Positions 1-64,000 of a stretch of 64,000 nucleotides of DNA are shown here, piece after piece (positions within the stretch are counted from its first letter, which is position 1; each line of letters starts with the position of its first letter). Made by a program: the position numbers and the translations under genes. The notes beneath the pieces are model-generated. The model had not been told where the DNA came from and did no database searches. It saw only the letters and a list, made by a program, of their open reading frames with translations. Source of the stretch: Candidatus Magasanikiibacteriota bacterium (GTDB lineage: Bacteria; Patescibacteriota; Patescibacteriia; Magasanikbacterales; UBA922). The DNA is taken from contig DMXO01000004.1 of NCBI GenBank assembly GCA_003482855.1, forward strand, positions 58,224-122,223, given 5' to 3'.

Positions 1-66
1 TATCGCAACCACTATGAAGAGTATTTGGAAGATGGTGTGGAAGACGTTGGAATAGAGGAAAAATAG
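1..66 (+). CDS. 3' end of an upstream gene (partial; ...YRNHYEEYLEDGVEDVGIEEK*)
   Basis: Open frame runs from the window edge to TAG at 64-66; no start in window. Confidence 0.3.
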   Translation, partial: YRNHYEEYLEDGVEDVGIEEK

Positions 67-109
67 GTAATGTGGTATACTAATAGAGTTCATAAAGTAA
101 AAAGTCCAT

Positions 110-165
110 AAAGTTTATAAAGTAGAGAATTTAACTTTACGGACTTTATGAACTTTATAAACTTT
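110..165. promoter_or_regulatory. Perfect 14-bp inverted repeat (AAAGTTTATAAAGT ... ACTTTATAAACTTT) with extra ATAAAGT heptamer copies, upstream of the first membrane-protein gene
   Basis: Read directly: 110-123 is the exact reverse complement of 152-165, spacer 28 nt; ATG at 178. Confidence 0.5.
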
Positions 166-177
166 TAAACTATTTTT

Positions 178-1170
178 ATGCGCGAACCAACATATCGTGA
201 CGCTATAAAAGCAGGCTGGCAACTTGCGTGGCATCACAAATCTCTGTGGATCTTTGGTATGTTTGCTGCCTTCCTCGGGCAAATGGGGATTGTCGAATTA
301 CTATCGAAGATGACGTTTGGCGTGAGTTATTTTAGGGCACCATCATTTTTTGTATATGCATGGGATACGTTTTCACAGGCTGGGCTGTCTTCACTTTTGC
401 GTGCACTTGATTTGAGTGTAGACAAGTGGGTATGGCTTATTTGGCTTATTATTATTTTTATAGGATTTGGTATTTTTTTGGCATTTGTCGCCGTTGTATC
501 TCAAGGAGCTATTGTCCATAGTGCCACACGCTTCATAGAAAAGAATGGCAAAAAATTTGAGAGTACAAGTGTTTCTTGGGATCATAGTAGAAAACATTTT
601 TGGAAACTATTTGGCCTCAATGTGCTCAGAAAATGTGTTCTTGCTTTATTTATTTCATTTGTAGTATGGGGCACATTTAATGCACTAATAGAACCGAGTG
701 CAGGAGACATCGTATTATTTTTTGTATTGTTTCTCATGGCTGCTATGGTTGGCATGGTGTTATCATTTTTGTTGGTATATGCTGTTGGCTATGTGGTAGT
801 AGAGGAATTTTCTTTTATAAAAGCTATACGATCAGCATGGAGATTGTTTACGAGACATTGGTTTGTATCATTTGAAATAGGATTTATATTTATTATTCTC
901 AACATCGTGTTTGTTGTCATTATGCTTTTGGGCATGTATCTCTTGTTTTTACCAAGTCTTGCGCTTTTTGCCGCTGCGTTTCTCATACAGAGTACAGGAT
1001 TGTATACGGCAGGGATTATTTTGGGGTTTGTATTGTTTATTCCTTTTATTGTTGTCCTTGGTTCAGTATTTACCGTGTTTGGTACTGCGACATGGACATA
1101 TTTATTTACCAAGATGCATAGAGAGGGAATCATAAGCCATCTCGTACATTTATTTCACGGGGGAAAATAA
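178..1170 (+). CDS. Polytopic integral membrane protein, function unknown
   Basis: 330-aa ORF with many hydrophobic helix-length segments; no catalytic motif recognised; precedes pilB-like ATPase. Confidence 0.6.
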   Translation: MREPTYRDAIKAGWQLAWHHKSLWIFGMFAAFLGQMGIVELLSKMTFGVSYFRAPSFFVYAWDTFSQAGLSSLLRALDLSVDKWVWLIWLIIIFIGFGIFLAFVAVVSQGAIVHSATRFIEKNGKKFESTSVSWDHSRKHFWKLFGLNVLRKCVLALFISFVVWGTFNALIEPSAGDIVLFFVLFLMAAMVGMVLSFLLVYAVGYVVVEEFSFIKAIRSAWRLFTRHWFVSFEIGFIFIILNIVFVVIMLLGMYLLFLPSLALFAAAFLIQSTGLYTAGIILGFVLFIPFIVVLGSVFTVFGTATWTYLFTKMHREGIISHLVHLFHGGK

Positions 1171-1196
1171 TTTAGAACAGAAGCAAAGAATATCGT

Positions 1197-2945
1197 ATGT
1201 CAGGATTTGGCAATTCAATTGATGATCTTCTCAAAGGGAATGCAGCTTCTTCAGGTGGTGGGCAACCGCAACAATTACACGTTTCAACACCTGAGACAGA
1301 GGAAAAATTTGGGAAAAAAATGAGCGAAATAAAAAAGAAAGAACTTGAAACAGAGGCCGAGCGTTTTGCTATGGAAGTAGGATACCCCCATATAGATCTC
1401 AAAAAATTTCCTGTGACGCACGAAGCTTTGAGACAGGTAAGCCGGGAAGTGGCGGAGCAGATTGGCGCTGTATGTTTTTATGCAGACGTAGATGAAATAC
1501 GCGTGGGAGCCCTTGATCCTACACACAAAGATGTCCAAGATCTTTTTATACAAATTAAACAAAAGCATCATGCTGAAGGAGTGGTGTATGTCATTTCTCA
1601 AGTAAGTTTTGATCGTGTTCTTGATCTTTACAAGACAATGCCAAATATCAAACCCATTACCAAAGATATTGAAGTCAAAGCAGAAGATCTCGAACGCGTG
1701 CAAGCAAATGTAAATGATTTTAGAAGTGTTCAGAAGCTCCTCATAGATGCAAATACATCTGATCTCATCACCGTGCTTCTTGGCGCCAGTCTAAAAGTAG
1801 ATTCTTCAGATATCCATGTGGAGGCAGAGGAGACGCGTATTGTGGTGCGTTTCCGTCTCGATGGTATTTTGCATGATGTTGCTGAGTTACCAAAGGAATT
1901 ATTCCAAAAGCTGTTGTCTCGTATCAAGCTCGTAGCATCTCTCAAAATAAATATTACTGATAAACCGCAGGATGGACGTTTCACTATAAAATTTCCTACG
2001 GGTGATGTCGATGTGCGTGTATCTACTATTCCGACTGTTTTTGGTGAGAGTATTGTGTTGCGTCTTTTGAAACAAGATCAAGAAGGAATCACGCTCGAAA
2101 AATTGGGTATGTCTTCACGAGATTATGAAGTCCTCAAACAAGAGATCACTCGGCCCAATGGCATGATTATAACAACTGGTCCTACAGGTAGTGGTAAGAC
2201 AACTACTTTGTATGCTATTTTGAAAATTCTTAATCAACCAGGCGTAAAGATAATTACTCTTGAAGATCCAGTTGAGTATCGTATGGAAGGTGTGAACCAA
2301 AGTCAGATTGATCATAGCAAAAATTATACTTTTGCCAAAGGGCTCCGCTCTATTCTCCGTCAAGATCCAGATATCGTGATGGTGGGAGAAATTCGAGATC
2401 TTGAAACAGCAGAAATAGCTATACAGGCAGCTTTGACTGGGCATCTCATGCTATCTACTATCCATACCAATAGTGGTGCTGGTGCTGTTCCTCGTTTTTT
2501 GTCTATGGGTGCAAAGCCTTTCTTGTTGGCTCCAGCGCTCAATTGTGTGATGGGACAACGTCTTGTGCGTCGTGTTTGTCAGGCATGTTCACAACAAGTA
2601 GAGGCGACACAATTGCCAATTGCAGTGCAAGAGCGATTGAAGATTCAGCTTGAAATGATGCCTGAGAAACAAAAGCAAGAATTGGTCAATAAACAACTAA
2701 CATTTCGTACAGCAAAAGGATGTGAAGCATGTAATAATATAGGTTACAAAGGACGCGTTGGTATTTATGAGATTTTTCAAGTACAAGAAAAGATAGAGCA
2801 ACAAATACTTTCGGGAGATATATCTGAGCATGTCATAGAAGATGTTGCACGTGCTCAAGGTATGACAACTATGTTGCAAGATGGTATACTAAAGGCGCTT
2901 GATGGTGTCACTACGCTCGATGAAGTGTTTAGAGTGATAGATTAA
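1197..2945 (+). CDS. pilB: Type IV pilus / type II secretion assembly ATPase (PilB/GspE family)
   Basis: Walker A GPTGSGKTT, Asp/His boxes and C-terminal CxxC...CxxC tetracysteine (CQAC...CEAC) typical of GspE/PilB; 582 aa. Confidence 0.85.
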   Translation: MSGFGNSIDDLLKGNAASSGGGQPQQLHVSTPETEEKFGKKMSEIKKKELETEAERFAMEVGYPHIDLKKFPVTHEALRQVSREVAEQIGAVCFYADVDEIRVGALDPTHKDVQDLFIQIKQKHHAEGVVYVISQVSFDRVLDLYKTMPNIKPITKDIEVKAEDLERVQANVNDFRSVQKLLIDANTSDLITVLLGASLKVDSSDIHVEAEETRIVVRFRLDGILHDVAELPKELFQKLLSRIKLVASLKINITDKPQDGRFTIKFPTGDVDVRVSTIPTVFGESIVLRLLKQDQEGITLEKLGMSSRDYEVLKQEITRPNGMIITTGPTGSGKTTTLYAILKILNQPGVKIITLEDPVEYRMEGVNQSQIDHSKNYTFAKGLRSILRQDPDIVMVGEIRDLETAEIAIQAALTGHLMLSTIHTNSGAGAVPRFLSMGAKPFLLAPALNCVMGQRLVRRVCQACSQQVEATQLPIAVQERLKIQLEMMPEKQKQELVNKQLTFRTAKGCEACNNIGYKGRVGIYEIFQVQEKIEQQILSGDISEHVIEDVARAQGMTTMLQDGILKALDGVTTLDEVFRVID

Positions 2946-2993
2946 TTGATTGTTTATTATATTATTTTTTATCTTAGATTATAAAATATTTCT

Positions 2994-4130
2994 ATGGTAA
3001 GTACTCGTTCAAATGGGACACAGCCGACTGGCCAACCCGTAAGATTTTATAAATTTGTTGCTCTTAGTTTTTTGGTTATTACTATAGTGTTGCTTGGTGT
3101 AGTCATATTCATGTCATCCAAGCGTGCTGACATCACCATAATCACACGTGCTGAACCTGTAGACGCGACAATGTCTGTAGATCTCGGGAGTACCAATGCA
3201 GTAGTATCTGGATTTGTCACGAGTACCTTTGTCGAGATGACCAAGAATTTTAGTCCAGAAGGGACAAAGACCGAAGAAGGCACAGCAGAAGGAGTGGTGA
3301 CGCTTTATAATGATACTGATGTCGCGCAACCGCTTGTTGCAACAACTCGACTTTTGACCTCAGATGGTGTTTTGTTTAGATTGAAGAGCGCAATCACTGT
3401 ACCTGCACAAGGTACAATACAGGCAAATGTATATGCAGATAAGGCTGGTACAGGTAGTGATATCGGACCTGCGAGTTTCACTTTGCCTGGTTTGCGAGAA
3501 GACAAACAGACATTGATATACGCAAAAAGTGAGATGACTATGAGTGGTGGCACCAGGAGTATAGGCGTGTTGAGCCAAGATGATGTATCAAAAGCAGAAA
3601 AAATATTGCTTGAAGAATTAAAGAAGAAAGCATCAGAAGATATGACAGCTCTGTATCCTGATAAGGGCGCCTTGTTTGAGGTTGCACAGTATGCATTTGA
3701 ACATGATGCAGAACTTGGTGTAGAGACGAGCCTTTTCAATCTGACAGGCAAGGCAACTGTGGTTGGCGTTTTTTATGACAAAGATAAAATTAATACCTAT
3801 GCTCAAGGTATATTGGAAAAGCAGGTAGTGAGCAATAGCGAGGTACTTCAATCTGTCCAAGATGCGCCCACAGCAGTCATAGCCAATTATGATATGGAGC
3901 GTGGGCAAGCCACATTGACGGTCACACATACAGGCTTCGTAGATATAGATCCCAATAGCAAAGAATTACAAAAGATAATGTTTTTTGGGAAAACAGAAGA
4001 TGAGGTACGTAGATACGTGATGTCACTCAATCATGTACAGGGCGTAGAAATGCATTTTAGACCATTGTGGAATAGGAGTGTTCCTCATGTGGCTAGTCAT
4101 GTAAATATTGTTGTGAGGCAGGTTGAATAG
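2994..4130 (+). CDS. Membrane-anchored hypothetical protein (N-terminal TM helix, large extracytoplasmic domain)
   Basis: 378-aa ORF; single N-terminal hydrophobic segment; directly downstream of pilB. Confidence 0.5.
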   Translation: MVSTRSNGTQPTGQPVRFYKFVALSFLVITIVLLGVVIFMSSKRADITIITRAEPVDATMSVDLGSTNAVVSGFVTSTFVEMTKNFSPEGTKTEEGTAEGVVTLYNDTDVAQPLVATTRLLTSDGVLFRLKSAITVPAQGTIQANVYADKAGTGSDIGPASFTLPGLREDKQTLIYAKSEMTMSGGTRSIGVLSQDDVSKAEKILLEELKKKASEDMTALYPDKGALFEVAQYAFEHDAELGVETSLFNLTGKATVVGVFYDKDKINTYAQGILEKQVVSNSEVLQSVQDAPTAVIANYDMERGQATLTVTHTGFVDIDPNSKELQKIMFFGKTEDEVRRYVMSLNHVQGVEMHFRPLWNRSVPHVASHVNIVVRQVE

Positions 4131-4417
4131 ATTTTAAGCACTTGAGCACTGTAGCACCAAAGCATGTGAGTAATTTGACATAAATTATCTTGTATTATAA
4201 GATGTACATATCAGCGATTGATGCGTCTACCAAACGCATGCCCACATAAGGTTTCTCTTGAACTAAGCTGATAGACATTTAATGAGTTAAACATCTGGGT
4301 GGAAACGTCCCCAAGGACCCCGGTGCATGATTTTGAACGATGAGTTTGAAGTTGTGCATCGGGGCTTTTGATTTAATTTAGAATTTTAAATTAAGAATTA
4401 AAAATTAATTTATTTAT
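4131..4417 (+). promoter_or_regulatory. Long structured leader of thrS; candidate T-box-like riboswitch with intrinsic terminator
   Basis: 287-nt non-coding leader; GGGTGGAAAC motif resembles T-box core (AGGGUGGNACCGCG); 10-bp stem CCCCGGTGCA/TGCATCGGGG (one G-U) followed by CTTTTGATTT just before thrS ATG. Confidence 0.4.
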
Positions 4418-6199
4418 ATGAAAGAAAATAATAACTTGGAAGCAATGCGCCATTCATGCGAACACGTGCTGACGATGGCCATGTTGCGTATATGGGGGAA
4501 CAAAATTGATGCGGCAATGGGTCCTGCGACGGATGATGGCTTTTATTTTGACTTTGATTCTGACATCAAAATAACTGAAGAGGATTTTTCTAGAGTTGAA
4601 AAGGAAATGGCAAACATTATCAAAGAAAATTTGCCTATTGTTAAAGATGAAATGACCGTATCAGAAGCGAGAGAATTTTTTAATAAAAATATATATAAAG
4701 GGAATGCATATAAACATGAATGGCTTGATGAAATTGAAGGACGCGGGGAAAAAGTGAGTGTGTATTGGATGGGTAAGAAAGATGGAGATATCCCCGATAC
4801 GTTTGTTGATATTTGTGCTGGTCCTCACCTGGAGTCGACGGGTAAAATTGGTGCATTTAAATTGCTAAAAACTGCCGGTGCATACTGGCATGGTGATGAA
4901 AAAAATAAAATGTTGACTAGAATTTATGGTACGGCGTTTGAAAATCAAGAAGAATTGGATAGTTACTTGAATATGCTTGAAGAGGCCAAGAAACGGGATC
5001 ACAAAAAATTAGGCAAAGAACTCGATCTATTTACTTTTTCTGATTTGGTGGGAGGAGGTTTACCTTTGTGGACGCCAAAAGGAACCCTGCTTCGAAATAC
5101 GTTGGATAATTTTGTATGGGAACTGCGCCAAGCTAAAGGTTACCAAAAAGTGACGATTCCACATATTACAAAAAAGGATTTGTACGAAACAAGCGGACAT
5201 TGGGCAAAGTTTTCAAATGACTTATTTAAAATTCAAACAAGAGAAGGTCATGAATTTGCGATGAAGCCCATGAATTGCCCGCATCATACGCAAATTTATG
5301 CACATGTTCCTCGCAGTTATCGCGATTTACCACAGCGTTATGCAGAGACAACCATGGTGTATAGAGATGAACAGACAGGCGAATTGAATGGACTGTCTCG
5401 GGTACGGTGTATTACTCAAGATGACGCCCATGTGTTTTGTCGTGAGTCACAATTGAAGGACGAATTCTATGCAATTTGGGATATTATCGAGACATTCTAT
5501 GCTGCGTGTGGTTTCCCTGCTCTAAAGATTCGGTTATCTTTGTCTGATCCCGAACATATGGAGAAATATATGGGAAGTAGAGAGCAGTGGGATAAAGCGG
5601 AAAGTCAATTGCGAGAGTTTATTTCTGATAGAGGAGCTGCATTTTTTGAGGCAAAAGGTGAGGCTGCTTTTTATGGCCCAAAAATTGACTTCATGGCAAA
5701 AGATTCCCTTGGTCGAGAATGGCAAGTCGCTACTATTCAGGCAGACAGAAGCATGCCAAAGAGTTTTGATTTATTTTGTAACAATGAACAGGGAGAACAA
5801 GAACGAATTGTGATGATACACGCAGCAATCATGGGTTCGATTGAACGCTTTTTGTCGATTTTGATTGAACATTATGGTGGGGCATTTCCTTTGTGGATCT
5901 CTCCGGTTCAAGTTCATTTTGCTCCGGTATCTGCAAAACATGTTGAAGGGACGAAAAAGTTAGCCGAAGAGTTTTCCCAGCTTGGTATTCGCATTGCAGT
6001 TGACGACGCAGATGAGACGGTCGGTAATAAAGTCCGTAAAGCTGTAGCACAAAAAGTTCCATACATTGTTGTCGTGGGCGACAAAGAAATTGCAGGAGAG
6101 GACTGGATGATACGCGTTCGTGGGGTTGAGAAACAAGAGAAGATGAGTAAGGACGAATTTGTGAAGAAAGTAATGGAAGAAATTAAAGAGAGAAAGTAG
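4418..6199 (+). CDS. thrS: Threonine--tRNA ligase
   Basis: 593 aa; class II aaRS motifs, MNCPHH zinc site, TGS/second-additional-domain and anticodon-binding C-terminus. Confidence 0.9.
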   Translation: MKENNNLEAMRHSCEHVLTMAMLRIWGNKIDAAMGPATDDGFYFDFDSDIKITEEDFSRVEKEMANIIKENLPIVKDEMTVSEAREFFNKNIYKGNAYKHEWLDEIEGRGEKVSVYWMGKKDGDIPDTFVDICAGPHLESTGKIGAFKLLKTAGAYWHGDEKNKMLTRIYGTAFENQEELDSYLNMLEEAKKRDHKKLGKELDLFTFSDLVGGGLPLWTPKGTLLRNTLDNFVWELRQAKGYQKVTIPHITKKDLYETSGHWAKFSNDLFKIQTREGHEFAMKPMNCPHHTQIYAHVPRSYRDLPQRYAETTMVYRDEQTGELNGLSRVRCITQDDAHVFCRESQLKDEFYAIWDIIETFYAACGFPALKIRLSLSDPEHMEKYMGSREQWDKAESQLREFISDRGAAFFEAKGEAAFYGPKIDFMAKDSLGREWQVATIQADRSMPKSFDLFCNNEQGEQERIVMIHAAIMGSIERFLSILIEHYGGAFPLWISPVQVHFAPVSAKHVEGTKKLAEEFSQLGIRIAVDDADETVGNKVRKAVAQKVPYIVVVGDKEIAGEDWMIRVRGVEKQEKMSKDEFVKKVMEEIKERK

Positions 6200-6264
6200 A
6201 AATTGGGGATATTGGATATTAAAGATATTAAGATATTGTTGAATTGTTATATTGTTAAATTGTT

Positions 6265-7089
6265 ATGATACATAAGAAAATTGTCTGGTTTGCAATATTG
6301 ATCACACTTGCTTGTGCAGGTATTATAGTTTTGTCTGTAAAAGAAAAATCGATAGAAAGAATAGAAAAACCAGTTGAAAAAGTCATATACTTTCTTCCTC
6401 ACCAAGACGATGAAATGGTCTTGCTTGGTTCAATTTTCCAAAATCTTGAACAGGGCAAAGATGTATATACCGTGATGGTGACCGACGGTGGCAAGTCGAT
6501 CATTCATGATACTGTAAATGGCGTTGCATTTTGTACATATCATGATCAATATCATAACCCAGATGAGGAGGGCTATTACGAATTAAGTCGAGAAGATTTT
6601 GTACGCGCGCGTAATGACGAATATTTCCGCGCCATGCAATCAATAGGTGTTTCGGAAGATCATATTTTGTTTGCAAATCCAGGTGGCAAAGAAGGAAGCA
6701 CAGAGCTAACATATCGAGACAGCGAACTTACCCAAGCGCAAGCACTTGAAGTTATTCAAACTTTCTATCATATGCTCGGGGATGGGACATATATCACGCT
6801 CGCAAGTGAAGCTATTGAATCTGATTACCCACATAGTGATCACATTGCTATTGAACGTGCTTTGAAAGAGTTTAATGGAATTCAAACCAAGTTATTTTTT
6901 GCTGACCGAGAAAATCCTGCGTTTGTCATAGAATTATCTGGAGACGCGCAAAAAGCAAAAGCGCGTGCTTTACAAGAATATACTGTATGGAAACCAGAAG
7001 AAGGGAAATTTATGATTGGAGGGCATTCGATTTTGGACCGGTTGAAATTGTGGGGAGAAAGTAAGAGGGAGTATATGATTGGAAATTAA
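6265..7089 (+). CDS. PIG-L/LmbE-family N-acetylglucosaminyl deacetylase
   Basis: N-terminal TM helix then LPHQDDE motif (PIG-L HxDDE) and conserved His/Asp downstream; 274 aa. Confidence 0.6.
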   Translation: MIHKKIVWFAILITLACAGIIVLSVKEKSIERIEKPVEKVIYFLPHQDDEMVLLGSIFQNLEQGKDVYTVMVTDGGKSIIHDTVNGVAFCTYHDQYHNPDEEGYYELSREDFVRARNDEYFRAMQSIGVSEDHILFANPGGKEGSTELTYRDSELTQAQALEVIQTFYHMLGDGTYITLASEAIESDYPHSDHIAIERALKEFNGIQTKLFFADRENPAFVIELSGDAQKAKARALQEYTVWKPEEGKFMIGGHSILDRLKLWGESKREYMIGN

Positions 7090-7171
7090 GATATTGGATA
7101 TCAAAATTGTTCTATTGTTAAATTGTTATACTGTTGACGACGCAGCTCGGAAGGGCTGTTTTTTGTTTTTG

Positions 7172-7215
7172 ACAAGTGACACTTGACTAATACGGATTTT
7201 TATAGTATATTATGC
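7172..7215 (+). promoter_or_regulatory. Sigma70-like promoter (TTGACA/TTGACT ... TATATT) for GC-rich gene 1
   Basis: TTGACT at 7187, 17-nt spacer, TATATT; AT-rich, unlike the GC-rich CDS it drives. Confidence 0.5.
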
Positions 7216-7220
7216 CATTA

Positions 7221-7268
7221 AAAAAGAACGAAATAGTCTTATTTTTTGTAGTACTATTTCGCTCTTTT
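7221..7268. promoter_or_regulatory. Imperfect 16-bp inverted repeat AAAAGAACGAAATAGT / ACTATTTCGCTCTTTT (operator-like), followed by a short GC hairpin and strong SD
   Basis: Read directly; one mismatch; motif AAAAAGAACGAAA recurs at 8153 upstream of GC-rich gene 2. Confidence 0.45.
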
Positions 7269-7344
7269 TACAGTCTACCTGACAAACAGTAATTTCCCCT
7301 TCACCTATGAAAGGTGACGGGCTCAAGAGAAGGGGGTTTCGTAG

Positions 7345-8001
7345 ATGCTTCAGATCCACGACAGAAAGATCTCCGCGGTTCGCGCGGGGATGCTCCAGGG
7401 TCACTGTGGGGCCATGACCCCACTGTTCTTGACCACACATGATGGTCTTCGTGTGGTGGAGTACCTCCAAGGCATCGCGCGTTCGTTTTCGTGGTCGGAG
7501 GTGCCGTCGCTCCTGGATCAGATCACGGCTCTTCGTCTGCCCGCGGACGACGAGATGTTCGGTCGCTGGCTCGACCAGATCGAGCCGACCGGGCGCTCGG
7601 AGATCACGATCGCACGTGGTCAGATCAGAGGCGACGTTTACGTCGCCGCGTTCCCTGTGCGTGAGGGTCGTCCGATGACCGACGCGCCGATCTACTCCTT
7701 GACCCAGGCCATAGAGTTCGCCCGGGTTTGGTTCTCGGAGGGGAGGATCACCACGGCCGAAGTCATCCACATGATCAAGGGTCTGCACGCCCTCGGGCTT
7801 GGCACGCAGGCCCCGCAGGCGGTCCTTCGGGTGTTCAACACCGACGAGATCATCTCTCGTGCCCAGCTGGGCCTCCGGGTCTTCGCGGCGCGGGAGTTCA
7901 CCGGTGACGATCTCGCGCTCATGGAGCAGATCGCGGTTCGGAAGCGGTGCTTCAAGACCGCATTCCCGGGCCGGGAGTACGAGGCATTTCCTGGGCTGTA
8001 G
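7345..8001 (+). CDS. Hypothetical protein, GC-rich cassette 1 gene A (218 aa)
   Basis: Strong G/C bias at third codon positions on + strand, SD AGAAGGGGG 6 nt upstream of ATG; opposite-strand ORFs are GC artefacts; no recognised motif. Confidence 0.6.
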   Translation: MLQIHDRKISAVRAGMLQGHCGAMTPLFLTTHDGLRVVEYLQGIARSFSWSEVPSLLDQITALRLPADDEMFGRWLDQIEPTGRSEITIARGQIRGDVYVAAFPVREGRPMTDAPIYSLTQAIEFARVWFSEGRITTAEVIHMIKGLHALGLGTQAPQAVLRVFNTDEIISRAQLGLRVFAAREFTGDDLALMEQIAVRKRCFKTAFPGREYEAFPGL

Positions 8002-8124
8002 TCAGGCGAGAGTCTCGCGCTAGATGTCGTACCTGCTGAAGAGTGGGTATGGTAGAGGCGCGTGGCTTGGCGTGGCTGGCGATGTGCGATTCTGTCGCGC
8101 GTCGTCGGCCGGGCCTGACTCTTG

Positions 8125-8141
8125 TGCACATTTAAAAATGT
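8125..8141. promoter_or_regulatory. Perfect palindrome CACATTT-aa-AAATGTG upstream of GC-rich gene 2, followed by AAAAAGAACGAAA motif
   Basis: Read directly; 7-bp arms, 2-nt spacer; lies in an AT-rich intergenic segment between two GC-rich CDSs. Confidence 0.4.
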
Positions 8142-8253
8142 GTAGAAGAGTCAAAAAGAACGAAACGAGTTCATCAAAGTGGATTATTTTGGTTCTTTTG
8201 TGTTTTGTGTCATTCGCTAACTTCCTGCCCGTGGGCAGGTGAGAGGAGGACTC

Positions 8254-8796
8254 GTGAAGAAGAAGCTGTATCTCCAGACCGAGTACAACCCGCGTGGTAT
8301 CGTGGGGTGGTTCGAGGTCTGGAGCGAGAGGGGGCAACTCCTCTCGAAGACCCTCAAGTTCGGGGATATCGCGGCGGCGCGTCTCATCGCCCTGCCCATG
8401 CTCGTCGATGAGGGTCACGAAGACCTCGTCGCCGAGGGGTCACGGATCATCGACGTGCTCATCGAGTGGCTCCGAACGAACCAGATGGGGGGGACCGTCA
8501 CCTTCTCGTTTCAGGACGGCCGTCCGAAGATCGAGGAGAAGTACGTCCCTAACCGTCGACCGGAGCCTTCTCCGTCGAGATTCTCGGCCGTGATCGGCGG
8601 TCGAGACGGTCTTCGGTTCCGACCAGTCGGCAGCGGCGTCCCTGAGCTCACGCTCGGTGGGCTTTTCCGCTACCTCCGCCAGGCCGGCGTGGCCACTGAG
8701 GTCGACGAGAGGCGGTGGCGGGTTGCCGTCGGCGACGGGGACCCGGAGGACGAGGACATGTCCGGGGGCGGCGACGACCCGGCGTGTGGCGACTAA
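8254..8796 (+). CDS. Hypothetical protein, GC-rich cassette 1 gene B (about 180 aa)
   Basis: SD GAGAGGAGGA at 8241-8250 then GTG at 8254 (ORF track starts at alternative GTG 8239); GC3-biased; hairpin CCTGCCCGTGGGCAGG just upstream; acidic Gly/Asp-rich C-terminus. Confidence 0.55.
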   Translation: MKKKLYLQTEYNPRGIVGWFEVWSERGQLLSKTLKFGDIAAARLIALPMLVDEGHEDLVAEGSRIIDVLIEWLRTNQMGGTVTFSFQDGRPKIEEKYVPNRRPEPSPSRFSAVIGGRDGLRFRPVGSGVPELTLGGLFRYLRQAGVATEVDERRWRVAVGDGDPEDEDMSGGGDDPACGD

Positions 8797-8931
8797 GTGT
8801 CTCTTGTCGCGTCTGCTACGGCGGACGCGACGGAGCATGAGACTACCACAACAATGGCCGGCGCGTGTGATTCATTCGCACGTCGCCGGCCAAGGAGTTC
8901 AGTATATATTTGGGATAAAAATATATAGTGA

Positions 8932-8963
8932 ACTAAAAACAACCGCTTTGTTGGTTGTTTTTT
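8932..8963. terminator. Bidirectional rho-independent terminator (AACAACC...GGTTGTT flanked by A and T runs)
   Basis: Hairpin with T7 run on + strand and T-rich run on - strand; sits between the end of GC-rich gene B and the end of ahcY. Confidence 0.6.
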
Positions 8964-8989
8964 TGTAACGTGTTTTGTATTACATGAAT

Positions 8990-10402
8990 TTAATACCGAT
9001 ACCACTCGCTCTTAAACGGCCCTTTTTCATCTATACCAATATAATTTGCTTGTGATTTTGTGAGTTTGGTAAGTTTTACTCCAATTTTTTCCAAATGCAA
9101 TCGCGCCACTTCTTCATCCAAATGTTTTGGTAATCTGTATACACCGATTTCGTACTTATTTTTCCATAAATCAAGTTGAGCAAGCACTTGATTGGTAAAA
9201 CTATTGCTCATGACAAAACTTGGATGACCAGTTGCACAGCCAAGATTCATGAGACGGCCTTCCGCGAGCATATAAATTGCTTTACCATTTGGCATGATAT
9301 ATTTATCGACTTGAGGTTTTATATTTATTTTTTTCACGCCTTTTGTTTTATTCAATTTTTCAACTTGGATTTCATTGTCAAAATGTCCAATGTTTGACAC
9401 GACTGCTTGATCTTTCATTTTTTTCATGTGTTCGACCGTAATAACTTCTTTATTTCCTGTCGCAGTAACATAAATATCTGCTTCGCCAAGTGTATCTTCT
9501 ACTGTTTTTACTTCATATCCTTCCATAGCAGCTTGCAATGCACAAATAGGATCAATTTCAGTGACAATGACACGCGCACCTTGCCCGCGTAGAGCTTGGG
9601 CGCATCCTTTACCAACCTCGCCAAACCCGCATACAACTGCGACCTTGCCGCCGATCATGACATCCATTGCGCGATTGAGTCCATCGATGACTGAATGACG
9701 GCAACCATAGATATTATCAAATTTTGATTTGGTAACAGAATCATTCACGTTAATTGAAGGGAAAAGAAGTTTTCCTTCTTTTTCCATTTGATACAAGCGA
9801 TGCACGCCGGTTGTTGTTTCTTCGCTCACGCCTTTTACTTGTTTGGCAACTGCAGTCCAGCGAGTTTTATTTTTTGCATATTCTGTTTTCAATAATTTCA
9901 TCAATTCTCTAAAATCCTCTTGCTCTTTTGAATAATTTTTTTGCAATAATTTTGGATCTGATTCTACCTCAACGCCTTTATGGATCATCATAGTAGCATC
10001 TCCTCCATCGTCAACAATCATGTTAGGACCTTTGCCATTAAAATCCAATGCTCTCTCTGTGCACCACCAATATTCTGCAAGCGTTTCACCTTTCCACGCA
10101 AACACGGGGACTTTTGAATCGCGAACCACTGCTGCGGCTGCATGATCTTGCGTAGAAAAAATATTGCAACTTGCCCATCGTACATTGGCACCAAGCGCTT
10201 TCAATGTTTCAATTAAAACAGCTGTTTGGATAGTCATGTGCAAACTACCCATGATATTTACATTTTTTAGTGGTTTTTGTTTCGCATATTTTTTGCGAAT
10301 TGTCATAAGACCTGGCATTTCTTGTTCTGCGATGTCTATTTCTTTTCTACCCCAGTCGGCGAGTTTGATGTCTTTTATTTTAAATTCAAATTTTTTTGTC
10401 AT
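8990..10402 (-). CDS. ahcY: Adenosylhomocysteinase (S-adenosyl-L-homocysteine hydrolase)
   Basis: NAD-binding [15 protein letters not shown], conserved DDGGD and catalytic regions; start taken at MTKKFEF (ATG 10402) rather than the upstream in-frame extension. Confidence 0.9.
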
Positions 10403-10410
10403 AAAAATAG

Positions 10411-11364
10411 TTAACCACGTTGAATAAGATACATTGTATATATAATATATAATGTGACAAATGTAATGCCTTGCCAACGGTCTACTTTATTTCTTCTGCC
10501 AATAAACATAAATACAAAGAGTAATACGGTCGCTCCAACGCCTACCAAGACATCAATATTTGCTGTAGGATTGAAAGGTAATTGGAGCATGGTGCCTGTA
10601 AGACCAAGTATCCAAAATACATTGAATATATTTGACCCAACGATATTACCGACAGCAATGTCATCGTGATGATGCATTGCGGCGATGATAGATGTAGCTA
10701 GCTCAGGTAGTGATGTACCTACGGCAACTATGGTAAGACCGATAAGCGCTTCAGACATTCCGGCAATTCGTGCAAGTATAATAGCGTTGTCAACCAGCAA
10801 TTTTCCTCCAAGGAATAAACACACAAGCCCGCCGACGGTCATGATAATTGATAATCTCCATGAGTATGTGGTGATGTGTTCAGGCTTTCCTTCTGCTTTT
10901 GATAAGGCAAAAATATAAAACATGAAAATGATAAATATGGCAATAAGAGAAAAACCATCTGTTCTTGTAATGGCGCTGTGGGAGACACCGTCAAATAGCA
11001 TGTCATTTCCCATGGTATAGACAAGCACTATAGCCAGAATTGCAAATGGAATTTCTTTCCACACTGTGTTTCCTTTCACATTGAGTGGGTATATGATAGA
11101 TGCAATACCGAGTATGAGGAGTATATTTGCTATATTGCTTCCAACAATATTGCCGATGGCTATGTCAGCAGAACCTTTTACTGCTGATATGATATTTACA
11201 ATAAGCTCTGGGGCGGATGTACCAAAGGCGACCACAGTAAGACCTATGACAATAGAAGATATGCCCCATTTTTTTGCCATGGATGCTGAACCGCGAACCA
11301 AAATTTCTGCCCCGAAAATCAGTACGCCGAGGCCTAAGATAAGAAATATAATTGCCAGAGTCAT
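10411..11364 (-). CDS. Ca2+/Na+ antiporter (CaCA / YrbG family)
   Basis: Two alpha-repeat motifs GTSAPEL and GTSLPEL, about 10 TM segments; start chosen at MTLAIIF (ATG 11364). Confidence 0.8.
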
Positions 11365-11425
11365 AAGAAAATTTAAAAATAAAACACGCGTAGTATAGCG
11401 TGTTTTTGGTTTGAAATCAAGCAAT

Positions 11426-12373
11426 TTACATTTTTAAACTCATAGGTTCACCATACGTCTCTACGTACCTTTTTTCAAATTCTTCTGTTGTATAACTGTG
11501 GTTTACGGTGCCATAGTTTTCTACTGCATACGTTGCTGCAACACTTGCCATCTGCCCACAAGTCTTGAGATCAAGACCACGTGTATACCCCGTGAAAAAT
11601 CCCCCTCGGTATGCGTCGCCTGCTCCAGTTGGGTCATCTACTGATAGAGCAGGACAGGGTTTTATTTCAATTGATGTATCCTTTGTAATAATCACAGATC
11701 CTCTGTCTCCAAGTGTAATGATGAGTACTTCTACATGGTTGAGGAGTTCATTGGTATTCCAGCCAGTTTTTTCTTCTACAAGTTTTATCTCATAATCATT
11801 GCCAATAAAGAATTTTGCTTGTCCGATAACAGCTGCGAGTTCTTGATTTGAAAAAGCAGTAATCTGTTGGCCTGGGTCAAAACAAAAGGGGATACGTGCA
11901 TCATAACATTCTTTTGCATGTTGTATCATGGCTTCTTTTTTTGTTGGTGAGATAAGCGCGAAGTCAACTTTTTCTTTTATATTGGCGATATGCAAATCTG
12001 TTGCTTCGCTTAAGGCACCATTGTAGAATGCAGTGATTTGGTTGTCGTCTTTGTCTGTTGTGATATGAGCGCCCGCGGTGAGTAAATTTTTTGACATAGA
12101 GATACCAGAAGTTTTTATATCATGTGAGGCCAAGAAATCAAGAAGTTCTTGTCCGTCTTTGCCAAGTGGAGCAAGAACAACTGGTTCGCCACCGAGTAAT
12201 TTTGTAGTATACGCGATATTTGTTGCTACGCCGCCAATGTTTTTTTGTAATTTTTCTACAACAAAACATACATTTAGGATATGCAGTTGGTCTGGTAAGA
12301 TATGATTTTTGAAACTATCAGGGAAATCCATGATGTAATCGTAGGCCAATGAACCTGAAATTAAAATGTTCAT
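11426..12373 (-). CDS. PfkB-family carbohydrate/nucleoside kinase (likely adenosine kinase)
   Basis: Ribokinase-fold motifs GGVATN and DPTGAGDAYRGG; genomic context next to ahcY suggests adenosine kinase (inference). Confidence 0.7.
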   Translation of the reverse strand: MNILISGSLAYDYIMDFPDSFKNHILPDQLHILNVCFVVEKLQKNIGGVATNIAYTTKLLGGEPVVLAPLGKDGQELLDFLASHDIKTSGISMSKNLLTAGAHITTDKDDNQITAFYNGALSEATDLHIANIKEKVDFALISPTKKEAMIQHAKECYDARIPFCFDPGQQITAFSNQELAAVIGQAKFFIGNDYEIKLVEEKTGWNTNELLNHVEVLIITLGDRGSVIITKDTSIEIKPCPALSVDDPTGAGDAYRGGFFTGYTRGLDLKTCGQMASVAATYAVENYGTVNHSYTTEEFEKRYVETYGEPMSLKM

Positions 12374-12429
12374 AATTGAGGTAGTTAGATTTTAGGTATT
12401 AGGTTTTAGAATATATTATATGTTATAGA

Positions 12430-13710
12430 CTACACGTTACAAGATAAAACCACAAGCCCTTCGATATGCGGTGTGCGTGGAAAAAAATTATAGAGCCTAG
12501 AAAATGTTATATGGTATTTGGAGGAAAGCATCTGTATATCGCGCGCTTGAGTAGAAAGATTGCAAGAGAGATAAATGATTTTTGGTGGCGTTGCTTCAAG
12601 TAATTTTTTTATGACGTCTTCATGCAATCCTGCACGCGGTGGGTCAAGAATAATTGTTTTGTTAGAGGTAATGATGTCAGTTATTTTTTCAGCAGGCACA
12701 CAATATGCTTCGCAATTTTTTAGATTATTGAGTTTGATATTTTCATTTGCATAGTGTATTGCTTCATCATTGTTATCCACAAGTGTTATATGCGTGTGTT
12801 TTTTTGCAAGTGGCAGGCCGATACTTCCGACACCAGAATAAAAATCAATGAGATCAGTATTATTGTCTGTATGTTCTGAAATATCTGCAAGTGCGTGTTC
12901 AAAGATGGGGGCGTGTACTTGGAAGAAAGAGAGAAGACCGAGTTTCAGCTTTGTATTGTGCAGTGTTTCTATAAGATAATCTTGTCCTATAGAATAGAGG
13001 AGTCTCGTTGGAACGCTTGCTGGAGATTTGTGTGTAGAATAATAAAGTTGGAAGCCTATGAGCGTATCATCGAGCACCGGATAATCTTTGAAGTTAAGTT
13101 CATCTTTTATAAATAATGCAGCGATTGTTTTTCCCTCAGTATCACTTCTCACGATGAGTGTTTTTAAATTTTTACGCTCAAGATTTTGTTTATTTACCCA
13201 ATTTAAAATTTTTTGGGCAGTAGTATTGATACAGTCTTGCGCTAGTTCTGATTTTTGAATAGGAAATTTTTGTTTGCCTCCGCGATTGAAAAAAGCCAAG
13301 GAAAAGGTGCTGTCTTCTTTTTGAAAAAAACTAAATTCCATTTTATTTCTGTACCTATATTCTTCTGTAGGAAAGATAATGTCTGGATTGATATTTTCAA
13401 AAATATTGCCACCAATTTTTTTGTATGTTTCCATTGCTATTTCCTTTTTCCATTGATTTTCTTTGTCGTATGATACTATTTGCCATGGACTTGTAGAGAG
13501 GAAATGTGCGTCTTTTGGTTCTCTACGTTCGGGAGACGATCGTATGATTTTTGTTGCAATCGCTTCTGCATAATCTTTTTTATTCTTTATATATTCAATT
13601 TCTACTTCTTCGTCTGGTAGCGCATTCCATACAAAAATAGCTTTGCCATTGAGACGGGCAAAACCTTGTCCACCAAATACTAGTTTTTCTATAGTTACTA
13701 TAGGTGACAT
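12430..13710 (-). CDS. TRAM-domain 23S rRNA (uracil-5)-methyltransferase (RumA/RlmD/TrmA family)
   Basis: N-terminal TRAM beta-barrel region, SAM-MTase motifs incl. DPPRAGL and C-terminal catalytic Cys; start chosen at MSPIVT (ATG 13710). Confidence 0.75.
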   Translation of the reverse strand: MSPIVTIEKLVFGGQGFARLNGKAIFVWNALPDEEVEIEYIKNKKDYAEAIATKIIRSSPERREPKDAHFLSTSPWQIVSYDKENQWKKEIAMETYKKIGGNIFENINPDIIFPTEEYRYRNKMEFSFFQKEDSTFSLAFFNRGGKQKFPIQKSELAQDCINTTAQKILNWVNKQNLERKNLKTLIVRSDTEGKTIAALFIKDELNFKDYPVLDDTLIGFQLYYSTHKSPASVPTRLLYSIGQDYLIETLHNTKLKLGLLSFFQVHAPIFEHALADISEHTDNNTDLIDFYSGVGSIGLPLAKKHTHITLVDNNDEAIHYANENIKLNNLKNCEAYCVPAEKITDIITSNKTIILDPPRAGLHEDVIKKLLEATPPKIIYLSCNLSTQARDIQMLSSKYHITFSRLYNFFPRTPHIEGLVVLSCNV

Positions 13711-13743
13711 AGTGGGGATATCATAGCAAAAAAACATTCTTTG

Positions 13744-13832
13744 TACAAAAAAACTACCTGGCAGTCCTACAGCGTCTCCCATGCCAAGCCTCCTTGGAGC
13801 AAATGGGTGCTATTCTGAACGTCAGGTAGTTT
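13744..13832 (-). terminator. Complex intrinsic terminator / structured leader element (13-bp outer stem with nested hairpins, followed by U7 on the - strand)
   Basis: 13751-13763 pairs with 13820-13832 (12/13); nested CCCAT...ATGGG and CCAAG-CCTC-CTTGG hairpins; rc of 13744-13750 gives TTTTTTT immediately 3'. Confidence 0.45.
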
Positions 13833-14058
13833 CTAGGCATTCGCTTTCCATAGCTACTCGCCTTATCCCGCCTTTTTGTTTTTGCACGTAGACGGGTTTA
13901 GTACGTGCAAAGTCTAGTGTACTAGGTACACAGACTCGTATAGGTACTATAAAATGCATGTGTATACAGGTCAATGTCAAAAAGTGGACATGTTGTGGTT
14001 ATCGTGTGGATATTATAGTAATATTGTATTATTTTACGTACATAAGAGATTAATTTTT

Positions 14059-14682
14059 TTAGGAATTGAGTTTTTTGTATATAGGGCAACTGTCGTGTTT
14101 ACACCGAGCAGGACAATACATCCTACCATAGGATATCATACGATTGGTAAGATGGAACCATTCTCTTTTGGGAAAGAGCTTTTGAAGATCTTGTTCAATT
14201 TGTTCTGGTTTGTCGTAGTTTGTGAGACCAAATACGCGTGAAAGTCTTTGGACATGGGTGTCTACAGCTATACCTTCAACAATATTATATGCATTGCCAA
14301 GAACTACCAGCGCAGTTTTTCTGCCGACTCCAGGGAATTGCATTATATCTTTTACCGTTTTTGGTAGTATGCCATTGTATCTTGTATGTAGTAGTTTCGC
14401 TGTAGCACAGATATGCTTTGCTTTTGTTTTGTAATAATTGATACTGCGTATATCACGCGCAAATACAGAAGGTTTTGTATGTACGTAATCTATGAATTTT
14501 GGGTATTTTTTGAAAAGTGTATGAGTTGTCTTGTTTACTTGTTCGTCAGTTGTTTGTGCAGACAACATCACAGCGACGAGAAGTTCCCAATTATTTGAAA
14601 AATTAAGAATAGTTTCTGGTATGGGGAAAAGTTTTTTGAGCTCCTCTAAAACTATCTGTGCACGTCTTATGTGGCTATACAT
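14059..14682 (-). CDS. nth: Endonuclease III (DNA-(apurinic or apyrimidinic site) lyase)
   Basis: HhH-GPD motif and C-terminal 4Fe-4S cluster loop CPARCKHDSCPIYKK. Confidence 0.85.
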   Translation of the reverse strand: MYSHIRRAQIVLEELKKLFPIPETILNFSNNWELLVAVMLSAQTTDEQVNKTTHTLFKKYPKFIDYVHTKPSVFARDIRSINYYKTKAKHICATAKLLHTRYNGILPKTVKDIMQFPGVGRKTALVVLGNAYNIVEGIAVDTHVQRLSRVFGLTNYDKPEQIEQDLQKLFPKREWFHLTNRMISYGRMYCPARCKHDSCPIYKKLNS

Positions 14683-14790
14683 ACATACTTTTATAGTGTA
14701 TACTTATGTCATAATTATCTACGTTGTATGGGCATGAAACATCATTATAATCCATCATATATACATCATCAAGCCACGAGGATTACTTCC

Positions 14791-15459
14791 ATGATTCGTG
14801 AAGTTGTCTTTGGTATGGAAGATGGTATGGTATCTACACTCGGTGCTATTACGGGTATAGCTACGGCGACCAACAGTCATTTTGTTGTTGTACTATCTGG
14901 GCTTGTTGTAATTTCTGTGGAATCTATTTCTATGGGTGTAGGTTCTTATCTTTCCAATAAGTCTGAAGATGATGTTGAGAAACGTAAATTATTTGAAGAA
15001 AAGCAAGAGTTGAAACATTTTCCTGATGAAGAACGGGAAGAGTTGGAAGACATTTATACCAAAGATGGGTGGCCTCGAGATTTAGCTCGTACTATGGCGC
15101 AGACAGCTTCTGAAAACAAACAATTATTTTTGCACGAGATGGCTTGTCATGAGCTCTCCATCTTTCCGCAGGTGGAAGACAGGCCAGTCAAAAAGGGAAT
15201 CGCTATGTTTTTTTCATATATCATCGGGGGGATGATACCACTTATACCCTATATATTATTTAGTATACGTACGGGTATTATTGTGTCGATAAGTGCCACA
15301 TTCGTTGGGCTTTTTTTGCTTGGTGTGGGTACGACTCGGCTCACCAAACGGAAATGGTGGCGTGCTGGTCTCGAGATGTTGGTACTCGCAAGTACTGCAG
15401 CAATTGTTGGATATGTGGTGGGGCAACTCGTTGATATATTTGTATTGAAGGCATTATGA
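14791..15459 (+). CDS. VIT1/CCC1-family iron/manganese transporter
   Basis: MEDGMVSTLGAITG motif characteristic of VIT family, central acidic segment, C-terminal TM helices; start placed at MIREVV to avoid overlap with divergent nth. Confidence 0.65.
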   Translation: MIREVVFGMEDGMVSTLGAITGIATATNSHFVVVLSGLVVISVESISMGVGSYLSNKSEDDVEKRKLFEEKQELKHFPDEEREELEDIYTKDGWPRDLARTMAQTASENKQLFLHEMACHELSIFPQVEDRPVKKGIAMFFSYIIGGMIPLIPYILFSIRTGIIVSISATFVGLFLLGVGTTRLTKRKWWRAGLEMLVLASTAAIVGYVVGQLVDIFVLKAL

Positions 15460-15462
15460 AAA

Positions 15463-16293
15463 TTAGTAGATAATGATTTTTTTGTCTTTGCAGTCTACCA
15501 ATTTCTCATGTATTAGCAAATGTAGTATATGTGTAATTCGATCTGGGTCTTCTCCCAGTTTTTTTATTATTTGGTTTTTTGTTAGAGTGTTGTATTTGGT
15601 AAGAAGTTTGATTATCTTACCACGAATTTCTCTGTCTGATCCTTTAAATTTTGATTGCTTTGTATAATGTTTGCTTTTTTTATTTGGATTTCCATAGGTT
15701 TCCTTTATCATGGTGCCATAATCCATGAGAGCGCTGTACCATTCTCGTGGGTTTTGTTTATCCAGTGTCTCAGCAACAAGGGCTAGGATATCTTTGTCTA
15801 GTACGTCTTTTTGGGTTGAAAAGAATTCATGTATGAAAACACTTCTTATATTTGTTTCGATGAAGACTACGGGTATGTTGAATGCAAAAGCACAAATTGA
15901 ATTTGCCGTGTTTGGCCCTATTCCTGGTAAAGTCCTGAGGATATCTGGTTTTTGGGGAAGCCTACCGTTATATTTTTGCGTAATTATTTCTGCAGTAGTT
16001 TTTAGATATTTTGCTCGTCGATTATAGCCCATGCCTCGCCATGTTGTGAGTACATCTTTGAGTGGAGCTTTTGCCAATGATTTGAAATGAGGGAATATAT
16101 TGATAAATTCTTTGAATTTTTTTTCTACTCGAGACACTTGGGTCTGCTGGAGCATGACTTCTGAAATAAAAACTCTGTATGGATTAATAGACTTCCGCCA
16201 AGGGAAGTCTCGTTTGTTATTTTTGTAATAAGAGTATATTTTGTTTTGGAATTGTTTGATTTGTCTCTGGGTCAGTGTCGTGGTCGTTGGCAT
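15463..16293 (-). CDS. HhH-GPD superfamily DNA glycosylase (endonuclease III / MutY-like, no Fe-S loop)
   Basis: LMLQQTQVSRV and PGIGPNTA helix-hairpin-helix Gly/Pro-Asp motifs; lacks the Cys4 cluster. Confidence 0.7.
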   Translation of the reverse strand: MPTTTTLTQRQIKQFQNKIYSYYKNNKRDFPWRKSINPYRVFISEVMLQQTQVSRVEKKFKEFINIFPHFKSLAKAPLKDVLTTWRGMGYNRRAKYLKTTAEIITQKYNGRLPQKPDILRTLPGIGPNTANSICAFAFNIPVVFIETNIRSVFIHEFFSTQKDVLDKDILALVAETLDKQNPREWYSALMDYGTMIKETYGNPNKKSKHYTKQSKFKGSDREIRGKIIKLLTKYNTLTKNQIIKKLGEDPDRITHILHLLIHEKLVDCKDKKIIIY

Positions 16294-16314
16294 ATGAGAC
16301 GCAGATAAACAGAT

Positions 16315-16947
16315 TTAGTGAGTTGGAGATGGTTCTGTCTGGAGTTTTTTGTGTTCTTTTTGGTGCATTTTTATATCAAGTCCGATCTTGAGTAGAATGA
16401 GGACAATTAAAGCAAATAGTGGTTCTCCCAAGATGAATGTTGCCCCACCTCCTATGAGAATAACAACATGGATAAGGACGATACGTTTGTATGGCTCGAA
16501 CATGAGTTGTTGTACGGTCGTGTGAGTATATTCTTTTTTTTCAATGAAATTTTGGAAAAAAGAAATTCCGTGGCTTGCAAATAGCGATAATGCGGCTACT
16601 ATAAATGGCCATGTACCTATCTCGCCATAAGATATTTTGTACAATAAATAGACAAATACACCATGTCCTGCACAAAATCCACCATAATGTAGAACAAAGA
16701 AGCCTATGAGTGACCATTTCAAGGTTGTATCAGTGACATACTGCGGTTCCTCTTTTCCAAGTGGCGACATAGCCATTTTGACAGCGTTATAAACACCGAT
16801 GACAATATTTTCGAACCAATACATGAGCAAGATGCTTCCCACGTTCCAATCCCAAAATAATACGCCAATGAGTGGTACTATGTTTGATGCCACGAGAAAC
16901 GATACTGATATTTTATCTCGCGTAGATGGTGCAGAGATAGTTGTCAT
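16315..16947 (-). CDS. Hypothetical integral membrane protein
   Basis: 210 aa, 5-6 hydrophobic segments, no recognised motif. Confidence 0.5.
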   Translation of the reverse strand: MTTISAPSTRDKISVSFLVASNIVPLIGVLFWDWNVGSILLMYWFENIVIGVYNAVKMAMSPLGKEEPQYVTDTTLKWSLIGFFVLHYGGFCAGHGVFVYLLYKISYGEIGTWPFIVAALSLFASHGISFFQNFIEKKEYTHTTVQQLMFEPYKRIVLIHVVILIGGGATFILGEPLFALIVLILLKIGLDIKMHQKEHKKLQTEPSPTH

Positions 16948-17740
16948 ACAGATGTATTAGATTTTTTATTTCTGGTGTGATAGATGGATATGACGTATCA
17001 TCTACAGTTTGTATGGGAACAATTTTCCCTGATGTGTTGGTAAAAAATGCACCATCATATTCAAACATATTTTTGAATAAGATATCTTGTTCTATTATCT
17101 CGTATTCATTTTTTTGTGCACAATCTATCACTGTTCGTCGAGTGACTCCATCTAAAACTTGCGCGATTGGGGGAGTATAGAGTGTCTTATTTTTTATCAC
17201 AAAAAAATTTGATCGCGTTCCTTCTGTCACATTACCTTTGTGATCAATGAGAATTGCGTCAAACGCTTTCTGTTTTTGTGCTTTTTTGAAAATAATATAG
17301 CTAGGGAACATATTGAGTGTTTTTGCCTGTGGCAAAAAACGTTCATAGCTATAGCTAATTGCTTTGACTCCGTCTCTATATTCTTTTTTTTCTACAAATT
17401 TTGGTGCGAGAATAAAAATATAGAGCAAAGCATCTAATGCTGTTTTGCCTCCAATCAAAATTATTTTGATATTGGAATCTTGTGTTTCATTTTTTTCAAT
17501 AAGCGTATGAATCCATTGTTTTATCTCATCTTTTTTTAGTTCATGTCCAAGACCAATTATTTTTGCAGAATAAAAAAGGCGATCTATGTGGTCATCAATA
17601 AAATACACAATGCCTTTTCGTATTTTCAAATTTTCATATACGCCAAAGCCGTAGGCAAATTCTATATGATCTACGGGGAGTTTTGCTTCATCATGAGGGA
17701 TAAGTTGTCCATTGAGAGAGGAATATTGCATAGTAGACAA
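16913..17740 (-). CDS. Class IV aminotransferase (branched-chain or D-amino-acid aminotransferase)
   Basis: Fold-type IV PLP enzyme similarity (EFAYGFGVYE..., catalytic Lys region); 275 aa. Confidence 0.7.
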   Translation of the reverse strand: MSTMQYSSLNGQLIPHDEAKLPVDHIEFAYGFGVYENLKIRKGIVYFIDDHIDRLFYSAKIIGLGHELKKDEIKQWIHTLIEKNETQDSNIKIILIGGKTALDALLYIFILAPKFVEKKEYRDGVKAISYSYERFLPQAKTLNMFPSYIIFKKAQKQKAFDAILIDHKGNVTEGTRSNFFVIKNKTLYTPPIAQVLDGVTRRTVIDCAQKNEYEIIEQDILFKNMFEYDGAFFTNTSGKIVPIQTVDDTSYPSITPEIKNLIHLYDNYLCTIYAR

Positions 17741-17811
17741 AATGTACCATATCTAGCGTTTTTCGACAATAATGATATACTACTGTAGGTTTAATATATC
17801 AATTTATTCAT

Positions 17812-18489
17812 ATGAAAAAAAACTATATTATTCATGGAGCTTTAGCATTAATGGGAGTTATTTTTGTCGGAGTCGGTGGTTATTCTTTTTTAGATTCACA
17901 AAAGGTAATCAAGACATTTGCGTCAGCCCAAGGTACGGTCGTAGAGCTTGTTCGTTCATCTACTTCTAATGAGAGTAATACATATTCACCCTTAGTATCT
18001 TTCGTAGCGAACGAGACAGAATACCAATTTAAATCAAATTTTAGTTCTGATCCTCCTGCCTATGATGTGGGAGAACAGGTAAATGTCTTGTACAATCCAG
18101 AAAGTCCTCAGGATGCGCGGATTAATTCTTTTCTGTCTCTGTATCTCATCTCTTTGATATTTGGTGTTACTGGTCTCATTCTTTTGGGTATAGGCGCAGG
18201 GTATATTGCTTATAGAGTGATAAAGAATAAATCAAACCAACAATTGAAGATGACTGGTAGAAAAATTGATGCAGTCGTAAAATTAACTGAACAAAATACA
18301 TCTGTGCGAGTGAATCGCAAATCACCCTACGTTGTCTATGCAGAGGGGAAAGATCCACAATCGGGTGCACCTATGACGTATAAGAGTGAGAATATATGGG
18401 ATGCTTCGAAAGTTCCTGCTCTTGGAATCCAGGTAAGTGTGTATGTAGATCAGACAGATTTGAAGAAGTATTATGTAGATATTGAGTAA
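17812..18489 (+). CDS. Hypothetical membrane protein (two TM segments flanking beta-rich domains; DUF3592-like)
   Basis: 225 aa; N-terminal TM and a central TM; no catalytic motif. Confidence 0.5.
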   Translation: MKKNYIIHGALALMGVIFVGVGGYSFLDSQKVIKTFASAQGTVVELVRSSTSNESNTYSPLVSFVANETEYQFKSNFSSDPPAYDVGEQVNVLYNPESPQDARINSFLSLYLISLIFGVTGLILLGIGAGYIAYRVIKNKSNQQLKMTGRKIDAVVKLTEQNTSVRVNRKSPYVVYAEGKDPQSGAPMTYKSENIWDASKVPALGIQVSVYVDQTDLKKYYVDIE

Positions 18490-18536
18490 AAAACATACAA
18501 TAGGAAGTGGAAAAGAAATCCCCTTAATAGGGGATT

Positions 18537-19358
18537 TTAAATATCTATTTCTATTCCTATAGGACAGTGGTCGGCACCAGTTTGTTGGTCCCAGATGAAA
18601 GCCTTTTTAATTTTAGGTAAAAGTCGTTTGCTGATAAGGATATAATCAATGCGCCAGCCAATATTTCGTGCGCGCACATTAAAGCGAAAACTCCACCAGG
18701 TATATTGCACTTTTTTTGGATTGAGACTGCGATATGAATCCACAAATCCGGCTTTGAGAAATTGCGTCATCCATGCTCGTTCTTGCGGAGTAAAACCGGC
18801 ATTCTCTTCATTATCTTTTGGACGCGCGATATCTATTTCTTCATGCGCAACATTGAAGTCTCCCACGGCAATGACTGGTTTTTTCTTGTCTAATTTTTTT
18901 ATGTATTTCAAAAAAAGATCATTGAATTTTTCTTTGAAATCAAGTCGCGATAAATCATGTCGTGTATTGGGAAAATAAGCATTCACGAGATAAAATGTGT
19001 CGAATTCAATTGTTTGGACACGTCCCTCATTATCAAATTCTTCGCACCCAATACCAGCCCAATGTTTGATAACGCGTTTTTGTAGGGGTGTTTTTTCTTT
19101 TATAAGTGTCATCGTTCCTGCATACCCGGGGCGTTTTGCAGAGTTCCAGTATTCAGTATAATTTGAAAAATCGAATGTTTCTTTTTCTTTGTGCCCATCA
19201 GCTATTTTTACTTCTTGTAATCCTAGTATGTCGGGTTTTTTTGTTTGCAAAAAATCCACAAACCCTTTTTTTATTGCCGCGCGGATGCCGTTGATGTTCC
19301 ATGATAGGATCGTGATTTTCATAGAGTCGGTGATTTCAAAAGTTTTAATTATCTTCAA
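18537..19358 (-). CDS. xthA: Exodeoxyribonuclease III (AP endonuclease, Xth family)
   Basis: LSWNINGIRA N-terminus, conserved QE/DH catalytic residues of EEP fold; 273 aa. Confidence 0.85.
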   Translation of the reverse strand: MKIIKTFEITDSMKITILSWNINGIRAAIKKGFVDFLQTKKPDILGLQEVKIADGHKEKETFDFSNYTEYWNSAKRPGYAGTMTLIKEKTPLQKRVIKHWAGIGCEEFDNEGRVQTIEFDTFYLVNAYFPNTRHDLSRLDFKEKFNDLFLKYIKKLDKKKPVIAVGDFNVAHEEIDIARPKDNEENAGFTPQERAWMTQFLKAGFVDSYRSLNPKKVQYTWWSFRFNVRARNIGWRIDYILISKRLLPKIKKAFIWDQQTGADHCPIGIEIDI

Positions 19359-19758
19359 ACGCTCTCATGTATACTACATTTTCTATACGTTTAATATAAT
19401 TATATTCTTCACCAGAAAGACATTGATCATACTTTGAACAATACGTCGTGACCACATCCCCTCTCATTTCTACTGTTTTTCCTTCCAAATCTTCGGAGGA
19501 TAGAGAAATTAAGTGTACTTGCTCGTCACTTAATAAAATATCAGTTACCATAATTTGTCCGCCCTTGGTTATGCGAGCTGTGCCAGTAACTGTGTTGTCT
19601 ATATCAATTTTGTTTTCGGGAAGGATTTCGCTAGTGGTTGTCTCAGAATTGCTGTGTGTGTTTGTCGTGGAAGATTTCGGAGGTTGAGTTAAACTACAGC
19701 CAGCTGTAAATATGAAGACGAGGATGACGTATAATGGTATTTTACTCATATGTATCAA
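19345..19758 (-). CDS. Putative lipoprotein, function unknown
   Basis: Signal peptide with lipobox-like AGCS, Ser/Thr-rich linker; 137 aa. Confidence 0.5.
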   Translation of the reverse strand: MIHMSKIPLYVILVFIFTAGCSLTQPPKSSTTNTHSNSETTTSEILPENKIDIDNTVTGTARITKGGQIMVTDILLSDEQVHLISLSSEDLEGKTVEMRGDVVTTYCSKYDQCLSGEEYNYIKRIENVVYMRAFEDN

Positions 19759-19759
19759 A

Positions 19760-20485
19760 TTATTTTTTAAGGTACCGTGCCCGTTTTAGAGGATCAAATT
19801 TTTCAATCGCATATCGGAGCATTGTTCTTGGCATAATTTTATAATACTTCTTTAAAAATGTTTCTTCAACTTTTTGATTTCTATTCCCAATTTCCCGCAG
19901 CATCCAGCCAACTGCTTTGTGTATAAGATCGTGCGTGTCGTAGAGTAATACCTCAGAGATGTTGAGTGCATCGTAAAAATCGTTATCGCGGATAAAAGTA
20001 AATGTTGAAATGATTGCAATCCTTTTTTTCCATAGGTCTTTTGACTTGGCAAATGTATAGAGAATTTTTCTGTGGGCAGGTTTATCAAGTAAATATTGGC
20101 CGACGACATGTGGAGCAGAGATATCTACCAAATCCCAGTTGTTTATATTTTTGTAGTTTTTTATATATAGATTAAATATTTGTTTGCGTGCTGTATCATC
20201 TGCCTTGGGGTATTTGTATACCAGTATCAAAACTCCCATTTGTCGGAATTCATGAATAGAACTTTTTAATAATTTTTGTATGGCATCAAAATTTGCATCT
20301 TTATATTTTTTTGCAATTGTACGCATCTGAGAGCTCGTAATACCTATAAATTTGTCTCCCTCGCCATATTCACCCGGTCCGGTCTTAAAAAACCACAGAC
20401 AATTTTTGGCGCGTATAGGATCTGCATGTTTTTTGAGTTCTTTTGTTATTAGTGAGAAAGACATAGTGCTGCTATTTGATAACAT
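19760..20485 (-). CDS. DNA alkylation repair protein (AlkC/AlkD-like HEAT-repeat glycosylase family)
   Basis: N-terminus and overall helical repeat pattern match the 'DNA alkylation repair enzyme' family; 241 aa. Confidence 0.65.
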   Translation of the reverse strand: MLSNSSTMSFSLITKELKKHADPIRAKNCLWFFKTGPGEYGEGDKFIGITSSQMRTIAKKYKDANFDAIQKLLKSSIHEFRQMGVLILVYKYPKADDTARKQIFNLYIKNYKNINNWDLVDISAPHVVGQYLLDKPAHRKILYTFAKSKDLWKKRIAIISTFTFIRDNDFYDALNISEVLLYDTHDLIHKAVGWMLREIGNRNQKVEETFLKKYYKIMPRTMLRYAIEKFDPLKRARYLKK

Positions 20486-21725
20486 TCAATTTAATTTTTC
20501 GTGGTGTCACCTTGAGTAATATCATAGCAATAATCGCGCTACTTATGCCAAGCAATGCAAGTGTTTCAATATGACCTAAATGTTCTGATGCAAAGCCTGC
20601 GAGTATAGGGCCTACTACATATCCAAGATTAGTTGATGAATCTTCGAGAGTCTCTATCTCTTTTTCTATCTGAGGTGCTTCGGAGATGTAGTCAGCATAG
20701 ACACCATTGATAGCTGGCCATGCAAGCGAGACACAGAATGAAGCACAAAAATTGACTAAAATTAAAATGATAGGTTGATTTCTGAATAAGAAAAATAGTG
20801 TCATAAGAAGTGACCCGGTGAGTAGTGATATAAAGGCTGTTCTCTTTTTTCCTAGTTTGTTTGTCATCGTGCCAGCAAGCCATCCCACGAGTAATGGTGG
20901 TAGAGTATAGGCAACCATGAATAAACCGCCAAATTTTCCTAATGTACCGAGACTTTCGGCGATAAGCGGCCCGATAAGCCAAAAGAATCCGTCAATTGTG
21001 TTCAAGACAAAGGTAAGAACAAGGACTGGTAGTATTATATTGCCTACCTTTTTCCATAGTCTGAATTCTTGCGTGAGGCTAATCTTTTTTTCTACATCAT
21101 TTGAAATAAATTCTTTTTTCTTCGACTCCCGCTTGTGTACTATGAGTAATAACAAATAAAAAAGTATTGAAATGAAAAGTAAAATCCACGCCATGATGAA
21201 TGGTTTGTATCCCACGTGCTCTTCTATGAGCATTCCTGCGAGAAGTGGTGACAGCATGTAAGCCAATGATACAAATACGCGTAATACCCCAAATCCGGAT
21301 GAGTGCTCGGCCGACGGAAGATGCCTGCCAACGAAATCAAAATTACTCCAATTGAGTAAGTCATAATAAAGTCCCCAAATGGCCATTGCCAATAGGAATA
21401 GCCAGATGGTGTGTGCATATGTAAGTGTGAGAATATACATCGCACTGAGTATAAGCATGGCTAAATATAATCTTCTAAAATTAACTTTTTTTAGCAGGCG
21501 GCAGAGCATGAAGTCGAAGATCATACCAGCTACAGAAGAAGATCCAATAATAATACCCATGGTGGATTCAGAAAAGCCAAGATCTTCGATCAAGAGAGGC
21601 AAGATGAACATGAGGATACCATCGAACATTGCCCAAAATAAAATCATGAACGAAATGACATACAACATGCGATGTTTTGTCTGGTATGTCTTCATGTGTC
21701 TGACGAGGTGATGAAATGTGGGCAT
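20472..21725 (-). CDS. MFS-family transporter
   Basis: 12 predicted TM helices in 6+6 arrangement with central loop; 417 aa. Confidence 0.7.
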   Translation of the reverse strand: MPTFHHLVRHMKTYQTKHRMLYVISFMILFWAMFDGILMFILPLLIEDLGFSESTMGIIIGSSSVAGMIFDFMLCRLLKKVNFRRLYLAMLILSAMYILTLTYAHTIWLFLLAMAIWGLYYDLLNWSNFDFVGRHLPSAEHSSGFGVLRVFVSLAYMLSPLLAGMLIEEHVGYKPFIMAWILLFISILFYLLLLIVHKRESKKKEFISNDVEKKISLTQEFRLWKKVGNIILPVLVLTFVLNTIDGFFWLIGPLIAESLGTLGKFGGLFMVAYTLPPLLVGWLAGTMTNKLGKKRTAFISLLTGSLLMTLFFLFRNQPIILILVNFCASFCVSLAWPAINGVYADYISEAPQIEKEIETLEDSSTNLGYVVGPILAGFASEHLGHIETLALLGISSAIIAMILLKVTPRKIKLNVIK

Positions 21726-21754
21726 ATTAATTCAATTTTGTAAAAAATATAAAT

Positions 21755-21845
21755 TGGCGGAGAAGGCGGGGTTCGAACCCGCGGTACGGTTTCCCGCACA
21801 CCACTTTTCGAGAGTGGCACCTTAAACCAGCTCAGACACTTCTCC
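21755..21845 (-). tRNA. tRNA-Ser (anticodon CGA), CCA encoded
   Basis: rc reads GGAGAAG..D arm..CCACT-CTCGAAA-AGTGG anticodon stem-loop (CGA), long variable arm, T arm GGTTCGAACCC, 3' CCA; 91 nt. Confidence 0.85.
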
Positions 21846-21865
21846 ATGTTAGTATATACTAGTAT

Positions 21866-21897
21866 ACATTACTTGTAGAATCAAGGGTAATAAAAAA
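21866..21897 (-). terminator. Rho-independent terminator downstream of the 169-aa gene (ACAGC-loop-GCTGT then T7 on the - strand)
   Basis: Read directly; also A-run/T-run symmetric (bidirectional). Confidence 0.55.
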
Positions 21898-21916
21898 ACA
21901 GCTTGAGGGCTGTTTC

Positions 21917-22423
21917 TTATTTTTGAATGTAGTTGAGAATTATTTTTTTTCTTGGATCTTCCATTTTTTCCAATACTTTTTGTATAATATCTTCTCTGAA
22001 TTTTTCTTTGGTTTGTTTGGGGTTTTTGTTTTTCGTATAAATAAATTCTACATTGAATATCAAATCTAGTTCTTCTTCTATCTTTTTTTGTGTTTTAGCT
22101 TTTTGAAGCAAAAATTCTATAAAGCAGTTTTTGTATTGTTCTAGTGTTTTACAATTTAAGAAATTTTGTGGACCAAAAAGTACTTTGTCTTCATTGCTTG
22201 CTTTGTAGAGTCCAGCAGAAAAATTGTTTTTCTTTCGTTCATCTTTTACCAGATTATAAAGAGGACAGTTTGGACAATCATTGTTACATTTTCTCACATC
22301 ATCTGTGTCAAATATAAATCTAAATCCGCGCCAATCGTCTATAATAATATTAATAAAATTGTTATATTCTTTTGAAAATTTATTGAATTTATTTTGTGCA
22401 ATCGTAAGGATTTTTTTGTTCAT
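21917..22423 (-). CDS. Hypothetical AT-rich 169-aa protein with CNNDCPNCP cysteine motif, directly downstream of the rSAM-SPASM gene
   Basis: ATG at 22423 (MNKKILTIAQ...); the ORF-track extension into the GC-rich region is spurious read-through of the open frame. Confidence 0.55.
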   Translation of the reverse strand: MNKKILTIAQNKFNKFSKEYNNFINIIIDDWRGFRFIFDTDDVRKCNNDCPNCPLYNLVKDERKKNNFSAGLYKASNEDKVLFGPQNFLNCKTLEQYKNCFIEFLLQKAKTQKKIEEELDLIFNVEFIYTKNKNPKQTKEKFREDIIQKVLEKMEDPRKKIILNYIQK

Positions 22424-22440
22424 ATATTTATGGTTGGAAT

Positions 22441-22475
22441 GGTAGTCGGGTACGCGAGGTGCGTACCCGACTACC
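22441..22475. terminator. Perfect 15-bp stem hairpin GGTAGTCGGGTACGC-gaggt-GCGTACCCGACTACC just 3' of the rSAM gene
   Basis: Read directly; no strong U-run follows, so possibly an attenuating or processing hairpin rather than a full terminator. Confidence 0.5.
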
Positions 22476-22478
22476 TGC

Positions 22479-23576
22479 TTAATCCTCCTTGAGGTGGGGT
22501 AGCGGGCACAGGGTGTATCCGCCACAGGGGTCACCCATACCCTCGACCGTCGCGCGGCAACCACCGCGGCACTTGTCCCAGCGGTCGCACGAGCCACATG
22601 GCTCGCCGACGGTCTCCTGGGTCAGGGCGAGGCGCGAGCAGATCAGGTCGGACTCGTACGCCGCCCGGATGGGGTCTGGGTCGTCGACGTGACCGAGCGG
22701 GACCGTGGAGTTCGAGCACGCACGGATGCTTCCGTCGACTGCGAAGTATAGCCCCTTGTCGTAGAAGGGACATGAGCCGAACAGGTGGGGCATGAGTACT
22801 GCGGCTCGTGGGTTTTTGAATTCCGGCCAGAGGCCGTCGTCCATGGCCGAGGCGGAGGACTGCATGTAGTCGCGTCCCTGGTGCTCGAGCGTGCGGATCA
22901 AATCCGCAAGCTCCTCGGGCGTCGGCGCGACCTCGAAGTACTCCGGTCCGACCGGCTCGCCCGAGCCCATGAGCTCGAGATCCACACCGATTCCCCTCAT
23001 CCTGCAGAACCGGATGTAGTCGGGCACGAGCGCGATGTTGTCTTTGCGGATCAGATTCTGGAGCCGGAACAGCGGATCGCGATATCCGACCCCGCAGAAC
23101 ACGTCGATCGCCGTGCGCATCTTGCGCGCCATGTCGACGGTCGATCCAATCATCTGTACCTGGAGGCGTATTTGGTCGGGGTCGTTCGAGTCGGCGATGT
23201 TCCACTTGCCGGTGATGTGCACGCGGCGCTCGTAGAGCCAGGCGGCGAGTTCGGGCGTGATCGAGATCATGTTGGTGAACACCCACGGTTTGATGCCACG
23301 GGAGATGAGGATCTCGATGTATTCCTTGAGGTGGGGCCACAGGAGTGGCTCTCCGCCGAGGATGTCCATGGTCTCGAGCTCAGCGCCACGGTATTCGCGA
23401 CAGAGGTCGAGAATCCGAACCGCCTGGTTGAGTGTCATTGATCCGTTGCCCAGCTTGTCACGGCGCACCATATAGCAACCAGGGCATCGGAGTTGACAGC
23501 GCGAGGTCACTTCGATGATGCCGTAGCGTAGGCCGGCCCCGGTCTTCTCTTCGTAGCGCTTGCTGATGTCAGTCAT
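22479..23576 (-). CDS. Radical SAM enzyme with C-terminal SPASM/twitch domain (peptide/protein-modifying rSAM maturase-like), GC-rich
   Basis: CxxxCxxC (CQLRCPGC) near N-terminus; C-terminal CGSCDRWDKCRGGC Cys cluster; start at MTDISKRYEE (ATG 23576) overlapping the stop of the upstream 119-aa gene. Confidence 0.8.
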   Translation of the reverse strand: MTDISKRYEEKTGAGLRYGIIEVTSRCQLRCPGCYMVRRDKLGNGSMTLNQAVRILDLCREYRGAELETMDILGGEPLLWPHLKEYIEILISRGIKPWVFTNMISITPELAAWLYERRVHITGKWNIADSNDPDQIRLQVQMIGSTVDMARKMRTAIDVFCGVGYRDPLFRLQNLIRKDNIALVPDYIRFCRMRGIGVDLELMGSGEPVGPEYFEVAPTPEELADLIRTLEHQGRDYMQSSASAMDDGLWPEFKNPRAAVLMPHLFGSCPFYDKGLYFAVDGSIRACSNSTVPLGHVDDPDPIRAAYESDLICSRLALTQETVGEPCGSCDRWDKCRGGCRATVEGMGDPCGGYTLCPLPHLKED

Positions 23577-23928
23577 GTCGTTCTCCTTGGTTTTGGCACC
23601 ATGCTTCCATTTCGTGCATGATGCGATTCCATTCCTCTTCGTTTCCTGAGCGGTGGATGTACTGGTAGTTGGGAGTATCTTCGACAATTTCTATTTTTTT
23701 CCGTATGTTCTCCCTTCTTTCTCGAGGTCGTTTGTCGTCCACAGAAGGCCAACATCGGTTGAACCATGTAGCGAATACCACTTCGCCGTCCTGTTTGAGG
23801 ACAACGATGTCGTCGCCGTGTCCATAAAAGAGTACATTGACCTCAGTGGTCGGATCCTCTTTGATCAGACTAGCTACGGTTTGCCATGTCTTATTCAAGC
23901 TTGGCAGATCCCAGATGCTTTTCTTCAT
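23569..23928 (-). CDS. Hypothetical 119-aa protein, translationally coupled to the rSAM-SPASM gene
   Basis: SD AAGAGG 6 nt upstream of ATG 23928 (MKKSIWDL...); stop overlaps rSAM start (ATGACTGA); intermediate GC. Confidence 0.55.
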   Translation of the reverse strand: MKKSIWDLPSLNKTWQTVASLIKEDPTTEVNVLFYGHGDDIVVLKQDGEVVFATWFNRCWPSVDDKRPRERRENIRKKIEIVEDTPNYQYIHRSGNEEEWNRIMHEMEAWCQNQGERHD

Positions 23929-23958
23929 GTCGTACCTCTTGGGTTGTGAAATGAACAA

Positions 23959-24240
23959 GAATGGCCGCAGCTTTCTAAGCTATTGCCGTGCGGCACTTGT
24001 AGGTTCTGCCCCTGCAACTCGTTGGTTCACTACCACGTGTGATATCTTTTCACCAAAGTACCTTTTGTAAATAAAAAATCGCCTTTCAGCGATTGGACGA
24101 CCTCAAAGTAAACTAACCCATTGGCTGTTTACCCGAGGCCTTTTGTGTGATGTAAATTATTTAAAAATATATAGTTCATAGTGTTATAATGTATTAACAC
24201 ATTAATACATATTTTATCTTATGTCAAATAAAGACTGTGG
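23959..24240 (-). promoter_or_regulatory. Promoter (TTGACA ... TAATGT) plus ~290-nt structured leader with intrinsic terminator (ATCGC-tgaaag-GCGAT-TTTTTT); candidate attenuator/riboswitch
   Basis: Read on - strand: -35/-10 near 24215-24185, leader hairpin CCUCGGGUAAAC/GUUUACUUUGAGG, then terminator hairpin + U6 at about 24075-24098, then 140 nt to the ATG. Confidence 0.4.
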
Positions 24241-24245
24241 ATAAA

Positions 24246-24262
24246 AAAGCGGCCATGTTGGC
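24246..24262 (-). terminator. Rho-independent terminator CGGCCA-tgt-TGGCCG + U-run after the TrpR-like gene
   Basis: Perfect 6-bp GC stem followed by TTTTTTAT on the - strand. Confidence 0.6.
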
Positions 24263-24268
24263 CGTAAT

Positions 24269-24550
24269 TTATTTCTCGGAATCTAATGCTTTGGGATATC
24301 CTCCTTCTCCATGATGTAACCAATGTGCGATACGTGTCACTGTCGTGGTGCTCAGTCCTGTTTTTTGTGCAATATCTCTGTAAGGCACGCCTTTGTGTAT
24401 CAGGTGTACTGCTTCCCAGCGTCGAGACATTTCTTCCAATTCTTCGAGCGTACATAGATCGCGCAAAAAATTAAGGATGTCTTCTTCTTTTTTCAACGAA
24501 AGAAAAGCCCGCGAAAGTTTTTTAAGTTGTGGTGTTTTCCAGGTTTTCAT
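24269..24550 (-). CDS. TrpR-like YerC/YecD-family small DNA-binding protein
   Basis: 93 aa; motif ...PYRDIAQKTGLSTTTVTRIAHWL... typical of YerC/YecD Trp-repressor-like family. Confidence 0.7.
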   Translation of the reverse strand: MKTWKTPQLKKLSRAFLSLKKEEDILNFLRDLCTLEELEEMSRRWEAVHLIHKGVPYRDIAQKTGLSTTTVTRIAHWLHHGEGGYPKALDSEK

Positions 24551-25871
24551 AGGGTGAAATTAAAAGTAATCCAATAATTCCCCAAAATAAAATTGCTAGG
24601 TCATTTTTCATGTATGGTGTGTCGACAAGACCCATGACTACTATAATTAGTATGCTGCTTATAAGAAAATAATTCAATGTTGGAATTTTTTTATGTTGTT
24701 TGAATATCACATATTGGATACCAGATATTGAAACCAGAATCCAGACAAAACCAAATAATCCAATTACACCAATATTTACCCAGAGTGAAATAAAAAGATT
24801 ATGCTGGAGATGAAATATTTCAATATTTTCTCCATTCACTTGCGTGTGGTAAGGAACTATACGATCCACATACGACTGTAGTCCTGCACCGAGTATAGGT
24901 CTATCAGATAATAAGGCAAGCGCTTCACCCCACATAGCAATACGGATTTGGCCAGAACGATCTTGGGCAAGAACTTCTTGTTTTATAGGGTTTGATCCTG
25001 GAAGACTTACCAGACTTACAAAGCCCACAAGGCCTATTATCAGAGTTGGCCAGCGGGTTTTTTTGTATACGAGTAAAAGGATCCCGATTCCTGCGGCAAG
25101 ACCTATGAGGCCGCCGGTGGATTTGGCGTAAAGAATTGCAAATATAAAGGAAAAAGTAGAAAGTAGAAAGAATAGAGTGTATGTATATTTTTTTACTTTA
25201 TACTTTATACTTTCTACTCCTTTTATTTTATAAAAAAACTGTACTGCAAAATATAGCGTGAACGGCACAAGTGGTGTCACAAACAACGCGACCGCATTTG
25301 GATATCCATACCATCCTGTTACACGAAATGTATTTCTATTTTGCCAAAAAGCATAGGGGACCATCCATCCGGTGGAATGTTGGTAAATGGCTAAAATGCT
25401 TGTAGCAAGTCCGCAGAGAATTAATGCGAATAGAATATTATTAACATTGAGACATTGAGATATTGAGATATTTTTATTTAATTTATTTTTGGCCGTTGTA
25501 ATAAGTATAAGAAATAACAAAAACGGTTCTACATAAAACGCTTTCCATTCACCGGCTGCTTCTTTTATATGTAGGGAAGAGAATACGGCGATTGTAGCCC
25601 CGAGCAAAAATACCGTGGATGCAATAAAAAGTGATTTATGACGCAAGAATAAAGATTTGAGATTAAAGATTATAGAACGATTATATTTTATTATCCATAT
25701 AATACTTAAAATCCAAATCATTATTTCTAAGAGTGTTGTTGGTAATGGTCCAATATTAAATCGTATGAGATATGTTGGTAAGAAGAGAAATAATAAAAAT
25801 AGACCATAGTGAAAGCGGTACCATGTGGTGAAGGTAAATAAGAGACAATATATGAGGATGAATATGTTCAT
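24522..25871 (-). CDS. O-antigen ligase/polymerase-like (Wzy/WaaL family) polytopic membrane protein
   Basis: 449 aa, >10 TM helices with large periplasmic loop pattern typical of Wzy_C family. Confidence 0.55.
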   Translation of the reverse strand: MNIFILIYCLLFTFTTWYRFHYGLFLLFLFLPTYLIRFNIGPLPTTLLEIMIWILSIIWIIKYNRSIIFNLKSLFLRHKSLFIASTVFLLGATIAVFSSLHIKEAAGEWKAFYVEPFLLFLILITTAKNKLNKNISISQCLNVNNILFALILCGLATSILAIYQHSTGWMVPYAFWQNRNTFRVTGWYGYPNAVALFVTPLVPFTLYFAVQFFYKIKGVESIKYKVKKYTYTLFFLLSTFSFIFAILYAKSTGGLIGLAAGIGILLLVYKKTRWPTLIIGLVGFVSLVSLPGSNPIKQEVLAQDRSGQIRIAMWGEALALLSDRPILGAGLQSYVDRIVPYHTQVNGENIEIFHLQHNLFISLWVNIGVIGLFGFVWILVSISGIQYVIFKQHKKIPTLNYFLISSILIIVVMGLVDTPYMKNDLAILFWGIIGLLLISPYENLENTTT

Positions 25872-25877
25872 ATATAT

Positions 25878-26768
25878 TTATGTCGCATACTTGGTAAGTG
25901 CTGGGTTAACTGATTTTCTTTTGATAGAAAAATATACCCCAATCATCATAACAATAATCCCTATCCATTGATATATGGAGATTGTTTCTTCACCAATAAA
26001 GAGAATTATAACCAAGCTAAATAGCGGGAAAGTCATGAGCAATGATATTGATTTTGAAATGTCTAGGTACTTGAATCCTTCATACCAAACGATTTTTGTT
26101 GCACCCATGAAGATAAGGCCAAATAATATTATATGTCCAAAATTGTTGTATATAGATGATATATGAAAAGGTTCTATACATAAACTAAGGATACACAAGA
26201 ATAATCCTGCAAGTAAAAAGCGTATAAATAACACTGCGCCCGGAGCTATGTAGTTGAACGCCTTTTTTACATAAAAATTTCCGACAGGATATGTAATAGT
26301 GCTGAGTATAATTAATATATCGCCGTTATTTATTTTTACACCGTCATTGAATAATAGGAATGCTGCCCCAATCAATATCCCAATAACACCTATTACCTTA
26401 TATAGATCATTTTTTTCACCAAAAAATGGAGTAAATAAGAGTGTAAAAATTAGTTCAGAAAGAAGAAGAAATGATGTGTTTGTCCCAGATGTTTCACGGG
26501 TACCTATAAATAGGAGGAGCATGGGTAATACAGAGACACATAGAGCGACCATGGCCATAGGAAACCACCCACGTTTGTCTCTGAGAGTGTGCAGCGTACG
26601 AGTGACTGCCGCATATATGAAAGCTACCGATGACCCTAACAATATGGTTAGCCCTGCAAATAGTATAGGAGGTATTGTAGCACCGTTTTTGTTGAGAATG
26701 ACGGGGAAAGCACCATCCAATGCTGCGTAGGTGAGTGCGAGGGTGACGCCAATATTTTCTTTTTTCAT
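25878..26768 (-). CDS. EamA/DMT-family transporter
   Basis: 296 aa, 10 TM helices in 5+5 duplication. Confidence 0.6.
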   Translation of the reverse strand: MKKENIGVTLALTYAALDGAFPVILNKNGATIPPILFAGLTILLGSSVAFIYAAVTRTLHTLRDKRGWFPMAMVALCVSVLPMLLLFIGTRETSGTNTSFLLLSELIFTLLFTPFFGEKNDLYKVIGVIGILIGAAFLLFNDGVKINNGDILIILSTITYPVGNFYVKKAFNYIAPGAVLFIRFLLAGLFLCILSLCIEPFHISSIYNNFGHIILFGLIFMGATKIVWYEGFKYLDISKSISLLMTFPLFSLVIILFIGEETISIYQWIGIIVMMIGVYFSIKRKSVNPALTKYAT

Positions 26769-26774
26769 AATGTG

Positions 26775-28220
26775 TTACTGACGTATGGAAATAATTTCCC
26801 TGATTGTTTTTCGGGAAATGGCCTGTGTTCCAATGATAGCAAGGCTATAAGATATCATACCTACAATGATAAGCAGGATTATATGTATATGTTGAAAAAG
26901 AAATAAAATTGACCCCATACATATTCCAGAAAGTATAATTTTTCCAAATGTTTTTATTTCTAATTTAATTTTTATATAATGGCGGATGACAAAGAACAAA
27001 AGAATGCCCGCATATAATTCTGAAAATACGGTCATCCACGCCGCGCCATACATTCCAAATTTTGGAATGAAGATGAGGTATCCTATGAGCGTGATAATGG
27101 CATCTGAGATATAAATCCACATAGTTTGTTTTTGTTTGTCTATGGCTACGGCGACATGACCGAATATACCTCCAACAAATACACCAAATACTGCAAGCGC
27201 AAGTATTTGTAATGGCTTTCCAGAAGTCGCAAATTCTTCACCAGCTATGAGTATCATAATTTTTTGGGCGAGCATGATCGTACCTACCATCATGGGGATA
27301 GCGAGTAACATCATGGCATCAAATGACATCTGATATCTGTGTCTAAATTCATCTTGCATGTGTCGTGACCATGCATATGCAAGCAATGGGAGCATGACGC
27401 CCATGATCATCATTGCAGTTTGAGCAAGTATATCTATAACACGGTATGCAGCCCCGTACATGCCGACCTCTGTCTGGGTTGTGAATAATGTCAAAAGTAA
27501 CGTGTCTCCTTTTAGGTAGACGACATTAAAAATAATGGAGACAGTAATTGGCCACATTTTTGTCATTATTTTTTTCCAAATATCCCAATCAAAGCCAAGT
27601 TTAACCGGAGATTCTCTGTGTGCTCTGAGTATAAGCACGAGCATGTATGACACACTTGCGAGTGTGACAATCCCCATGATAGGCAAAAATGTTTCTCCAT
27701 TTTTTATGAGTAACCACAATCCAACAACAAGTACGATACGCCCCACGACTTCACCTATTGCTTGTATATGCATTTTGAGTTTATGTTGATAAAAACCAAC
27801 AAGCACCTGATTCATCGCAATTGCTATAAAAGAGATACTGGTAAATGTAATGGCAATTTTTACTTCTGGCGGGTAAGGGAATAAGAGCGCTGTGAATGGC
27901 ATGATGCCAAGGAATACAACTGCGGTAGCAAATCGAAATCCGAGTAAATTTTTGAAGAGCTTCTGTTCTTCTATTTGATTTTCACCGAGCATAGAGGCAG
28001 TCACTGGCGTGAGACCGAAGTCTACGAGAATGCCGATAAATTGTAGAAATGTAATGGTCGTAATGTACCATCCAAATTGTTCCTGGCCTAGATAACGAGT
28101 CATCATACCAATAGCAACCAAACCAAAAAAAGTAGAAATAATTTTTCCTACAATTTGGTACGCAGTATTGTGGGCTATTTTTCGTGTGAGACTCACAAAA
28201 GCATTTAAGCACAAAAGCAT
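26775..28220 (-). CDS. MOP-superfamily polysaccharide/lipid II flippase (Wzx/MurJ-like)
   Basis: 481 aa, 12-14 TM helices, polysaccharide biosynthesis protein architecture. Confidence 0.6.
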   Translation of the reverse strand: MLLCLNAFVSLTRKIAHNTAYQIVGKIISTFFGLVAIGMMTRYLGQEQFGWYITTITFLQFIGILVDFGLTPVTASMLGENQIEEQKLFKNLLGFRFATAVVFLGIMPFTALLFPYPPEVKIAITFTSISFIAIAMNQVLVGFYQHKLKMHIQAIGEVVGRIVLVVGLWLLIKNGETFLPIMGIVTLASVSYMLVLILRAHRESPVKLGFDWDIWKKIMTKMWPITVSIIFNVVYLKGDTLLLTLFTTQTEVGMYGAAYRVIDILAQTAMMIMGVMLPLLAYAWSRHMQDEFRHRYQMSFDAMMLLAIPMMVGTIMLAQKIMILIAGEEFATSGKPLQILALAVFGVFVGGIFGHVAVAIDKQKQTMWIYISDAIITLIGYLIFIPKFGMYGAAWMTVFSELYAGILLFFVIRHYIKIKLEIKTFGKIILSGICMGSILFLFQHIHIILLIIVGMISYSLAIIGTQAISRKTIREIISIRQ

Positions 28221-28380
28221 TTAAGCATCCCTGTCTATGTTTGTTGGTGCCCAAATGCTGTAGTGCTTGCGTGCTACAGAGTAGTGATACTGTAGCATTT
28301 TTTGCTAAAATAAGCAATCCATTTTGAGATTGGAAGATGTATGTATTTGTGGTATACTTATCATATATTATTTTACCATT

Positions 28381-30279
28381 ATGTTTAGAAAAACAATATT
28401 AATTTTGGGAACTGTATTTGTTGGAGCCGGTTTTTTATTATCCACGAATTCAGTTTATGCTGCACCGGACTATGCAAAGATTAAAGATGAAGGTTTCCAC
28501 GCACAGTATATAAGCCAGTCTGTGTCTGATCCTGTAGCTGTTGAAGCCGGGGAGACCATTTCAGTCGTATTTCGATTCAAAAATATAGGTACAAAGACTT
28601 GGGATAGTAATAGCACGCATTTTGTCTCAGCATATACTATGAATCCACGATATCGCACTTCAGATTTTCGTGCAGACAACTGGCTTGATTATCGTCAGAC
28701 CGCAAAAATTCCTGGTGTTGTCCGCCCAGGAGAGGTGGGAGAGCTTACTGTTCAATTCAAGGCTCCAGAGAAAGTAGGTACATACAAAGAAGAATTTTGG
28801 CTTGCGTCAGATGGGTGGTCGTGGGTAAAGGGTGGTTATTTTTTTGCTGAGATTAATGTAATTGCCAAACAAGAGGTCGGCACTGCACCAGATGTAGTTG
28901 AACAGCCTACCCAGATAGAAAATTCAGAAGAGATACAGACCAATTCTCTATATCAAGCAAAGAAGATAATGCAAAGCAAAAAAGAAATTTCTGCGGCTGG
29001 TGGTGAACGTGTCAAACTCGTAATTGGCTATCAAAATGTCGGAGCACAAGTATGGGATACTTATGCATTTGTCGTATCTGATGAGACGTCTCTAGCTGCT
29101 TCAGGAGATATTGTTAGTTTTGTAGATGAAAGTTGGAAAGATAATATAACGATAATACAAGTAGACGAGCCAGTGCCCCAGTGGGAGGCTGCACGTGGTA
29201 AATTTTATGTAAAAATGCCTTCTCAAAAAGGGTCATATACACTTACACTTGTGCTTCAAGTGGCAGGTGAAAAATTAGAAGATACGGTATTGCATATCCC
29301 CGTGAATGTAACAGATAGCGCGCCTTCTTATTTTTCTAATTCACAAACATCTGAATCAGTAGATAGACCTCGTCTTGAACAAGAACCAACTATTCGTGTT
29401 GGTGTATGGCGTGAACCAGAACAGGGTGTAGAATTTATATCTCATGACGATACATATATTGTATATGCAGGTACTGAACGCAAAGGTACTCTACCTCCTG
29501 GTATGCGTGCGAGTATGTTTTTTGGAGGAGGTACGTATCATTTTCAAAGTGACGGTCTCAATTTCATGTCTACACAATATATTCGATTGGAACCAGAATA
29601 CAATAAACATGCGGTGTTTACGCTACCTAATTATGAGAGGAAAGTTTCGTGGAAAGGACCTCAAAATTTCAATGCATATCGTGGTGTCGCAGAATATCGT
29701 CGCACACAGGATGACGCCATTATGTATCTTATCAATGAATTACCATTTGAAGACTACGTGGCTGGTATTGCCGAGACATCAAATGCTTCACCTATAGAAT
29801 ATATAAAAGCGCTTCTAACTGCTGCGCGGACGTATGCTTATTATGTACAACAGACAACCAAACATGATGCGCGCAATTTTGATGTCGTTGCACACACTGG
29901 TGACCAACTATATTTGGGATATGAAAGTGAAAAACTTATGCCGCGTGTAAAAGAAGCCCAAGAAGCCACAAGAGGCTACATGATAACGTATGATACAGAC
30001 AAAAATTTTGATACACAAAATGATATTGTTATCACGCCATATTATGCCAATAGCGATGGTCGAACTAGAAGTTGGACAGAAGTATGGGGTGGTAGTGCAA
30101 AACCATGGCTTGTATCAGTACCTGCTAAGTATGATGCGCGTGATGGCAAAAGTATGTACGGACATGGCGTAGGTATGAGTGCACGTGATGCCGCATATAA
30201 GGCAGAAGAAGAAAAAATAGATTATCAAACAATTTTGAAATATTATTATACAGGGGTTGGGGTAGAACGAATATACTAA
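28381..30279 (+). CDS. SpoIID/LytB-domain protein with long N-terminal Ig-like extension (secreted)
   Basis: Signal peptide MFRKTILILGTVFVGAGFLLSTNSVYA; C-terminal SpoIID/LytB amidase-enhancer domain (...ARDAAYKAEEE...YYYTGVGVERIY). Confidence 0.7.
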   Translation: MFRKTILILGTVFVGAGFLLSTNSVYAAPDYAKIKDEGFHAQYISQSVSDPVAVEAGETISVVFRFKNIGTKTWDSNSTHFVSAYTMNPRYRTSDFRADNWLDYRQTAKIPGVVRPGEVGELTVQFKAPEKVGTYKEEFWLASDGWSWVKGGYFFAEINVIAKQEVGTAPDVVEQPTQIENSEEIQTNSLYQAKKIMQSKKEISAAGGERVKLVIGYQNVGAQVWDTYAFVVSDETSLAASGDIVSFVDESWKDNITIIQVDEPVPQWEAARGKFYVKMPSQKGSYTLTLVLQVAGEKLEDTVLHIPVNVTDSAPSYFSNSQTSESVDRPRLEQEPTIRVGVWREPEQGVEFISHDDTYIVYAGTERKGTLPPGMRASMFFGGGTYHFQSDGLNFMSTQYIRLEPEYNKHAVFTLPNYERKVSWKGPQNFNAYRGVAEYRRTQDDAIMYLINELPFEDYVAGIAETSNASPIEYIKALLTAARTYAYYVQQTTKHDARNFDVVAHTGDQLYLGYESEKLMPRVKEAQEATRGYMITYDTDKNFDTQNDIVITPYYANSDGRTRSWTEVWGGSAKPWLVSVPAKYDARDGKSMYGHGVGMSARDAAYKAEEEKIDYQTILKYYYTGVGVERIY

Positions 30280-30313
30280 TTTGTGCCTAATTATTTGAAC
30301 ACCTAATCAAAAA

Positions 30314-30338
30314 AACCGGCTCGCGTGAGCCGGTTTTT
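30314..30338. terminator. Bidirectional terminator AAAAAACCGGCTC-gcgt-GAGCCGGTTTTTT
   Basis: Perfect 7-bp stem flanked by A6 and T6 between convergent genes. Confidence 0.8.
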
Positions 30339-31192
30339 TATGCTGCTTTTTTTTCATCTAGATCCGCATGTGTGCGGGTTTGTTCAGTGTATGTCGTATT
30401 AATGAGAATTTTTATCATGCTTATTATATCATTGTACAACTCGCCATCTTCCCTTTTTAAATCATCGAGTGTGCCTGTGAAATTATCCTCCTCGAGTATC
30501 TCTAGGCTACTTTGGAATAATTGAAGTGCCTCATTGATTAATTGTTCGTGAATTTTATCTCTTACTTTTTTTATATCATAGACCTTTTTCCCGCCTTCTA
30601 TTTTTTTGATCCATTCTTGCAATATAATAGTTACTGGTCGGTTGTGTTTTGTTTCCATTTCTCTTAGCTCTGCTTCTATTTGAGCGATATATTCATCTGA
30701 CGGCGATGTCTTTTCTTGTATATGGGTATCGTCTTCTGTTATATACCTTTCTGTTTTTGCATGTCGTATATATCTCTTAGTTTTTTTGATGAATTTAGCA
30801 ATCGCTTGGATGATATCTTCATAGAGTTCAATATCTCTTTGTGATAGCTCACGCATTGTTATGTCGGGGTAATCCGATTCTATTATTTCCAACACACCGG
30901 TAAGACCACCCAAAATATTTGATTTTAGATGTATATCGAGATCTGACATATTAACTTCATTCAGCCAATATACCACTATAGTTTGTGCGTCGTACCCATC
31001 ATGGTCATATTGCTCTTTCAATGTATGTTTGATAGCGCGTGTTATTTCATTTTCTAATTGTCGTTCAAATTCTTTTTTTTGTCTGAAATCTTCCTGCTTT
31101 TCTGTTTTAGTTTTGAATTTTTTATAATACAAATCATCGGGGTTGTATCCAGACTCATCTGGCTCATGGTAGTCTCCCCACTCTGTTGGCAT
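30338..31192 (-). CDS. Hypothetical acidic, Glu/Asp/Tyr-rich protein
   Basis: 284 aa, highly charged, no recognised motif; downstream of recA. Confidence 0.45.
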   Translation of the reverse strand: MPTEWGDYHEPDESGYNPDDLYYKKFKTKTEKQEDFRQKKEFERQLENEITRAIKHTLKEQYDHDGYDAQTIVVYWLNEVNMSDLDIHLKSNILGGLTGVLEIIESDYPDITMRELSQRDIELYEDIIQAIAKFIKKTKRYIRHAKTERYITEDDTHIQEKTSPSDEYIAQIEAELREMETKHNRPVTIILQEWIKKIEGGKKVYDIKKVRDKIHEQLINEALQLFQSSLEILEEDNFTGTLDDLKREDGELYNDIISMIKILINTTYTEQTRTHADLDEKKAA

Positions 31193-31227
31193 ATCAAAAT
31201 AATTTAAGAGTTATGGAGATAAAGTTA

Positions 31228-32280
31228 CTATTCTTCTACGTTTTCTTTTTCTCCCTCCATACCCTTTTCTTCTTCTGGCGCTTCACCGCGTTCTACTGCT
31301 TCCCAAATTTTATCGTTAATCTGTTTCATGAGTTTGGGATTTTCACGCAAGTATTGCTTTGCTTTTTCACGCCCTACACCAAGTTTTTCTTCATTGAACG
31401 TATAACTATTTCCAGATTTTTGTACTACTCTATGCAGTACACCGGTATCAAGCAAATCTCCAGATGTAGAGATACCCTCATTATACATAATATCAAATTC
31501 AGTAGTACGGAATGGAGCTGCTACTTTATTTTTTACCACTTTTGCTTTTACTCTGTTGCCGATTATTTTGTCTCCCTGTTTTATTTGTGCTGCGCGACGT
31601 ACCTCAATACGAACAGATGAATAAAATTTGAGAGCATTGCCACCCGTTGTCGTTTCTGGGTTGCCAAAGAAGACCCCAATCTTCATGCGTGTTTGATTAA
31701 TAAATACGACAACTGTTTTGGTTTTGCTGATAATGCCGGTTAATTTTCGCAATGCTTGTGACATGAGGCGTGCTTGGAGACCCATGTGACTTTCTCCCAT
31801 TTCACCTTCTATTTCAGCTTTTGGTACAAGTGCTGCTACTGAGTCTACGACTACGACATCTACTGCATTTGATCGGACAAGTGTCTCCATAATTTCGAGA
31901 GCTTGTTCTCCAGTATCTGGCTGAGAAATATATAGATCTTTTACATTGACCCCAATTTTTTTTGCATAATCTGGGTCAAGTGCATGTTCAGCGTCAATGA
32001 ATGCCGCGATGCCACCTTGTTTTTGGACTTCAGCAATAATGTGTTGAGCAAGCGTTGTCTTGCCACTTGCCTCAGGGCCGTATACTTCGATGATACGTCC
32101 TCGAGGAACACCTTTGACTCCAAGCGCGATATCAAGAGATACAGACCCTGTAGATACTACGTCTACATTGCTTGCCTTCGCCTCGCCAAATCGCATGATG
32201 GAGTTGTCGCCGTACTTTTGTTTTATTTGTTCTATAGCAGTTTGGGCCGCTTGAATTTTTGGATTTTCTTCTTTTGGCAT
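31228..32280 (-). CDS. recA: Recombinase A
   Basis: Walker [11 protein letters not shown]1/L2 loops, strongly conserved RecA sequence throughout; 350 aa. Confidence 0.95.
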
Positions 32281-32373
32281 ATATTTTTAAGTTTGATTTT
32301 AAGATGGATTAGGGGTTTAATTTTTGTTTAAAAAAGAGAGGTTATCCTCTCCGTACACTCAATTGTACAAGGA

Positions 32374-33087
32374 TTATCTAGAGGTGTCAAACTGTTCTCT
32401 CAGAGAGAATTGTTTATTTGTTTTATAAATAACATGCATAGTTTCCTCTGTAGTTTTTCCGTGTTTATTTTGGGCAGTTATCACGAGCGTGTTTATTCCG
32501 GGGGACAAATCTATTGTCTGGTTGAAATTGCCTTTTTCATCATTTTGTATGGGTTCGCCGTTTATAGTTATTTTGGTTTCTGGGGGCGTCTTGCCGGTCA
32601 CTGCCACACTATTTTCTACAGTAATGAGTCCATTGCTCGGTGATATAATAGATAATTCAGGGGCTTGTAGAATATGACGTATATGGTTGCCGAGATATAT
32701 GAACACGCTGAGTACAGCAGTACCTACGAGCAAAAATCGTATAATGTTAGGCAGATTACTAAAATGTGTTTTTTTGCATCCTACGCCAGGATGTTTGTTG
32801 CACGCATGCTTTAGTGTTGATTCTTCCTCAGTGAATTGTTGCAAGAAAGATTCGGGATTTTGACCGAGCGCTTGGACGTATTTTTTTATAAAATTTTTTT
32901 GATATACAAAAGCCTGTCCTACCTCATCAAAACGACATTCTTCCAGAGCTTGTAAATATTTTTTTTGTATGCGTGTGCGTGTTTCAAGCTGACACAAAGA
33001 AATACCTGCAGCTTCGCGCGCGGCTTTGAGTCGTAGACATACACGTTTGTTTGGGACCAAACACTTCTTTTTGAAGACAGCAACCAT
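32374..33087 (-). CDS. HTH (XRE-type) domain - TM - C-terminal domain protein (RodZ-like)
   Basis: N-terminal helix-turn-helix, single TM IIRFLLVGTAVLSVFIYL, beta-rich C-terminal domain; 237 aa. Confidence 0.55.
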   Translation of the reverse strand: MVAVFKKKCLVPNKRVCLRLKAAREAAGISLCQLETRTRIQKKYLQALEECRFDEVGQAFVYQKNFIKKYVQALGQNPESFLQQFTEEESTLKHACNKHPGVGCKKTHFSNLPNIIRFLLVGTAVLSVFIYLGNHIRHILQAPELSIISPSNGLITVENSVAVTGKTPPETKITINGEPIQNDEKGNFNQTIDLSPGINTLVITAQNKHGKTTEETMHVIYKTNKQFSLREQFDTSR

Positions 33088-33130
33088 ACACGGCTATCTA
33101 ATTATACAATTATTTTTTCAAGTGGATTCA

Positions 33131-35494
33131 TTAGAAAATGGATGTACCAGATGAACTATTTTTTCCTTCTTCATTATCAAGACCCTCTTCATTTTCTTGT
33201 TCCTCATTGGTATCTTCTTCTACTGAGTTTTCTTCATCTACGTTTTCTGGCTCATCAAATGTATTGAGCTCTCCTCCTGCATCCATTGTATCACGTACCT
33301 CTACTTCTGTCACGAGGATTTCACGTGGTTTTGCTCCTTGGGCAGGACCAATAATCCCAGCTTCTTCGAGCTCATCTAGTATACGGGCAGCACGCGCGTA
33401 TCCTATTTTGAGTCTACGTTGCAAAAAAGATGCACTCGCTTTGCCTGCTTTTACCATAGCTTCTTGTGCTTCTTCGAATAAGGGATCTTGGTCATCACTC
33501 GTACCCCCAAACATATTGGCAGTGCCACCACCTTTGTGATGTTCTACGATAGATTCATCATATTCAGGTTCCTCATCGCCTTTGAGATAATCCACTACAT
33601 CCTTGAGTTCTTCTTCGGAAATAAAAGCACCTTGAATACGAATTGGTTTACTCAATTCTGCTGTTTGAAATAGCATGTCGCCACGACCCAAAAGTTTTTC
33701 TGCGCCTGGAGAATCAAGAATAGTGCGTGAGTCAATTTGTGATGCAACAGAAAAAGCAATGCGCGCGGGGATGTTTGCTTTCATGAGTCCGGTAATGACG
33801 TCAACGCTCGGACGTTGTGTTGCTAGAATGAGATGTATGCCAACTGCACGCGCCATTTGAGCAAGTCGGATAATACCTGCCTCGACTTCATTTGCTGCAG
33901 ATGCCATGAGGTCGGCAAGTTCATCAATAATAAATACAATGTGTGGTATCTTGTGGTCTGGATATTTTGTGTTGTATGAACTTATGTCGCGTGACCCGAC
34001 GCTTGCCAAAAGTTCAAACCGTCTATCCATTTCCCCAATAGTCCATTTGAGTGCATTCACTGTTTTTTGTACGTTAGTAATAACGGGCGTTAGCAAATGT
34101 GGAATACCATTGTACAAAGTCAGCTCAACACGTTTTGGGTCAACCATAATCAGGCGCAATATTTCTGCGGTGTTTTGGAATAGTAAACTCATGATGATGG
34201 TATTGACACATACAGTCTTTCCAGATCCTGTTGCACCTGCGATAAGCAGATGTGGCATGCGTGGTAGATCACCAAACCATACTTTTCCTGCGACATCTTT
34301 TCCAAGTGCGATCATCATGCTGTGTTGTCGGTTTCTAAATTCTTTTGATTCAAGCAATTCTTTTACTGATACCAATGCCGCTCGTTCATTTGGTACTTCA
34401 ATACCCACAAGTGGCTTACCAGGAATAGGGGCTTCAATACGGATCGGGTGTGCGGCAAGCGCGAGAGCCAAATCATTTGAAAGTCCGGTAATGCGTGATA
34501 GCTTGATACCCTTGTCAGGTTTGAGTGAGTATTGTGTTACGGTTGGTCCCACGCGTATTTCACCCATAGCCACACCAATGCCAAATTGAGAAAAAGTATC
34601 TTGAATAATTTCCGCGTTCGCAACTATGTCGCCACTTGTTGGTTTTCCTCGTTTGTCTGACAATAGTGTTAATGGAGGTAAATTTTTTATGATAACTCGT
34701 TTTGACCAGACATCACTTGCTTTTTGTTTTTCAGGTTCTTCCTCGCCCCCCTCAGTGTCTTCCCCATCGTCTTCTTCAGATGAACGCAAATGTTTTTTTG
34801 CGAATCTTTCTTCCACAGGTTCTTCGGATGTATCTTCATCCACTTCATCATTCTCATATATTTCTTCATCATTTTCTTCATCACGCGTATCTTTGTTATA
34901 GTCTCCTTTTATCTTGACGTGATTACCTGTAGGCAGGAATAGCTTTTTTATGATAGACACAAGTGATCTCCCAAACCATCCAAGTGCTGCAAAAAATTTT
35001 TTGTGTATGAGTACAAATGCGGCAAGTGTCGTATTGAAAATAAGAAATATAGAAATGATGACAATACCGATGAGTATGACATAACTTGCGACAACACCCA
35101 GGTATTCTTTCATAGGCCATGCAAGCATACCAAAGATGCCACCCCCATGACCTTCAAGTGCCTGGCGCCACATATCTCTCGTTTCAAATCCTAGATGCAT
35201 GACACTTGAAAGTGATAGGAAAAATAATAATGCGCCGATGCCATGTGTAGGACGATAGTCGTAATCAATGTCTTTCAATAGAAACCACGCAAGAATGAGA
35301 ATAATTGCTGGAGTAAAATAGCGAATAGATCCAAATAAAAAGCTCAATATATATTCATCAAGCATGGTACCTACAAATCCAGCTCTGTCAAAAAAACTAA
35401 GTATGATGATGGCTGCGAAAACAGCAAGGAGTACAGCGATGATACCGCGAGAAAGTGTAGGATCGAGGCGGGATGTTTTTTTACGTCTGGTCAT
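33131..35494 (-). CDS. ftsK: DNA translocase FtsK/SpoIIIE
   Basis: N-terminal TM helices, acidic linker, motor domain with Walker A GATGSGKT and C-terminal gamma (winged-helix) domain; 787 aa. Confidence 0.9.
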   Translation of the reverse strand: MTRRKKTSRLDPTLSRGIIAVLLAVFAAIIILSFFDRAGFVGTMLDEYILSFLFGSIRYFTPAIILILAWFLLKDIDYDYRPTHGIGALLFFLSLSSVMHLGFETRDMWRQALEGHGGGIFGMLAWPMKEYLGVVASYVILIGIVIISIFLIFNTTLAAFVLIHKKFFAALGWFGRSLVSIIKKLFLPTGNHVKIKGDYNKDTRDEENDEEIYENDEVDEDTSEEPVEERFAKKHLRSSEEDDGEDTEGGEEEPEKQKASDVWSKRVIIKNLPPLTLLSDKRGKPTSGDIVANAEIIQDTFSQFGIGVAMGEIRVGPTVTQYSLKPDKGIKLSRITGLSNDLALALAAHPIRIEAPIPGKPLVGIEVPNERAALVSVKELLESKEFRNRQHSMMIALGKDVAGKVWFGDLPRMPHLLIAGATGSGKTVCVNTIIMSLLFQNTAEILRLIMVDPKRVELTLYNGIPHLLTPVITNVQKTVNALKWTIGEMDRRFELLASVGSRDISSYNTKYPDHKIPHIVFIIDELADLMASAANEVEAGIIRLAQMARAVGIHLILATQRPSVDVITGLMKANIPARIAFSVASQIDSRTILDSPGAEKLLGRGDMLFQTAELSKPIRIQGAFISEEELKDVVDYLKGDEEPEYDESIVEHHKGGGTANMFGGTSDDQDPLFEEAQEAMVKAGKASASFLQRRLKIGYARAARILDELEEAGIIGPAQGAKPREILVTEVEVRDTMDAGGELNTFDEPENVDEENSVEEDTNEEQENEEGLDNEEGKNSSSGTSIF

Positions 35495-35699
35495 AGATTA
35501 TAGGTCATGCATTGTGAAACATGTAGCAAAAAATAAATACATATCAAATGTAATCATATTGTAACATATTTTTTTGTATTGAGAAATAGAATTTATTTTT
35601 GACTGTTGAACAAAAAATAAGGACAAATTTTTATACATATATTACTGAGATGAAAAATAAGAAGATATTTGGGATATTAAAAAACAATCGCTTTTGAAG

Positions 35700-35725
35700 C
35701 AATTGTTTTAATTATAACTTCCAGA
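35700..35725 (-). terminator. Terminator AACAATcGC-ttttgaa-GCaATTGTT + U6 downstream of the GC-rich 114-aa gene
   Basis: Read directly on the - strand. Confidence 0.5.
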
Positions 35726-35811
35726 CCTTGGTACTCTCTGCAAATAAGTTACCACGTAAAGAAATTTTATTCCCACGTGGTTTACAAAGAATATGCAGGG
35801 GTCTGGAAGTC
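35719..35811. repeat. 11-bp perfect inverted repeat ACTTCCAGACC / GGTCTGGAAGT enclosing 71 bp that contains a CCACGT...ACGTGG sub-palindrome
   Basis: Read directly; lies between the stop of the GC-rich 114-aa gene and its terminator. Confidence 0.5.
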
Positions 35812-35850
35812 GGAACTTCATGCGCGCACCCCCGAGTAGCGCGCATCTCT

Positions 35851-36195
35851 TCAGACGCCGGTCTCTTCGTACCAGTGTTGCGCGACCGAGGCCGCGTGTT
35901 CGAACCGCTTGGCCAGATCCCCGGCCAGCTTCCTGCCCTCTCGGGACAACCCCCGCAGACGGGCGTGCAGCCTGAGCCGACTGGCCATGTTGTGGGTCAG
36001 CCGGAGGATCTCGAGCGATGAACCACTCTCAATCTCCGGCTTGAGCTGTTCACTGTAGAGGTTGTCTGCGTCGTACCAGATCGCTTTTGCGATCTTGTCA
36101 TGACCGGCTTGCTCTACTGCTCGAGCGAGATCCTCTAGCCTCTTACAGGCTCTCTCGAGAGCTCTTGCCCAGCTTTTCACTGCGCCCTGATTCAT
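35851..36195 (-). CDS. Hypothetical GC-rich 114-aa helical protein (cassette 3)
   Basis: GC3-biased coding on - strand, predicted all-helical, own AT-rich promoter (TTGACT...TTATGT) at about 36270-36300. Confidence 0.5.
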   Translation of the reverse strand: MNQGAVKSWARALERACKRLEDLARAVEQAGHDKIAKAIWYDADNLYSEQLKPEIESGSSLEILRLTHNMASRLRLHARLRGLSREGRKLAGDLAKRFEHAASVAQHWYEETGV

Positions 36196-36379
36196 GCTTG
36201 TTCCAATCCACCCCGTCGTGGGGTTGTTGTGGGACTTCTGGGTTTAGTTTCTGAGAACAAAACACGATAACATAAACATAAAGAGAGAGAGAAGTCAATG
36301 CTTATTATTTTAAAAATAAATTGTGGATAACTTTGTTAGTAAAATAAGCCAAATTTTTATTTAGAATTTTAATTTTTGC

Positions 36380-36560
36380 TAGATTAAGCTAAAAAGTAAC
36401 CATGCTTGACAATTACTTATCCACCTGCTCAATGTTTGACATTGTTTTGTTTTTCCTGTATTCTAAACCTGCGTGTAAAACTTCTAGAAAACTGTCAAAA
36501 ATTGCTTAAATAAGCACAATTCTGGTATTATCGTCCTCCATTCGCACTTGCAAGGGCGAA
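36380..36560 (+). promoter_or_regulatory. rpoB upstream region with tandem sigma70-like promoters (TTGACA x2; TTGCTT...TATTAT) and ~200-nt leader
   Basis: 540-nt non-coding stretch before rpoB containing consensus hexamers; no ribosomal-protein genes upstream. Confidence 0.4.
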
Positions 36561-36734
36561 TTATCCGGATCACACATGGCTAGAGATTTCTCCCAAAAAT
36601 AACGTTTTTTCATTATCCTTTTCTTAAAAAGGAATTTTTTGTTATCTAGCTACATATCACTGGTATACAACATACGAAATATACAAAACGCGTTTTTTAT
36701 CTTTCGTATTTTGTCTACATAATCTCTTTGCCCT

Positions 36735-39700
36735 ATGTCTGTATACAAACGTCAACCGCTCAAGACGCTTGAGCGAAAGTTTTTTACTCCTTTGCGTGAT
36801 GCTATCGAGACTCCGGATTTGATTGAAGTACAAAAGTCTTCTTATGCATGGTTTTTTGAAGAGGGTCTTCGTGAACTTTTTGATGAATTGTCTCCTATTA
36901 CAGATTTCACTGGGCGTGACCTTGAGTTGTATTTTGAAGATTATTATTTGGACGAGCCCAAATTTGATGAGGTGGTGTGTCGCAACAAAAATATTACGTA
37001 CGAATCACCATTGCGTGTAAATGTCCGTCTCACCAATAGTCGTACAGGTAAAAGTGAAAAACAGGAAATCTACCTCGGTGATGTGCCTCTCATGACTGAT
37101 CGTGGCACGTTTGTTGTTAATGGTATCGAGCGTGTCGCCGTGTCTCAGCTTATTCGTAGCGCTGGTGCTTTTTTCACAGCAGAAGCTGTACGTGGTAGAC
37201 GTTTTTATGGAGCAAAGATTATCCCTAATCGCGGTGCTTGGATCGAAATTGAAACTGATCAAAATAATGTACTGTGGATCAAGGTAGATAGAAAACGTAA
37301 AGTTGCAGCTACTTCATTATTGCGCGCTTTTGGATACAAGAATGATGAAGATATCAAAAAGTTATTTGAAGATGTTAACACACATCCTAATATTGATTTC
37401 ATAGATAATACGATCAAAAAAGATGCTGCACGTAGTGAAGAGGAAGGTCTCATCGAAGTGTATAGACGTATTCGTCCTGGCGATCTCGCAACTGCAGACA
37501 ATGCAAAAGGTTTGATCCATGCAATGTTTTTCAATTTTGATAGATATGATCTTGGTAAAGTTGGTGTATATAAATTTGCAACAAAATTTAGTTTGAATCT
37601 GACACAAGAACAGTATGACAATAAAGAAGAACGTGTACTTTCACCCGAAAAATTGGTCATGGTGCTCCGAGAAGTTGTGCGTCTCAATGTAACGCAAGAT
37701 GAACCAGATGATATCGACCACTTGGGCAATAGGCGTGTCCGTGGTGTGGGTGAGCTCGTACAAAATCGTTTCCGCATTGGTCTTGCTCGTATGGAGCGTA
37801 TCGTGAAAGATCGCATGAGTACCATGGAAATGGATAGTATTGTTCCGAACAAGCTTATCAACGCACGCCCTGTGATATCAGTCATGCGTGAATTTTTCAT
37901 GAGTTCACAATTGTCTCAGTTCATGGATCAGGTAAATCCTTTGGCAGAATTGGAACACAAGCGTCGTATCTCTGCACTTGGTCCAGGTGGTCTCTCTCGA
38001 GATAGAGCAGGATTTGAAGTGCGTGATGTACACAAGACTCACTACGGTCGTATATGTCCTATTGCGACTCCAGAAGGTCCAAACATTGGACTTGTCGGTC
38101 ATTTATCTACATTTGCAAAAGTGAACCGTTTTGGTTTCCTTGAAACTCCTTATAGAAAGGTAATACACGTGATACCAAATGAAGCTCGTTTTACTGAAGG
38201 AGAAGTTGCGTATGAAGATGTTGTACATATAGTCAAAACAGGCGATGTTATCACGAGTGCTCTTGCGAAAAAACTTGAACAAGAAAAAAAGATTGCACAC
38301 ATAAAAGTAAAGCCACGCGTTACTCATGAGATTATATATCTTAATTCATTTCAAGAAGAGAGAACTACAACTGCAAGTGCAACGGTACCTCTTGATGAAA
38401 AAGGATACTTTGTCGAAGATCGTGTGCCAGCTCGTGTGCATGGTGAAGCACAGGTAATCAAAGCTGAAGAAGTAGAATATGTTGACGTGGCGTCAAACCA
38501 GATATTGTCTCTCGCAACAAGTCTTATTCCATTTCTTGAACATGACGATGCGACCCGTGCACTCATGGGTACCAACATGCAACGTCAATCTGTGCCTTGT
38601 ATTAAACCAGAGCCACCACTTGTAGGTACTGGCGTAGAACGTGCAGCAGCATTGAATAGTGGCTATGTGGCAAGGGCTCCTGGCGCAGGTGAAGTAACAT
38701 ATGTAGACGGTGGTAAAATTGAATTTACTGATACCAAAGGAAAAATATATACCTATCCTATTTCAAAATACGTACGATCTAATGCATCAAGTAGTATAAA
38801 CCAACGCCCGACAGTTGTACCAGGACAGAAACTCAAAAAGGGTGATCCAATGACTGATGGTCCTTCTATCAAGGATGCAGAGCTCGCGCTTGGACAAAAT
38901 GTGCTTGTGGCATATATGGTATGGGATGGATACAACTATGAAGACGCTATTATCATTTCAGATAGACTTGTTAAAGATGATCGCTATACATCAGTACATA
39001 TTGAAGATTACACGACCGATGTACGAGAGACCAAGCTTGGTGAAGAAGTAGTTACGAGTGATATACCAAATGTGGGTGAAGAAAAATTACGCAATCTTGA
39101 TGCAGAAGGCATTGTGCGTATTGGCGCTGAGGTACATTCAGGAGATATATTGGTTGGCAAGATCACACCGAAAGGCGAGACAGAATTGACACCAGAAGAA
39201 CGTCTTCTCCGTGCTATTTTTGGTGAAAAAGCTCGTGATGTGCGTGATTCTTCACTATATCTCGAACATGGTGAAAAAGGAAAAGTTATTGATGTAAAAG
39301 TATTTTCTGCAGAAGCAGGAGACAAACTCCAACCAGGTGTTATCAAGCAAGTACAAGTAACTGTCGCAGACATGCGCAAAATTCAAGTAGGTGACAAGAT
39401 GGCTGGTCGTCACGGAAACAAAGGTGTCATCTCTCGTGTCGTACCTGCAGAAGATATGCCATTTTTGGAAGATGGTACTCCTGTTGATATTATCTTGTCA
39501 CCACTGGGCGTCGTGTCTCGTATGAATTTGGGTCAATTACTTGAGACTCATCTTGGCCTTGCAGCAAATGCGCTTGGTTACAAAGCGGCAACCCCAGTAC
39601 TTAATGGTATACACGAAGAACAGATAGAAGAAGAACTCAAAAAAGCAGGATTCCCTGTAGATGGACAATTGCAGCTCTGTGATGGACGTACGGGTGAGCC

Positions 39701-40187
39701 ATATGATCACAAAACCACAGTGGGGTACAACTACATGCTCAAACTCAATCATATGGTGGAAGACAAGATTCACCAACGTTCTATTGGTCCTTATAGTCTT
39801 ATTACCCAGCAACCACTTGGTGGTAAAGCACAATTCGGTGGACAGAGATTTGGGGAAATGGAAGTGTGGGCACTTCAAGCATATGGAGCAGCACATACAT
39901 TGCAGGAAATTTTGACGATCAAATCAGACGACGTACCAGGACGTGCAAAGGCGTACGAAGCTATTATAAAAGGTGAACCAATTACCAAGATCAATCTCCC
40001 CGAGAGTTTCAATGTATTGGTACGAGAAATGAAAGGTCTTGGCCTTGATGTGGAGCTTCTCAAAGATGTGAATGGCGAATATATACCAGCAGAAGAAGTA
40101 AAGATTAAGATGGAAGAGATACGAAGACAGGATTATGGTACGACACTCGAGACAGAAAGTACCAAACGTGGACAGACTGAAGAATAA
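36735..40187 (+). CDS. rpoB: DNA-directed RNA polymerase subunit beta
   Basis: 1150 aa, highly conserved RpoB blocks throughout. Confidence 0.97.
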   Translation: MSVYKRQPLKTLERKFFTPLRDAIETPDLIEVQKSSYAWFFEEGLRELFDELSPITDFTGRDLELYFEDYYLDEPKFDEVVCRNKNITYESPLRVNVRLTNSRTGKSEKQEIYLGDVPLMTDRGTFVVNGIERVAVSQLIRSAGAFFTAEAVRGRRFYGAKIIPNRGAWIEIETDQNNVLWIKVDRKRKVAATSLLRAFGYKNDEDIKKLFEDVNTHPNIDFIDNTIKKDAARSEEEGLIEVYRRIRPGDLATADNAKGLIHAMFFNFDRYDLGKVGVYKFATKFSLNLTQEQYDNKEERVLSPEKLVMVLREVVRLNVTQDEPDDIDHLGNRRVRGVGELVQNRFRIGLARMERIVKDRMSTMEMDSIVPNKLINARPVISVMREFFMSSQLSQFMDQVNPLAELEHKRRISALGPGGLSRDRAGFEVRDVHKTHYGRICPIATPEGPNIGLVGHLSTFAKVNRFGFLETPYRKVIHVIPNEARFTEGEVAYEDVVHIVKTGDVITSALAKKLEQEKKIAHIKVKPRVTHEIIYLNSFQEERTTTASATVPLDEKGYFVEDRVPARVHGEAQVIKAEEVEYVDVASNQILSLATSLIPFLEHDDATRALMGTNMQRQSVPCIKPEPPLVGTGVERAAALNSGYVARAPGAGEVTYVDGGKIEFTDTKGKIYTYPISKYVRSNASSSINQRPTVVPGQKLKKGDPMTDGPSIKDAELALGQNVLVAYMVWDGYNYEDAIIISDRLVKDDRYTSVHIEDYTTDVRETKLGEEVVTSDIPNVGEEKLRNLDAEGIVRIGAEVHSGDILVGKITPKGETELTPEERLLRAIFGEKARDVRDSSLYLEHGEKGKVIDVKVFSAEAGDKLQPGVIKQVQVTVADMRKIQVGDKMAGRHGNKGVISRVVPAEDMPFLEDGTPVDIILSPLGVVSRMNLGQLLETHLGLAANALGYKAATPVLNGIHEEQIEEELKKAGFPVDGQLQLCDGRTGEPYDHKTTVGYNYMLKLNHMVEDKIHQRSIGPYSLITQQPLGGKAQFGGQRFGEMEVWALQAYGAAHTLQEILTIKSDDVPGRAKAYEAIIKGEPITKINLPESFNVLVREMKGLGLDVELLKDVNGEYIPAEEVKIKMEEIRRQDYGTTLETESTKRGQTEE

Positions 40188-40233
40188 TTCTCCTCATCTT
40201 ATAACCATAACCTAAACATCTAATAATCTACAT

Positions 40234-43200
40234 ATGGCACGTGATTCACTACACACAATGAACTTCGATGCACTCCGGTTGCGGGTTGCATCACCAGAGA
40301 CCATACGCAAGTGGTCATACGGAGAAGTATATAAACCTGAGACGATTAACTATCGTACTCAAAAACCTGAAAAAGGTGGCTTGTTTGCTGAAGAAATTTT
40401 TGGGCCAACCAAAGATTGGGAATGTTATTGTGGCAAATACAAAAAGATTAGATATAAAGGTATTGTCTGTGATAAGTGCGGTGTGGAAGTAACACATTCG
40501 CTTGTTCGTCGTGAACGCATGGGCCATATTGAGCTTGCAACACCAGTATCTCATATTTGGTTTTTGCGTACTATTCCTTCTCGTGTTGGTCTTGTGCTCG
40601 ATTTGTCTATACAAGCACTTGAAAAAGTAATTTATTTTGCATCTTTTATCATCACGCATGTAAATGAAGAAGAACTCAGGATAACTCATGACGCTCTCAA
40701 AAAAGAGTATAAATCAAAGAAAAAACAAATAGAAAATGAATTCAACCAAAAAGTGGCTCAAGCAGCAAAAGGAGACATTGCAGCATGTGAGAAGGAACGT
40801 GATAGAAAATATGAAGCATTGGAAGAAGATTTCAAACAGGCAGATGTAGAGCTCAAAGAAATTGCCATGCTCAATATTATTTCAGAGGCTCATTATCAAG
40901 AATTGTCATTGCGTTATGGCCATCTGTTTGAAGCAAGTATTGGAGCGGAAGCTATCCGTGGTTTGCTTGAGCGATTGAACTTAAGCGAAACAGTAGAGCG
41001 TCTAGAAAAAGAAATCAAAAAGAGTAAAGGAGCAAAGCGTGAACGTCTTTTACGTCGCGTGAAGCTACTCAAGAGTCTTGAAAAAAATGGTTTGCGTCCA
41101 GAGTGGATGATTATGACCAATATTCCTGTTATTCCACCAGATTTGCGTCCTATGGTTGCTCTCGATGGTGGACGATTTGCTACATCTGATTTGAATGACC
41201 TGTATCGCCGTGTGATTAATAGAAATAATCGTTTGAGACGTTTGCAAGAATTGAATGCCCCAGAAGTTATTTGTCGAAATGAAAAGCGCATGTTGCAAGA
41301 GGCAGTAGATGCTCTCATAGACAACAACGCACGTGCCACAAAGACGGTGCGCGCTTCCACTGGACAAAAACGTCAGCTTCGATCACTTGCCGATATTCTC
41401 AAAGGTAAACAAGGTCGTTTCCGACAAAATTTGCTTGGTAAACGTGTCGACTATTCTGGTCGTTCAGTTATCGTTGTCGGACCAAATTTGAAAATAAATG
41501 AATGTGGTTTGCCAAAAACTATTGCCCTCGAACTCTTCAAGCCATTTATCATGTCTGAAATTATCAAACGCGAACTTGCCCACAATGTGCGTAGTGCTTC
41601 TCGATTTATCGAAAGCAATGCACCTGAAGTATGGGATATACTTGAAGCATTGACCAAAAAGACTCGTGTACTTCTCAATCGTGCGCCAACATTGCATCGT
41701 CTTGGTATACAAGCATTTCGTCCAATACTTGTTGAAGGTAAGGCAATTAGACTTCATCCGCTTGTATGTCCTGCTTTCAATGCTGACTTCGACGGAGATC
41801 AAATGGCTGTACACTTGCCACTGTCTGAACAAGCAAAATGGGAAGCTGAAAATCTCATGGCTTCTGAAAAGAATTTGCTCAAGCCAGCTACCGGTAGCCC
41901 TGTGATTACGCCAGCTCAAGATATTGCTCTTGGTTGTTATTATATGACTAAATACAAGGAGTCTGATACGGCTGAGGTCAAGAAATATTTTGCTAATATC
42001 ACTGAAGCAAAATATGCGTACAAGACCCGTTTCATTACACTTAAGGAACGTATCAAAGTGAGATTTTCAGATTTATCTAAATTTGAAGAAGGACAAAGTG
42101 CTATTGTAGAAACATCCATTGGCCGTATATTTTTTAATGAAATTTTGCCAAATAAGTTGGTGTATTTTAATCAGGTGATTACCAAGAAAGATTTGAGTAA
42201 TATAATTCAGTCACTTCTTGAAATTTATGGACAGGAAGTTACTGCACACCATCTCGATAAGATAAAGAGTCTTGGATACAAATATGTAACTAAATCTGGA
42301 TATTCACTTGGTAAAGATGATTTCCCTTCTCTCGATATGAAAGCAGAAGTGCTTGCTGCTGCAGATACCCAAGTACAATTGGTTCAAGAACAATATGGCG
42401 AAGGGTTGCTGACTGATTCAGAGCGTCACAGTAAAATACTTGAGATATGGGCTGAAGCAAAAGATAATTTGCTCGCACATAGTAAAGATGTACTTGATAA
42501 AGACAAATCAGTATTTGCAATGATTGACTCTGGAGCTCGTGGTTCATGGGGTCAGCTCGGTCAGGTGATTGCCATGAAGGGCCTCGTGGCTTCTCCAAGT
42601 GGAGACATTATCGAACTTCCGGTGAAAGGTAATTTTAAAGAAGGTTTTGATGTACTTGAGTTCTTTATTTCAAGTCATGGTACACGTAAAGGTTTGTCTG
42701 ACACGGCTCTTCGTACTGCTAATGCAGGTTATTTGACTCGTCGTCTTGTTGATGTAGCTCAAGAAGTAGTAGTCAAAGAAGAAGATTGCGGAGATACTGT
42801 AGGTGAGCTGTTTACGAGAGAACAATCAGAACAAATGGGTGAAAAATTATCAGAACGTGTGCTTGGTCGTTTTGTCCTTGCAGATGTGAAGGCTGGCAAA
42901 AAGACGATTGTAAAAATGGGTGAAGTAGTGGCTGAAGAAGCGGCACGTATTATAGAAAAAGATAAAATTGACAATATTCATGTACGTTCAGTCTTGCAAT
43001 GCAATTTGCCAAAAGGCGTGTGTTCAAAATGTTATGGATATGATTTGGGCAACAGGCAAGTCGTGAGGGTGGGCACCGCAGTAGGTACAATAGCCGCACA
43101 GTCTATTGGTGAACCTGGTACTCAGCTCACTATGCGTACGTTCCACCTTGGAGGTGTCGCAGGTGGCGATATTACTCAAGGTTTACCTCGTGTAGAAGAA

Positions 43201-44118
43201 TTGTTTGAAGCGCGTAATCCAAAAAGAAAAGCAGTATTGTCTGAAGTAGATGGTGTCGTCGAGATTGAAGATGCTGATGGCAAGGTTATCACAAGTCCTA
43301 CTGGTCGCAAAATATTTGAAGGACGACGTGGACAAAAAATTATCAAAGTATATCATGAGGGTATAGAAGAAGTAGTGTTTGATGTAGAAGAGACTGATGA
43401 TGTGAAAGTAGAAGATGGGCAGAAAGTAAAGAAAGGTGATAAGCTCATCGTGAGAGGTGGTTCTGGCGAAGATATCAAAGCTGGTGATCCGGGTACTATC
43501 CGTCGTGATGGAGAAAAACTTATATTGGTTTATGACGGCAAGACGACCAAAGAATATGTCATCCCTATGGGATATAAACTCTGGGTCAAACATGGTGACA
43601 CGGTGCAAAAAGGTGACCAGCTTACCGAAGGCGCTGTTGATCTTCAAGAATTGTTTGAACTCAAAGGTCAGGATGCTGTCAAGCGATATGTTCTCATTGA
43701 GATTCAGGAAATTTATGCGTCTCAAGGTCAACGTTTGAATGATAAACATATTGAGATCGTTATCAAACAAATGTTCTCTCGTGTCTTTGTTGAAGATCCT
43801 GGTGATACAGATTTGTTGCCCGGTGAGGTAGTAGAGCGCGCACAGCTTATTATCTCCAATAGGCAAGCAGAGAAAGAGGGTAAGAAGAAAGCAAAAGTTC
43901 GTGATATGCTCATGGGTATTAGCAAAGTGTCTCTCACGACACAAAGTTTCTTGTCATCTGCTTCATTTCAAGAAACATCCCGTGTGCTCGTAAATGCAGC
44001 TATCACGGGTAAGATGGATTATCTCGAGGGATTGAAAGAGAATGTCATTATCGGTCGTCTCATACCTGCTGGTACCGGTATATATGGTACTGGCGTACGT
44101 GTACCTGAAGAAGAATAA
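40234..44118 (+). CDS. rpoC: DNA-directed RNA polymerase subunit beta'
   Basis: 1294 aa, zinc-binding CxxC...CxxC N-terminus, NADFDGD catalytic motif. Confidence 0.97.
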   Translation: MARDSLHTMNFDALRLRVASPETIRKWSYGEVYKPETINYRTQKPEKGGLFAEEIFGPTKDWECYCGKYKKIRYKGIVCDKCGVEVTHSLVRRERMGHIELATPVSHIWFLRTIPSRVGLVLDLSIQALEKVIYFASFIITHVNEEELRITHDALKKEYKSKKKQIENEFNQKVAQAAKGDIAACEKERDRKYEALEEDFKQADVELKEIAMLNIISEAHYQELSLRYGHLFEASIGAEAIRGLLERLNLSETVERLEKEIKKSKGAKRERLLRRVKLLKSLEKNGLRPEWMIMTNIPVIPPDLRPMVALDGGRFATSDLNDLYRRVINRNNRLRRLQELNAPEVICRNEKRMLQEAVDALIDNNARATKTVRASTGQKRQLRSLADILKGKQGRFRQNLLGKRVDYSGRSVIVVGPNLKINECGLPKTIALELFKPFIMSEIIKRELAHNVRSASRFIESNAPEVWDILEALTKKTRVLLNRAPTLHRLGIQAFRPILVEGKAIRLHPLVCPAFNADFDGDQMAVHLPLSEQAKWEAENLMASEKNLLKPATGSPVITPAQDIALGCYYMTKYKESDTAEVKKYFANITEAKYAYKTRFITLKERIKVRFSDLSKFEEGQSAIVETSIGRIFFNEILPNKLVYFNQVITKKDLSNIIQSLLEIYGQEVTAHHLDKIKSLGYKYVTKSGYSLGKDDFPSLDMKAEVLAAADTQVQLVQEQYGEGLLTDSERHSKILEIWAEAKDNLLAHSKDVLDKDKSVFAMIDSGARGSWGQLGQVIAMKGLVASPSGDIIELPVKGNFKEGFDVLEFFISSHGTRKGLSDTALRTANAGYLTRRLVDVAQEVVVKEEDCGDTVGELFTREQSEQMGEKLSERVLGRFVLADVKAGKKTIVKMGEVVAEEAARIIEKDKIDNIHVRSVLQCNLPKGVCSKCYGYDLGNRQVVRVGTAVGTIAAQSIGEPGTQLTMRTFHLGGVAGGDITQGLPRVEELFEARNPKRKAVLSEVDGVVEIEDADGKVITSPTGRKIFEGRRGQKIIKVYHEGIEEVVFDVEETDDVKVEDGQKVKKGDKLIVRGGSGEDIKAGDPGTIRRDGEKLILVYDGKTTKEYVIPMGYKLWVKHGDTVQKGDQLTEGAVDLQELFELKGQDAVKRYVLIEIQEIYASQGQRLNDKHIEIVIKQMFSRVFVEDPGDTDLLPGEVVERAQLIISNRQAEKEGKKKAKVRDMLMGISKVSLTTQSFLSSASFQETSRVLVNAAITGKMDYLEGLKENVIIGRLIPAGTGIYGTGVRVPEEE

Positions 44119-44140
44119 TTTTGTAGAAATTTAAAAAACT

Positions 44141-44166
44141 CCCCGTAAAAGCGGGGAGTTTTTTGA
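44141..44166. terminator. Bidirectional terminator AAAAACTCCCCG-taaaa-GCGGGGAGTTTTTT
   Basis: Perfect stem with flanking A/T runs between rpoC end and convergent gene. Confidence 0.8.
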
Positions 44167-44178
44167 TTAAAATGGAAT

Positions 44179-45660
44179 TTAGTGCTTGGAGACTAGAAAA
44201 GGTTTCATTAGGTTTTTTATTTTTATGAAGTTTTGGTTTGCGTTGACCTCGACTATATCACCAGTTTGAAAAAATTTTGTCGCTGAACCAGTACCCACGA
44301 TACAAGGCACTCCGAGTTCACGCGACAGTATAGCAGCATGACACATTATTCCACCTTGATCTGTCACTATTGCCCCAGCCAACCTCATAGCCGGTACATA
44401 TTCAGGGCTAGTCATGGTTGTAATCAACACCTCACCCTTTTTAATGTTTTTAATTTCATTAGCTTCGCGAATGATCCTTACTCTGCCAGTATAAGAACCA
44501 GCTGATGCTGTCACTCCCAAAAGCAAAGATTTTTTATTTTTTATTTCTTTTTTGTGCCCTACTAGGATTTTGTTTGCTTTTACACCTAAGAACATTTCTA
44601 CTTTATTTTTATTAAAAACAAATAAGCTATTTTTGCTTCTATCTTTCAAAACATCTTCTCTCGTTAAGACATTGTTTAATAAGGCTGATTTCAATTCTTC
44701 TGGCAAATGATATTGTATCAATTCGCGCCTAGTATTTAATCTTTTGGAAATTTCTTCAAGCAAACCAATGATATGATAATGTACCAAAGTGAATTTTTCT
44801 TTTTTATAATCCTGTAAGTAAGATGCCAGACGCAAGTTATTAAATAAATTTTTATGTGTCCTGTCAACTTTATGTTTTTTTTCTAAATTTGTTTGCTGTT
44901 TTCGCAATTCCTTAGAATATTTTTTGCTAGTTAGTAAACGATTTTTCATGTCACCTTGTTTTAGAATACGATCTAAAATCACAAAAAAATATTTTTCATC
45001 CCACAAGTCTAAGCCATAATCATAAGGCACCCAAGAATATTTTTTAGTGTGTATTTTTATAGCTTCCGTCTGGTCCTTAATTTTTTTATTTTTTATTTTT
45101 AAAGCAATATTTAACAAATCATCCTCTTCTTCTTTGGCAAAAGATTTTTTTTGTGGTGCTGAAAGAATTGAATAGGTGGCTGTTAATTCTTCAGGATTAA
45201 AAATTTTTTTGCTTAAATATTTTTTTAAATAACTGCCTAATGATTCTTCCAAACCTAAAACCACCGGTTCACTCCACGGGTAAGCAGCCGTGTATAATGT
45301 AAAATACTTAGAAAACACCTGCCAAAGTTCCTGATTGGTCTTTTTACTTAGATTGGTTTTATAAATACTAAAAGCAAATTTATTTAGGTGTAACATTTTT
45401 TGATTATATTTTTTGATTATATTATCCAAAAAATTTTTATCTTTTTTAACTAATAACAAAGTTTGTTTGTTTACTTTATTTACTCTCGCTTCCGATGCGT
45501 ACCAATACATTATGCCATCTACATATTGTACTAGGGTAATACCAAAAGACAAGCCGAGTGAATCTTTCATGTGTTCACTATAAGATTGAGCAATTATATA
45601 AGCATTAGGTATTAAATGAATCCCTTCTTTTTGCTGCATGAAAATATAATCCTTATTCAT
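44179..45660 (-). CDS. Protein with C-terminal PEP-utilising-enzyme mobile (phosphohistidine swivel) domain; N-terminal region unassigned
   Basis: C-terminal GGIMCHAAILSRELGVPCIVGTG matches the PpsA/PPDK/EI mobile-domain His motif; 493 aa. Confidence 0.65.
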   Translation of the reverse strand: MNKDYIFMQQKEGIHLIPNAYIIAQSYSEHMKDSLGLSFGITLVQYVDGIMYWYASEARVNKVNKQTLLLVKKDKNFLDNIIKKYNQKMLHLNKFAFSIYKTNLSKKTNQELWQVFSKYFTLYTAAYPWSEPVVLGLEESLGSYLKKYLSKKIFNPEELTATYSILSAPQKKSFAKEEEDDLLNIALKIKNKKIKDQTEAIKIHTKKYSWVPYDYGLDLWDEKYFFVILDRILKQGDMKNRLLTSKKYSKELRKQQTNLEKKHKVDRTHKNLFNNLRLASYLQDYKKEKFTLVHYHIIGLLEEISKRLNTRRELIQYHLPEELKSALLNNVLTREDVLKDRSKNSLFVFNKNKVEMFLGVKANKILVGHKKEIKNKKSLLLGVTASAGSYTGRVRIIREANEIKNIKKGEVLITTMTSPEYVPAMRLAGAIVTDQGGIMCHAAILSRELGVPCIVGTGSATKFFQTGDIVEVNANQNFIKIKNLMKPFLVSKH

Positions 45661-45665
45661 AAAAT

Positions 45666-47132
45666 CTAATTATTGTTTTGTGGAGTTAAAATTCTAACTG
45701 TGCCATGATTGGCTCGCACGGCCACAATATCACCGGTTTTAATTTGGGTAGTGGCAGTATGAGTATTTATTATACACGGCTTACCAGCCAAGCGAGCGTT
45801 AATAGCTGCATGACAGAGCATGCCTCCAGCATTGGTCACTATAGCTCCGGCTTTTTTTATAATTTCTATCATAGTATCGTCAGTCATTTCTGCAATTAAA
45901 ATTTCTCCAGTTTGAAACTTTTTTATATCTTCTTTTTTTTCTATCACCCGAGCAACTCCCTGAGCATAACCCTGAGCTCCAACTTTTCCCGCTACTGAAT
46001 GCCCCAGTTCACTTTGCTGTAAAATTTCCTGCAATTCTTCATAAACTTTTTTAACCTCTATTCCTTCAATTATTTTATAATCTTTGCCTAATATAGAAAG
46101 CAATAAACCCTGATTAAATCGATTTTTCAAAGTCTGTTTTTTAATTAGACCATGCAACAAATTATCCAATTCTTCAAAAGTTAAAAAATATAAAAAATCT
46201 ATTTCTATTCCAGTAATTTTTTTTAGTCGTTTAAATACTTTATTCCACAATTCTTGAATTTGCAAATTCACTGTTTGTCGATACTCACGCCATTGTCCCA
46301 ATTCTTTAAAAAATTCCAAAGGATTGGCGCTTAATTTATATTTTTTCAAAATCGTTTTAATAAACTGGTGATGTCTCTTGGCGCGCGCCATTGTCTCTTT
46401 GGTACGCTGGCTTTTGTCCAAAATATTTTCACTAGTCAAAAGTTCGGCAATTTCTGCTTGAGTAAAATTATAAATCTTACCAATTCGCGCCACTTCTTTA
46501 TTATCAAATCCCAAATCAAAGCTATCAATAAAAATTGCCGTGGACCAAAATTTTTTCAAAGTATTTTGCCACTGCTCTAAAAAATTCAACAATTCATTAA
46601 CACCCCATTCTAACGGAAAATCAGTTGCGTATTCCTGGCAAAAGGCTTCTACCTTTTTGCCATAATCAAAAAGACTTTCTTTTAACTCAAAATGTCGCCG
46701 ACTTAATTCTCCATATTCTTTATAAACTGCCTCTGCCATTTCTGCAAATGAGGAGGTAGTATGCCAAAAAACTTCACACACGCCATTTTTAAAATAAACA
46801 TCGCAAGTGCCCAAACCCTCATCAAAAAACTTTGGATTAGGATGAATAATGCCTGCAATTCTAGGCCAAAAAATTATAGGACTTAAATTCAGTACTTGGC
46901 GATACATTTTGGGAACACTTCCTTCATTTTGTTTGGATTCAAATTCTACTATATCAGTAATATCAAGGCCATAACGTTCACAGAGCCGGTCTAAGGTAGA
47001 AAACCACACCCCATCGGCTTTGCCATGAAAAAGTGCTGTAACAGTATTGCGATTTATACCAGTTTCTTGGCTAATTTCAGAGATATTTTTACCCAGTTTT
47101 TTCGCTACAGTATGTATTTTTAACTTAATCAT
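45666..47132 (-). CDS. Paralogous PEP-utilising mobile-domain protein with N-terminal HTH (XRE-like)
   Basis: N-terminal HTH KKLGKNISEISQETGINRNTVTALFHGK; C-terminal GGMLCHAAINARLAGKPCIINTH swivel-domain motif; start taken at MIKLKIH. Confidence 0.65.
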   Translation of the reverse strand: MIKLKIHTVAKKLGKNISEISQETGINRNTVTALFHGKADGVWFSTLDRLCERYGLDITDIVEFESKQNEGSVPKMYRQVLNLSPIIFWPRIAGIIHPNPKFFDEGLGTCDVYFKNGVCEVFWHTTSSFAEMAEAVYKEYGELSRRHFELKESLFDYGKKVEAFCQEYATDFPLEWGVNELLNFLEQWQNTLKKFWSTAIFIDSFDLGFDNKEVARIGKIYNFTQAEIAELLTSENILDKSQRTKETMARAKRHHQFIKTILKKYKLSANPLEFFKELGQWREYRQTVNLQIQELWNKVFKRLKKITGIEIDFLYFLTFEELDNLLHGLIKKQTLKNRFNQGLLLSILGKDYKIIEGIEVKKVYEELQEILQQSELGHSVAGKVGAQGYAQGVARVIEKKEDIKKFQTGEILIAEMTDDTMIEIIKKAGAIVTNAGGMLCHAAINARLAGKPCIINTHTATTQIKTGDIVAVRANHGTVRILTPQNNN

Positions 47133-47225
47133 AATGTAAGTATTTATAAGCATATTATAGTATATTTATATAATTTTGTCAATATTTCACAGTTTTTGTA
47201 ATGATTTCATTACAAAAATGTACAT

Positions 47226-47243
47226 AATACCATTGAAAATTAG
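47226..47243. promoter_or_regulatory. Perfect palindrome TGTAATGA-tt-TCATTACA (operator-like) next to promoter TTGAAA-N16-TATTAT and SD AAAGGAGGAGG of the B12-rSAM gene
   Basis: Read directly; 8-bp arms, 2-nt spacer; the whole promoter region is AT-rich while the CDS is GC-rich. Confidence 0.5.
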
Positions 47244-47320
47244 TCATCTTTTGATATTATATGCAGTTCCCTACACAGTGTCTGGGGGAAGATCTTTACA
47301 AAAGGAAAAAGGAGGAGGCC

Positions 47321-48955
47321 ATGAAGGCTTTCATCGTTGCGTTGATCTCGGCGTTTTGGCAGCTGTTCGGGTCGCATGGGGTTCGGGTTGCCTTGATCCA
47401 GCCGGTGCCACGGCTCAGGTCAAAATCTTTGGGAATTTTCAAGTCCCCGGAGAGTATTCAGGCCCTCGCGGGCCAGCTCGAGGCATTCGGATACAACGTG
47501 CGGATGTACCACTCATCCACAGGCTGGGGCATGATGATCAGGCTCCTGTTATTCAACCCTAACGTGGTCGGGGTCAGTACTATGACCCCAAATTTCCTCG
47601 AGGGGAAGCGGATCGCTCAGCTCCTGAAGCTGTGGCGACCTCGTCTTCCCATTGTGCTCGGAGGCTGGCATGCCTCGGGCGCGATCCAGGCTCACCTCCA
47701 TGGGCAGGAGAGCGAGAGTCTTGGGGAGATTCTCAACCCGAACTCGCCATTCGACTACGTCGTGGCGGGCGAAGGGGAAGAGATCTTCCCCAGGCTCATC
47801 GCGAGCCTGCTCGCGGGGAAGGAGGTCGAAGCCGAACCCGGCGTTAGCATCTTCCGCAATGGGGAGATCCAAGTCGGCGGCTCAACCCCGAGGATTACCA
47901 ACCTCAGGGAGATTGCTGAGCCCTCGTGGAGCGGACTCAAGATTAAGCGCTACCGAGACAAACGTTCCGGAGCGCTCGATCTGAGCGTCCACTTTAACCG
48001 ATCGTGTCGGTTTCAGTGTGCGTTCTGCTCAACCCCCACGGTGTACGGCCATGGGGTGAGGGTGACGCCTGCCCTGCAGGCGTTCGCCTACTTGAAAAGT
48101 GTGGTGGTGACCCACCGCCCACAGGTCATTACTTTCACCGACGAGGACTTCTTCGCCCACATGTCGTGGGTAGAGGAGTTGGTCAGCCTCCTCGAAACCG
48201 ACAACCTCGCAAAGCAGTTTGGAGTGTCGTTTGATACTTTTGCGAGCATCAACGACATCCACCGGCTCCGCAAGGCCGGCAAGGGATATTTCCTCGATCG
48301 TATGCGGGCGGTCGGGTTCGGAAGCTTCACGATCGGGGTTGAGAGTTTCAATCCCAACATCCTCCTTGCTTACAACAAGGAGATGATGATCCTCCCGACG
48401 ATGAGCCGGGAAGAGCGTGGGACCTACACGGGACTCGACAACGATCAGAAGAAGCGCGCACTCGTCACTCATTACCGCAAGCGGACCCAGGAAGCGATCA
48501 ACTTCGCTTCCGAACACGGCCTGCTGGTAGTCGGCGACTACATACTCGGCAACCTCGGCGAAAGCGTGGAGGACGTGCGAGCGGGTTTCGAGATTTTCAA
48601 AAACCTCGAAAACCTGCTTCTCGCATACATCCCTGTCTTCACACCGTTCCCGGGCACCAAGATCTGGGGCGACGCCTACTCGTCGGGTCTGCTCCCGCGC
48701 AACCCTGACGGAAACATTGACTGGATGCGCTTCAATGCATCAGCCGGGGCTCTCAACCTCGGTTACGACATCGGAGCGCTCCGCAATGAGCTCGAGATTG
48801 AGTTCTACACGTCCAGCCGCTACCGGCGAGACATGCTGAAAAACTTGGAGAGCACCCCTGCTCTCCGTGGCCTGTTCGTGGGCCGCTTCAGCTATCTCGG
48901 CCGACTGTTTCCCGGCGACGTCCGCGTCCGGGAAATGATCCAGCTACTGGGCTGA
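47321..48955 (+). CDS. B12-binding-domain radical SAM enzyme (class B rSAM, methyltransferase-like), GC-rich
   Basis: N-terminal cobalamin-binding Rossmann-like region (VVGVSTMTP...IVLGGWHAS), radical SAM CxxxCxxC (CRFQCAFC); start at ATG 47321 after SD. Confidence 0.75.
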   Translation: MKAFIVALISAFWQLFGSHGVRVALIQPVPRLRSKSLGIFKSPESIQALAGQLEAFGYNVRMYHSSTGWGMMIRLLLFNPNVVGVSTMTPNFLEGKRIAQLLKLWRPRLPIVLGGWHASGAIQAHLHGQESESLGEILNPNSPFDYVVAGEGEEIFPRLIASLLAGKEVEAEPGVSIFRNGEIQVGGSTPRITNLREIAEPSWSGLKIKRYRDKRSGALDLSVHFNRSCRFQCAFCSTPTVYGHGVRVTPALQAFAYLKSVVVTHRPQVITFTDEDFFAHMSWVEELVSLLETDNLAKQFGVSFDTFASINDIHRLRKAGKGYFLDRMRAVGFGSFTIGVESFNPNILLAYNKEMMILPTMSREERGTYTGLDNDQKKRALVTHYRKRTQEAINFASEHGLLVVGDYILGNLGESVEDVRAGFEIFKNLENLLLAYIPVFTPFPGTKIWGDAYSSGLLPRNPDGNIDWMRFNASAGALNLGYDIGALRNELEIEFYTSSRYRRDMLKNLESTPALRGLFVGRFSYLGRLFPGDVRVREMIQLLG

Positions 48956-49052
48956 GATGCCCAGTTTACATAGTTCTTTTCTCCCACGGGCAATTGTGGG
49001 TATACTCAAACTGGAGGATGATTGCCCCGTCCTCCCACTGATTATCATTTTT

Positions 49053-49082
49053 ATTTGTAGAAGTGATTGAAGTGATAAAAAA
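49053..49082 (-). terminator. Terminator AACACCT-cccaac-AGGTGTT + U-run for the LRR gene
   Basis: Read on the - strand. Confidence 0.55.
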
Positions 49083-49125
49083 CACCTGTTGGGAGGTGTT
49101 GTTTACAGGATTGTTTAGTAGTAAT

Positions 49126-49644
49126 TTACAAAATAATCTCTACGCTTGTAGGCAATTTTTCTTTGATGATGTTTAGGTCAAGTGTTGAGTAATTATTGCC
49201 CGAGATGTTGAGTATTTTTATTTTTTTTAAATTTCCCAGCTCATAAGGTAACCCCGTCAGTTCGTTGTTTGATAGATCAAGTATCTCTAAATTTTGCAAT
49301 TGACCTATTTCTGCAGGAACACCTGTCATGTTATTGTTATTTGCTTTTAATACTTTGAGATTTTGTAAGTGTCTGATTTCAGCTTGTATCGCGCCAGTTA
49401 GTTGGTTATTGGCGACATCGAGTTCTTCTAAATTTGTTTGTTTAAAAACATATTCAGGAATTTTTTTCAATTGTTGATTACTGAGGTTTAGTTTATTTGA
49501 AGGTATCTTATTTTCTGATGTTGATTTGCTGTCAGTAGGTTTCACCCCCTGGTCAGTACTTGTCGTCGGCTTTTGTTGTCCCAACAAAGTACAGCCCCCT
49601 AACCACAGGGTCATAAAAACGACTAAAAAAATTGCGTATTTCAT
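49126..49644 (-). CDS. Leucine-rich-repeat lipoprotein
   Basis: Signal peptide with LGGC lipobox; tandem LxxLxLxxNxLTGxP LRR units; 172 aa. Confidence 0.7.
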   Translation of the reverse strand: MKYAIFLVVFMTLWLGGCTLLGQQKPTTSTDQGVKPTDSKSTSENKIPSNKLNLSNQQLKKIPEYVFKQTNLEELDVANNQLTGAIQAEIRHLQNLKVLKANNNNMTGVPAEIGQLQNLEILDLSNNELTGLPYELGNLKKIKILNISGNNYSTLDLNIIKEKLPTSVEIIL

Positions 49645-49667
49645 ATATTGTTGGGTTAGATATTATT

Positions 49668-50213
49668 TTACTTCAAGAACCATTCGTGTATCCTCGTTTC
49701 ATGGGCAAGTTCAGGGTGAAAGCTTGAAGCCAACATATTTTCTTGTTCAAGGAGTACAGGTTCATTGTCATGTGTCACTAATACTTTAACATCACTACCA
49801 TGAGATGTAAACCGCGGTGCACGGATAAATATTCCTTTGAGATTGGGGAATTGTTTTGATACTAAATCGGCAGAAAATGAGTCAAGTTGGGCGCCATAGC
49901 CATTTCTTTCCACTTTTATATCCATGCCAAATTTGGAAAGTAAAATTGCGCCGGCGCAGGTTCCAAAAACTTTTAATTTTTTATTTTTTCCGCTAGGAAC
50001 GGATATTTTTTCATTGAGAACATCCCACATATCAAAATCTTTGAGAAGTTTTGTCATAGTGGTAGATTCACCGCCAGGGATGATGATGTGCGTGAGATTT
50101 TGTAATTGTTCTTTTGAACGTACCAAAGAATAATCCACGTGTAGTTTTTGTAGGATTTTCTCGTGTTCGATGATGGAGCCTTGGATTGCAAGGATACCGA
50201 TGTTTTGTCCCAT
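49668..50213 (-). CDS. pdxT: Pyridoxal 5'-phosphate synthase glutaminase subunit
   Basis: Class I glutamine amidotransferase with catalytic Cys (GTCAG) and His/Glu; start at MGQNIGILAIQG. Confidence 0.85.
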   Translation of the reverse strand: MGQNIGILAIQGSIIEHEKILQKLHVDYSLVRSKEQLQNLTHIIIPGGESTTMTKLLKDFDMWDVLNEKISVPSGKNKKLKVFGTCAGAILLSKFGMDIKVERNGYGAQLDSFSADLVSKQFPNLKGIFIRAPRFTSHGSDVKVLVTHDNEPVLLEQENMLASSFHPELAHETRIHEWFLK

Positions 50214-50248
50214 ATAAATAATAACTCCATGGTGGCGATACACTGTTT

Positions 50249-51112
50249 TTAACGACCAGCAAATTTTGTTTCAAGTTTATCAATCTCAAGACTTTTCATC
50301 GTGTTGCCAAGTCCTGTGGAAACTTCGGCAATAATTTCAGGTTTGTCAAAGTTCATAGTTGCCTTGACAATCGCGCTCGCCATTTTCTCAGGATTTTCAG
50401 CTCCAAAGATACCTGATCCGACAAATATACCTTCTGCTCCCATTTGCATCATCATAGCAGCATCAGATGGCGTTGCAATACCTCCTGCGACGAACATGAC
50501 AACAGGTAATTTCTTTTGTTCAAAGACTGCTTGTACAATATCTGTGGGTACACGATATTCAGCAGCCTTTTCTTTAATGTTATGTGGAGTTAATTCTGCA
50601 ATTTCGCGTTGTATTTTTCTCAAGTGTCGCACTGCTTCTACCACATTGCCTGTGCCTGCTTCACCCTTTGTTCTGATCATGGCTGCGCCTTCGTGGATCC
50701 TGCGTACAGCTTCCCCCAAATTTCTACATCCACATACGAAGGGGAGTCTAAATTTGTTTTTTTCAATATGAAATTCTTCATCTGCTGGCGTAAGTACTTC
50801 GGATTCATCTATATAGTCAATGTCGAGATTTTCGAGTATCTGCGCCTCGACAAAATGTCCAATACGCACTTTTGCCATAACAGGGATTGTGACAGATTTT
50901 TTGATGTCGAGGATCATTTGTGGGTCAGACATACGGGCTACACCTCCATCCTCTCTAATTTTGGATGGGATACGCTCGAGTGCCATGACAGCCACAGCGC
51001 CGGCAGCCTCGGCTATCCTGGCTTGTTCAGCATTCATAACGTCCATAATGACACCGCCTTTGAGCATTTGGGCTAGCCCAGATTTTAGTTCAAATGTATT
51101 TTTTTGTTCCAT
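50249..51112 (-). CDS. pdxS: Pyridoxal 5'-phosphate synthase lyase subunit
   Basis: Highly conserved PdxS/SNZ sequence (GGVIMDV...AEAAGA...). Confidence 0.92.
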
Positions 51113-51201
51113 ACTTTTGTGTAGTTAAGGCTTGATTTGGTCTCCGAATCATACTATAATTGTTTTGCCTTTTCAAGGGGCATTTATTATATATATCTAG
51201 T

Positions 51202-51936
51202 ATGTCAGGTCATTCTAAGTGGCACAATATTCAAGCAAAAAAGGGGAAAGCTGATAAAGCGCGCAGTAACGTGTTTACCAAAATTGCACGCATGATTACT
51301 GTTGCTGTCCAGCAAGGTGGTGGCGATTCAACTATGAATTTTACTTTACGTTTGGCAATAGACAAGGCAAAAGCTGCAAATATGCCAAAGGAAAATATTG
51401 ATCGGGCTATTAAGCGAGGGACAGGTGAGCTAGATGATGGTACTACTTTGCAAGAGTTATTGTACGAAGGGTTCGGGCCAGGTGGAGTCGCGATACTTGT
51501 CGAAGTGGTGACTGATAATCCAAACAGAAGTGCCTCTGAGGTCAAAAATGTTTTTTCAAAAAAAGGAGGTTCAATGGGTGGCCCGGGGTCAGTGAAGTGG
51601 CAATTTAGTCGCCTTGGTGTGGTACGCCTTGGCACTAATGAAAAGTTGAAAATAGAAAACAAGAAGTCGGATTTTGAATTAGCACTTATTGAGGCTGGCG
51701 CTGATGACATAGAAGAGAGTGAAATGGGAATTGAAATAAGATGTGCTGTTGAAAAGTTTAAAAATGTTTTGGATGTAGTACAATCGTTTGGTTTAGAGCC
51801 TGATGATTCTGGCTTGCAATGGATAGCAAAAGAAGATGTAAGTATAGATGCCGAAACAAGCGCAAAAGTACAACAATTGTATGATGCGTTTGATGAACTG
51901 GATGATGTGCGCGAGGTATATACGAATGAGGCATGA
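51202..51936 (+). CDS. YebC/PmpR-family transcriptional regulatory protein
   Basis: MSGHSKWHNIQ(A)KKG N-terminus is diagnostic; start moved from TTG 51160 to ATG 51202. Confidence 0.9.
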   Translation: MSGHSKWHNIQAKKGKADKARSNVFTKIARMITVAVQQGGGDSTMNFTLRLAIDKAKAANMPKENIDRAIKRGTGELDDGTTLQELLYEGFGPGGVAILVEVVTDNPNRSASEVKNVFSKKGGSMGGPGSVKWQFSRLGVVRLGTNEKLKIENKKSDFELALIEAGADDIEESEMGIEIRCAVEKFKNVLDVVQSFGLEPDDSGLQWIAKEDVSIDAETSAKVQQLYDAFDELDDVREVYTNEA

Positions 51937-51999
51937 TTAAAATTTTGAAATTAATTCATTAAAAATTGTTTCGAAATTAGAAATTAAAAATTCGAAATT

Positions 52000-52512
52000 A
52001 TGCCAGGTAAAATGGTAGGACATAGAATTTTGGGTATTGATCCCGGCTTTGGTCGTACCGGTTTTGGTATTATTGAAAAGGTAGGTGGCGATTGGAAGCT
52101 TGTAGATTATGGATGTATAGAGACATCTACAAAAGATATATTTGTTCAGAGATTAGAGGAATTGAGTATCCAATTGACCAATATAGTAAAGAAATATAAG
52201 CCAACACACGCTGCAGTAGAGGAGTTATTTTTTGCGAAAAATGTTACCACTGCAATCAAAGTGGGGCAGGCACGTGGAGTTATTTTGCTTACCCTGCGTC
52301 AGGCGCGGGTTCCCGTCTTTGAATTTACGCCGTTGCAAGTCAAGCAGAGTGTAACTGGGTATGGACGTGCAGAAAAAGGACAACTACAACGTATGGTGAA
52401 GATGTTGCTTGGTCTCAAAAAACCAATTACACAAGATGATGCAGCAGACGCGCTTGCAGTCGCATTGACATGTGCCTCTTCGCTCAAGATGTCTGCCGTG
52501 TTTAGAAAATGA
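52000..52512 (+). CDS. ruvC: Crossover junction endodeoxyribonuclease RuvC
   Basis: ILGIDPGFGRTGFGII N-terminus with catalytic Asp; true start possibly ATG 52012 (MVGHRILGID). Confidence 0.85.
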   Translation: MPGKMVGHRILGIDPGFGRTGFGIIEKVGGDWKLVDYGCIETSTKDIFVQRLEELSIQLTNIVKKYKPTHAAVEELFFAKNVTTAIKVGQARGVILLTLRQARVPVFEFTPLQVKQSVTGYGRAEKGQLQRMVKMLLGLKKPITQDDAADALAVALTCASSLKMSAVFRK

Positions 52513-52616
52513 ATTTTTGTCCCCATTAAATTTATATGATATACTATATATATCATATTTTTATTATCTATTTTGTTAGATTATTTTTCTATATAATTTA
52601 AATTAATTATATTTTT

Positions 52617-55600
52617 ATGATAAAAAAACATCTGAAAGAAATGAAACTATACTATATAGTTTCATTAGCTTCGTCTTCTTTGCTCGTGGGCATATACACT
52701 GTGCTCATGTTTGGCTATATTTCAGTGCACGCGGGGACAAGTCAAGATGGGTCATTTACTATCACTCCAGTCACCTCGACCTATGACAATCTCATAGGAG
52801 CTGATAACACGCGATGGACATTTACTGCGACGACAACAGCAGATTTGGTCCGGGGTGATGTGGTGCAATTTCAATTTCCAACGGTCATGCAGGCAGAACC
52901 GTTTGAAGTAAGTAGCGCGTCAGTTGTTTCTTCAGACAATATTACCCTTTATGAAAGCCTTGCCAATTCACAAAACACAGAGTTATTGACAAATGGAAAT
53001 TTTGAATCAACAACAACAACATACACGCTGTCTAGCTGGTCAGTCACCACTATGGGACCGCCTCCTGTTTCTGCTGGCGCCTCTACTGGCAGGTCAGTTG
53101 ATCCACGTGGGGGTTCGTATGCTTTTGAATTTACAGTTCCTACCAATCCAGCTGGCACTGGCTATGGATTAATGCAATCATATTCTGGCCTGACAGGCGG
53201 AGGTTCGTATACAGGATCATTGTATGCAAAAAGTGCAGATTCTGGTTCTGTGTGTATATCATATGTCAGCGATGATTTTTCAGAGATATATAACTTTACT
53301 TTGTCTTCCTGGGTTTCTTTTGCAGGCTTAAATGGAGATACCATGTCATGTAGTGGCGTACTCAGTGCGACGTATGCGGCAGTAACATTTAGTGCAGTTA
53401 CTGCGTCGTCAAGCGGCCAGATGGTTGCCGTAGTTGCTGGTAGTGGAACTAGTGGCGGAGAACAGATTATTATTGATGATTTTTCACTTGTGCTCGATGG
53501 CGGGGGCGATGCAGCACAGAATGGCGGGCTTGAAACGTGGACAGGCCAGGATGTACCTACTAGTTGGACAGATGATTCAGAAGACAATTCAAGCCGCAAT
53601 ATATCTACAACTACGGTGCATGGTGGACAGTATTCCTTGGTATTACAAACAGGCCAGACTGGTACTAAAGCGATAACATATCAAGTGCTCACTGGCTTGA
53701 CTCCAGGGGCAACCATTGATGCAAGTGTATATGAATATGATACCAATGGACAAGGTTATTTCATCGTACTCAATAATCAAGTTGAATCACAGACACAAGC
53801 ATGGAATTTCGTCACGAACCAATGGGATGCTAATACAAGCACTATGGGTAATTTGTGGGGCGGTGGTAATTATAGTTTGGCTTTGAGTTCGCGAAATACA
53901 TGGGCGCAGTTTAGCGAAAGTATGACAGCGCCAGCTAATGGCATTATGTACATATATCTCGTAACTGGCACAACAAATGGTTCTGTAGTATATATTGATG
54001 ATGCATCTTTTTTGGTAGGTAGTCAGAGTGGTAGTGATGTTGCGGGAGTTGGTAATAATTATATAAATGACGTACCTATTGTATATGGTATTGTGAGTAG
54101 CACTATTGCTGCGGGAACGCAGATCAGTGTGACTGTAGGTGGCATAGATAACGCGGCTGGGAATTTACAAAATATGCAAGATTTAGAGTTTCAGATTCTT
54201 GCGGGCACACCGAGCAATAGTGAACAGCCATGGAGTACATTGAGTAGTGAAAAATTCAATAAGACAGCGACTCATTCTCTGGTACGTGCAGGGACAGCGA
54301 TTGTTTCAGATTCAAATTCATCTATTATGTCGAGCTCATATGAGACAAGCGCGACGAATGTGGATTATACATTTGGGTTTACCGCATCGAGCAGTCTCGC
54401 AGTAGGGGACAAAATTGTGGTGAATTTTCCCGCAGAATATAGTATGAATGGTCTTACCGTAAGTACGACTGCAGAAATAAATAGCAAGGGGACTACAATT
54501 GGAAGTTTCGCTACATCTACAAGTTTTGGACGTAATCAGATCATCTTGACGCTTGCGGCCACGTCGACAGATCCAGGCGATGCAATCACGGTGACTATTG
54601 GCGATCTCACCAATCCCAGCACCGCAGATGTATATAGGCCATTCTATATATATACTGCAAAAGCAAATGGCGGTCTTGTGGATGGTTCATATTATGGGTT
54701 TGAACAGAGTGATTATGCGACAGTGTCACCAGTCGATACTGTTCATATCGGAGGTACCAATGATATTGTTATAACCGTGCAAAAAACGACGACCACAACT
54801 ACGCGCATATTGGAAGGCGCAGAGCTGGCGCAGGTGCGTGTGGGTGTAGGGTGTCCAGACAAAGGATTTTTTGTGGGAAGCAGATTTTTGGATAGCAATG
54901 CTCAGGTGACATTTAATAATTTACTTGATTGCAATTACATGATAGGCGTTGAACCTTTGGATGGTACTGGTGACGCGTCATTTTTCCAAAATTATTTACC
55001 CCCCTCTTTCAAACAAGTGCCTGCGTTTGGAGATCAATCTGTGTCTACCACGCTTACGTTTGGCACGCCAGATGGGTTCATAGTAGGTGCGCTTACCAAT
55101 GCGGTTGTAGGACAAGAGATAGAGGTACGGGCCTACACAACAGAATATGAATCATGGGGTGAAGTATTTACTGCTACAAATTATGTAACACCTGGTGTAA
55201 ACGGAAGTAATGTTGGCTATTTTAAGATTCCTGTAAAAAGTGGTTCAAATTGGAAATTGAGTGTAGAGAGCCAGTCTCTTGATGGGGGCACATCAAAATT
55301 TTGGCCACCAACCATACCATCGGTATATGTTGCGCAGGCAGGCACAGTCAATATAGGATCCCATGCATATATAGAGGCAAATAAAGATTTGGTAGTGACG
55401 CTCGCAAAAGTTGGCGGTGGATCTGTGCAAGATGCGTGTGTTGGTGTGAAGTCAAATTCAGCAAGTATGTTTATGCCACCGCGTGATGTTGTGTGTCAGC
55501 CAAATGGTACTGGCGGGAACACAGGAAAGTATGTATTTAAGGTTCCCCAAGGTTCAGTGCTCATCAATGTCATGCGTCCGGGTAAAGGAATGCCGGAAGA

Positions 55601-58600
55601 ATATCCTATAGCTGTCGGGGCAAGCGGTGCGACAAAGACAATTTATTTATCAGCTCCAGACACATATATTTCAGTTTCTGTGGTAGATGGAGAGGGCAAT
55701 GCAATATCTGGCGCTCCTATATTTGCTCAAGGGTCTAATGGTTTTTCTCAAGACGTGACCGGCTCTGGTGGTACCACAACGCTCTTCATTGCTGCAGGTA
55801 CTTATCGCCTCGAAGGATTTGCGCCAGGTCTTGGACCGCTTACGTCATGGACAGAAAATTCGGGCACGGCAAATGATGGTACAGTTGTAGTTTCGTCTGG
55901 TGTAAATCCAAGTGTTACCGCTACAGTCAATACAGCAAACTTTAGACAAGTGACAGGTACTGTGACCGCAGGTGGATCTGGTATCGGGGGCGTAAAGATC
56001 GGAGCTCGTGGCATCAATGGTACAAGTGGTGGTAATGGCACAGAGACAAATTCCAATGGCACGTATATGTTGTATTTACCAACAGCAGGTTATTATGAAG
56101 TTGGCGGTTGGTCAGATGAGACAGGCGGCCTGCCTCCACAAAATGTCAATGTGACGAATGGTAATGCAACAGCAAATTGGTCACTCAATGGACAAGGCAC
56201 TCTTCGATTTGAAATTTCAAACGCATCCAACATTACCCCATTGTTTGGAGGAGCTTTTGATCCATCTACTGGTCGTGGCAATGGTACAGAATCATGGACA
56301 ACAAGCGGTACGACCAAGATAGCACAATTTAATTTGTCTGCTGGCTCATATGAGGCGCATGTTGGCTCTCCTATGATAGGTCCTCTTGTTGAGGGAGAGA
56401 CAGTGACTGTGACTCAAGGTGAGACAGTTATTGTTACGGCGGATGTAAGTTCTCTAGGCGAATTGGTCACATTGAGTGGTACAGTGACTGATGGCACTAA
56501 TCCATTGTTAGGGGTCACTGTGTGGGCGTCACGTATCAATGGCCCAGGACATTATGAAACAGAAACAGATGATAACGGAGATTATAGTCTCAATGTGCCC
56601 GATCTTCGTACGTATATGGTTGGGGCTCGTGAGCTCGGCTATATATCTGCAAGCGGTGATGTAGAAGTTTCTGTAGATGGCAATACAACCGAGGATTTTA
56701 CTATGACTGAGGCAGCTTCCACTATCACTGGACAAGTGACTTCAGGTGGCGTTTCAGTATCGTGTGTATGGATAGACGCACGTAAGATAGTTAGTGGTTT
56801 TGATGCATGGGCAGGGGCTCCGACAGACAATGGAGGTAATTATGAGTTGAGTGTGGATAATGGCACATGGATATTGTATGCCAATGGACCAGATGGATAT
56901 AGAAAACAGGTGGGACAGACAACCGTGACTGATGAAAGTCGAACAGTAAATATCAGCCTTAGTGATTTTAATGGGTGTGTATTTAAACAGCCGGATTTAC
57001 ACGCAATTAGTGATGTAAGTGGCGGACAGGTAGCTACAGAAAAAGTTACCTTAGATATACCTGCAAATGCTTTGGGCACAAGCCAGAGTACGGTAAGTGT
57101 CTCTGTGTCAGATGCAGATTTGATAGTGGGTTCTTCAGGAGCTACCCCGCTCGCAACTTCCACAATTACACTCGAAGCTACTGATAGTAATGGACAATCA
57201 GTAAGTTCTTTTAATCAATGTATTAATATTACTCTGTCATACGATGAAACGAGTTTGCCTATAGGATTTGATGAATCAGAATTGCAGTTTGGATATTGGG
57301 ATAGTACTGAAGGACGATGGAAGACAGAAGCAGCTACAGTCAACACAACTCTCGACACTATGACTGCATGTGTAAATCACTTTACTGATTTCGGACCAGT
57401 GTTACCAGGTGTGCCAGACGCACCATCTAGTGTATCTGCCACAGCTGCATCGGCCAGTCAAATCAATCTTACTTGGGATGCAGAAGAGAGTGCTGATTCA
57501 TACATCATTTATCGCAACACAACAGGTAACACGACATTTACCGCAGGTGACCAAATTGGTACTACGTCAGATACGAGCTATAGCGATACTGCGCTTAGTG
57601 CACAAACAACATATTATTATGAAGTCGCAGGAGTCAATGAAAATGGCGAAGGATTCAATTCTGATACTGCCAATGCAACTACTCAAGCGGCCGCTGTAAG
57701 CAATAGTCCTGGTAGTTCGGGGAGCGGGTCTACTCCAGCCAATCCTCCTCAGCTTCCTGCCGGTGAGAAAGGCATTGTGATAAATAATGGTGATGTGCTT
57801 ACTTCATCTCGCAGCGTTACACTCACATTGCATGCGCTCAATGCGACACAAATGGCGATTTCAAATTCGTCAGATTTTACCGGTACATCATTTATTGCAT
57901 ACACCGAAAGTTATGTCTGGTCAGTCACCCATGGCGATGGAGAAAAGATGGTGTATGTGAAATTTAGAGCCGCTGACGGAAGCACTCTCGTTGTGCAGGA
58001 TATGATTGAACTTACAGGTCAGGGATTTGACCAATATTCTGCCAAGGCAAATTGTCCAATTGATACAGAAAAAGCATACAAATATGTAGGTAACTCTGGA
58101 GTTTACTTTATTACGAGCGATTGTACCAAACGTCCATTCAAGGATGAGGCAAAATTTTTCTCTTATTTTAATTCTTGGTCACATGTCAAAATGATATCCA
58201 AAGATACATTGGATGATATACCTCTTGACACGCTCGGCTTCATGCCATGGGGTCCGCTTCATGATCCCAAATATGGCGCAATTGTGAAGACAGTCACGAG
58301 CCCAAATGTGTATTTACTCTTGGGCAATCAGCGCCATCTCATTGTGAGTGATACTATTTTCACAGCACTTGGGTATGCATGGAACTGGATTGAGGATGTA
58401 GCTTCGTCTCTTATAGACAAGTACAGTGACGCAGACCCAATTGGTAGTTCACAGACACATCCAAATTATGTCTTGATCAAATATCCTAATTCACCACATG
58501 TTTATAGATTGGAACCAGATCCTGTAGATGCCACAAAACAGATTAAACGTAAAATTAAAAATGAGCGTGTTTTTGAACAAAACAAGTTTAGGTGGGATCG

Positions 58601-58655
58601 AGTAGTGGAGGTGGATGCTGAAGAAATATATTCAGATGGCGAATCACTAGAATAA
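52617..58655 (+). CDS. Giant (2012-aa) secreted/cell-surface protein with Ig-like/carbohydrate-binding beta domains and a fibronectin type III domain near the C-terminus
   Basis: N-terminal signal/TM anchor; Thr/Ser/Gly-rich beta-repeat composition; FN3 signature (QINLTWDAEESADSYIIYRN...YYYEVAGVNENGEG). Confidence 0.7.
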   Translation: MIKKHLKEMKLYYIVSLASSSLLVGIYTVLMFGYISVHAGTSQDGSFTITPVTSTYDNLIGADNTRWTFTATTTADLVRGDVVQFQFPTVMQAEPFEVSSASVVSSDNITLYESLANSQNTELLTNGNFESTTTTYTLSSWSVTTMGPPPVSAGASTGRSVDPRGGSYAFEFTVPTNPAGTGYGLMQSYSGLTGGGSYTGSLYAKSADSGSVCISYVSDDFSEIYNFTLSSWVSFAGLNGDTMSCSGVLSATYAAVTFSAVTASSSGQMVAVVAGSGTSGGEQIIIDDFSLVLDGGGDAAQNGGLETWTGQDVPTSWTDDSEDNSSRNISTTTVHGGQYSLVLQTGQTGTKAITYQVLTGLTPGATIDASVYEYDTNGQGYFIVLNNQVESQTQAWNFVTNQWDANTSTMGNLWGGGNYSLALSSRNTWAQFSESMTAPANGIMYIYLVTGTTNGSVVYIDDASFLVGSQSGSDVAGVGNNYINDVPIVYGIVSSTIAAGTQISVTVGGIDNAAGNLQNMQDLEFQILAGTPSNSEQPWSTLSSEKFNKTATHSLVRAGTAIVSDSNSSIMSSSYETSATNVDYTFGFTASSSLAVGDKIVVNFPAEYSMNGLTVSTTAEINSKGTTIGSFATSTSFGRNQIILTLAATSTDPGDAITVTIGDLTNPSTADVYRPFYIYTAKANGGLVDGSYYGFEQSDYATVSPVDTVHIGGTNDIVITVQKTTTTTTRILEGAELAQVRVGVGCPDKGFFVGSRFLDSNAQVTFNNLLDCNYMIGVEPLDGTGDASFFQNYLPPSFKQVPAFGDQSVSTTLTFGTPDGFIVGALTNAVVGQEIEVRAYTTEYESWGEVFTATNYVTPGVNGSNVGYFKIPVKSGSNWKLSVESQSLDGGTSKFWPPTIPSVYVAQAGTVNIGSHAYIEANKDLVVTLAKVGGGSVQDACVGVKSNSASMFMPPRDVVCQPNGTGGNTGKYVFKVPQGSVLINVMRPGKGMPEEYPIAVGASGATKTIYLSAPDTYISVSVVDGEGNAISGAPIFAQGSNGFSQDVTGSGGTTTLFIAAGTYRLEGFAPGLGPLTSWTENSGTANDGTVVVSSGVNPSVTATVNTANFRQVTGTVTAGGSGIGGVKIGARGINGTSGGNGTETNSNGTYMLYLPTAGYYEVGGWSDETGGLPPQNVNVTNGNATANWSLNGQGTLRFEISNASNITPLFGGAFDPSTGRGNGTESWTTSGTTKIAQFNLSAGSYEAHVGSPMIGPLVEGETVTVTQGETVIVTADVSSLGELVTLSGTVTDGTNPLLGVTVWASRINGPGHYETETDDNGDYSLNVPDLRTYMVGARELGYISASGDVEVSVDGNTTEDFTMTEAASTITGQVTSGGVSVSCVWIDARKIVSGFDAWAGAPTDNGGNYELSVDNGTWILYANGPDGYRKQVGQTTVTDESRTVNISLSDFNGCVFKQPDLHAISDVSGGQVATEKVTLDIPANALGTSQSTVSVSVSDADLIVGSSGATPLATSTITLEATDSNGQSVSSFNQCINITLSYDETSLPIGFDESELQFGYWDSTEGRWKTEAATVNTTLDTMTACVNHFTDFGPVLPGVPDAPSSVSATAASASQINLTWDAEESADSYIIYRNTTGNTTFTAGDQIGTTSDTSYSDTALSAQTTYYYEVAGVNENGEGFNSDTANATTQAAAVSNSPGSSGSGSTPANPPQLPAGEKGIVINNGDVLTSSRSVTLTLHALNATQMAISNSSDFTGTSFIAYTESYVWSVTHGDGEKMVYVKFRAADGSTLVVQDMIELTGQGFDQYSAKANCPIDTEKAYKYVGNSGVYFITSDCTKRPFKDEAKFFSYFNSWSHVKMISKDTLDDIPLDTLGFMPWGPLHDPKYGAIVKTVTSPNVYLLLGNQRHLIVSDTIFTALGYAWNWIEDVASSLIDKYSDADPIGSSQTHPNYVLIKYPNSPHVYRLEPDPVDATKQIKRKIKNERVFEQNKFRWDRVVEVDAEEIYSDGESLE

Positions 58656-58671
58656 AAATATATATAAAAAA

Positions 58672-58700
58672 AAGGCCCGGCACAGAACCGGGTCTTTTTA
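58672..58700 (+). terminator. Terminator GCCCGG-cacagaa-CCGGGTCTTTTT
   Basis: Read directly after the stop of the 2012-aa gene. Confidence 0.6.
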
Positions 58701-58750
58701 TCCACTTTTTGACTCAACTGAGTCATTTTTTTGTGGTATACTATACATAC

Positions 58751-61700
58751 ATGAAAACAGAGATTTGGGACAAGATTCCTTATCACTTTTATAAGTTAAT
58801 AAGTGTTTTTTTTGTTGCTCTATTATTTGTATTAGGGTCGTTTTATTTTACTGATGCATACACGTGGGGTTCTATCCAGACAGTAGATGCTGGAGTTGGA
58901 GATATGATGTATATGAATCATCGTGGCGGAGTGCTTTTTGATAATAGTTTAGCTGTGATGGTGACTTATCACGATGCAATAGAACATGTACAATATTTCA
59001 AATATGCACCTAACCCTGCCAGTGTTTCATGGACCACTGTTGCTCTAGAGGATTATGCAGGTGGAAGTGGCTATGGATACAATTCGTCCATACAGATGAA
59101 CCCAAATGATGGTTCTATTTTAGTTGTATACAATATCCAGCATGCTGATGCGATCACCTATCTCAAATATGCCAAGTGCAATGCAAATTTTGATGGCTCT
59201 AATTGTACAGACATATCTGATTGGACTATTGGTACATTGGATGATTCTAATCCAGCAATTACCTATTTCCAAGATTTAGAGTATGATGATTTTAATGATC
59301 GATGGGGTATTCTCTATTTTGGAGGGACAAGTTTGACAGAACTGTATTATAAGACTTCGGTAACTGGCACAGAGTCTTTGGATAGCTGGACAACTCAGCG
59401 TACCCTGACATATGACCTTGGAAATTGGCCAGACGGATATCATCGCAATCTTGCTTTTGGGCCAAGTGGGCAGGCAGCCATTGGTGCTTTCAGAGCTTCT
59501 GGGGGAAACACGTGCCCCTTGGTACATCATTACAATGGGTCATCATGGACACAAAAAAGTGATTTTGAAAATTGTGCCGCACAAAATACGCCAGGTACGA
59601 GTGTTGGGTATGATAGTTCTGGCAATCTTCTTGTCGCATACATGAGAAAAGTGGATGGAACACCATATTGGGATTCATGGAAATACAGTGCGAGTACTTG
59701 GACAGACCTTGGTACTATAGAGGAGTCGGTGGATAATGAGGTTAACAATGGAGAAGGTGGTAGTCTAGTTCGTATGGCAAGTGGACATCTGTCTTATGTA
59801 TATTATACGAACTCATTTACTAGTTTTGTTTATACTATTCGCCATGTGGAATGGGATGGTTCCAATTGGGGGACCCCAGAGACAATAAAGGCCTCGGGTG
59901 GCCAAAAGTATAAAAATCCATTTCATGATATGAGTTATAATGATGGATTTGGCGTAGCTTTTTTTGATGATCAGGCGTCAGATATTTTGAATTTTGTATA
60001 TTCAGCCCCTCTCAATGTTGCTCCTACTCTTACAGATTTTTATCCTGCTCAGAATGTAGGATTTAACACGGTCACGGTTACTACCACGATTGCAGATGCA
60101 GATGGCGATATTACGAGTTCCACATTTCAGTATTCTTTGAACGGGACAGATTGGTCAAACGCGACCATCAGTTCTGTGACTCAAGTTGAAGCGGGGGACG
60201 GCGTGGTGACATCGGCAGGATCTTTGACAGATATTGACACAGACACAGATACAGACAATAGTGTGAATTTGACTATTGTATGGAACGCAGGAATTGACGC
60301 GCCAAATACCAATACGACGACTGCATATATACGTATGATACCCTATGATAGTACTACGAACGGAACTACGTATACATCCGCAGCATTTACTTTAGACACA
60401 CTTGATCCTACAGCCCCCGGAGCGCTCACCATGAACACCACGTCCACCAATTCAGTTATACTTAATTTTGGTAGTGCATCGAGTGACACGCATTTTTCTG
60501 AATACAAGATATTTTATAAAATAGGTTCATCGAGCGTGACCGAATCAGACACGGCATTTACTTCAAGTAGTGATATAAATCTCTCTGCTGAAAATTTTAA
60601 TGCCGCACTTACTACCTCTATTTCTTCGCTTGCGTCCAATACGCAATATGTAAACAATATATGGGCGTATGATACATTTGGCAATAGCGCGTCGTCGACT
60701 TCAGAATTAGCATTTTATACGCTTGCACCTACACCGACAAATGTCGCGACTACTTCGCTTGCTACGAGTTCCGCAGCATTTGATGTTGACACATTCAATA
60801 ATCATAACAGCGCGTCTTCAAGTTATTATTTTCGTGTTATTAAAACAGTAGATTTGTCAGAGGCAGGTAATTCTGGATGGCAGGCAGGGGACAATACATG
60901 GAGTATTTCAGGGTTGAGTGAACTGACTGGATATGAAGTATTTGCCCGATATAGAAATGGAGATGGTATCGAGACAGCTGAAGAAAGTCTGGTGTTTACG
61001 ACACTTGAAAGTGCGCCACTCGTACCTGCCATTACATCGGCGACAAGTACGGCATCAAATATCATACATATAATTCTTGACCCAAATGGCAATGCATCGA
61101 CCACGACATATCTCGTGCATGATTCAGTAGACAATGTATATTTGCAAGCAGGTATGACATGGAGCGTGGGAGAAGCATGGCTGTCCTATGAGCAGTTGGG
61201 AGAATTGTCTGGGATTAGTACGACAGGTTTGTCACCAAATACACAACATACTATAGAGGCAAAGGCAAAAAATGTTTCAGAAGAACAGACAGCGTATGGA
61301 TCTTCCCAAGGTGTATACACATTGGCCAACATTCCTCTGGCTCCGACGCTTACGGCCTCGAGTACGAGCATAATACATCTAGCTATTGGCACGAATTCAA
61401 ATCCAGATGCAACAGAATATGTATTGTGTCAGACAGGTGATGGTGCAACATGCGCATCCAATGGATATGTGCAAGCAGACGGGACTTTGGGTGCTTCTGA
61501 AATTTGGCGTTCATACACATTGTGGGGTGGTGCATCAGGGATAGATATTTCCGGACTTGTAGCAAACACGCAATATCAATTTTTGGTAAAAGCGCGGAAT
61601 GGGGATAATACAGAGACATCTTTGGGAACAGGCGCGAGTGCCTATACCTTTGCGTCAGCACCAACCTCAGTGAGTGCTTCAGTAGAAGGAAGCAACGTGA

Positions 61701-64000
61701 TTGTCTCATGGTCAGGGACAGCGAGTGCCTATTATGTAGAAGACAGTGCAAATGCAGGGACAAACTCAGGTTGGATTACTGCGACTTCATATACCTTTTC
61801 AAGTTTGAGTAATGGTTCATATACATTTCATGTAAAAGGAAAGAACGCGGCGGATGTGGATACTAGTTTTGTGAGCGCATCGAGCGTGGTAGTGAATGTA
61901 GGGAACCCATCTACCCCTCCGCCTCCGCCACCTCCTCCACCGCCCCTCTGTGTAGATGATACGTGTGATACATGTGATGACCCACCGTGTGATCCACCAC
62001 CAAGTGGGCTTATGAATATTGATAACAATGCTGCCTATGCCTTGTCAAGGTTTGTTACGTTATATTTTAATACGCAGTTTGTAAATCAATATGCCGTGTC
62101 AGTAGATCCAACATTTGCTGGCGAAAGTTTTCATCCTATTGTTCCATCATTACCCTTTACATTACCTGATGGTTATGGCAAAAAGACTGTCTACGCTCGG
62201 TTTATCAATCAGTACGGTACATATGATACATACGATGATATTGAGTTGGCCAAAGCATCCTGTCAAAATTATCCACCTGATTTTGTATCAGTGACGGATA
62301 TAGATGGTGACAATGTTCCTTTGGATGGTAAGGGGAATCTTCATGTTACCTATAACGTAAGCACATTGGATGTATATTTTGATTATCATGATTGCCCTTA
62401 TGATTATGATAGTTATCGTCTGTATATAAGTGACAAACCATTTTCAGATACGAATGAAGGTATTCTGTGGTCCTCTTGGAGTCTTTTTGGACAGCATGTT
62501 TTTGAAGACAAAAGATTAAATTTCCGGACAAATTTTTTCTACAATACAGTCAATTTGAAATTGGGGAAATTGCCAGAAACATTATATATGAGAATGCTTT
62601 TTACCCTCAAAGGGGAGCTGACATATGGCGATCCCATCTCAGTACATGTGGTTCCGATGTCCAATCAAGAATTTTGTAATTATTTTCCTGGAGAGCAATA
62701 TATTTCAGATAAGATGTATTTATTAGATTATCCTTTTCCTTTCATACCGGCTTTCACGTATAGCAAAATTTGTGTAGGAGACGAAGATACAGACCATGAT
62801 GGCATTATCAATAAATACGATAATTGTCCAACGACGCATAATCCTGATCAGAAAGATAATGATGGTGATGGCATGGGTGATGTCTGTGATTTGGATGAAA
62901 AGGATACTGATCAAGATGGTATTCCAGATAGTCAGGACAACTGTTTTGCTACATATAATCCGAATCAATCGGATGTGGATGGCGATGGTATGGGTGATGT
63001 TTGTGATGAGTGTATGCATGATCCTCAAAATGATTTCGATGGGGATAGGACGTGTGGCGATAAGGATAATTGTCCACTCGTATCAAATTTTGATCAACAA
63101 GATAGTGACACTGATAGTGTCGGTGACGCATGTGATGTGTGTCCAGGTGATGTACTTAATGACATAGATAAAGATGGTATTTGTGGTTTGATAGATATAT
63201 GTCCTTATGATTTAGACAACGACCAAGACAAAGACAGTATTTGTGGTGATGTAGATAACTGTGTTAGTACATATAATCCTGATCAAGCTGACGTCAATGG
63301 CAATGGCGTGGGTGATGTCTGTGATAAGCCACCAGCGGTTTGTGGTAATAATATTGTTGAACAAGGTGAGGATTGTGACGGATTTGCTACAGATAATTTT
63401 TATTGTAGTCTAAGTTGTAGACTTATCCAGATTATTCCAGATCCAATTTGTGGTAATGGGATTGTTGAACAAGGTGAAGTGTGTGATGACAGTAATATCG
63501 CCTCAGGTGATGGTTGTTCGCCTGCGTGCTCTCTCGAACAAACTGACCATATAGACACAACAGGTGATGAAACTACAAGAGACGGCCAATTGTTTTCTTT
63601 CACAGATGGTATCACTCACACGATTGCGCGTATCACACACAATATTGCTGAGTCAATTAAAACATTAGGACGTGCGGTAATTGATGTAGTGCCAGAATCA
63701 GTAAAAGCACTAGCACGCAACGTAGTACAGGCGGTTCAAAAAGTCATAGACAATCCACAAGTCGAAAAAATAAACGAGATATTTGTTGCTCCGACTCTCG
63801 TAGTTGTTGGAGCTGCAAATGTTGCAGTAGGATTCCAGTTGCCCAATATATTCGCATTTTTACGTTATATATTTGGTCAGCCTATTATGGCATTGCGTCG
63901 TCGCAAACAAAAGAAATGGGGTGTGGTGTACGACGCATTCACCAAACAACCTCTTGACTTAGCTACTATTCGTGTAGTTGATGCAGAAAAGGGGAATGTT
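58751..64000 (+). CDS. Second giant surface protein, partial (runs off window; >1740 aa), with FN3-like repeats, poly-Pro linker, thrombospondin type-3-like Ca-binding repeats and Cys-rich CGNGIVEQGE-C-D repeats
   Basis: Open frame from ATG 58751 to the window end with no stop (hence missing from the ORF track); DxDxDGxxDxxDNCP TSP3-like repeats at about 62790-63330; CGNxIVEQGExCD repeats at about 63330-63500. Confidence 0.7.
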   Translation, partial: MKTEIWDKIPYHFYKLISVFFVALLFVLGSFYFTDAYTWGSIQTVDAGVGDMMYMNHRGGVLFDNSLAVMVTYHDAIEHVQYFKYAPNPASVSWTTVALEDYAGGSGYGYNSSIQMNPNDGSILVVYNIQHADAITYLKYAKCNANFDGSNCTDISDWTIGTLDDSNPAITYFQDLEYDDFNDRWGILYFGGTSLTELYYKTSVTGTESLDSWTTQRTLTYDLGNWPDGYHRNLAFGPSGQAAIGAFRASGGNTCPLVHHYNGSSWTQKSDFENCAAQNTPGTSVGYDSSGNLLVAYMRKVDGTPYWDSWKYSASTWTDLGTIEESVDNEVNNGEGGSLVRMASGHLSYVYYTNSFTSFVYTIRHVEWDGSNWGTPETIKASGGQKYKNPFHDMSYNDGFGVAFFDDQASDILNFVYSAPLNVAPTLTDFYPAQNVGFNTVTVTTTIADADGDITSSTFQYSLNGTDWSNATISSVTQVEAGDGVVTSAGSLTDIDTDTDTDNSVNLTIVWNAGIDAPNTNTTTAYIRMIPYDSTTNGTTYTSAAFTLDTLDPTAPGALTMNTTSTNSVILNFGSASSDTHFSEYKIFYKIGSSSVTESDTAFTSSSDINLSAENFNAALTTSISSLASNTQYVNNIWAYDTFGNSASSTSELAFYTLAPTPTNVATTSLATSSAAFDVDTFNNHNSASSSYYFRVIKTVDLSEAGNSGWQAGDNTWSISGLSELTGYEVFARYRNGDGIETAEESLVFTTLESAPLVPAITSATSTASNIIHIILDPNGNASTTTYLVHDSVDNVYLQAGMTWSVGEAWLSYEQLGELSGISTTGLSPNTQHTIEAKAKNVSEEQTAYGSSQGVYTLANIPLAPTLTASSTSIIHLAIGTNSNPDATEYVLCQTGDGATCASNGYVQADGTLGASEIWRSYTLWGGASGIDISGLVANTQYQFLVKARNGDNTETSLGTGASAYTFASAPTSVSASVEGSNVIVSWSGTASAYYVEDSANAGTNSGWITATSYTFSSLSNGSYTFHVKGKNAADVDTSFVSASSVVVNVGNPSTPPPPPPPPPPLCVDDTCDTCDDPPCDPPPSGLMNIDNNAAYALSRFVTLYFNTQFVNQYAVSVDPTFAGESFHPIVPSLPFTLPDGYGKKTVYARFINQYGTYDTYDDIELAKASCQNYPPDFVSVTDIDGDNVPLDGKGNLHVTYNVSTLDVYFDYHDCPYDYDSYRLYISDKPFSDTNEGILWSSWSLFGQHVFEDKRLNFRTNFFYNTVNLKLGKLPETLYMRMLFTLKGELTYGDPISVHVVPMSNQEFCNYFPGEQYISDKMYLLDYPFPFIPAFTYSKICVGDEDTDHDGIINKYDNCPTTHNPDQKDNDGDGMGDVCDLDEKDTDQDGIPDSQDNCFATYNPNQSDVDGDGMGDVCDECMHDPQNDFDGDRTCGDKDNCPLVSNFDQQDSDTDSVGDACDVCPGDVLNDIDKDGICGLIDICPYDLDNDQDKDSICGDVDNCVSTYNPDQADVNGNGVGDVCDKPPAVCGNNIVEQGEDCDGFATDNFYCSLSCRLIQIIPDPICGNGIVEQGEVCDDSNIASGDGCSPACSLEQTDHIDTTGDETTRDGQLFSFTDGITHTIARITHNIAESIKTLGRAVIDVVPESVKALARNVVQAVQKVIDNPQVEKINEIFVAPTLVVVGAANVAVGFQLPNIFAFLRYIFGQPIMALRRRKQKKWGVVYDAFTKQPLDLATIRVVDAEKGNV

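What the first reader, a model, noticed from the sequence alone, without database searches (positions are those of the whole stretch)
21755..24262. Cassette 2: attenuator-bearing leader - small protein - rSAM/SPASM enzyme - hairpin - Cys-motif AT-rich protein, adjacent to tRNA-Ser
The gene order resembles a RiPP or protein-modification cassette in which a SPASM maturase acts on a neighbouring peptide, with the 169-aa CNNDCPNCP protein or the 119-aa protein as candidate substrate or partner. On the - strand a promoter (~24215) drives a ~290-nt leader containing a P1-like helix and an intrinsic terminator (ATCGC/GCGAT+U6). Next comes a 119-aa gene with SD whose stop overlaps the start of a 365-aa radical SAM enzyme carrying CxxxCxxC and a C-terminal SPASM-type Cys cluster. 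A perfect 15-bp hairpin (22441-22475) follows, then an AT-rich 169-aa protein with CNNDCPNCP, a terminator, and tRNA-Ser(CGA). The leader terminator implies conditional expression, and placement next to a tRNA is typical of acquired islands.
Basis: partly seen in the sequence, partly recalled or inferred. Interest (0 to 1): 0.8.

Follow-up and report, generated by a model that had tools for sequence, protein, structure and literature searches.

The report
Histidine-controlled radical SAM operon of CPR bacteria
The cassette is real, but it is not a peptide-antibiotic island: it is one copy of an undescribed operon conserved across the ultra-small CPR bacteria, in which three or four independent histidine-sensing signals control a radical SAM enzyme and a histidine-free partner protein of unknown fold.

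Summary
Comparison with 80 non-redundant related loci changes the interpretation.

The conserved unit is HisR/YerC-family repressor, then a His-codon leader, then the rSAM/SPASM enzyme, a strong hairpin, and the 168-aa Cys-motif protein (p169). The HisR-like gene lies upstream in 58 of 66 testable loci. p169 lies downstream in 59 of 63.

The "leader" contains a perfect TrpR/HisR-type operator and a 16-codon ORF with His-His at codons 10-11. A covarying hairpin, a terminator and a decayed tRNA-His-like cloverleaf follow; a close relative has a real tRNA-His at that spot. hisS abuts the cassette in four distant lineages.

- p169 is a confidently folded protein with no known fold. It is about six-fold depleted in His and is not a RiPP peptide.
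- The 119-aa protein is a sporadic accessory domain that is fused to the enzyme in some relatives. It is not RRE-like.
- tRNA-Ser adjacency is incidental.
- The rSAM gene alone is compositionally foreign (GC3 0.82 against 0.35), which suggests in-place replacement by horizontal transfer.

The biochemical function remains unknown.

The parts
24269..24550 (-). hisR-like gene: 93-aa TrpR-family protein of the YerC/YecD (HisR) type.
   Evidence: Pfam Trp_repressor 1.3e-21. NCBIfam TIGR02531 YerC/YecD scores 63 bits against a cutoff of 42.2. Best PDB match is 3G1C at 1.4e-15, which PMC9413887 treats as HisR. A homologue lies upstream on the same strand in 58 of 66 testable loci.
24243..24264 (-). 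Terminator of the hisR-like gene (CGGCCAACATGGCCG followed by T6).
   Evidence: Terminator scan; coordinates.
24222..24227 (-). -35-like TTGACA of the leader promoter. It is preceded by a conserved TTATCCACA 9-mer at 24236-24244.
   Evidence: Read from the sequence. Both motifs are shared by WIN, L001, L004, L009 and L040. Promoter activity is not shown.
24190..24209 (.). 20-bp palindromic operator TGTATTAA-tgtg-TTAATACA of the TrpR/HisR type.
   Evidence: It matches TGTAnTA-N6-TAnTACA at 12 of 12 specified positions and is the only match in the 64-kb window. Across 463 kb of related loci, 22 of 24 matches at 11 or more of 12 positions lie either 32-53 nt (one at 160 nt) before the hisR-like start or at the leader-ORF promoter. 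The motif type is described in PMC9413887.
24129..24179 (-). Leader ORF of 16 codons, MNYIFLNNLHHTKGLG, with His-His at codons 10-11 (24147-24152).
   Evidence: 15-16-codon ORFs with HH at codons 9-11 occur in L001, L040, L037, L019 and L096; in L004 from an internal ATG; and in L009 with YH. In 45 of 58 loci the same H(x)H element is the C-terminal tail of the hisR-like ORF, a median of 10 residues before the stop.
24099..24140 (-). Hairpin H1. Its 5' arm is the last four codons plus the stop codon of the leader ORF.
   Evidence: RNAalifold on 5 relatives finds 15 pairs in this helix. Nine of the 23 pairs in the H1-plus-terminator structure keep pairing through changes on both sides.
24073..24094 (-). 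Leader intrinsic terminator (AATCGC-tgaaag-GCGATT followed by T6).
   Evidence: Terminator scan. It is conserved in the 5-sequence alignment.
23991..24062 (-). tRNA-His-like cloverleaf: acceptor stem GGTACTT/AAGTGCC, D arm, and an anticodon-type loop containing GTG. The window copy is partly decayed.
   Evidence: In the alignment of WIN, L004 and L040, 95% of cells are paired, 7 pairs show compensatory change, and 0 of 500 shuffles reach the observed value. L004 and L040 fold to a cloverleaf by MFE (z -3.1 and -3.4); WIN gives z -0.8. L001 has a real tRNA-His(GTG) at the same position. The element is not called by ARAGORN or by the Rfam tRNA model.
23569..23928 (-). 119-aa accessory protein. 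It is preceded by the conserved GTTCnTTTCACA motif and a Shine-Dalgarno sequence at 23929-23955.
22479..23576 (-). Radical SAM/SPASM enzyme, 365 aa; a GC-rich gene.
   Evidence: Pfam Radical_SAM 4.8e-10. CxxxCxxC and the seven-Cys SPASM pattern are invariant or nearly so in 30 homologues. The SPASM HMM scores 23.7 bits, below the cutoff of 27. There are 190 homologues at 55-77% identity; those that carry a source organism name are mostly labelled CPR/Patescibacteria. GC3 is 0.81-0.82.
22441..22475 (-). Perfect 15-bp intercistronic hairpin between the rSAM and p169 genes, with no U-tract here.
   Evidence: I5. An equivalent hairpin, of unconserved sequence, occurs in 54 of 55 loci. The median uninterrupted stem is 12 bp. 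The spacer to the p169 ATG is G-poor (3% G), and an SD-like motif is found in 0 of 55 loci.
21917..22423 (-). p169: a 168-aa His-free, Lys/Asn-rich protein with CxxxCxxC (C46/C50/C53) plus C91 and C100.
21891..21915 (-). Terminator closing the operon.
   Evidence: The terminator scan lists only the plus-strand form of this bidirectional hairpin. On the minus strand the stem AAACAGC/GCTGTTT is followed by a run of six T.

Best explanation
The window carries one copy of a CPR-wide operon that is switched on when histidine, or charged tRNA-His, is scarce.

Shown:
- The gene order hisR-like, His-leader, rSAM/SPASM, hairpin, p169 is conserved across CPR lineages.
- The hisR-like protein belongs to the YerC/HisR family.
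- A TrpR/HisR-type palindrome sits on the promoter.
- A short ORF with His-His at a fixed position ends inside a covarying hairpin that is followed by a terminator.

Inferred mechanism:
1. With histidine bound, the HisR-like repressor occupies the operator and blocks the leader promoter.
2. Transcripts that do start are translated through the leader ORF.
3. If His-tRNA is plentiful, the ribosome runs to the stop codon and the terminator forms.
4. If the ribosome stalls at the His codons, the RNA refolds and polymerase reads through. This alternative pairing is supported in relatives where the leader is fused to the hisR-like ORF. It is not demonstrated for the window's own leader.
5. Read-through continues across a decayed tRNA-His-like element into the 119-aa gene, the rSAM gene and p169.

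The enzyme (one SAM cluster plus two auxiliary SPASM clusters) then works on or with p169. p169 is a folded, His-free, probably metal- or Fe-S-binding protein. The process is tied to histidine or tRNA-His economy. Its chemistry is unknown.

The rSAM gene itself appears to have been replaced in place by a copy from a GC-rich CPR donor.
For: Synteny: the hisR-like gene is upstream in 58 of 66 testable loci, and p169 is downstream in 59 of 63.

Histidine signals:
1. YerC/HisR membership: TIGR02531 scores 63 bits against a cutoff of 42.2, and PDB 3G1C matches at 1.4e-15. YerC is HisR, with L-His as co-repressor (PMC9413887).
2. Operator: a perfect, unique match in the window. In related loci, 22 of 24 matches lie at the expected regulatory positions.
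3. H(x)H leader element in 55 of 58 loci: 45 as a tail of the hisR-like ORF a median of 10 residues before the stop, and 10 as a separate uORF.
4. A real tRNA-His in L001 and a covarying GTG cloverleaf in WIN, L004 and L040 at the same position.
5. hisS, scoring above the TIGR00442 cutoff in three of the loci, abuts the cassette in 4 distant loci.
6. The p169 family has 0.31% His against 1.96% background, and 26 of 41 members have none.

Attenuator RNA:
- In 35 tail-type loci the last codons of the ORF are complementary to the terminator's 5' arm. Mean z is -2.1; cognate pairs average -9.1 against -7.8 kcal/mol for non-cognate pairs; loop-proximal bases covary.
- In the window-type leader, H1 and the terminator covary.

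Partner protein: AF2 pLDDT 95.6. CxxxCxxC and NCKT are kept even in distant homologues.

Composition: rSAM GC3 correlates with flank GC3 at r = 0.50, against 0.87 for hisR-like and p169. It is above the flank in 35 of 42 loci and by +0.47 in the window. Protein identities are incongruent within the window's own group.
Against: - Constrained MFE folding finds no antiterminator pairing in the window's own leader. The terminator persists in every modelled ribosome state.
- The leader ORF has no Shine-Dalgarno sequence and only two His codons.
- The window's cloverleaf is degenerate (z -0.8).
- HisR-family paralogues can have other ligands; HisR2 controls tyrosine genes.
- No histidine-related chemistry is known for SPASM enzymes.
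- CPR bacteria are generally thought to lack His biosynthesis (background knowledge, not tested here), so the benefit of the system is unclear.
- Distant p169-like proteins occur without this rSAM, so an enzyme-substrate relation is not established.
- The low His content of p169 may partly reflect its general Lys/Asn-rich composition.
- hisS adjacency rests on 4 loci.
- There are no expression data of any kind.
Confidence: 0.6

Rival explanations
1. This is a peptide-cofactor or RiPP cassette of the PqqA/PqqE or MftA/MftC kind. The short His-His peptide, free or as the tail of the TrpR-like protein, is the precursor. The terminator after it is the usual leaky terminator that keeps precursor in excess. 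The rSAM/SPASM enzyme modifies the peptide, and p169 and/or the 119-aa protein acts as a chaperone.
For: The order small ORF, terminator, rSAM/SPASM enzyme is the classic RiPP layout. The best, though weak, NCBIfam hits include the mycofactocin maturase and PqqE. PqqE is the only solved structure found by sequence, at 9e-5. The H(x)H position relative to the C-terminus is conserved.
Against: - Apart from H(x)H, the free peptides are not conserved in sequence.
- The coding tail mirrors the terminator arms and covaries with them. That is an RNA-level constraint which a precursor would not need.
- No RRE/PqqD domain was found in the rSAM, the 119-aa protein or p169.
- The carrier protein is a bona fide YerC/HisR-family member with operators at the expected places.
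- This reading does not explain the tRNA-His and hisS linkage.
Confidence: 0.1
2. This is a protein-maturation pair unrelated to histidine. The rSAM/SPASM enzyme installs a modification or crosslink on p169, in the manner of anSME or QhpD. The TrpR-like regulator senses some other ligand. The His codons and tRNA-like element are incidental.
For: The rSAM-p169 pairing is tight. p169 has five conserved Cys. SPASM enzymes commonly act on Cys-containing protein or peptide substrates (background knowledge). HisR paralogues can have other specificities.
Against: - Several independent histidine-linked signals coincide.
- The first three Cys are absent in some p169 members (P0162, P0164, L021).
- p169-like proteins exist without the enzyme.
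- No anSME-type (C/S)xPxR motif is present in p169 (read from the sequence).
Confidence: 0.15
3. The leader is not regulatory. The terminator simply ends a small independent transcript, or the hisR-like transcript. The rSAM operon has its own unrecognised promoter, or depends on constitutive leak-through. The cloverleaf is a dead tRNA pseudogene.
For: No antiterminator was found for the window's leader. The window's cloverleaf is decayed. The promoter scan did not call the minus-strand promoter.
Against: - The leader ORF keeps its length and His position across lineages that have otherwise diverged.
- H1 covaries.
- Tail-type relatives show four-region attenuator logic.
- In most loci the terminator is the only element between the hisR-like and rSAM genes, with 100-150 nt and no other promoter-like spacing.
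Confidence: 0.1
4. The cassette is a recently acquired genomic island inserted next to tRNA-Ser.
For: There is a sharp GC step at both ends of the 119-aa and rSAM segment. Other GC3-rich patches lie in the same window. A tRNA gene is adjacent.
Against: - Only the rSAM gene, and partly the 119-aa gene, is compositionally foreign. The hisR-like and p169 genes on either side have host-like composition.
- The same operon sits in the same flanking synteny (Polysacc_synt, EamA, Wzy_C) in a relative.
- tRNA adjacency is not conserved.
- No integrase or direct repeats were found.

The composition fits replacement of one gene within a resident operon, not insertion of the cassette.
Confidence: 0.05

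Closest known systems
HisR (YerC) histidine repressor regulons of Firmicutes and some Proteobacteria (PMC9413887)
   Same: The TrpR-family protein is of the YerC/YecD type. It has a 20-bp palindromic operator of the TGTAnTA-N6-TAnTACA kind. The operator lies before its own gene or before the regulated operon, and the regulator gene sits next to its target.
   Different: - The regulated genes are not his biosynthesis or transport genes but an rSAM/SPASM enzyme and an uncharacterised protein.
- The hosts are CPR bacteria, which were not covered by that study.
- In most lineages the regulator's ORF runs on into the leader peptide of an attenuator. This arrangement is not described for HisR.
- Ligand specificity is untested here.
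Leader-peptide transcription attenuators of amino-acid operons (hisL of enterobacteria, trpL; Rfam His_leader RF00514)
   Same: There is a short ORF with tandem regulatory codons, at codons 10-11 of 16 (in trpL, as recalled, 10-11 of 14). The stop codon lies inside a hairpin and an intrinsic terminator follows. In relatives, four regions are present with region 1 resembling region 3 and region 2 resembling region 4.
   Different: - Only two or three His codons, against seven in hisL.
- No match to any Rfam family.
- The leader is often the 3' end of a 100-aa regulator gene.
- It controls an rSAM enzyme and, in one relative, a tRNA-His gene.
- An antiterminator is not evident in the window's own version.
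rSAM/SPASM maturase cassettes (PqqE-PqqD-PqqA, MftC-MftB-MftA, anSME, QhpD-QhpC)
   Same: The enzyme has a CxxxCxxC radical SAM core followed by a seven-Cys SPASM domain. It is encoded next to a small conserved partner gene, with an intercistronic hairpin.
   Different: - No curated equivalog is matched; the best score is 42 bits against cutoffs of 265 or more.
- There is no RRE/PqqD domain.
- The partner is a 168-aa folded protein of unknown fold, encoded downstream without an SD sequence.
- The histidine-linked regulation has no counterpart in those systems.
tRNA-like structures and tRNA mimics in mRNA leaders (thrS operator, T-box partners, tRNA-mRNA co-transcripts)
   Same: A cloverleaf with the anticodon triplet of the relevant amino acid lies in the 5' region of the regulated mRNA.
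   Different: It lacks the canonical D-loop and T-loop nucleotides and is not called as a tRNA. It appears to be derived from a real co-transcribed tRNA-His gene. Its function is untested: it may be a processing site, a decoy or a relic.

Membership tests
Radical SAM superfamily (PF04055) | CxxxCxxC motif binding the SAM-cleaving 4Fe-4S cluster, with an HMM match above threshold. | tested here: met
   Pfam scores 40.3 bits against a cutoff of 29.5. C27, C31 and C34 are invariant in 30 homologues.
SPASM-domain subfamily (TIGR04085 / PF13186) | C-terminal seven-Cys pattern, Cx9-15Gx4C ... Cx2Cx5Cx3C ... C, for two auxiliary clusters. | tested here: inconclusive
   The pattern is present and invariant or nearly so (C269, G282, C287, C327, C330, C336, C340, C357). 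However, the HMM scores 23.7 bits, below the cutoff of 27. One homologue (P0115) carries a precomputed PF13186 hit. Cluster content cannot be tested with these tools.
RiPP / peptide-cofactor maturation cassette | A short precursor peptide, plus an RRE (PqqD-like) recognition domain in the enzyme or a partner. | tested here: not met
Anaerobic sulfatase-maturating enzyme (anSME) | A match to the anSME equivalog, and a substrate with the (C/S)xPxR motif. | tested here: not met
   No anSME model appears among the 25 best NCBIfam hits shown. p169 has CNNDCPNCP and no CxPxR.
YerC/YecD = HisR family of TrpR-like repressors | Sequence membership (TIGR02531 / PF01371). | tested here: met
   TIGR02531 scores 63 bits against a cutoff of 42.2. 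PF01371 matches at 1.3e-21. PDB 3G1C matches at 1.4e-15.
YerC/YecD = HisR family of TrpR-like repressors | A 20-bp palindromic operator at the regulated or auto-regulated promoter. | tested here: met
   The window has a 12-of-12 match, unique in 64 kb. In related loci, 22 of 24 matches lie at regulatory positions.
YerC/YecD = HisR family of TrpR-like repressors | L-histidine as co-repressor. | not testable with these tools
   This needs EMSA or ITC. HisR2 paralogues with tyrosine-related regulons exist.
Leader-peptide transcription attenuator | A translated short ORF with tandem codons for the sensed amino acid. | tested here: met
   The window has a 16-codon ORF with HH at codons 10-11. The H(x)H element is present in 55 of 58 loci. 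Translation itself is not shown, and there is no SD sequence.
Leader-peptide transcription attenuator | An intrinsic terminator and a mutually exclusive antiterminator whose formation depends on ribosome position. | tested here: inconclusive
   A terminator is present. In 35 tail-type relatives, region 2 is complementary to the terminator's 5' arm and covaries with it. MFE switches to the antiterminator in only some of them, and not in the window's own leader.
Rfam families (riboswitches, His_leader, T-box, tRNA) | A covariance-model match in the leader. | tested here: not met
   Nothing was found in the window leader at E up to 10, in the L011 leader, or at gathering score in the window and 16 loci.
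tRNA | A cloverleaf with conserved D-loop and T-loop nucleotides, called by ARAGORN or Rfam RF00005. | tested here: not met
   The cloverleaf pairing is supported by covariation. However, the element is not called, and its T-loop is GGCAGAA rather than TTCRANY. It is tRNA-like, not a tRNA.
Genomic island integrated at a tRNA gene | Insertion at a tRNA 3' end with a flanking direct repeat or integrase, and absence from related genomes. | tested here: not met
   No repeat or integrase was found. The cassette is present in the same synteny in a relative. tRNA adjacency is not conserved.

The most novel reading that the evidence does not exclude
The rSAM/SPASM enzyme and p169 carry out a previously unknown reaction that lets histidine-auxotrophic CPR bacteria cope with histidine shortage. 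Candidates include a salvage or oxidation step that yields histidine from a scavenged precursor, or a modification of tRNA-His or HisRS that changes His decoding. Expression would be governed by a new regulatory design in which a HisR repressor gene is translationally fused to the leader peptide of a His attenuator. In some lineages that attenuator also drives the tRNA-His gene itself.
Probability: 0.25. Interest if true: 0.9.

Novelty: new variant of a known kind. Interest (0 to 1): 0.75.

Why it matters
CPR/Patescibacteria make up a large share of bacterial diversity. They have tiny genomes, and most of their conserved lineage-specific genes have no assigned function.

This analysis links a CPR-wide, highly conserved enzyme-partner pair (55-77% identity across classes) to a specific physiological signal, histidine or His-tRNA. 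That turns two hypothetical proteins into a testable system.

It also extends the HisR regulon concept to a new phylum-level group and to non-his targets. It shows a regulator ORF merged with an attenuator leader peptide. It shows a tRNA-His gene, or its relic, placed under His attenuation.

The sharp GC3 contrast confined to one gene of a resident operon looks like a clean natural example of in-place gene replacement in streamlined genomes.

Tried and rejected
- **Known RNA families.** Rfam scans of the window, of the leader at E up to 10, of a relative's leader and of 16 loci found no riboswitch, His_leader or T-box.
- **Anti-phage defence.** PADLOC gives only generic viperin-core hits to the rSAM domain.
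- **Curated rSAM equivalogs.** All 25 hits shown are far below cutoff and cover mainly the N-terminal core.
- **tRNA adjacency or an island.** tRNA scans of 78 loci and a repeat search showed neither conserved adjacency nor island signatures.
- **Contexts of distant p169-like proteins.** I hoped they would reveal the function. Instead they sit next to class I methyltransferases, glyA, a class II aaRS or clpP, or are fused to a C_GCAxxG_C_C domain, but not next to this rSAM family.
- **An antiterminator in the window's own leader.** Constrained MFE folding did not find one.
- **NJ trees of the three proteins.** They were too star-like to prove transfer events individually.
- **Literature.** Searches for the system returned nothing.

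Full report
**1. Observation**

The window is an AT-rich contig (GC about 0.38). Its rSAM protein is 100% identical to a protein that NCBI labels Candidatus Magasanikbacteria (DCS29_02375).

- tRNA-Ser(CGA) at 21755-21845.
- An AT-rich ORF at 21917-22423. It is 168 aa, has GC 0.26 and contains CNNDCPNCP. It has its own terminator.
- A perfect 15-bp hairpin at 22441-22475.
- A 365-aa radical SAM ORF at 22479-23576.
- A 119-aa ORF at 23569-23928 whose stop overlaps the rSAM start.
- A terminator-like AATCGC/GCGATT+T6 at 24073-24094.
- A TTGACA at 24222-24227.

The rSAM protein passes Pfam Radical_SAM. An alignment of 30 homologues shows invariant C27/C31/C34 and a canonical seven-Cys SPASM pattern. 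The SPASM HMM itself scores just below its cutoff (23.7 against 27 bits).

**2. The unit is larger than the finding and is conserved across CPR**

The rSAM has 190 homologues at 55-77% identity. Those that carry a source organism name are mostly labelled CPR/Patescibacteria; a few MAG records carry other labels. I collected 100 loci from genome and metagenome collections, of which 80 are non-redundant.
- A TrpR-family gene lies upstream on the same strand in 58 of 66 testable loci.
- A homologue of the 168-aa protein (p169) lies immediately downstream in 59 of 63.

The 119-aa protein matched only itself in the large protein search. It is nevertheless homologous to N-terminal extensions fused to the enzyme in two relatives: P0038 at 1e-14 and P0020 at 8e-5. 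It is therefore a sporadic accessory domain. Its ribosome-binding region is an 81% identical copy of the one in front of the rSAM gene, which fits a domain split.

tRNA genes next to the cassette are not conserved, and there are no flanking repeats. A relative shares the same upstream synteny of Polysacc_synt, EamA and Wzy_C. The cassette as a whole is therefore resident, not an island at tRNA-Ser.

**3. The histidine theme**

- **(a) Regulator family.** The TrpR-like protein passes the YerC/YecD model (TIGR02531, 63 bits against a cutoff of 42.2). Its best solved relative is 3G1C at 1.4e-15. YerC is HisR, the histidine repressor. L-His acts as its co-repressor, and it binds a 20-bp palindromic operator (PMC9413887).
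- **(b) Operator.** The window's leader promoter carries TGTATTAA-tgtg-TTAATACA at 24190-24209. This is a 12-of-12 match to the TrpR/proteobacterial-HisR pattern TGTAnTA-N6-TAnTACA. It is the only match in 64 kb, even allowing one mismatch. In 463 kb of related loci, 22 of 24 matches at 11 or more of 12 positions fall in regulatory regions. They lie either 32-53 nt (one at 160 nt) before the hisR-like start, or at the promoter of a small leader ORF.
- **(c) Leader ORF.** Downstream of the operator is a 16-codon ORF, MNYIFLNNLHHTKGLG (24129-24179), with His-His at codons 10-11.
  - ORFs of 15-16 codons with HH at codons 9-11 occur in L001, L040, L037, L019 and L096.
  - L004 has the same arrangement from an internal ATG, and L009 has YH in place of HH.
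  - L017, L028 and L036 have longer versions of 24-27 codons.
  - In 45 of 58 loci the same H(x)H element is instead the C-terminal extension of the hisR-like ORF, a median of 10 residues (IQR 10-11) before the stop.
  - Only 3 of the 58 loci have degenerate versions.
- **(d) tRNA-His.** In L001 a genuine tRNA-His(GTG) lies between the leader terminator and the rSAM gene. At the same position WIN (23991-24062), L004 and L040 have a 72-74-nt cloverleaf whose anticodon-type loop contains GTG.
  - 95% of cells are paired, seven pairs show compensatory change, and 0 of 500 shuffles reach the observed value.
  - L004 and L040 fold to the cloverleaf by MFE (z -3.1 and -3.4). The window copy is partly decayed (z -0.8).
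  - Neither ARAGORN nor the Rfam tRNA model calls it.
- **(e) hisS.** The gene directly abuts the cassette in four distant loci: L015, L016, L024 and L100. The three full-length copies (L015, L016, L024) score above the TIGR00442 cutoff; the L100 copy is a fragment cut by the contig end.
- **(f) His depletion.** The p169 family contains 0.31% His against 1.96% in flanking ORFs, and 26 of 41 members have none.

**4. Leader RNA**

In the tail-type loci the last codons of the ORF form a hairpin (regions 1:2). It is followed about 26 nt later by a strong terminator (regions 3:4), typically CCCCTTCTC-loop-GAGAAGGGG.

Region 2 is complementary to the terminator's 5' arm. Across 35 loci the mean z is -2.1, and 19 have z below -2. 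Cognate pairs average -9.1 kcal/mol against -7.8 for non-cognate pairs. Loop-proximal bases covary: CTTAGG with CCTAAG, TTGAG with CTCAA, TTGGG with CCCAA.

This is the four-region layout of classical attenuators. The His codons are placed so that a stalled ribosome would mask region 1. A ribosome at the stop codon would mask region 2.

In the window-type leaders, RNAalifold finds a long hairpin H1 (24099-24140) whose 5' arm is the last four codons plus the stop, followed by the terminator. Nine of the 23 predicted pairs keep pairing through changes on both sides.

Constrained MFE folding did not reveal an antiterminator in the window's own leader. The switching step is therefore inferred by analogy for this copy. 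No Rfam family matches any of these leaders.

**5. The enzyme-partner pair**

Between the rSAM and p169 genes, 54 of 55 loci have a strong hairpin of unconserved sequence. The median uninterrupted stem is 12 bp and the median MFE z is -6.35.

It is followed by a G-poor spacer (3% G) with no SD-like motif in any of the 55 loci. By contrast, 61 of 68 rSAM genes have one. A U-tract follows the hairpin in 17 of 55 loci. The hairpin is therefore a conserved processing, stability or partial-termination element. Its role is untested.

p169 is predicted with very high confidence (pLDDT 95.6, pTM 0.89). It has no significant structural neighbour in the PDB and no sequence family.
- Invariant residues include D29, W31, R32, G33, D39, T40, C91, K92 and C100.
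- CxxxCxxC (C46/C50/C53) is present in about 90% of members.

A profile search found a wider family of proteins of about 190 aa that keep CxxxCxxC and NCKT. These occur without this rSAM. They lie next to class I methyltransferases, glyA, a class II aaRS or clpP, or are fused to a C_GCAxxG_C_C redox domain.

p169 is thus a folded, probably metal- or Fe-S-binding protein rather than a RiPP precursor. Whether it is the enzyme's substrate, its reductant or its specificity partner cannot be decided here.

The 119-aa model (pLDDT 82.8) has no PqqD/RRE-like neighbour. PADLOC gives nothing specific.

**6. Composition**

Within the window, GC3 of ordinary genes is 0.26-0.40. The rSAM gene has 0.81-0.82, the 119-aa gene 0.53, the hisR-like gene 0.35 and p169 0.23.

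Across 42 loci with enough flank:
- hisR-like and p169 GC3 track the flanks (r = 0.87 each; p169 is offset by -0.13).
- rSAM GC3 does not (r = 0.50). It is above the flank in 35 of 42 loci (Wilcoxon p = 2.6e-5), by more than 0.15 in 10, and below by more than 0.15 in 2.

Within the window's own group (hisR-like identity 64-67%), rSAM identity ranges from 55 to 77%. rSAMs from GC-rich lineages with only 40-45% identical hisR-like proteins reach 67-72%.

The simplest reading is recurrent replacement of the rSAM gene inside a resident operon. In this genome the donor would be GC-rich. Gene-specific selection on codon composition is not excluded.

The proteins are seen on 6-9 contigs from several sources, which argues against an assembly chimera.

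**7. Interpretation and limits**

The best-supported explanation is a histidine- or His-tRNA-responsive operon. It is controlled by a HisR-family repressor and a His-codon leader peptide, and it expresses an rSAM/SPASM enzyme together with a His-free partner.
- **Shown:** conservation, family membership, operator placement, leader ORF geometry, RNA covariation, tRNA-His and hisS linkage, and His depletion.
- **Inferred:** His as the ligand, ribosome-dependent switching, and any enzyme-p169 contact.
- **Unknown:** the reaction.

HisR paralogues with other specificities exist. Only two His codons are present, and the window's leader lacks a demonstrable antiterminator.

Rival readings are kept at lower probability: a PqqA/MftA-like precursor, histidine-unrelated maturation of p169, a non-regulatory leader, and an island at the tRNA.

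No paper in the searchable library describes this system.

Noticed in passing
window 7345-8001, 8398-8796, 35851-36195, 47261-48955: Four further GC3-rich ORFs (GC3 0.70-0.80) lie in a genome whose other genes have GC3 of 0.26-0.40. Two have no family match. One is a 564-aa B12-binding radical SAM protein. The 114-aa ORF at 35851-36195 also has no family match; an inverted repeat, CTTCCAGACC (35720-35729) / GGTCTGGAAG (35801-35810), lies just upstream of it. The window looks like a mosaic with several genes from GC-rich donors.
   Followed up: partly
L006:6226-6615, L008:2279-2668, L013:2316-2715, L025:5662-6052: The tmRNA gene lies within about 2 kb of the cassette in four loci, and an SmpB-like ORF is adjacent in four loci. 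EF-G, IF-3, L20 and ArgRS genes also recur nearby. It is unclear whether this is functional linkage to ribosome rescue or translation, or just dense CPR synteny.
   Followed up: no
window 24236-24244 (minus strand): A perfect DnaA-box-like 9-mer, TTATCCACA, lies just upstream of the -35 TTGACA. It is conserved at the same place in L001, L004, L009 and L040. Its meaning is unknown; it may be a second regulator site.
   Followed up: no
L002, L003, L005, L011, L021, L023, L029, L031, L090 (between the terminator and the rSAM SD, e.g. L011:3860-3960): A conserved motif of two or three hairpins (...GAAgTCCGC-loop-GCGGATTCCc-loop-GGGAGA...) is followed by GTTCTTTCACA just before the SD. It matches no Rfam family. 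The GTTCnTTTCACA box is also present before the 119-aa gene in the window (about 23940-23955).
   Followed up: partly
L022:2369-3469, L055:1224-2456, L050:1801-2898: A second, different rSAM/SPASM gene (SPASM HMM 36 bits, above cutoff) sits directly next to the cassette in three loci. In L022 and L055 it lies just upstream of the hisR-like gene.
   Followed up: no
protein P0165 (305 aa); proteins P0231 and P0251: P0165 joins the first roughly 133 residues of the rSAM to a complete p169. It may be an internal deletion or an assembly artefact. In the distant p169-like proteins P0231 and P0251, the domain is fused to a C_GCAxxG_C_C putative redox domain and to an unknown 180-aa N-terminal region, respectively.
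   Followed up: partly
window 22462-22474 vs 23016-23028: One arm of the intercistronic hairpin is 92% identical over 13 nt, in inverted orientation, to a segment inside the rSAM coding region (LVPDY codons). This is possibly chance.
   Followed up: no
L004:3402-3935; L090 (trpR-rSAM gap of 743 nt): In L004 a different 177-aa ORF, and in L090 another ORF of about 190 aa, occupy the slot between the leader and the rSAM gene where the window has the 119-aa gene. The slot seems to accept varied accessory genes.
   Followed up: no

Follow-up and report, generated by a model that had tools for sequence, protein, structure and literature searches.

How a small GC-rich gene, encoding a protein of 114 amino acids, came to lie between ftsK and rpoB, and what the long inverted repeat behind it represents, are the questions raised by this locus. 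The DNA analyzed is a stretch of 64,000 nucleotides (hereafter the window) from an uncultured groundwater Candidatus Magasanikbacteria bacterium, a member of the candidate phyla radiation with ~39–40% GC. Within the window, ftsK (35494–33131, minus strand) and rpoB (36735–40187, plus strand) are divergently transcribed and separated by an intergenic region of 1240 nt; recA and rpoC are further housekeeping genes in the surroundings of the gene, termed ORF114 here. Read along the minus strand, the intergenic region consists of an AT-rich flank with a promoter-like site, a GC-rich island holding ORF114, three consecutive hairpins (A, B, and C), and finally the ftsK promoter. The initial annotation of the sequence had described a stand-alone GC-rich unit lodged between ftsK and the upstream region of rpoB, a description that is borne out by the analysis reported here, which also marks the composition of the unit as foreign. 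Taken together, the evidence indicates that the unit is probably a recently acquired single-gene accessory cassette of ~0.65–0.7 kb, located in a hotspot of horizontal transfer and equipped with a stack of hairpins that would terminate transcription ahead of the ftsK promoter.

Comparison with relatives reveals the empty site. In the two closest ones (L005 and L075), whose RpoB N-terminus is ~89% identical to that of the window, ~100 nt separate the conserved rpoB block from the ftsK promoter region, as opposed to ~750 nt in the window. Extra DNA in the window therefore comprises the gene together with hairpins A and B and part of the AT-rich flank. Relative to L005 and L075, this inserted block of ~0.65–0.7 kb extends from 35606 to 36320 (minus strand); its boundaries are approximate (±30 nt), the AT-rich flanks being difficult to align. 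The native right-hand boundary is formed by the ftsK promoter (TTCTCA-16-TG-TACAAT, 35558–35585, minus strand), which is conserved in relatives and whose ATATGYTACAAT is invariant in four organisms. At the native left-hand boundary lies TGTGGATAA (36323–36331, plus strand), a sequence conforming to the DnaA-box consensus and delimiting the conserved rpoB regulatory region on its distal side; it is invariant across 17 aligned relatives, and the insertions found in relatives start downstream of it. The initial annotation had proposed, among other readings, the footprint of an integrated miniature element. Of this proposal, integration stands, the block of ~0.7 kb being an insertion by the empty-site comparison, whereas the miniature element does not, as set out below.

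The site has received other DNA in other lineages. Loci of relatives were fetched via FtsK, and rpoB and ftsK were found as divergent neighbors in 40 organisms, 16 of which have a minimal gap of 440–660 nt and 24 an expanded one. A GC-rich block at least 15 GC points above the mean of its own locus is present in 13 of the 40. The contents of the gap differ and include a NUDIX hydrolase (L007), a His_Phos_1 protein (L009), an msrA-like ORF in the opposite orientation (L006), an apparent truncated transporter fragment (L073), and several orphans. Variable gap content was likewise observed in L017, L032, L034, L043, and L069, among others. Across the lineage of Candidatus Magasanikbacteria, the rpoB–ftsK gap acts as a hotspot for insertions: an empty site in L005 and L075, deviant composition, and differing content in other lineages, the features by which a genomic islet is recognized, are all found here. 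The databases searched yielded neither a donor of ORF114 nor a homologue with which a conflict between gene and species phylogeny could be shown; its horizontal origin is therefore argued from composition and absence from relatives rather than from phylogeny.

A jump in composition as abrupt as that at the edges of the island could also have been produced by an assembly chimera or by contaminating GC-rich DNA, and one short contig (L004) indeed shows a different left junction. This contig, the fourth to cover part of the locus, measures 593 nt, stems from another sample, carries ORF114, and breaks off in the right arm of hairpin B; at its opposite end, the initial 33 nt (ATTTTAAAAGCCAGAAAACCGCTGATAGACAAC) diverge from the window upstream of 36360. 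The 33-mer is absent from the window and its 24-nt core from the other loci and from viral contigs, and the junction may be either a true variant or an assembly artefact. Both junctions are, however, crossed with identical sequence by three assemblies of different origin (L001, L002, and L003; sources JGI, NCBI, and ENA). Moreover, the AT-rich regulatory flanks of ORF114 fit a functional unit, and similar islands occupy the same site in 12 other organisms, which renders a chimeric or contaminating origin extremely improbable.

The native DNA adjoining the left boundary shows several features of its own. The rpoB upstream region (36321–36734 in the window; also L005, L075, L026, and others) is conserved across at least 17 Magasanikbacteria. 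Within the 330–420 nt nearest to rpoB, the invariant TGTGGATAA is accompanied by tandem TTGACA promoters, by a conserved block that is transcribed, and by a T-run hairpin. The transcribed block (~36520–36585) takes the form of CTGG and CCGG elements enclosing a variable hairpin, with one covarying closing pair, and the conserved hairpin with its T-run lies at ~36612–36645, ~90 nt ahead of the rpoB ATG. The region, which has no match in Rfam, may represent a leader, an attenuator, or a small RNA. A palindromic motif, TTGGCT-N6-AGCCAA (with variants of the type GCTTA-N-TAAGC), occurs at 36341–36400 and 36510–36530 as well as in L005, L017, and L033, with two or three copies ahead of rpoB in several relatives, and may represent the operator of a regulator. 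Directly upstream of the rpoB start, an imperfect palindrome of 56 nt (36663–36718) is found, whose overlapping arms of 32 nt are 88% complementary.

Composition profiles and the sequence itself delimit the GC-rich island to 35811–36240 (minus strand), that is, 430 nt of 60–66% GC with sharp edges. GC content calculated over 200 nt peaks at 66.5% in the island, compared with 39–40% for the locus as a whole. The island is almost filled by ORF114 (35851–36195, minus strand), which opens with an ATG and is present in the list of open reading frames, and the GC-rich gene for 114 amino acids named in the initial annotation is thereby confirmed. GC-rich intergenic regions in AT-rich genomes are often structured non-coding RNA genes, and the same could be suspected here, with ORF114 as a spurious reading frame: stop codons are scarce in GC-rich DNA, so long chance ORFs arise easily; the protein has no homologue; and the island folds somewhat better than shuffled sequences on both strands (z = −2.9 and −3.7). 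Similar folding scores on the two strands are, however, what is expected of inverted repeats in DNA and not of a strand-specific RNA. Furthermore, the GC content of ORF114 at the three codon positions (0.64/0.45/0.70) follows the same pattern as in the other three GC-rich islands of the window, including bona fide coding ones, and the coding-type order GC1 > GC2 < GC3 with a single stop is confined to frame 0 of the minus strand. GC3 reaches 0.70 in ORF114, in contrast to ~0.30 in the native genes ftsK and rpoB. The composition of the protein is helix-forming (rich in A, L, R, and E, with one P) rather than dominated by P, G, and R as in a random GC-rich frame, its fold is predicted confidently by AlphaFold2, and a search of Rfam, at gathering score as well as at E-values up to 10, returned nothing above noise. 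A non-coding RNA gene at this position is accordingly improbable, and the island is best regarded as a coding one. A second gene of coding type was not found within its 430 nt.

With respect to expression, the initial annotation had credited ORF114 with a promoter of its own. A scan for consensus sequences does place a promoter-like site (TTGACT-18-TATGTT, 36269–36298, minus strand) in the AT-rich DNA 5′ of the island, but matches to the promoter consensus occur in this AT-rich stretch at the rate expected by chance (4 found versus 3.5 expected); the match thus stands, while its status as the promoter of ORF114 is weaker than had been claimed. ORF114 may be transcribed from this site. The spacer of 18 nt contains a (TC)5.5 run (36279–36290), slippage in which would alter spacer length; the run shows no length variation among the four assemblies.

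The island of ORF114 has counterparts elsewhere in the window. Three further islands of 58–65% GC lie among housekeeping genes at 7200–8900, 22440–23700, and 47260–49000. They contain two orphan ORFs (218 and 185 amino acids) and two radical SAM genes, one with an Fe-S cluster domain and the other of the B12-binding type, each gene being followed by strong GC-rich hairpins. The radical SAM enzymes, encoded by two of these islands, give significant Pfam matches, and GC-rich islands in this genome are therefore coding DNA. The four islands are 12–14 kb apart, with housekeeping genes between them, and have no boundary sequence in common. For the B12-binding radical SAM gene of the fourth island, the nearest homologue (67% identity; L091, 4001–5572) resides in a 61% GC island with a GC3 of 0.83, in a different genome of 38% GC and in a different neighborhood, and more distant homologues in candidate phyla radiation genomes (L092 and L094) have 46–47% GC. 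This distribution suggests a pool of GC-rich genes that moves among candidate phyla radiation genomes, and the pattern seen for the fourth island is consistent with a GC-richer pool as the source of a recent transfer, after which the sequence drifted toward host composition. Acquired DNA is more often AT-richer than its host. Acquired DNA that is GC-richer hints at a GC-rich donor pool, possibly the organisms that serve as hosts or GC-rich relatives. A full-text search of the literature for GC-rich islands in genomes of the candidate phyla radiation or Magasanikbacteria retrieved nothing relevant.

The protein encoded by ORF114 is basic (pI 9.2), hydrophilic, and soluble. When AlphaFold2 was run on the single sequence, an up-down four-helix bundle was obtained with high confidence (pLDDT 86.9, pTM 0.78), in agreement with the all-helical protein that had been predicted before any structure was modeled. 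Sequence searches returned no family. A word-indexed search of 5.8 billion clusters retrieved ORF114 itself as the sole hit, an exhaustive phmmer search of 1.84 billion representatives added one spurious repeat protein, and no match was obtained in Pfam, PHROGs, PADLOC, NCBIfam, or the sequences of the PDB. Neither phmmer nor tblastn revealed a relative among the other island ORFs and the fetched loci, and Foldseek found nothing among viral structures at E-values up to 0.001. The fold resembles generic up-down four-helix bundles such as single-chain Rop, plant invertase/PME inhibitors, de novo designs, and Avd. Membership in the Avd family (PF05635) was considered and rejected: a family sequence match together with an adjacent reverse transcriptase and its template/variable repeats would be expected, and this combination is not seen for ORF114. 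On a helical wheel, the five histidines point away from the hydrophobic face, and a buried metal site is therefore unlikely. Fold and charge weakly favor a small binding or adaptor protein, acting on nucleic acid or on another protein, over an enzyme.

An immunity protein or antitoxin had been among the roles suggested at the outset, and ORF114 might by extension be one half of a toxin-antitoxin, immunity, or anti-phage defense module. It is small, fast-evolving, and horizontally acquired, it lies in a variable region, and antitoxins and immunity proteins are commonly helical bundles. Yet the 430-nt island offers no partner gene, the neighbors are ftsK and rpoB, the defense-related and general family collections mentioned above are without a match, and an Rx4-6H motif of the HEPN type is missing from its usual position. 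Such a role is unlikely for ORF114, and the proposal of an immunity protein or antitoxin is not upheld. As a natural protein without relatives that is nonetheless folded confidently from a single sequence, ORF114 provides a convenient test case for work on orphan genes.

Downstream of the stop codon, the DNA is highly structured. The 191-nt region 3′ of ORF114 folds with −74.5 kcal/mol (z = −8.4), and none of 200 shuffled sequences folds as well. The first element, hairpin A (35820–35847, minus strand), starts 4 nt past the stop codon, with a stem of 8 bp that is rich in GC (ATGCGCGC...GCGCGCAT) and without a U-run; GC-rich hairpins of this type also follow the genes of the other islands. It is succeeded by hairpin B (35717–35810), an imperfect palindrome of 94 nt with ~38 bp and a host-like GC content of ~38–41%, again without a flanking U-run. 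Its arms, ACTTCCAGACC (35717–35727) and GGTCTGGAAGT (35800–35810), are 11 nt long and 100% complementary, and the interior is likewise self-complementary, so that the entire 94 nt form one long imperfect hairpin. The 100-nt window containing hairpin B ranks as the fourth most structured in the 64 kb after correction for GC (z = −5.1). These data confirm the 11-bp inverted repeat with a palindromic interior that had been noticed in the initial annotation, with two amendments: the spacer between the arms measures 72 nt instead of 71, and the repeat does not follow the stop immediately but begins 40 nt downstream of it, after the separate hairpin A.

The third element, hairpin C (~35679–35709), reads AAAACAATTGCTT-CAA-AAGCGATTGTTTT with further T behind it and is organized as a bidirectional intrinsic terminator of native type. 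Its 13-nt stem is flanked by A- and T-runs and combines the stem-loop and U-run by which intrinsic terminators are defined, a combination absent from hairpins A and B owing to their lack of a U-run. The terminator hairpin of the initial annotation (35681–35709) is hence real at the sequence level. Native terminators at 30310–30339 and 44133–44164 share the same design of A-run, stem, and T-run. Hairpin C itself may be native, since a similar hairpin is found just upstream of the ftsK promoter in L005, which lacks the island. In the window, ~100 nt separate hairpin C from the ftsK promoter. Hairpin B is located between the stop codon and this canonical terminator, a position that fits the structured 3′-untranslated region envisaged as one possibility from the beginning.

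Strong hairpins also accompany the hotspot islands of other organisms. They lie at the 3′ edge of the island in L073, L069, L043, and L017; in L049, L051, and L040 they are found at island edges whose position relative to the gene was not assigned. L069 even reproduces the order seen in the window: a GC-rich hairpin comes first, an AT-rich palindrome next, and a canonical terminator last. The simplest reading of these recurrent hairpins is that they represent the 3′ ends of acquired transcription units. For hairpin B, the best reading is a single-copy structural element of the 3′ end and not a member of a repeat family. At ~38 bp and without a U-run, however, its stem is far longer than that of a normal terminator, and hairpin C would suffice on its own; as the stem exceeds what termination needs, hairpin B may additionally have a role at the level of DNA.

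The initial annotation had also suggested that the repeat belongs to an element resembling a MITE. Hairpin B could be a MITE- or REP-like element, or the footprint of one, that was inserted beside the gene or carried in with it. It possesses perfect 11-bp terminal inverted repeats around an interior of 72 nt, its composition is unlike that of the adjacent GC-rich DNA, and the hexamer AACTTC occurs on either side of it (35716–35721 and 35814–35819). The search for further copies covered the 64 kb of the window (from an assembly whose longest contig measures 239 kb), ~1 Mb of related loci, and viral and metagenome contigs. The arm is single-copy in the window even when one mismatch is allowed, nhmmer queries consisting of the hairpin or of the complete insert retrieved nothing but themselves from all fetched loci (~1 Mb), and the arm-gap-arm pattern has no match in viral contigs. 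In metagenome contigs, 14 matches to this pattern were obtained, none of them being the locus of the window itself; they are unrelated palindromes that differ in interior and GC content. Target-site duplications are not convincing either. The 6-nt AACTTC repeat, which extends into the palindrome, lacks significance, and a flanking direct repeat of 20 nt is at chance level (43 of 1000 shuffles are as good); the left copy of the latter is part of the native palindromic motif TTGGCT-N6-AGCCAA upstream of rpoB. Over the sequence covered, a mobile repeat of this class is accordingly an unlikely explanation of hairpin B, and the proposal of a MITE-like element is not supported. Uniqueness of the repeat in this sequence and lack of conservation of the ORF in related genomes, two findings that the initial annotation had counted against its own reading, were both obtained; a third, a match of the protein to a housekeeping family, was not.

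Hairpin B might, alternatively, be a recombination site, with the GC-rich genes and their 3′ hairpins constituting cassettes of an integron-like or HUH-type system that recognizes hairpins. The layout, an ORF followed by an imperfect palindrome of 94 nt, recalls attC in both length and placement, several of the hotspot islands in relatives carry a long hairpin at their 3′ edge, and the window contains four islands with one or two genes each. Nevertheless, this is very unlikely to be the case. On the coding strand, the hairpin ends read ...CCGACTTCCAGACC and GGTCTGGAAGTTATAAT, neither of which matches the R″ (RYYYAAC) or R′ (GTTRRRY) box; sequence comparison finds no relation between the hairpins of one island or organism and those of another; and the islands are scattered among housekeeping genes instead of being arrayed. 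Among 20 neighboring ORFs, Pfam detects no integrase (Phage_integrase), transposase, or phage domain, and hence neither a tyrosine recombinase nor a transposase. Likewise, blastn returned nothing from collections of phages and plasmids, and a scan of viral sequences with a 27-mer of the island and the 33-mer of L004 found nothing. There is an equally slight chance that the pattern recurring in Magasanikbacteria, one GC-rich foreign gene with a long hairpin of unrelated sequence behind it in the promoter-distal gap between core genes, reflects an unrecognized process that captures single genes by structure and not by sequence, for instance by integrating them at a hairpin or terminator or beside one. 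Hairpin B would then be a recombination scar, and these episymbionts with reduced genomes would be sampling genes of GC-rich partners by this route.

The preferred reading therefore remains an accessory cassette acquired by transfer, and a sequence of steps can be proposed for it. The cassette sits in the sole dispensable part of the divergent rpoB–ftsK region, between the rpoB promoter and leader block on one side and the ftsK promoter on the other. The highly conserved flanking genes would supply homology for recombination, and the gap would tolerate extra DNA. Once in place, the cassette would operate as a minus-strand transcription unit of its own, running from the AT-rich promoter-like flank through the GC-rich ORF114 into the three hairpins. 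Of these, hairpin A would have arrived with the foreign DNA, hairpin B would contribute the long 94-nt structure, and hairpin C would be the A/T-flanked terminator typical of the host. Together, they would end and stabilize the transcript and keep read-through out of the ftsK promoter ~100 nt further on. On this reading, the locus records ordinary gene acquisition, not a new mobile element. Taken alone, ORF114 is one more orphan accessory gene from which little follows; the hotspot and the GC-rich nature of the acquired DNA are more noteworthy. The rpoB–ftsK gap could serve as a marker locus for gene flow into the reduced genomes of Magasanikbacteria.

Several known systems share individual features with this arrangement. 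MITEs and REP/ERIC palindromes are similarly intergenic, ~100 nt long, bounded by terminal inverted repeats, and found in 3′-untranslated positions; they differ in that hairpin B is single-copy in the sequence searched and lacks a clear target duplication. Integron cassettes also comprise an ORF followed by an imperfect palindrome of ~60–140 nt, but R-box consensus sequences, IntI, and an array are missing here, and the hairpins of one island bear no relation to those of another. The morons of temperate phages correspond to the cassette as single genes of deviant GC content that are inserted between unrelated genes together with a promoter-like flank and a terminator. In contrast to them, ORF114 resides among chromosomal housekeeping genes, with no prophage and no similarity to phage. 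Hotspots or flexible genomic islets between conserved core genes are a concept derived from the comparative genomics of bacterial pangenomes. The inserts described here are unlike such islets in being single genes of 0.4–3 kb that are GC-richer than the host, and in occupying a gap between divergent promoters of essential genes. Common to both are two core genes as bounds, variable content of atypical composition, and a mode of insertion that needs no integrase if the homology of the flanks is used.

What the first reader, a model, noticed from the sequence alone, without database searches (positions are those of the whole stretch)
44179..47153. Tandem paralogues with a C-terminal PEP-utilising-enzyme mobile (phosphohistidine) domain, one fused to an N-terminal HTH
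Two ~495-aa proteins end in the GGxxCHAAIxxRExGxPCI(V/I) swivel domain of PEP synthase/PPDK/Enzyme I. Their N-terminal ~370 residues show no obvious ATP-grasp or PEP-binding TIM-barrel signatures, and one starts with an XRE-type HTH. A phosphotransfer swivel domain fused to a DNA-binding domain would be an unusual signalling or antibiotic-resistance (rifampin-phosphotransferase-like) architecture. They lie directly beside rpoBC, the rifamycin target.
Basis: partly seen in the sequence, partly recalled or inferred. Interest (0 to 1): 0.6.

Follow-up and report, generated by a model that had tools for sequence, protein, structure and literature searches.

The report
Split dikinase carrier genes, one HTH-fused
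Two adjacent genes in a Magasanikbacteria-like (CPR) genome encode the substrate-binding and phosphate-carrying half of a rifampin-phosphotransferase-type kinase without its ATP-binding half; they belong to a very large, apparently undescribed family that forms arrays of up to 13 genes in ultra-small bacteria and archaea, and one copy carries a DNA-binding domain.

Summary
Two co-directional ORFs (493 aa; 495 aa, more likely 488 aa from M8) end in a PEP-utilizers swivel domain with the catalytic His, and one starts with an XRE-type HTH. "Paralogues" needs qualifying: BLAST aligns only the last ~100 aa, but profiles show both N-terminal regions belong to one fast-evolving domain family. That domain matches the rifampin-binding (acceptor) domain of RPH by fold and by sequence profile, including the catalytic acid/Lys helix. 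Neither protein has an ATP-grasp, and none is encoded in the 64-kb window. This is the HpeH/CreH/PpsA-type half of two-component small-molecule dikinases. In related loci, stand-alone ATP-grasp genes are the commonest neighbour (27 of 79 loci), some proteins fuse an ATP-grasp to 2-4 units, and in one Magasanikbacteria contig the ATP-grasp lies ~70 kb from the array. The family has at least 4,631 clusters, almost all from CPR bacteria and DPANN archaea. The B-A pair is a self-contained cassette with a consensus promoter, conserved palindrome and terminator, found in three different genomic contexts. The rpoBC adjacency is therefore coincidental and rifamycin resistance is unsupported. Substrates are unknown. 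I rate it a new variant of a known kind.

The parts
44179..45660 (-). Gene A: 493-aa carrier/acceptor protein (RPH-type acceptor domain plus His swivel, no ATP-grasp)
   Evidence: ORF. AF2 pLDDT 87, pTM 0.83. Foldseek top hits are RPH 5fbu/5hv1/5fbt/5fbs, E 3e-15 to 2e-14, 550-580 aligned columns. About 19 close homologues, all 471-508 aa with PF00391 only.
44545..45660 (-). A residues 1-372: acceptor (substrate-binding) domain, homologous to the RIF-binding domain of RPH. It contains the family-invariant D284 and K287, which align with RPH Glu667 and Lys670.
   Evidence: The N-terminal-only profile finds 4,631 clusters. The family profile aligns with RPH 448-866, and the motif 'ylqDeRk' aligns with RPH 'GYREYPK'. 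RPH residue roles are from PMC4844700.
44218..44521 (-). A residues ~380-481: phosphohistidine swivel domain. The catalytic His441 codon is at 44338-44340. The motif is T433-x-x-GG-x-x-C-H441, with no regulatory Thr.
   Evidence: PF00391 E 7e-23; PEP synthase 8a8e E 2e-28; motif position.
45666..47132 (-). Gene B: 488-aa (from M8) HTH plus acceptor domain plus swivel protein. The ORF as listed extends to 47153.
   Evidence: AF2 pLDDT 70. Foldseek top hits are RPH, E 1e-9.
46938..47111 (-). B residues 15-72 (495-aa numbering): XRE/Cro-C1-type helix-turn-helix
   Evidence: PF13443 HTH_26, E 3e-10, 40.6 bits against a cut-off of 22. Four short helices in the AF2 model.
45999..46928 (-). B residues 76-385: a diverged member of the same acceptor domain. 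W-R289-E290-Y-R292-Q keeps the Arg-Glu-Tyr of RPH's catalytic helix.
   Evidence: Family HMM built without its own orthologues: 83 bits, E 1e-27, shuffle maximum 7.5 bits. Alignment. Direct phmmer links to other members down to E 5e-7, and 1e-26 to a Woesearchaeota protein.
45690..45989 (-). B residues 389-488: swivel domain. The His448 codon is at 45810-45812.
   Evidence: PF00391 E 7.6e-19; 43% identical to A's swivel; motif position.
47154..47182 (-). Sigma-70-type promoter TTGACA-17-TATAAT (12 of 12) for the B-A operon
   Evidence: Both hexamers are invariant in four orthologous upstream regions. This is a consensus match only; function is inferred.
47193..47218 (.). Perfect 12+12 palindrome TTTTTGTAATGA-aa-TCATTACAAAAA just upstream of the -35: a candidate operator for B's HTH
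   Evidence: The arms TTTTGTAAT/ATTACAAAA are conserved and the spacer varies across genomes. There is one exact site in the window against 0.05 expected. Binding is inferred.
44133..44164 (.). Hairpin A6-CTCCCCG-TAAAAG-CGGGGAG-T6 between convergent rpoC and A: a likely bidirectional terminator
   Evidence: Read directly from the sequence. The pattern scanner did not report it.

Best explanation
A and B are the carrier/acceptor components of a split, two-component ATP-dependent small-molecule dikinase of the RPH/HpeHI/CreHI/PpsAB type.

Proposed mechanism. A separately encoded stand-alone ATP-grasp protein (~324 aa, PPDK_N) uses ATP to load the beta-phosphate onto the swivel His (A His441, B His448). 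The swivel then returns to the protein's own N-terminal acceptor domain. There the phosphate passes to a hydroxyl group on a bound small molecule, helped by the conserved acid/Lys(Arg) helix. The overall reaction would be ATP + substrate -> AMP + Pi + substrate-phosphate.

The acceptor domains are the fast-evolving part, so A and B should act on different substrates. In related genomes one conserved ATP-grasp apparently serves up to about a dozen such modules.

B also carries an XRE-type HTH. It probably binds the conserved palindrome next to its own promoter and autoregulates the two-gene B-A cassette in response to substrate or to its own phosphorylation state, in the manner of a trigger enzyme.

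Shown: domain identities, homology to RPH's acceptor domain, retention of the His and the catalytic-helix residues, linkage to the ATP-grasp by neighbourhood and by fusion in relatives, and the cassette structure.

Inferred: that this genome has the ATP-grasp, that the acceptor is a small molecule, the identity of the substrates, DNA binding, and autoregulation.

For: Sequence: the 110-member family profile aligns to RPH 448-866 at E 9e-36. RPH Glu667 and Lys670 align with the invariant D284 and K287 of A, and B keeps R-E-Y. Their catalytic role is documented in PMC4844700. The swivel motif T-x-x-GG-x-x-x-H is present in both, as described for HpeH/CreH/PpsA/RPH (PMC12167813).

Precedent: HpeH (swivel plus RIF-binding-like domain) and HpeI (ATP-grasp) are separate proteins, and both are required.

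Partner: PPDK_N is the top recurrent neighbour. It forms a cluster in 15 loci (Pfam E 8e-79) and is found by HMM in 27 of 79 loci, co-directional with the arrays. Rosetta-stone fusions exist: P0112 is PPDK_N plus 2 units, and P0023 is 4 units plus PPDK_N. Stand-alone PPDK_N proteins are 65-90% identical across Magasanikbacteria. One lies on the same contig as a six-gene array but ~70 kb away.

Diversification: N-terminal regions have a median identity of 16% and swivels 48% among 20 paralogues, and all keep the His.

Regulation: consensus promoter, a palindrome conserved across four genomes, and independent HTH fusions elsewhere in the family.
Confidence: 0.65

Rival explanations
1. The swivel His~P is an end point or a relay and not a catalytic intermediate. 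A and B would be signalling or regulatory proteins, like PTS Enzyme I/HPr or PRD-type regulators, or would phosphorylate a macromolecule. B would be a phosphorylation-controlled transcription factor with no enzymatic turnover.
For: B and other family members carry HTH domains of different types. TrmB- and HTH_10-type regulators are recurrent neighbours. The swivel fold is shared with Enzyme I.
Against: The acceptor-site acid/Lys(Arg) helix is conserved family-wide, including in B. Every characterised protein with this acceptor domain that I found (RPH, HpeH, CreH, PpsA and the prodiginine enzyme HapC) acts on small molecules. HAD phosphatase neighbours and a HAD fusion fit small phospho-metabolites. 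Most members have no DNA-binding domain.
Confidence: 0.13
2. A and B work without any ATP-grasp. They would act as transphosphorylases that move phosphate from one phosphorylated metabolite to another via the swivel His, or they would be charged by another donor such as PEP through the cell's own PPDK/PEP synthase.
For: No ATP-grasp lies in the window or near the closest orthologous pairs. HpeH alone catalysed phosphotransfer from 4-phosphoacetophenone to acetovanillone.
Against: There is strong neighbourhood and fusion linkage to PPDK_N across the family. A highly conserved stand-alone PPDK_N is widespread in Magasanikbacteria and can be encoded far from the carriers.
Confidence: 0.1
3. Rifamycin (or another RNA-polymerase-targeting antibiotic) phosphotransferase, placed beside its target genes rpoBC.
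For: RPH is the closest solved structure. The genes abut rpoC in this window.
Against: The adjacency is not conserved: the same cassette lies in two other contexts. The RPH equivalog models score 72 and 51 bits against cut-offs of 999 and 1700. The ATP-grasp is absent. Identity to RPH is ~16%. The RPH region 327-447, which holds part of the rifampin pocket, has no aligned counterpart. A bidirectional terminator separates rpoC from A.
Confidence: 0.03
4. Ordinary split or degraded PEP synthase/PPDK of central carbon metabolism, possibly pseudogene fragments.
For: NCBI names relatives 'PEP-utilizing enzyme'. The best NCBIfam hits by E-value are PEP synthase models.
Against: Those hits cover only the ~110-aa swivel and score 129 bits against a cut-off of 598. 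There is no PEP/pyruvate TIM barrel and no PPDK_N. The regulatory Thr of GGxTSH is replaced by M or L (PMC12167813). The full-length architecture is conserved in thousands of clusters, so these are not fragments.
Confidence: 0.02

Closest known systems
HpeH (with HpeI), CreH (with CreI), PpsA (with PpsB): two-component small-molecule dikinases of aromatic catabolism (PMC12167813)
   Same: The split layout is the same: one protein carries an RPH-type acceptor domain plus a C-terminal His swivel, and a separate ~40-kDa ATP-grasp protein does the ATP chemistry. The T/S-x-x-GG-x-x-x-H motif is the same and lacks the regulatory Thr.
   Different: HpeH is ~71 kDa, whereas these proteins are ~57 kDa. 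NCBIfam PRK08296-type models (~600 aa, which I take from memory, not from a test, to be the HpeH-like group) match only the swivel and fall far below their cut-offs. In the known systems the two genes are adjacent and paired 1:1. Here the window has no ATP-grasp, and in relatives one ATP-grasp accompanies up to 8-13 carrier genes. The hosts are CPR/DPANN organisms, not aromatic degraders. Some members carry HTH domains.
Rifampin phosphotransferase RPH (Listeria, PDB 5FBS/5FBT/5FBU/5HV1)
   Same: It is the closest solved structure. The acceptor-domain fold, the swivel, the carrier His and the Glu667/Lys670-equivalent residues are shared.
   Different: RPH is one 867-aa chain with an N-terminal ATP-grasp. 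Identity is ~16%. Arg666 is not conserved in A. The rifampin-pocket region 327-447 is not alignable. The equivalog score is far below its cut-off.
PEP synthase / pyruvate phosphate dikinase / PTS Enzyme I
   Same: They share a homologous phosphohistidine swivel domain. PEP synthase has the highest swivel identity (E 2e-28).
   Different: A and B have no ATP-grasp, no PEP/pyruvate-binding TIM barrel and no HPr-binding subdomain. The swivel is C-terminal and not central, and the regulatory Thr is absent.
Trigger enzymes with a fused DNA-binding domain (BirA, NadR, PutA); this comparison comes from general knowledge
   Same: B has an N-terminal DNA-binding domain fused to an apparently intact enzyme module, with a palindrome at its own promoter.
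   Different: There is no sequence relationship, and DNA binding and autoregulation by B are untested.

Membership tests
Rifamycin-inactivating phosphotransferase (RPH) | Single chain with an N-terminal ATP-grasp (PPDK_N) domain | tested here: not met
   No PF01326 in A or B. Both proteins start directly with the acceptor domain or the HTH.
Rifamycin-inactivating phosphotransferase (RPH) | Scores above the NCBIfam equivalog cut-off (NF041857 999 bits; NF000283 1700 bits) | tested here: not met
   A scores 72.3 and 51.1 bits; B scores 45.5 and 27.8 bits.
Rifamycin-inactivating phosphotransferase (RPH) | Carrier His plus acceptor-site Arg666/Glu667/Lys670 | tested here: inconclusive
   The His is present in both. 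In A, D284 and K287 align with Glu667 and Lys670, but Q283 aligns with Arg666. B has R289-E290, with Q293 at the Lys position and R292 adjacent.
Rifamycin-inactivating phosphotransferase (RPH) | Rifampin-binding pocket residues and rifampin phosphorylation | not testable with these tools
   RPH 327-447 has no aligned counterpart in the profile alignment. Activity needs an assay.
Two-component small-molecule dikinase, carrier/acceptor component (HpeH/CreH/PpsA type) | RPH-type acceptor domain followed by a C-terminal His swivel, without an ATP-grasp | tested here: met
Two-component small-molecule dikinase, carrier/acceptor component (HpeH/CreH/PpsA type) | T/S-x-x-GG-x-x-x-H swivel motif without the regulatory Thr | tested here: met
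   A has T433-DQ-GG-IMC-H441 and B has T-NA-GG-MLC-H448. The motif definition is from PMC12167813.
Two-component small-molecule dikinase, carrier/acceptor component (HpeH/CreH/PpsA type) | A cognate stand-alone ATP-grasp component encoded alongside | tested here: not met
   None in the window in six frames or within 10 kb in L001-L012. The feature is met in 27 of 79 related loci and by fusions. In one Magasanikbacteria contig the partner lies ~70 kb away.
Two-component small-molecule dikinase, carrier/acceptor component (HpeH/CreH/PpsA type) | Close sequence kinship (HpeH, CreH and PpsA are ~45% identical to each other; ~71 kDa) | not tested
   No HpeH, CreH or PpsA sequence was available to compare. 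Indirectly, ~600-aa PRK08296 models match only the swivel at 100 bits or less against cut-offs of 578 or more, and A and B are ~57 kDa.
PEP synthase / PPDK | PPDK_N ATP-grasp plus central swivel plus C-terminal PEP/pyruvate TIM barrel; GGxT(S/C)H with a regulatory Thr | tested here: not met
   Only PF00391 was found. TIGR01418 scores 118.7 against 739.75, and NF005057 scores 128.6 against 598. M or L occupies the Thr position.
XRE/Cro-C1 family HTH regulator (B only) | HTH domain above the Pfam gathering score | tested here: met
   PF13443 scores 40.6 bits against a cut-off of 22.
XRE/Cro-C1 family HTH regulator (B only) | Sequence-specific binding to a palindromic operator at a regulated promoter | not testable with these tools
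   A candidate site exists and is conserved. Binding needs EMSA or footprinting.
Known anti-phage defence systems (PADLOC) | Match to any defence-system protein model | tested here: not met
   No significant hit for A, B or the ATP-grasp.

The most novel reading that the evidence does not exclude
CPR bacteria and DPANN archaea may share a combinatorial dikinase system. A single, highly conserved ATP-grasp 'charger' would phosphorylate the swivel His of many interchangeable carrier/acceptor proteins, up to 13 per locus and roughly 1-2% of a ~1-Mb genome. The hypervariable acceptor domains would give a broad repertoire of small-molecule phosphorylation, used to trap, activate or detoxify host-derived compounds. 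HTH-fused members such as B would act as substrate- or phosphorylation-sensing transcription factors controlling mobile two-gene cassettes.
Probability: 0.35. Interest if true: 0.8.

Novelty: new variant of a known kind. Interest (0 to 1): 0.62.

Why it matters
CPR and DPANN organisms have minimal genomes, yet they devote many genes to this family, which suggests it matters for their host-dependent lifestyle. No function is assigned to it: sources call the members 'PEP-utilizing enzyme' or 'PEP synthase', which would mislead metabolic reconstructions by implying a gluconeogenic step that is not there. Recognising the proteins as carrier/acceptor halves of RPH-type dikinases gives a concrete, testable biochemistry. 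It also points to a one-charger, many-acceptors arrangement not reported for the characterised 1:1 systems, and it offers a large natural library of small-molecule kinases. The HTH-fused form would be a new way of coupling a swivel phosphotransfer module to transcription. The analysis also removes a tempting but unsupported antibiotic-resistance reading.

Tried and rejected
- Rifamycin resistance linked to rpoBC: rejected, because the adjacency is not conserved and the RPH equivalog scores are far below cut-off.
- Ordinary PEP synthase or PPDK: rejected.
- Further swivel or ATP-grasp genes in the window: none found by tblastn, a motif scan, Pfam on 23 large ORFs, or a PPDK_N HMM on the six-frame translation.
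- Defence-system membership: no PADLOC hit.
- Structured RNAs near the locus: Rfam finds only one tRNA in the window.
- N-terminal-only hhalign of the A family against the 3-sequence B family: only 50% probability. A broader HMM was needed.
- Word-index homologue search: it badly underestimated family size, finding 19 and 2 hits against 4,631 clusters by exhaustive HMMER.
- AFDB50 fold search: unavailable.
- Calibrating the B (~91% nt) versus A (~63% nt) asymmetry with other shared genes: failed, because the window and L001 share nothing else.
- Literature searches for PEP-utilizing/swivel/dikinase with CPR, DPANN, Patescibacteria or Magasanikbacteria: no description of this family found. The library lacks most subscription journals, so prior description cannot be excluded.
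- The VadK paper: gave nothing usable.
Full report
**1. The observation**

The window carries two co-directional minus-strand ORFs. A is at 44179-45660 (493 aa) and B is at 45666-47153 (495 aa), and they are 5 nt apart. They are convergent with rpoC (40234-44118) and divergent from a B12-binding radical-SAM gene (47261-48955).

Pfam finds the PEP-utilizers mobile domain at the C-terminus of both proteins (A 406-476, E 7e-23; B 413-484, E 7.6e-19). It also finds a Cro/C1-type HTH_26 at B 15-72 (E 3e-10, above the gathering score). Neither protein has PPDK_N or a PEP-binding TIM barrel. Both keep the carrier histidine, in GGIMCH441 and GGMLCH448.

- **Start of B.** B most probably starts at M8 (47132). 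Its homologues start there. A 12-of-12 sigma-70 consensus promoter ends at 47154, so the upstream ATG overlaps the -10 box. ATGATTAAG is the conserved start in four genomes.
- **"Paralogues".** BLASTP aligns only the last 100 residues of A and B, at 43% identity.

**2. What the N-terminal regions are**

A profile of 110 diverse family members aligns by sequence to RPH residues 448-866 at E 9e-36. That span covers most of RPH's rifampin-binding domain plus the swivel.

RPH's acceptor-site residues Arg666 and Glu667 are essential for rifampin phosphorylation, and Lys670 belongs to the same hydrogen-bond network (PMC4844700). They fall on the family motif 'y-l-q-D-e-R-k':

- A has Q283-D284-Y-K286-K287. 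The acid (Glu667 position) and the Lys (Lys670 position) are invariant in A's subfamily.
- B reads W-R289-E290-Y-R292-Q, which preserves RPH's Arg-Glu-Tyr.

B's middle region (residues 76-385) scores 83 bits (E 1e-27) against a family N-terminal HMM from which its own orthologues were removed. The best of 300 shuffled controls scores 7.5 bits. B's model (pLDDT 70) also hits RPH first, at E 1e-9.

Both proteins are therefore an RPH-type acceptor domain followed by a His swivel, and B has an extra N-terminal HTH. Neither contains the ATP-grasp.

**3. The known kind this corresponds to**

RPH is a three-domain dikinase. Its ATP-grasp loads the beta-phosphate of ATP onto the swivel His, and the swivel carries it about 50 Å to the acceptor domain.

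A two-component version is known. HpeHI, CreHI and phenylphosphate synthase PpsAB split the enzyme into a ~71-kDa protein with the acceptor and swivel domains and a ~40-kDa ATP-grasp protein. Both are required, and the swivel motif is T/S-x-x-GG-x-x-x-H without the regulatory Thr of PEP synthase and PPDK (PMC12167813). A (T433-DQ-GG-IMC-H441) and B (T-NA-GG-MLC-H) fit that motif.

**4. Is there an ATP-grasp partner?**

There is none in the window. I found nothing with tblastn, a motif scan, Pfam on 23 large ORFs, or a PPDK_N HMM run on the six-frame translation. The family context nevertheless points strongly to one.

- **Family size.** Exhaustive HMMER with an N-terminal-only profile finds 4,631 clusters (50% identity) at E<=1e-3 and 579 at E<=1e-30. 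Nearly all are 470-520 aa.
- **Distribution.** The best 79 loci come from CPR/Patescibacteria (Magasanik-, Kerfeld-, Uhr-, Morani-, Nealson-, Taylor-, Lipton- and Saccharibacteria) and from DPANN archaea (Woese-, Micr- and Nanoarchaeota). A few third-party assemblies are titled Gammaproteobacteria or Methanosarcinales, which I could not verify.
- **Arrays.** Those loci hold 320 swivel ORFs. Arrays reach 13 genes in ~21 kb, and 56 of the 79 loci have two or more. A Magasanikbacteria-related contig has 12 in a row.
- **Neighbours.** Clustering the non-family neighbours puts a stand-alone PPDK_N ATP-grasp first: 17 genes in 15 loci, with Pfam E 8e-79. An HMM finds PPDK_N in 27 of 79 loci. It is usually one co-directional gene at an end of the array, and in 8 loci it is fused into long multi-unit ORFs.
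- **Fusions.** P0112 is PPDK_N plus two units. P0023 (2,309 aa) is four units plus PPDK_N. P0120 fuses a unit to a HAD phosphatase.
- **A's own orthologue.** The array headed by A's orthologue in L013 (42% identity) ends in a 328-aa PPDK_N gene.
- **Conservation and distance.** That protein's relatives are abundant and 65-90% identical across Magasanikbacteria MAGs. One lies on the same 94.6-kb contig as a six-gene array but ~70 kb away. Another occurs in the same metagenome as the closest A/B pair.

Absence from 64 kb is therefore weak evidence of absence from the genome.

Among 20 paralogues, the acceptor domains have a median identity of 16% and the swivels 48%, and every copy keeps the His. 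This pattern fits one conserved charger docking many swivels, with the acceptor domains diversifying for different substrates.

**5. The B-A cassette**

A perfect 12+12 palindrome (47193-47218) sits just upstream of the consensus promoter (47182-47154). A strong hairpin flanked by A6 and T6 (44133-44164) separates A from the convergent rpoC.

Every genome with a B-type gene has the same B-A pair, but in three different contexts: rpoC/radical-SAM in the window, pnp/Smr in L001, and pilM/T2SSF in L092-L094. Across these genomes the -35 and -10 hexamers are invariant, and the arms TTTTGTAAT/ATTACAAAA are conserved while the spacer varies. The exact site is unique in the window, against 0.05 expected by chance.

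DNA identity between the window and L001 begins at about 47233, which includes the palindrome. It is 81-97% through the promoter and B, and it drops abruptly to 55-69% at the B/A junction and through A. It ends at A's stop codon.

The pair therefore behaves as a discrete, relocatable two-gene unit with a mosaic history. The rpoBC adjacency is incidental.

HTH fusions of other types recur in the family: P0067 is MerR-like, and P0072 and P0110 are HTH_3. The regulator-enzyme fusion is thus a repeated solution in this family, even though B's own subtype is rare (two other clusters).

**6. Most likely mechanism**

An ATP-grasp protein encoded elsewhere charges His441 or His448. The swivel then delivers the phosphate to a small molecule bound in the N-terminal domain, giving ATP -> AMP + Pi + phospho-product. 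A and B have different specificities. B additionally binds the palindrome and autoregulates the cassette, probably sensing ligand or its own phosphorylation state.

The domain assignments, the conserved catalytic residues, the linkage to PPDK_N and the cassette anatomy are shown. The partner in this genome, the small-molecule nature and identity of the substrates, and DNA binding are inferred. Recurrent HAD, PTA_PTB, hexapeptide-repeat and TrmB/HTH_10 neighbours hint at downstream handling of phospho-metabolites, but they do not identify a pathway.

**7. Rivals**

- **Pure signalling or relay role.** It is disfavoured by the conserved acceptor-site residues and by precedent, but it is not excluded.
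- **ATP-grasp-independent transphosphorylation.** This is possible, because HpeH alone can do it.
- **Rifamycin resistance and ordinary PEP synthase.** Both are rejected.
- **Known defence systems.** No PADLOC hit.

**8. Novelty and verdict**

The chemistry and the split layout are known. Four things go beyond what I could find described:

- the ~490-aa clade;
- its restriction to and expansion in CPR and DPANN lineages;
- the one-ATP-grasp, many-carriers arrangement;
- the HTH-fused members.

This rests on literature searches of open-access papers only, so an earlier description elsewhere cannot be ruled out. I classify the finding as a new variant of a known kind, of moderate-to-high interest.

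Noticed in passing
window 44234-47233 versus L001 8402-11455: Mosaic divergence inside the cassette. The promoter and gene B are 81-97% identical at the DNA level between two genomes, while gene A immediately downstream is only 55-69% identical, with a sharp break at the B/A junction (~45600-45660). This could reflect recombination that swapped the A allele, recent transfer of B, or diversifying selection on A. No other shared gene was available to calibrate the background divergence.
   Followed up: partly
L004/L010 2557-20484; L039; L006 2243-12939: Tandem arrays of 12, 13 and 6 family genes. In L006 the array is interrupted by Bro-N and HD-domain genes and lies beside a TrwB/T4SS coupling-protein-like gene. 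A TrwB-like gene also lies near the short PF00391 genes in L090. A possible link to conjugative or mobile DNA was not explored.
   Followed up: partly
L038 4796-19141: A single ~4,768-aa ORF in a Nanoarchaeota contig appears to concatenate a PPDK_N domain with many carrier/acceptor units. I did not check whether this is a real giant fusion or an assembly or frameshift artefact.
   Followed up: no
L013-L086 (related loci): Besides PPDK_N, recurrent array neighbours are PTA_PTB phosphate acyltransferase-like genes (13 loci), HAD phosphatases (12), hexapeptide-repeat proteins (12), TrmB (10) and HTH_10 (6) regulators, and baeRF family-10 release-factor-like proteins (6). Their roles are unknown.
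   Followed up: partly
window 47261-48955 (+), also 22479-23687 (-): The B12-binding radical-SAM gene divergent from B lies in a stretch of 41-47% GC, against 33% for the 44-46 kb bin that holds A and part of B and ~40% for the surroundings. A second radical-SAM gene lies in another high-GC island (51% at 22-24 kb). Both may be horizontally acquired. Their best NCBIfam hits (RiPP or methyltransferase rSAMs) are far below cut-off.
   Followed up: no
window 52617-58655 (+) and 58622-64000 (+): Two very large ORFs follow each other: one of 2,012 aa with CarboxypepD_reg and fn3 domains, and an open frame of at least 1,793 aa that runs off the window end. These may be giant surface proteins, which from general knowledge are common in CPR bacteria.
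   Followed up: no
window 44133-44164: A clear A6-stem-loop-T6 hairpin between convergent rpoC and gene A was not reported by the terminator pattern scan.
   Followed up: yes
L088 1265-2883: In one Magasanikbacteria contig the stand-alone ATP-grasp gene is preceded by a 65-aa XRE-type HTH gene and a Cupin_2 gene. It lies upstream of mnmA, alaS, infA and an rpsM-rpsK-rpsD-rpoA-rplQ ribosomal-protein cluster, a neighbourhood largely shared with L090.
   Followed up: no
window 12243-12266: A one-mismatch copy of the operator-like pattern (TTTTGTA-N10-aACAAAA) lies inside the pfkB-family kinase ORF (11426-12373). It is probably a chance match in AT-rich DNA.
   Followed up: no
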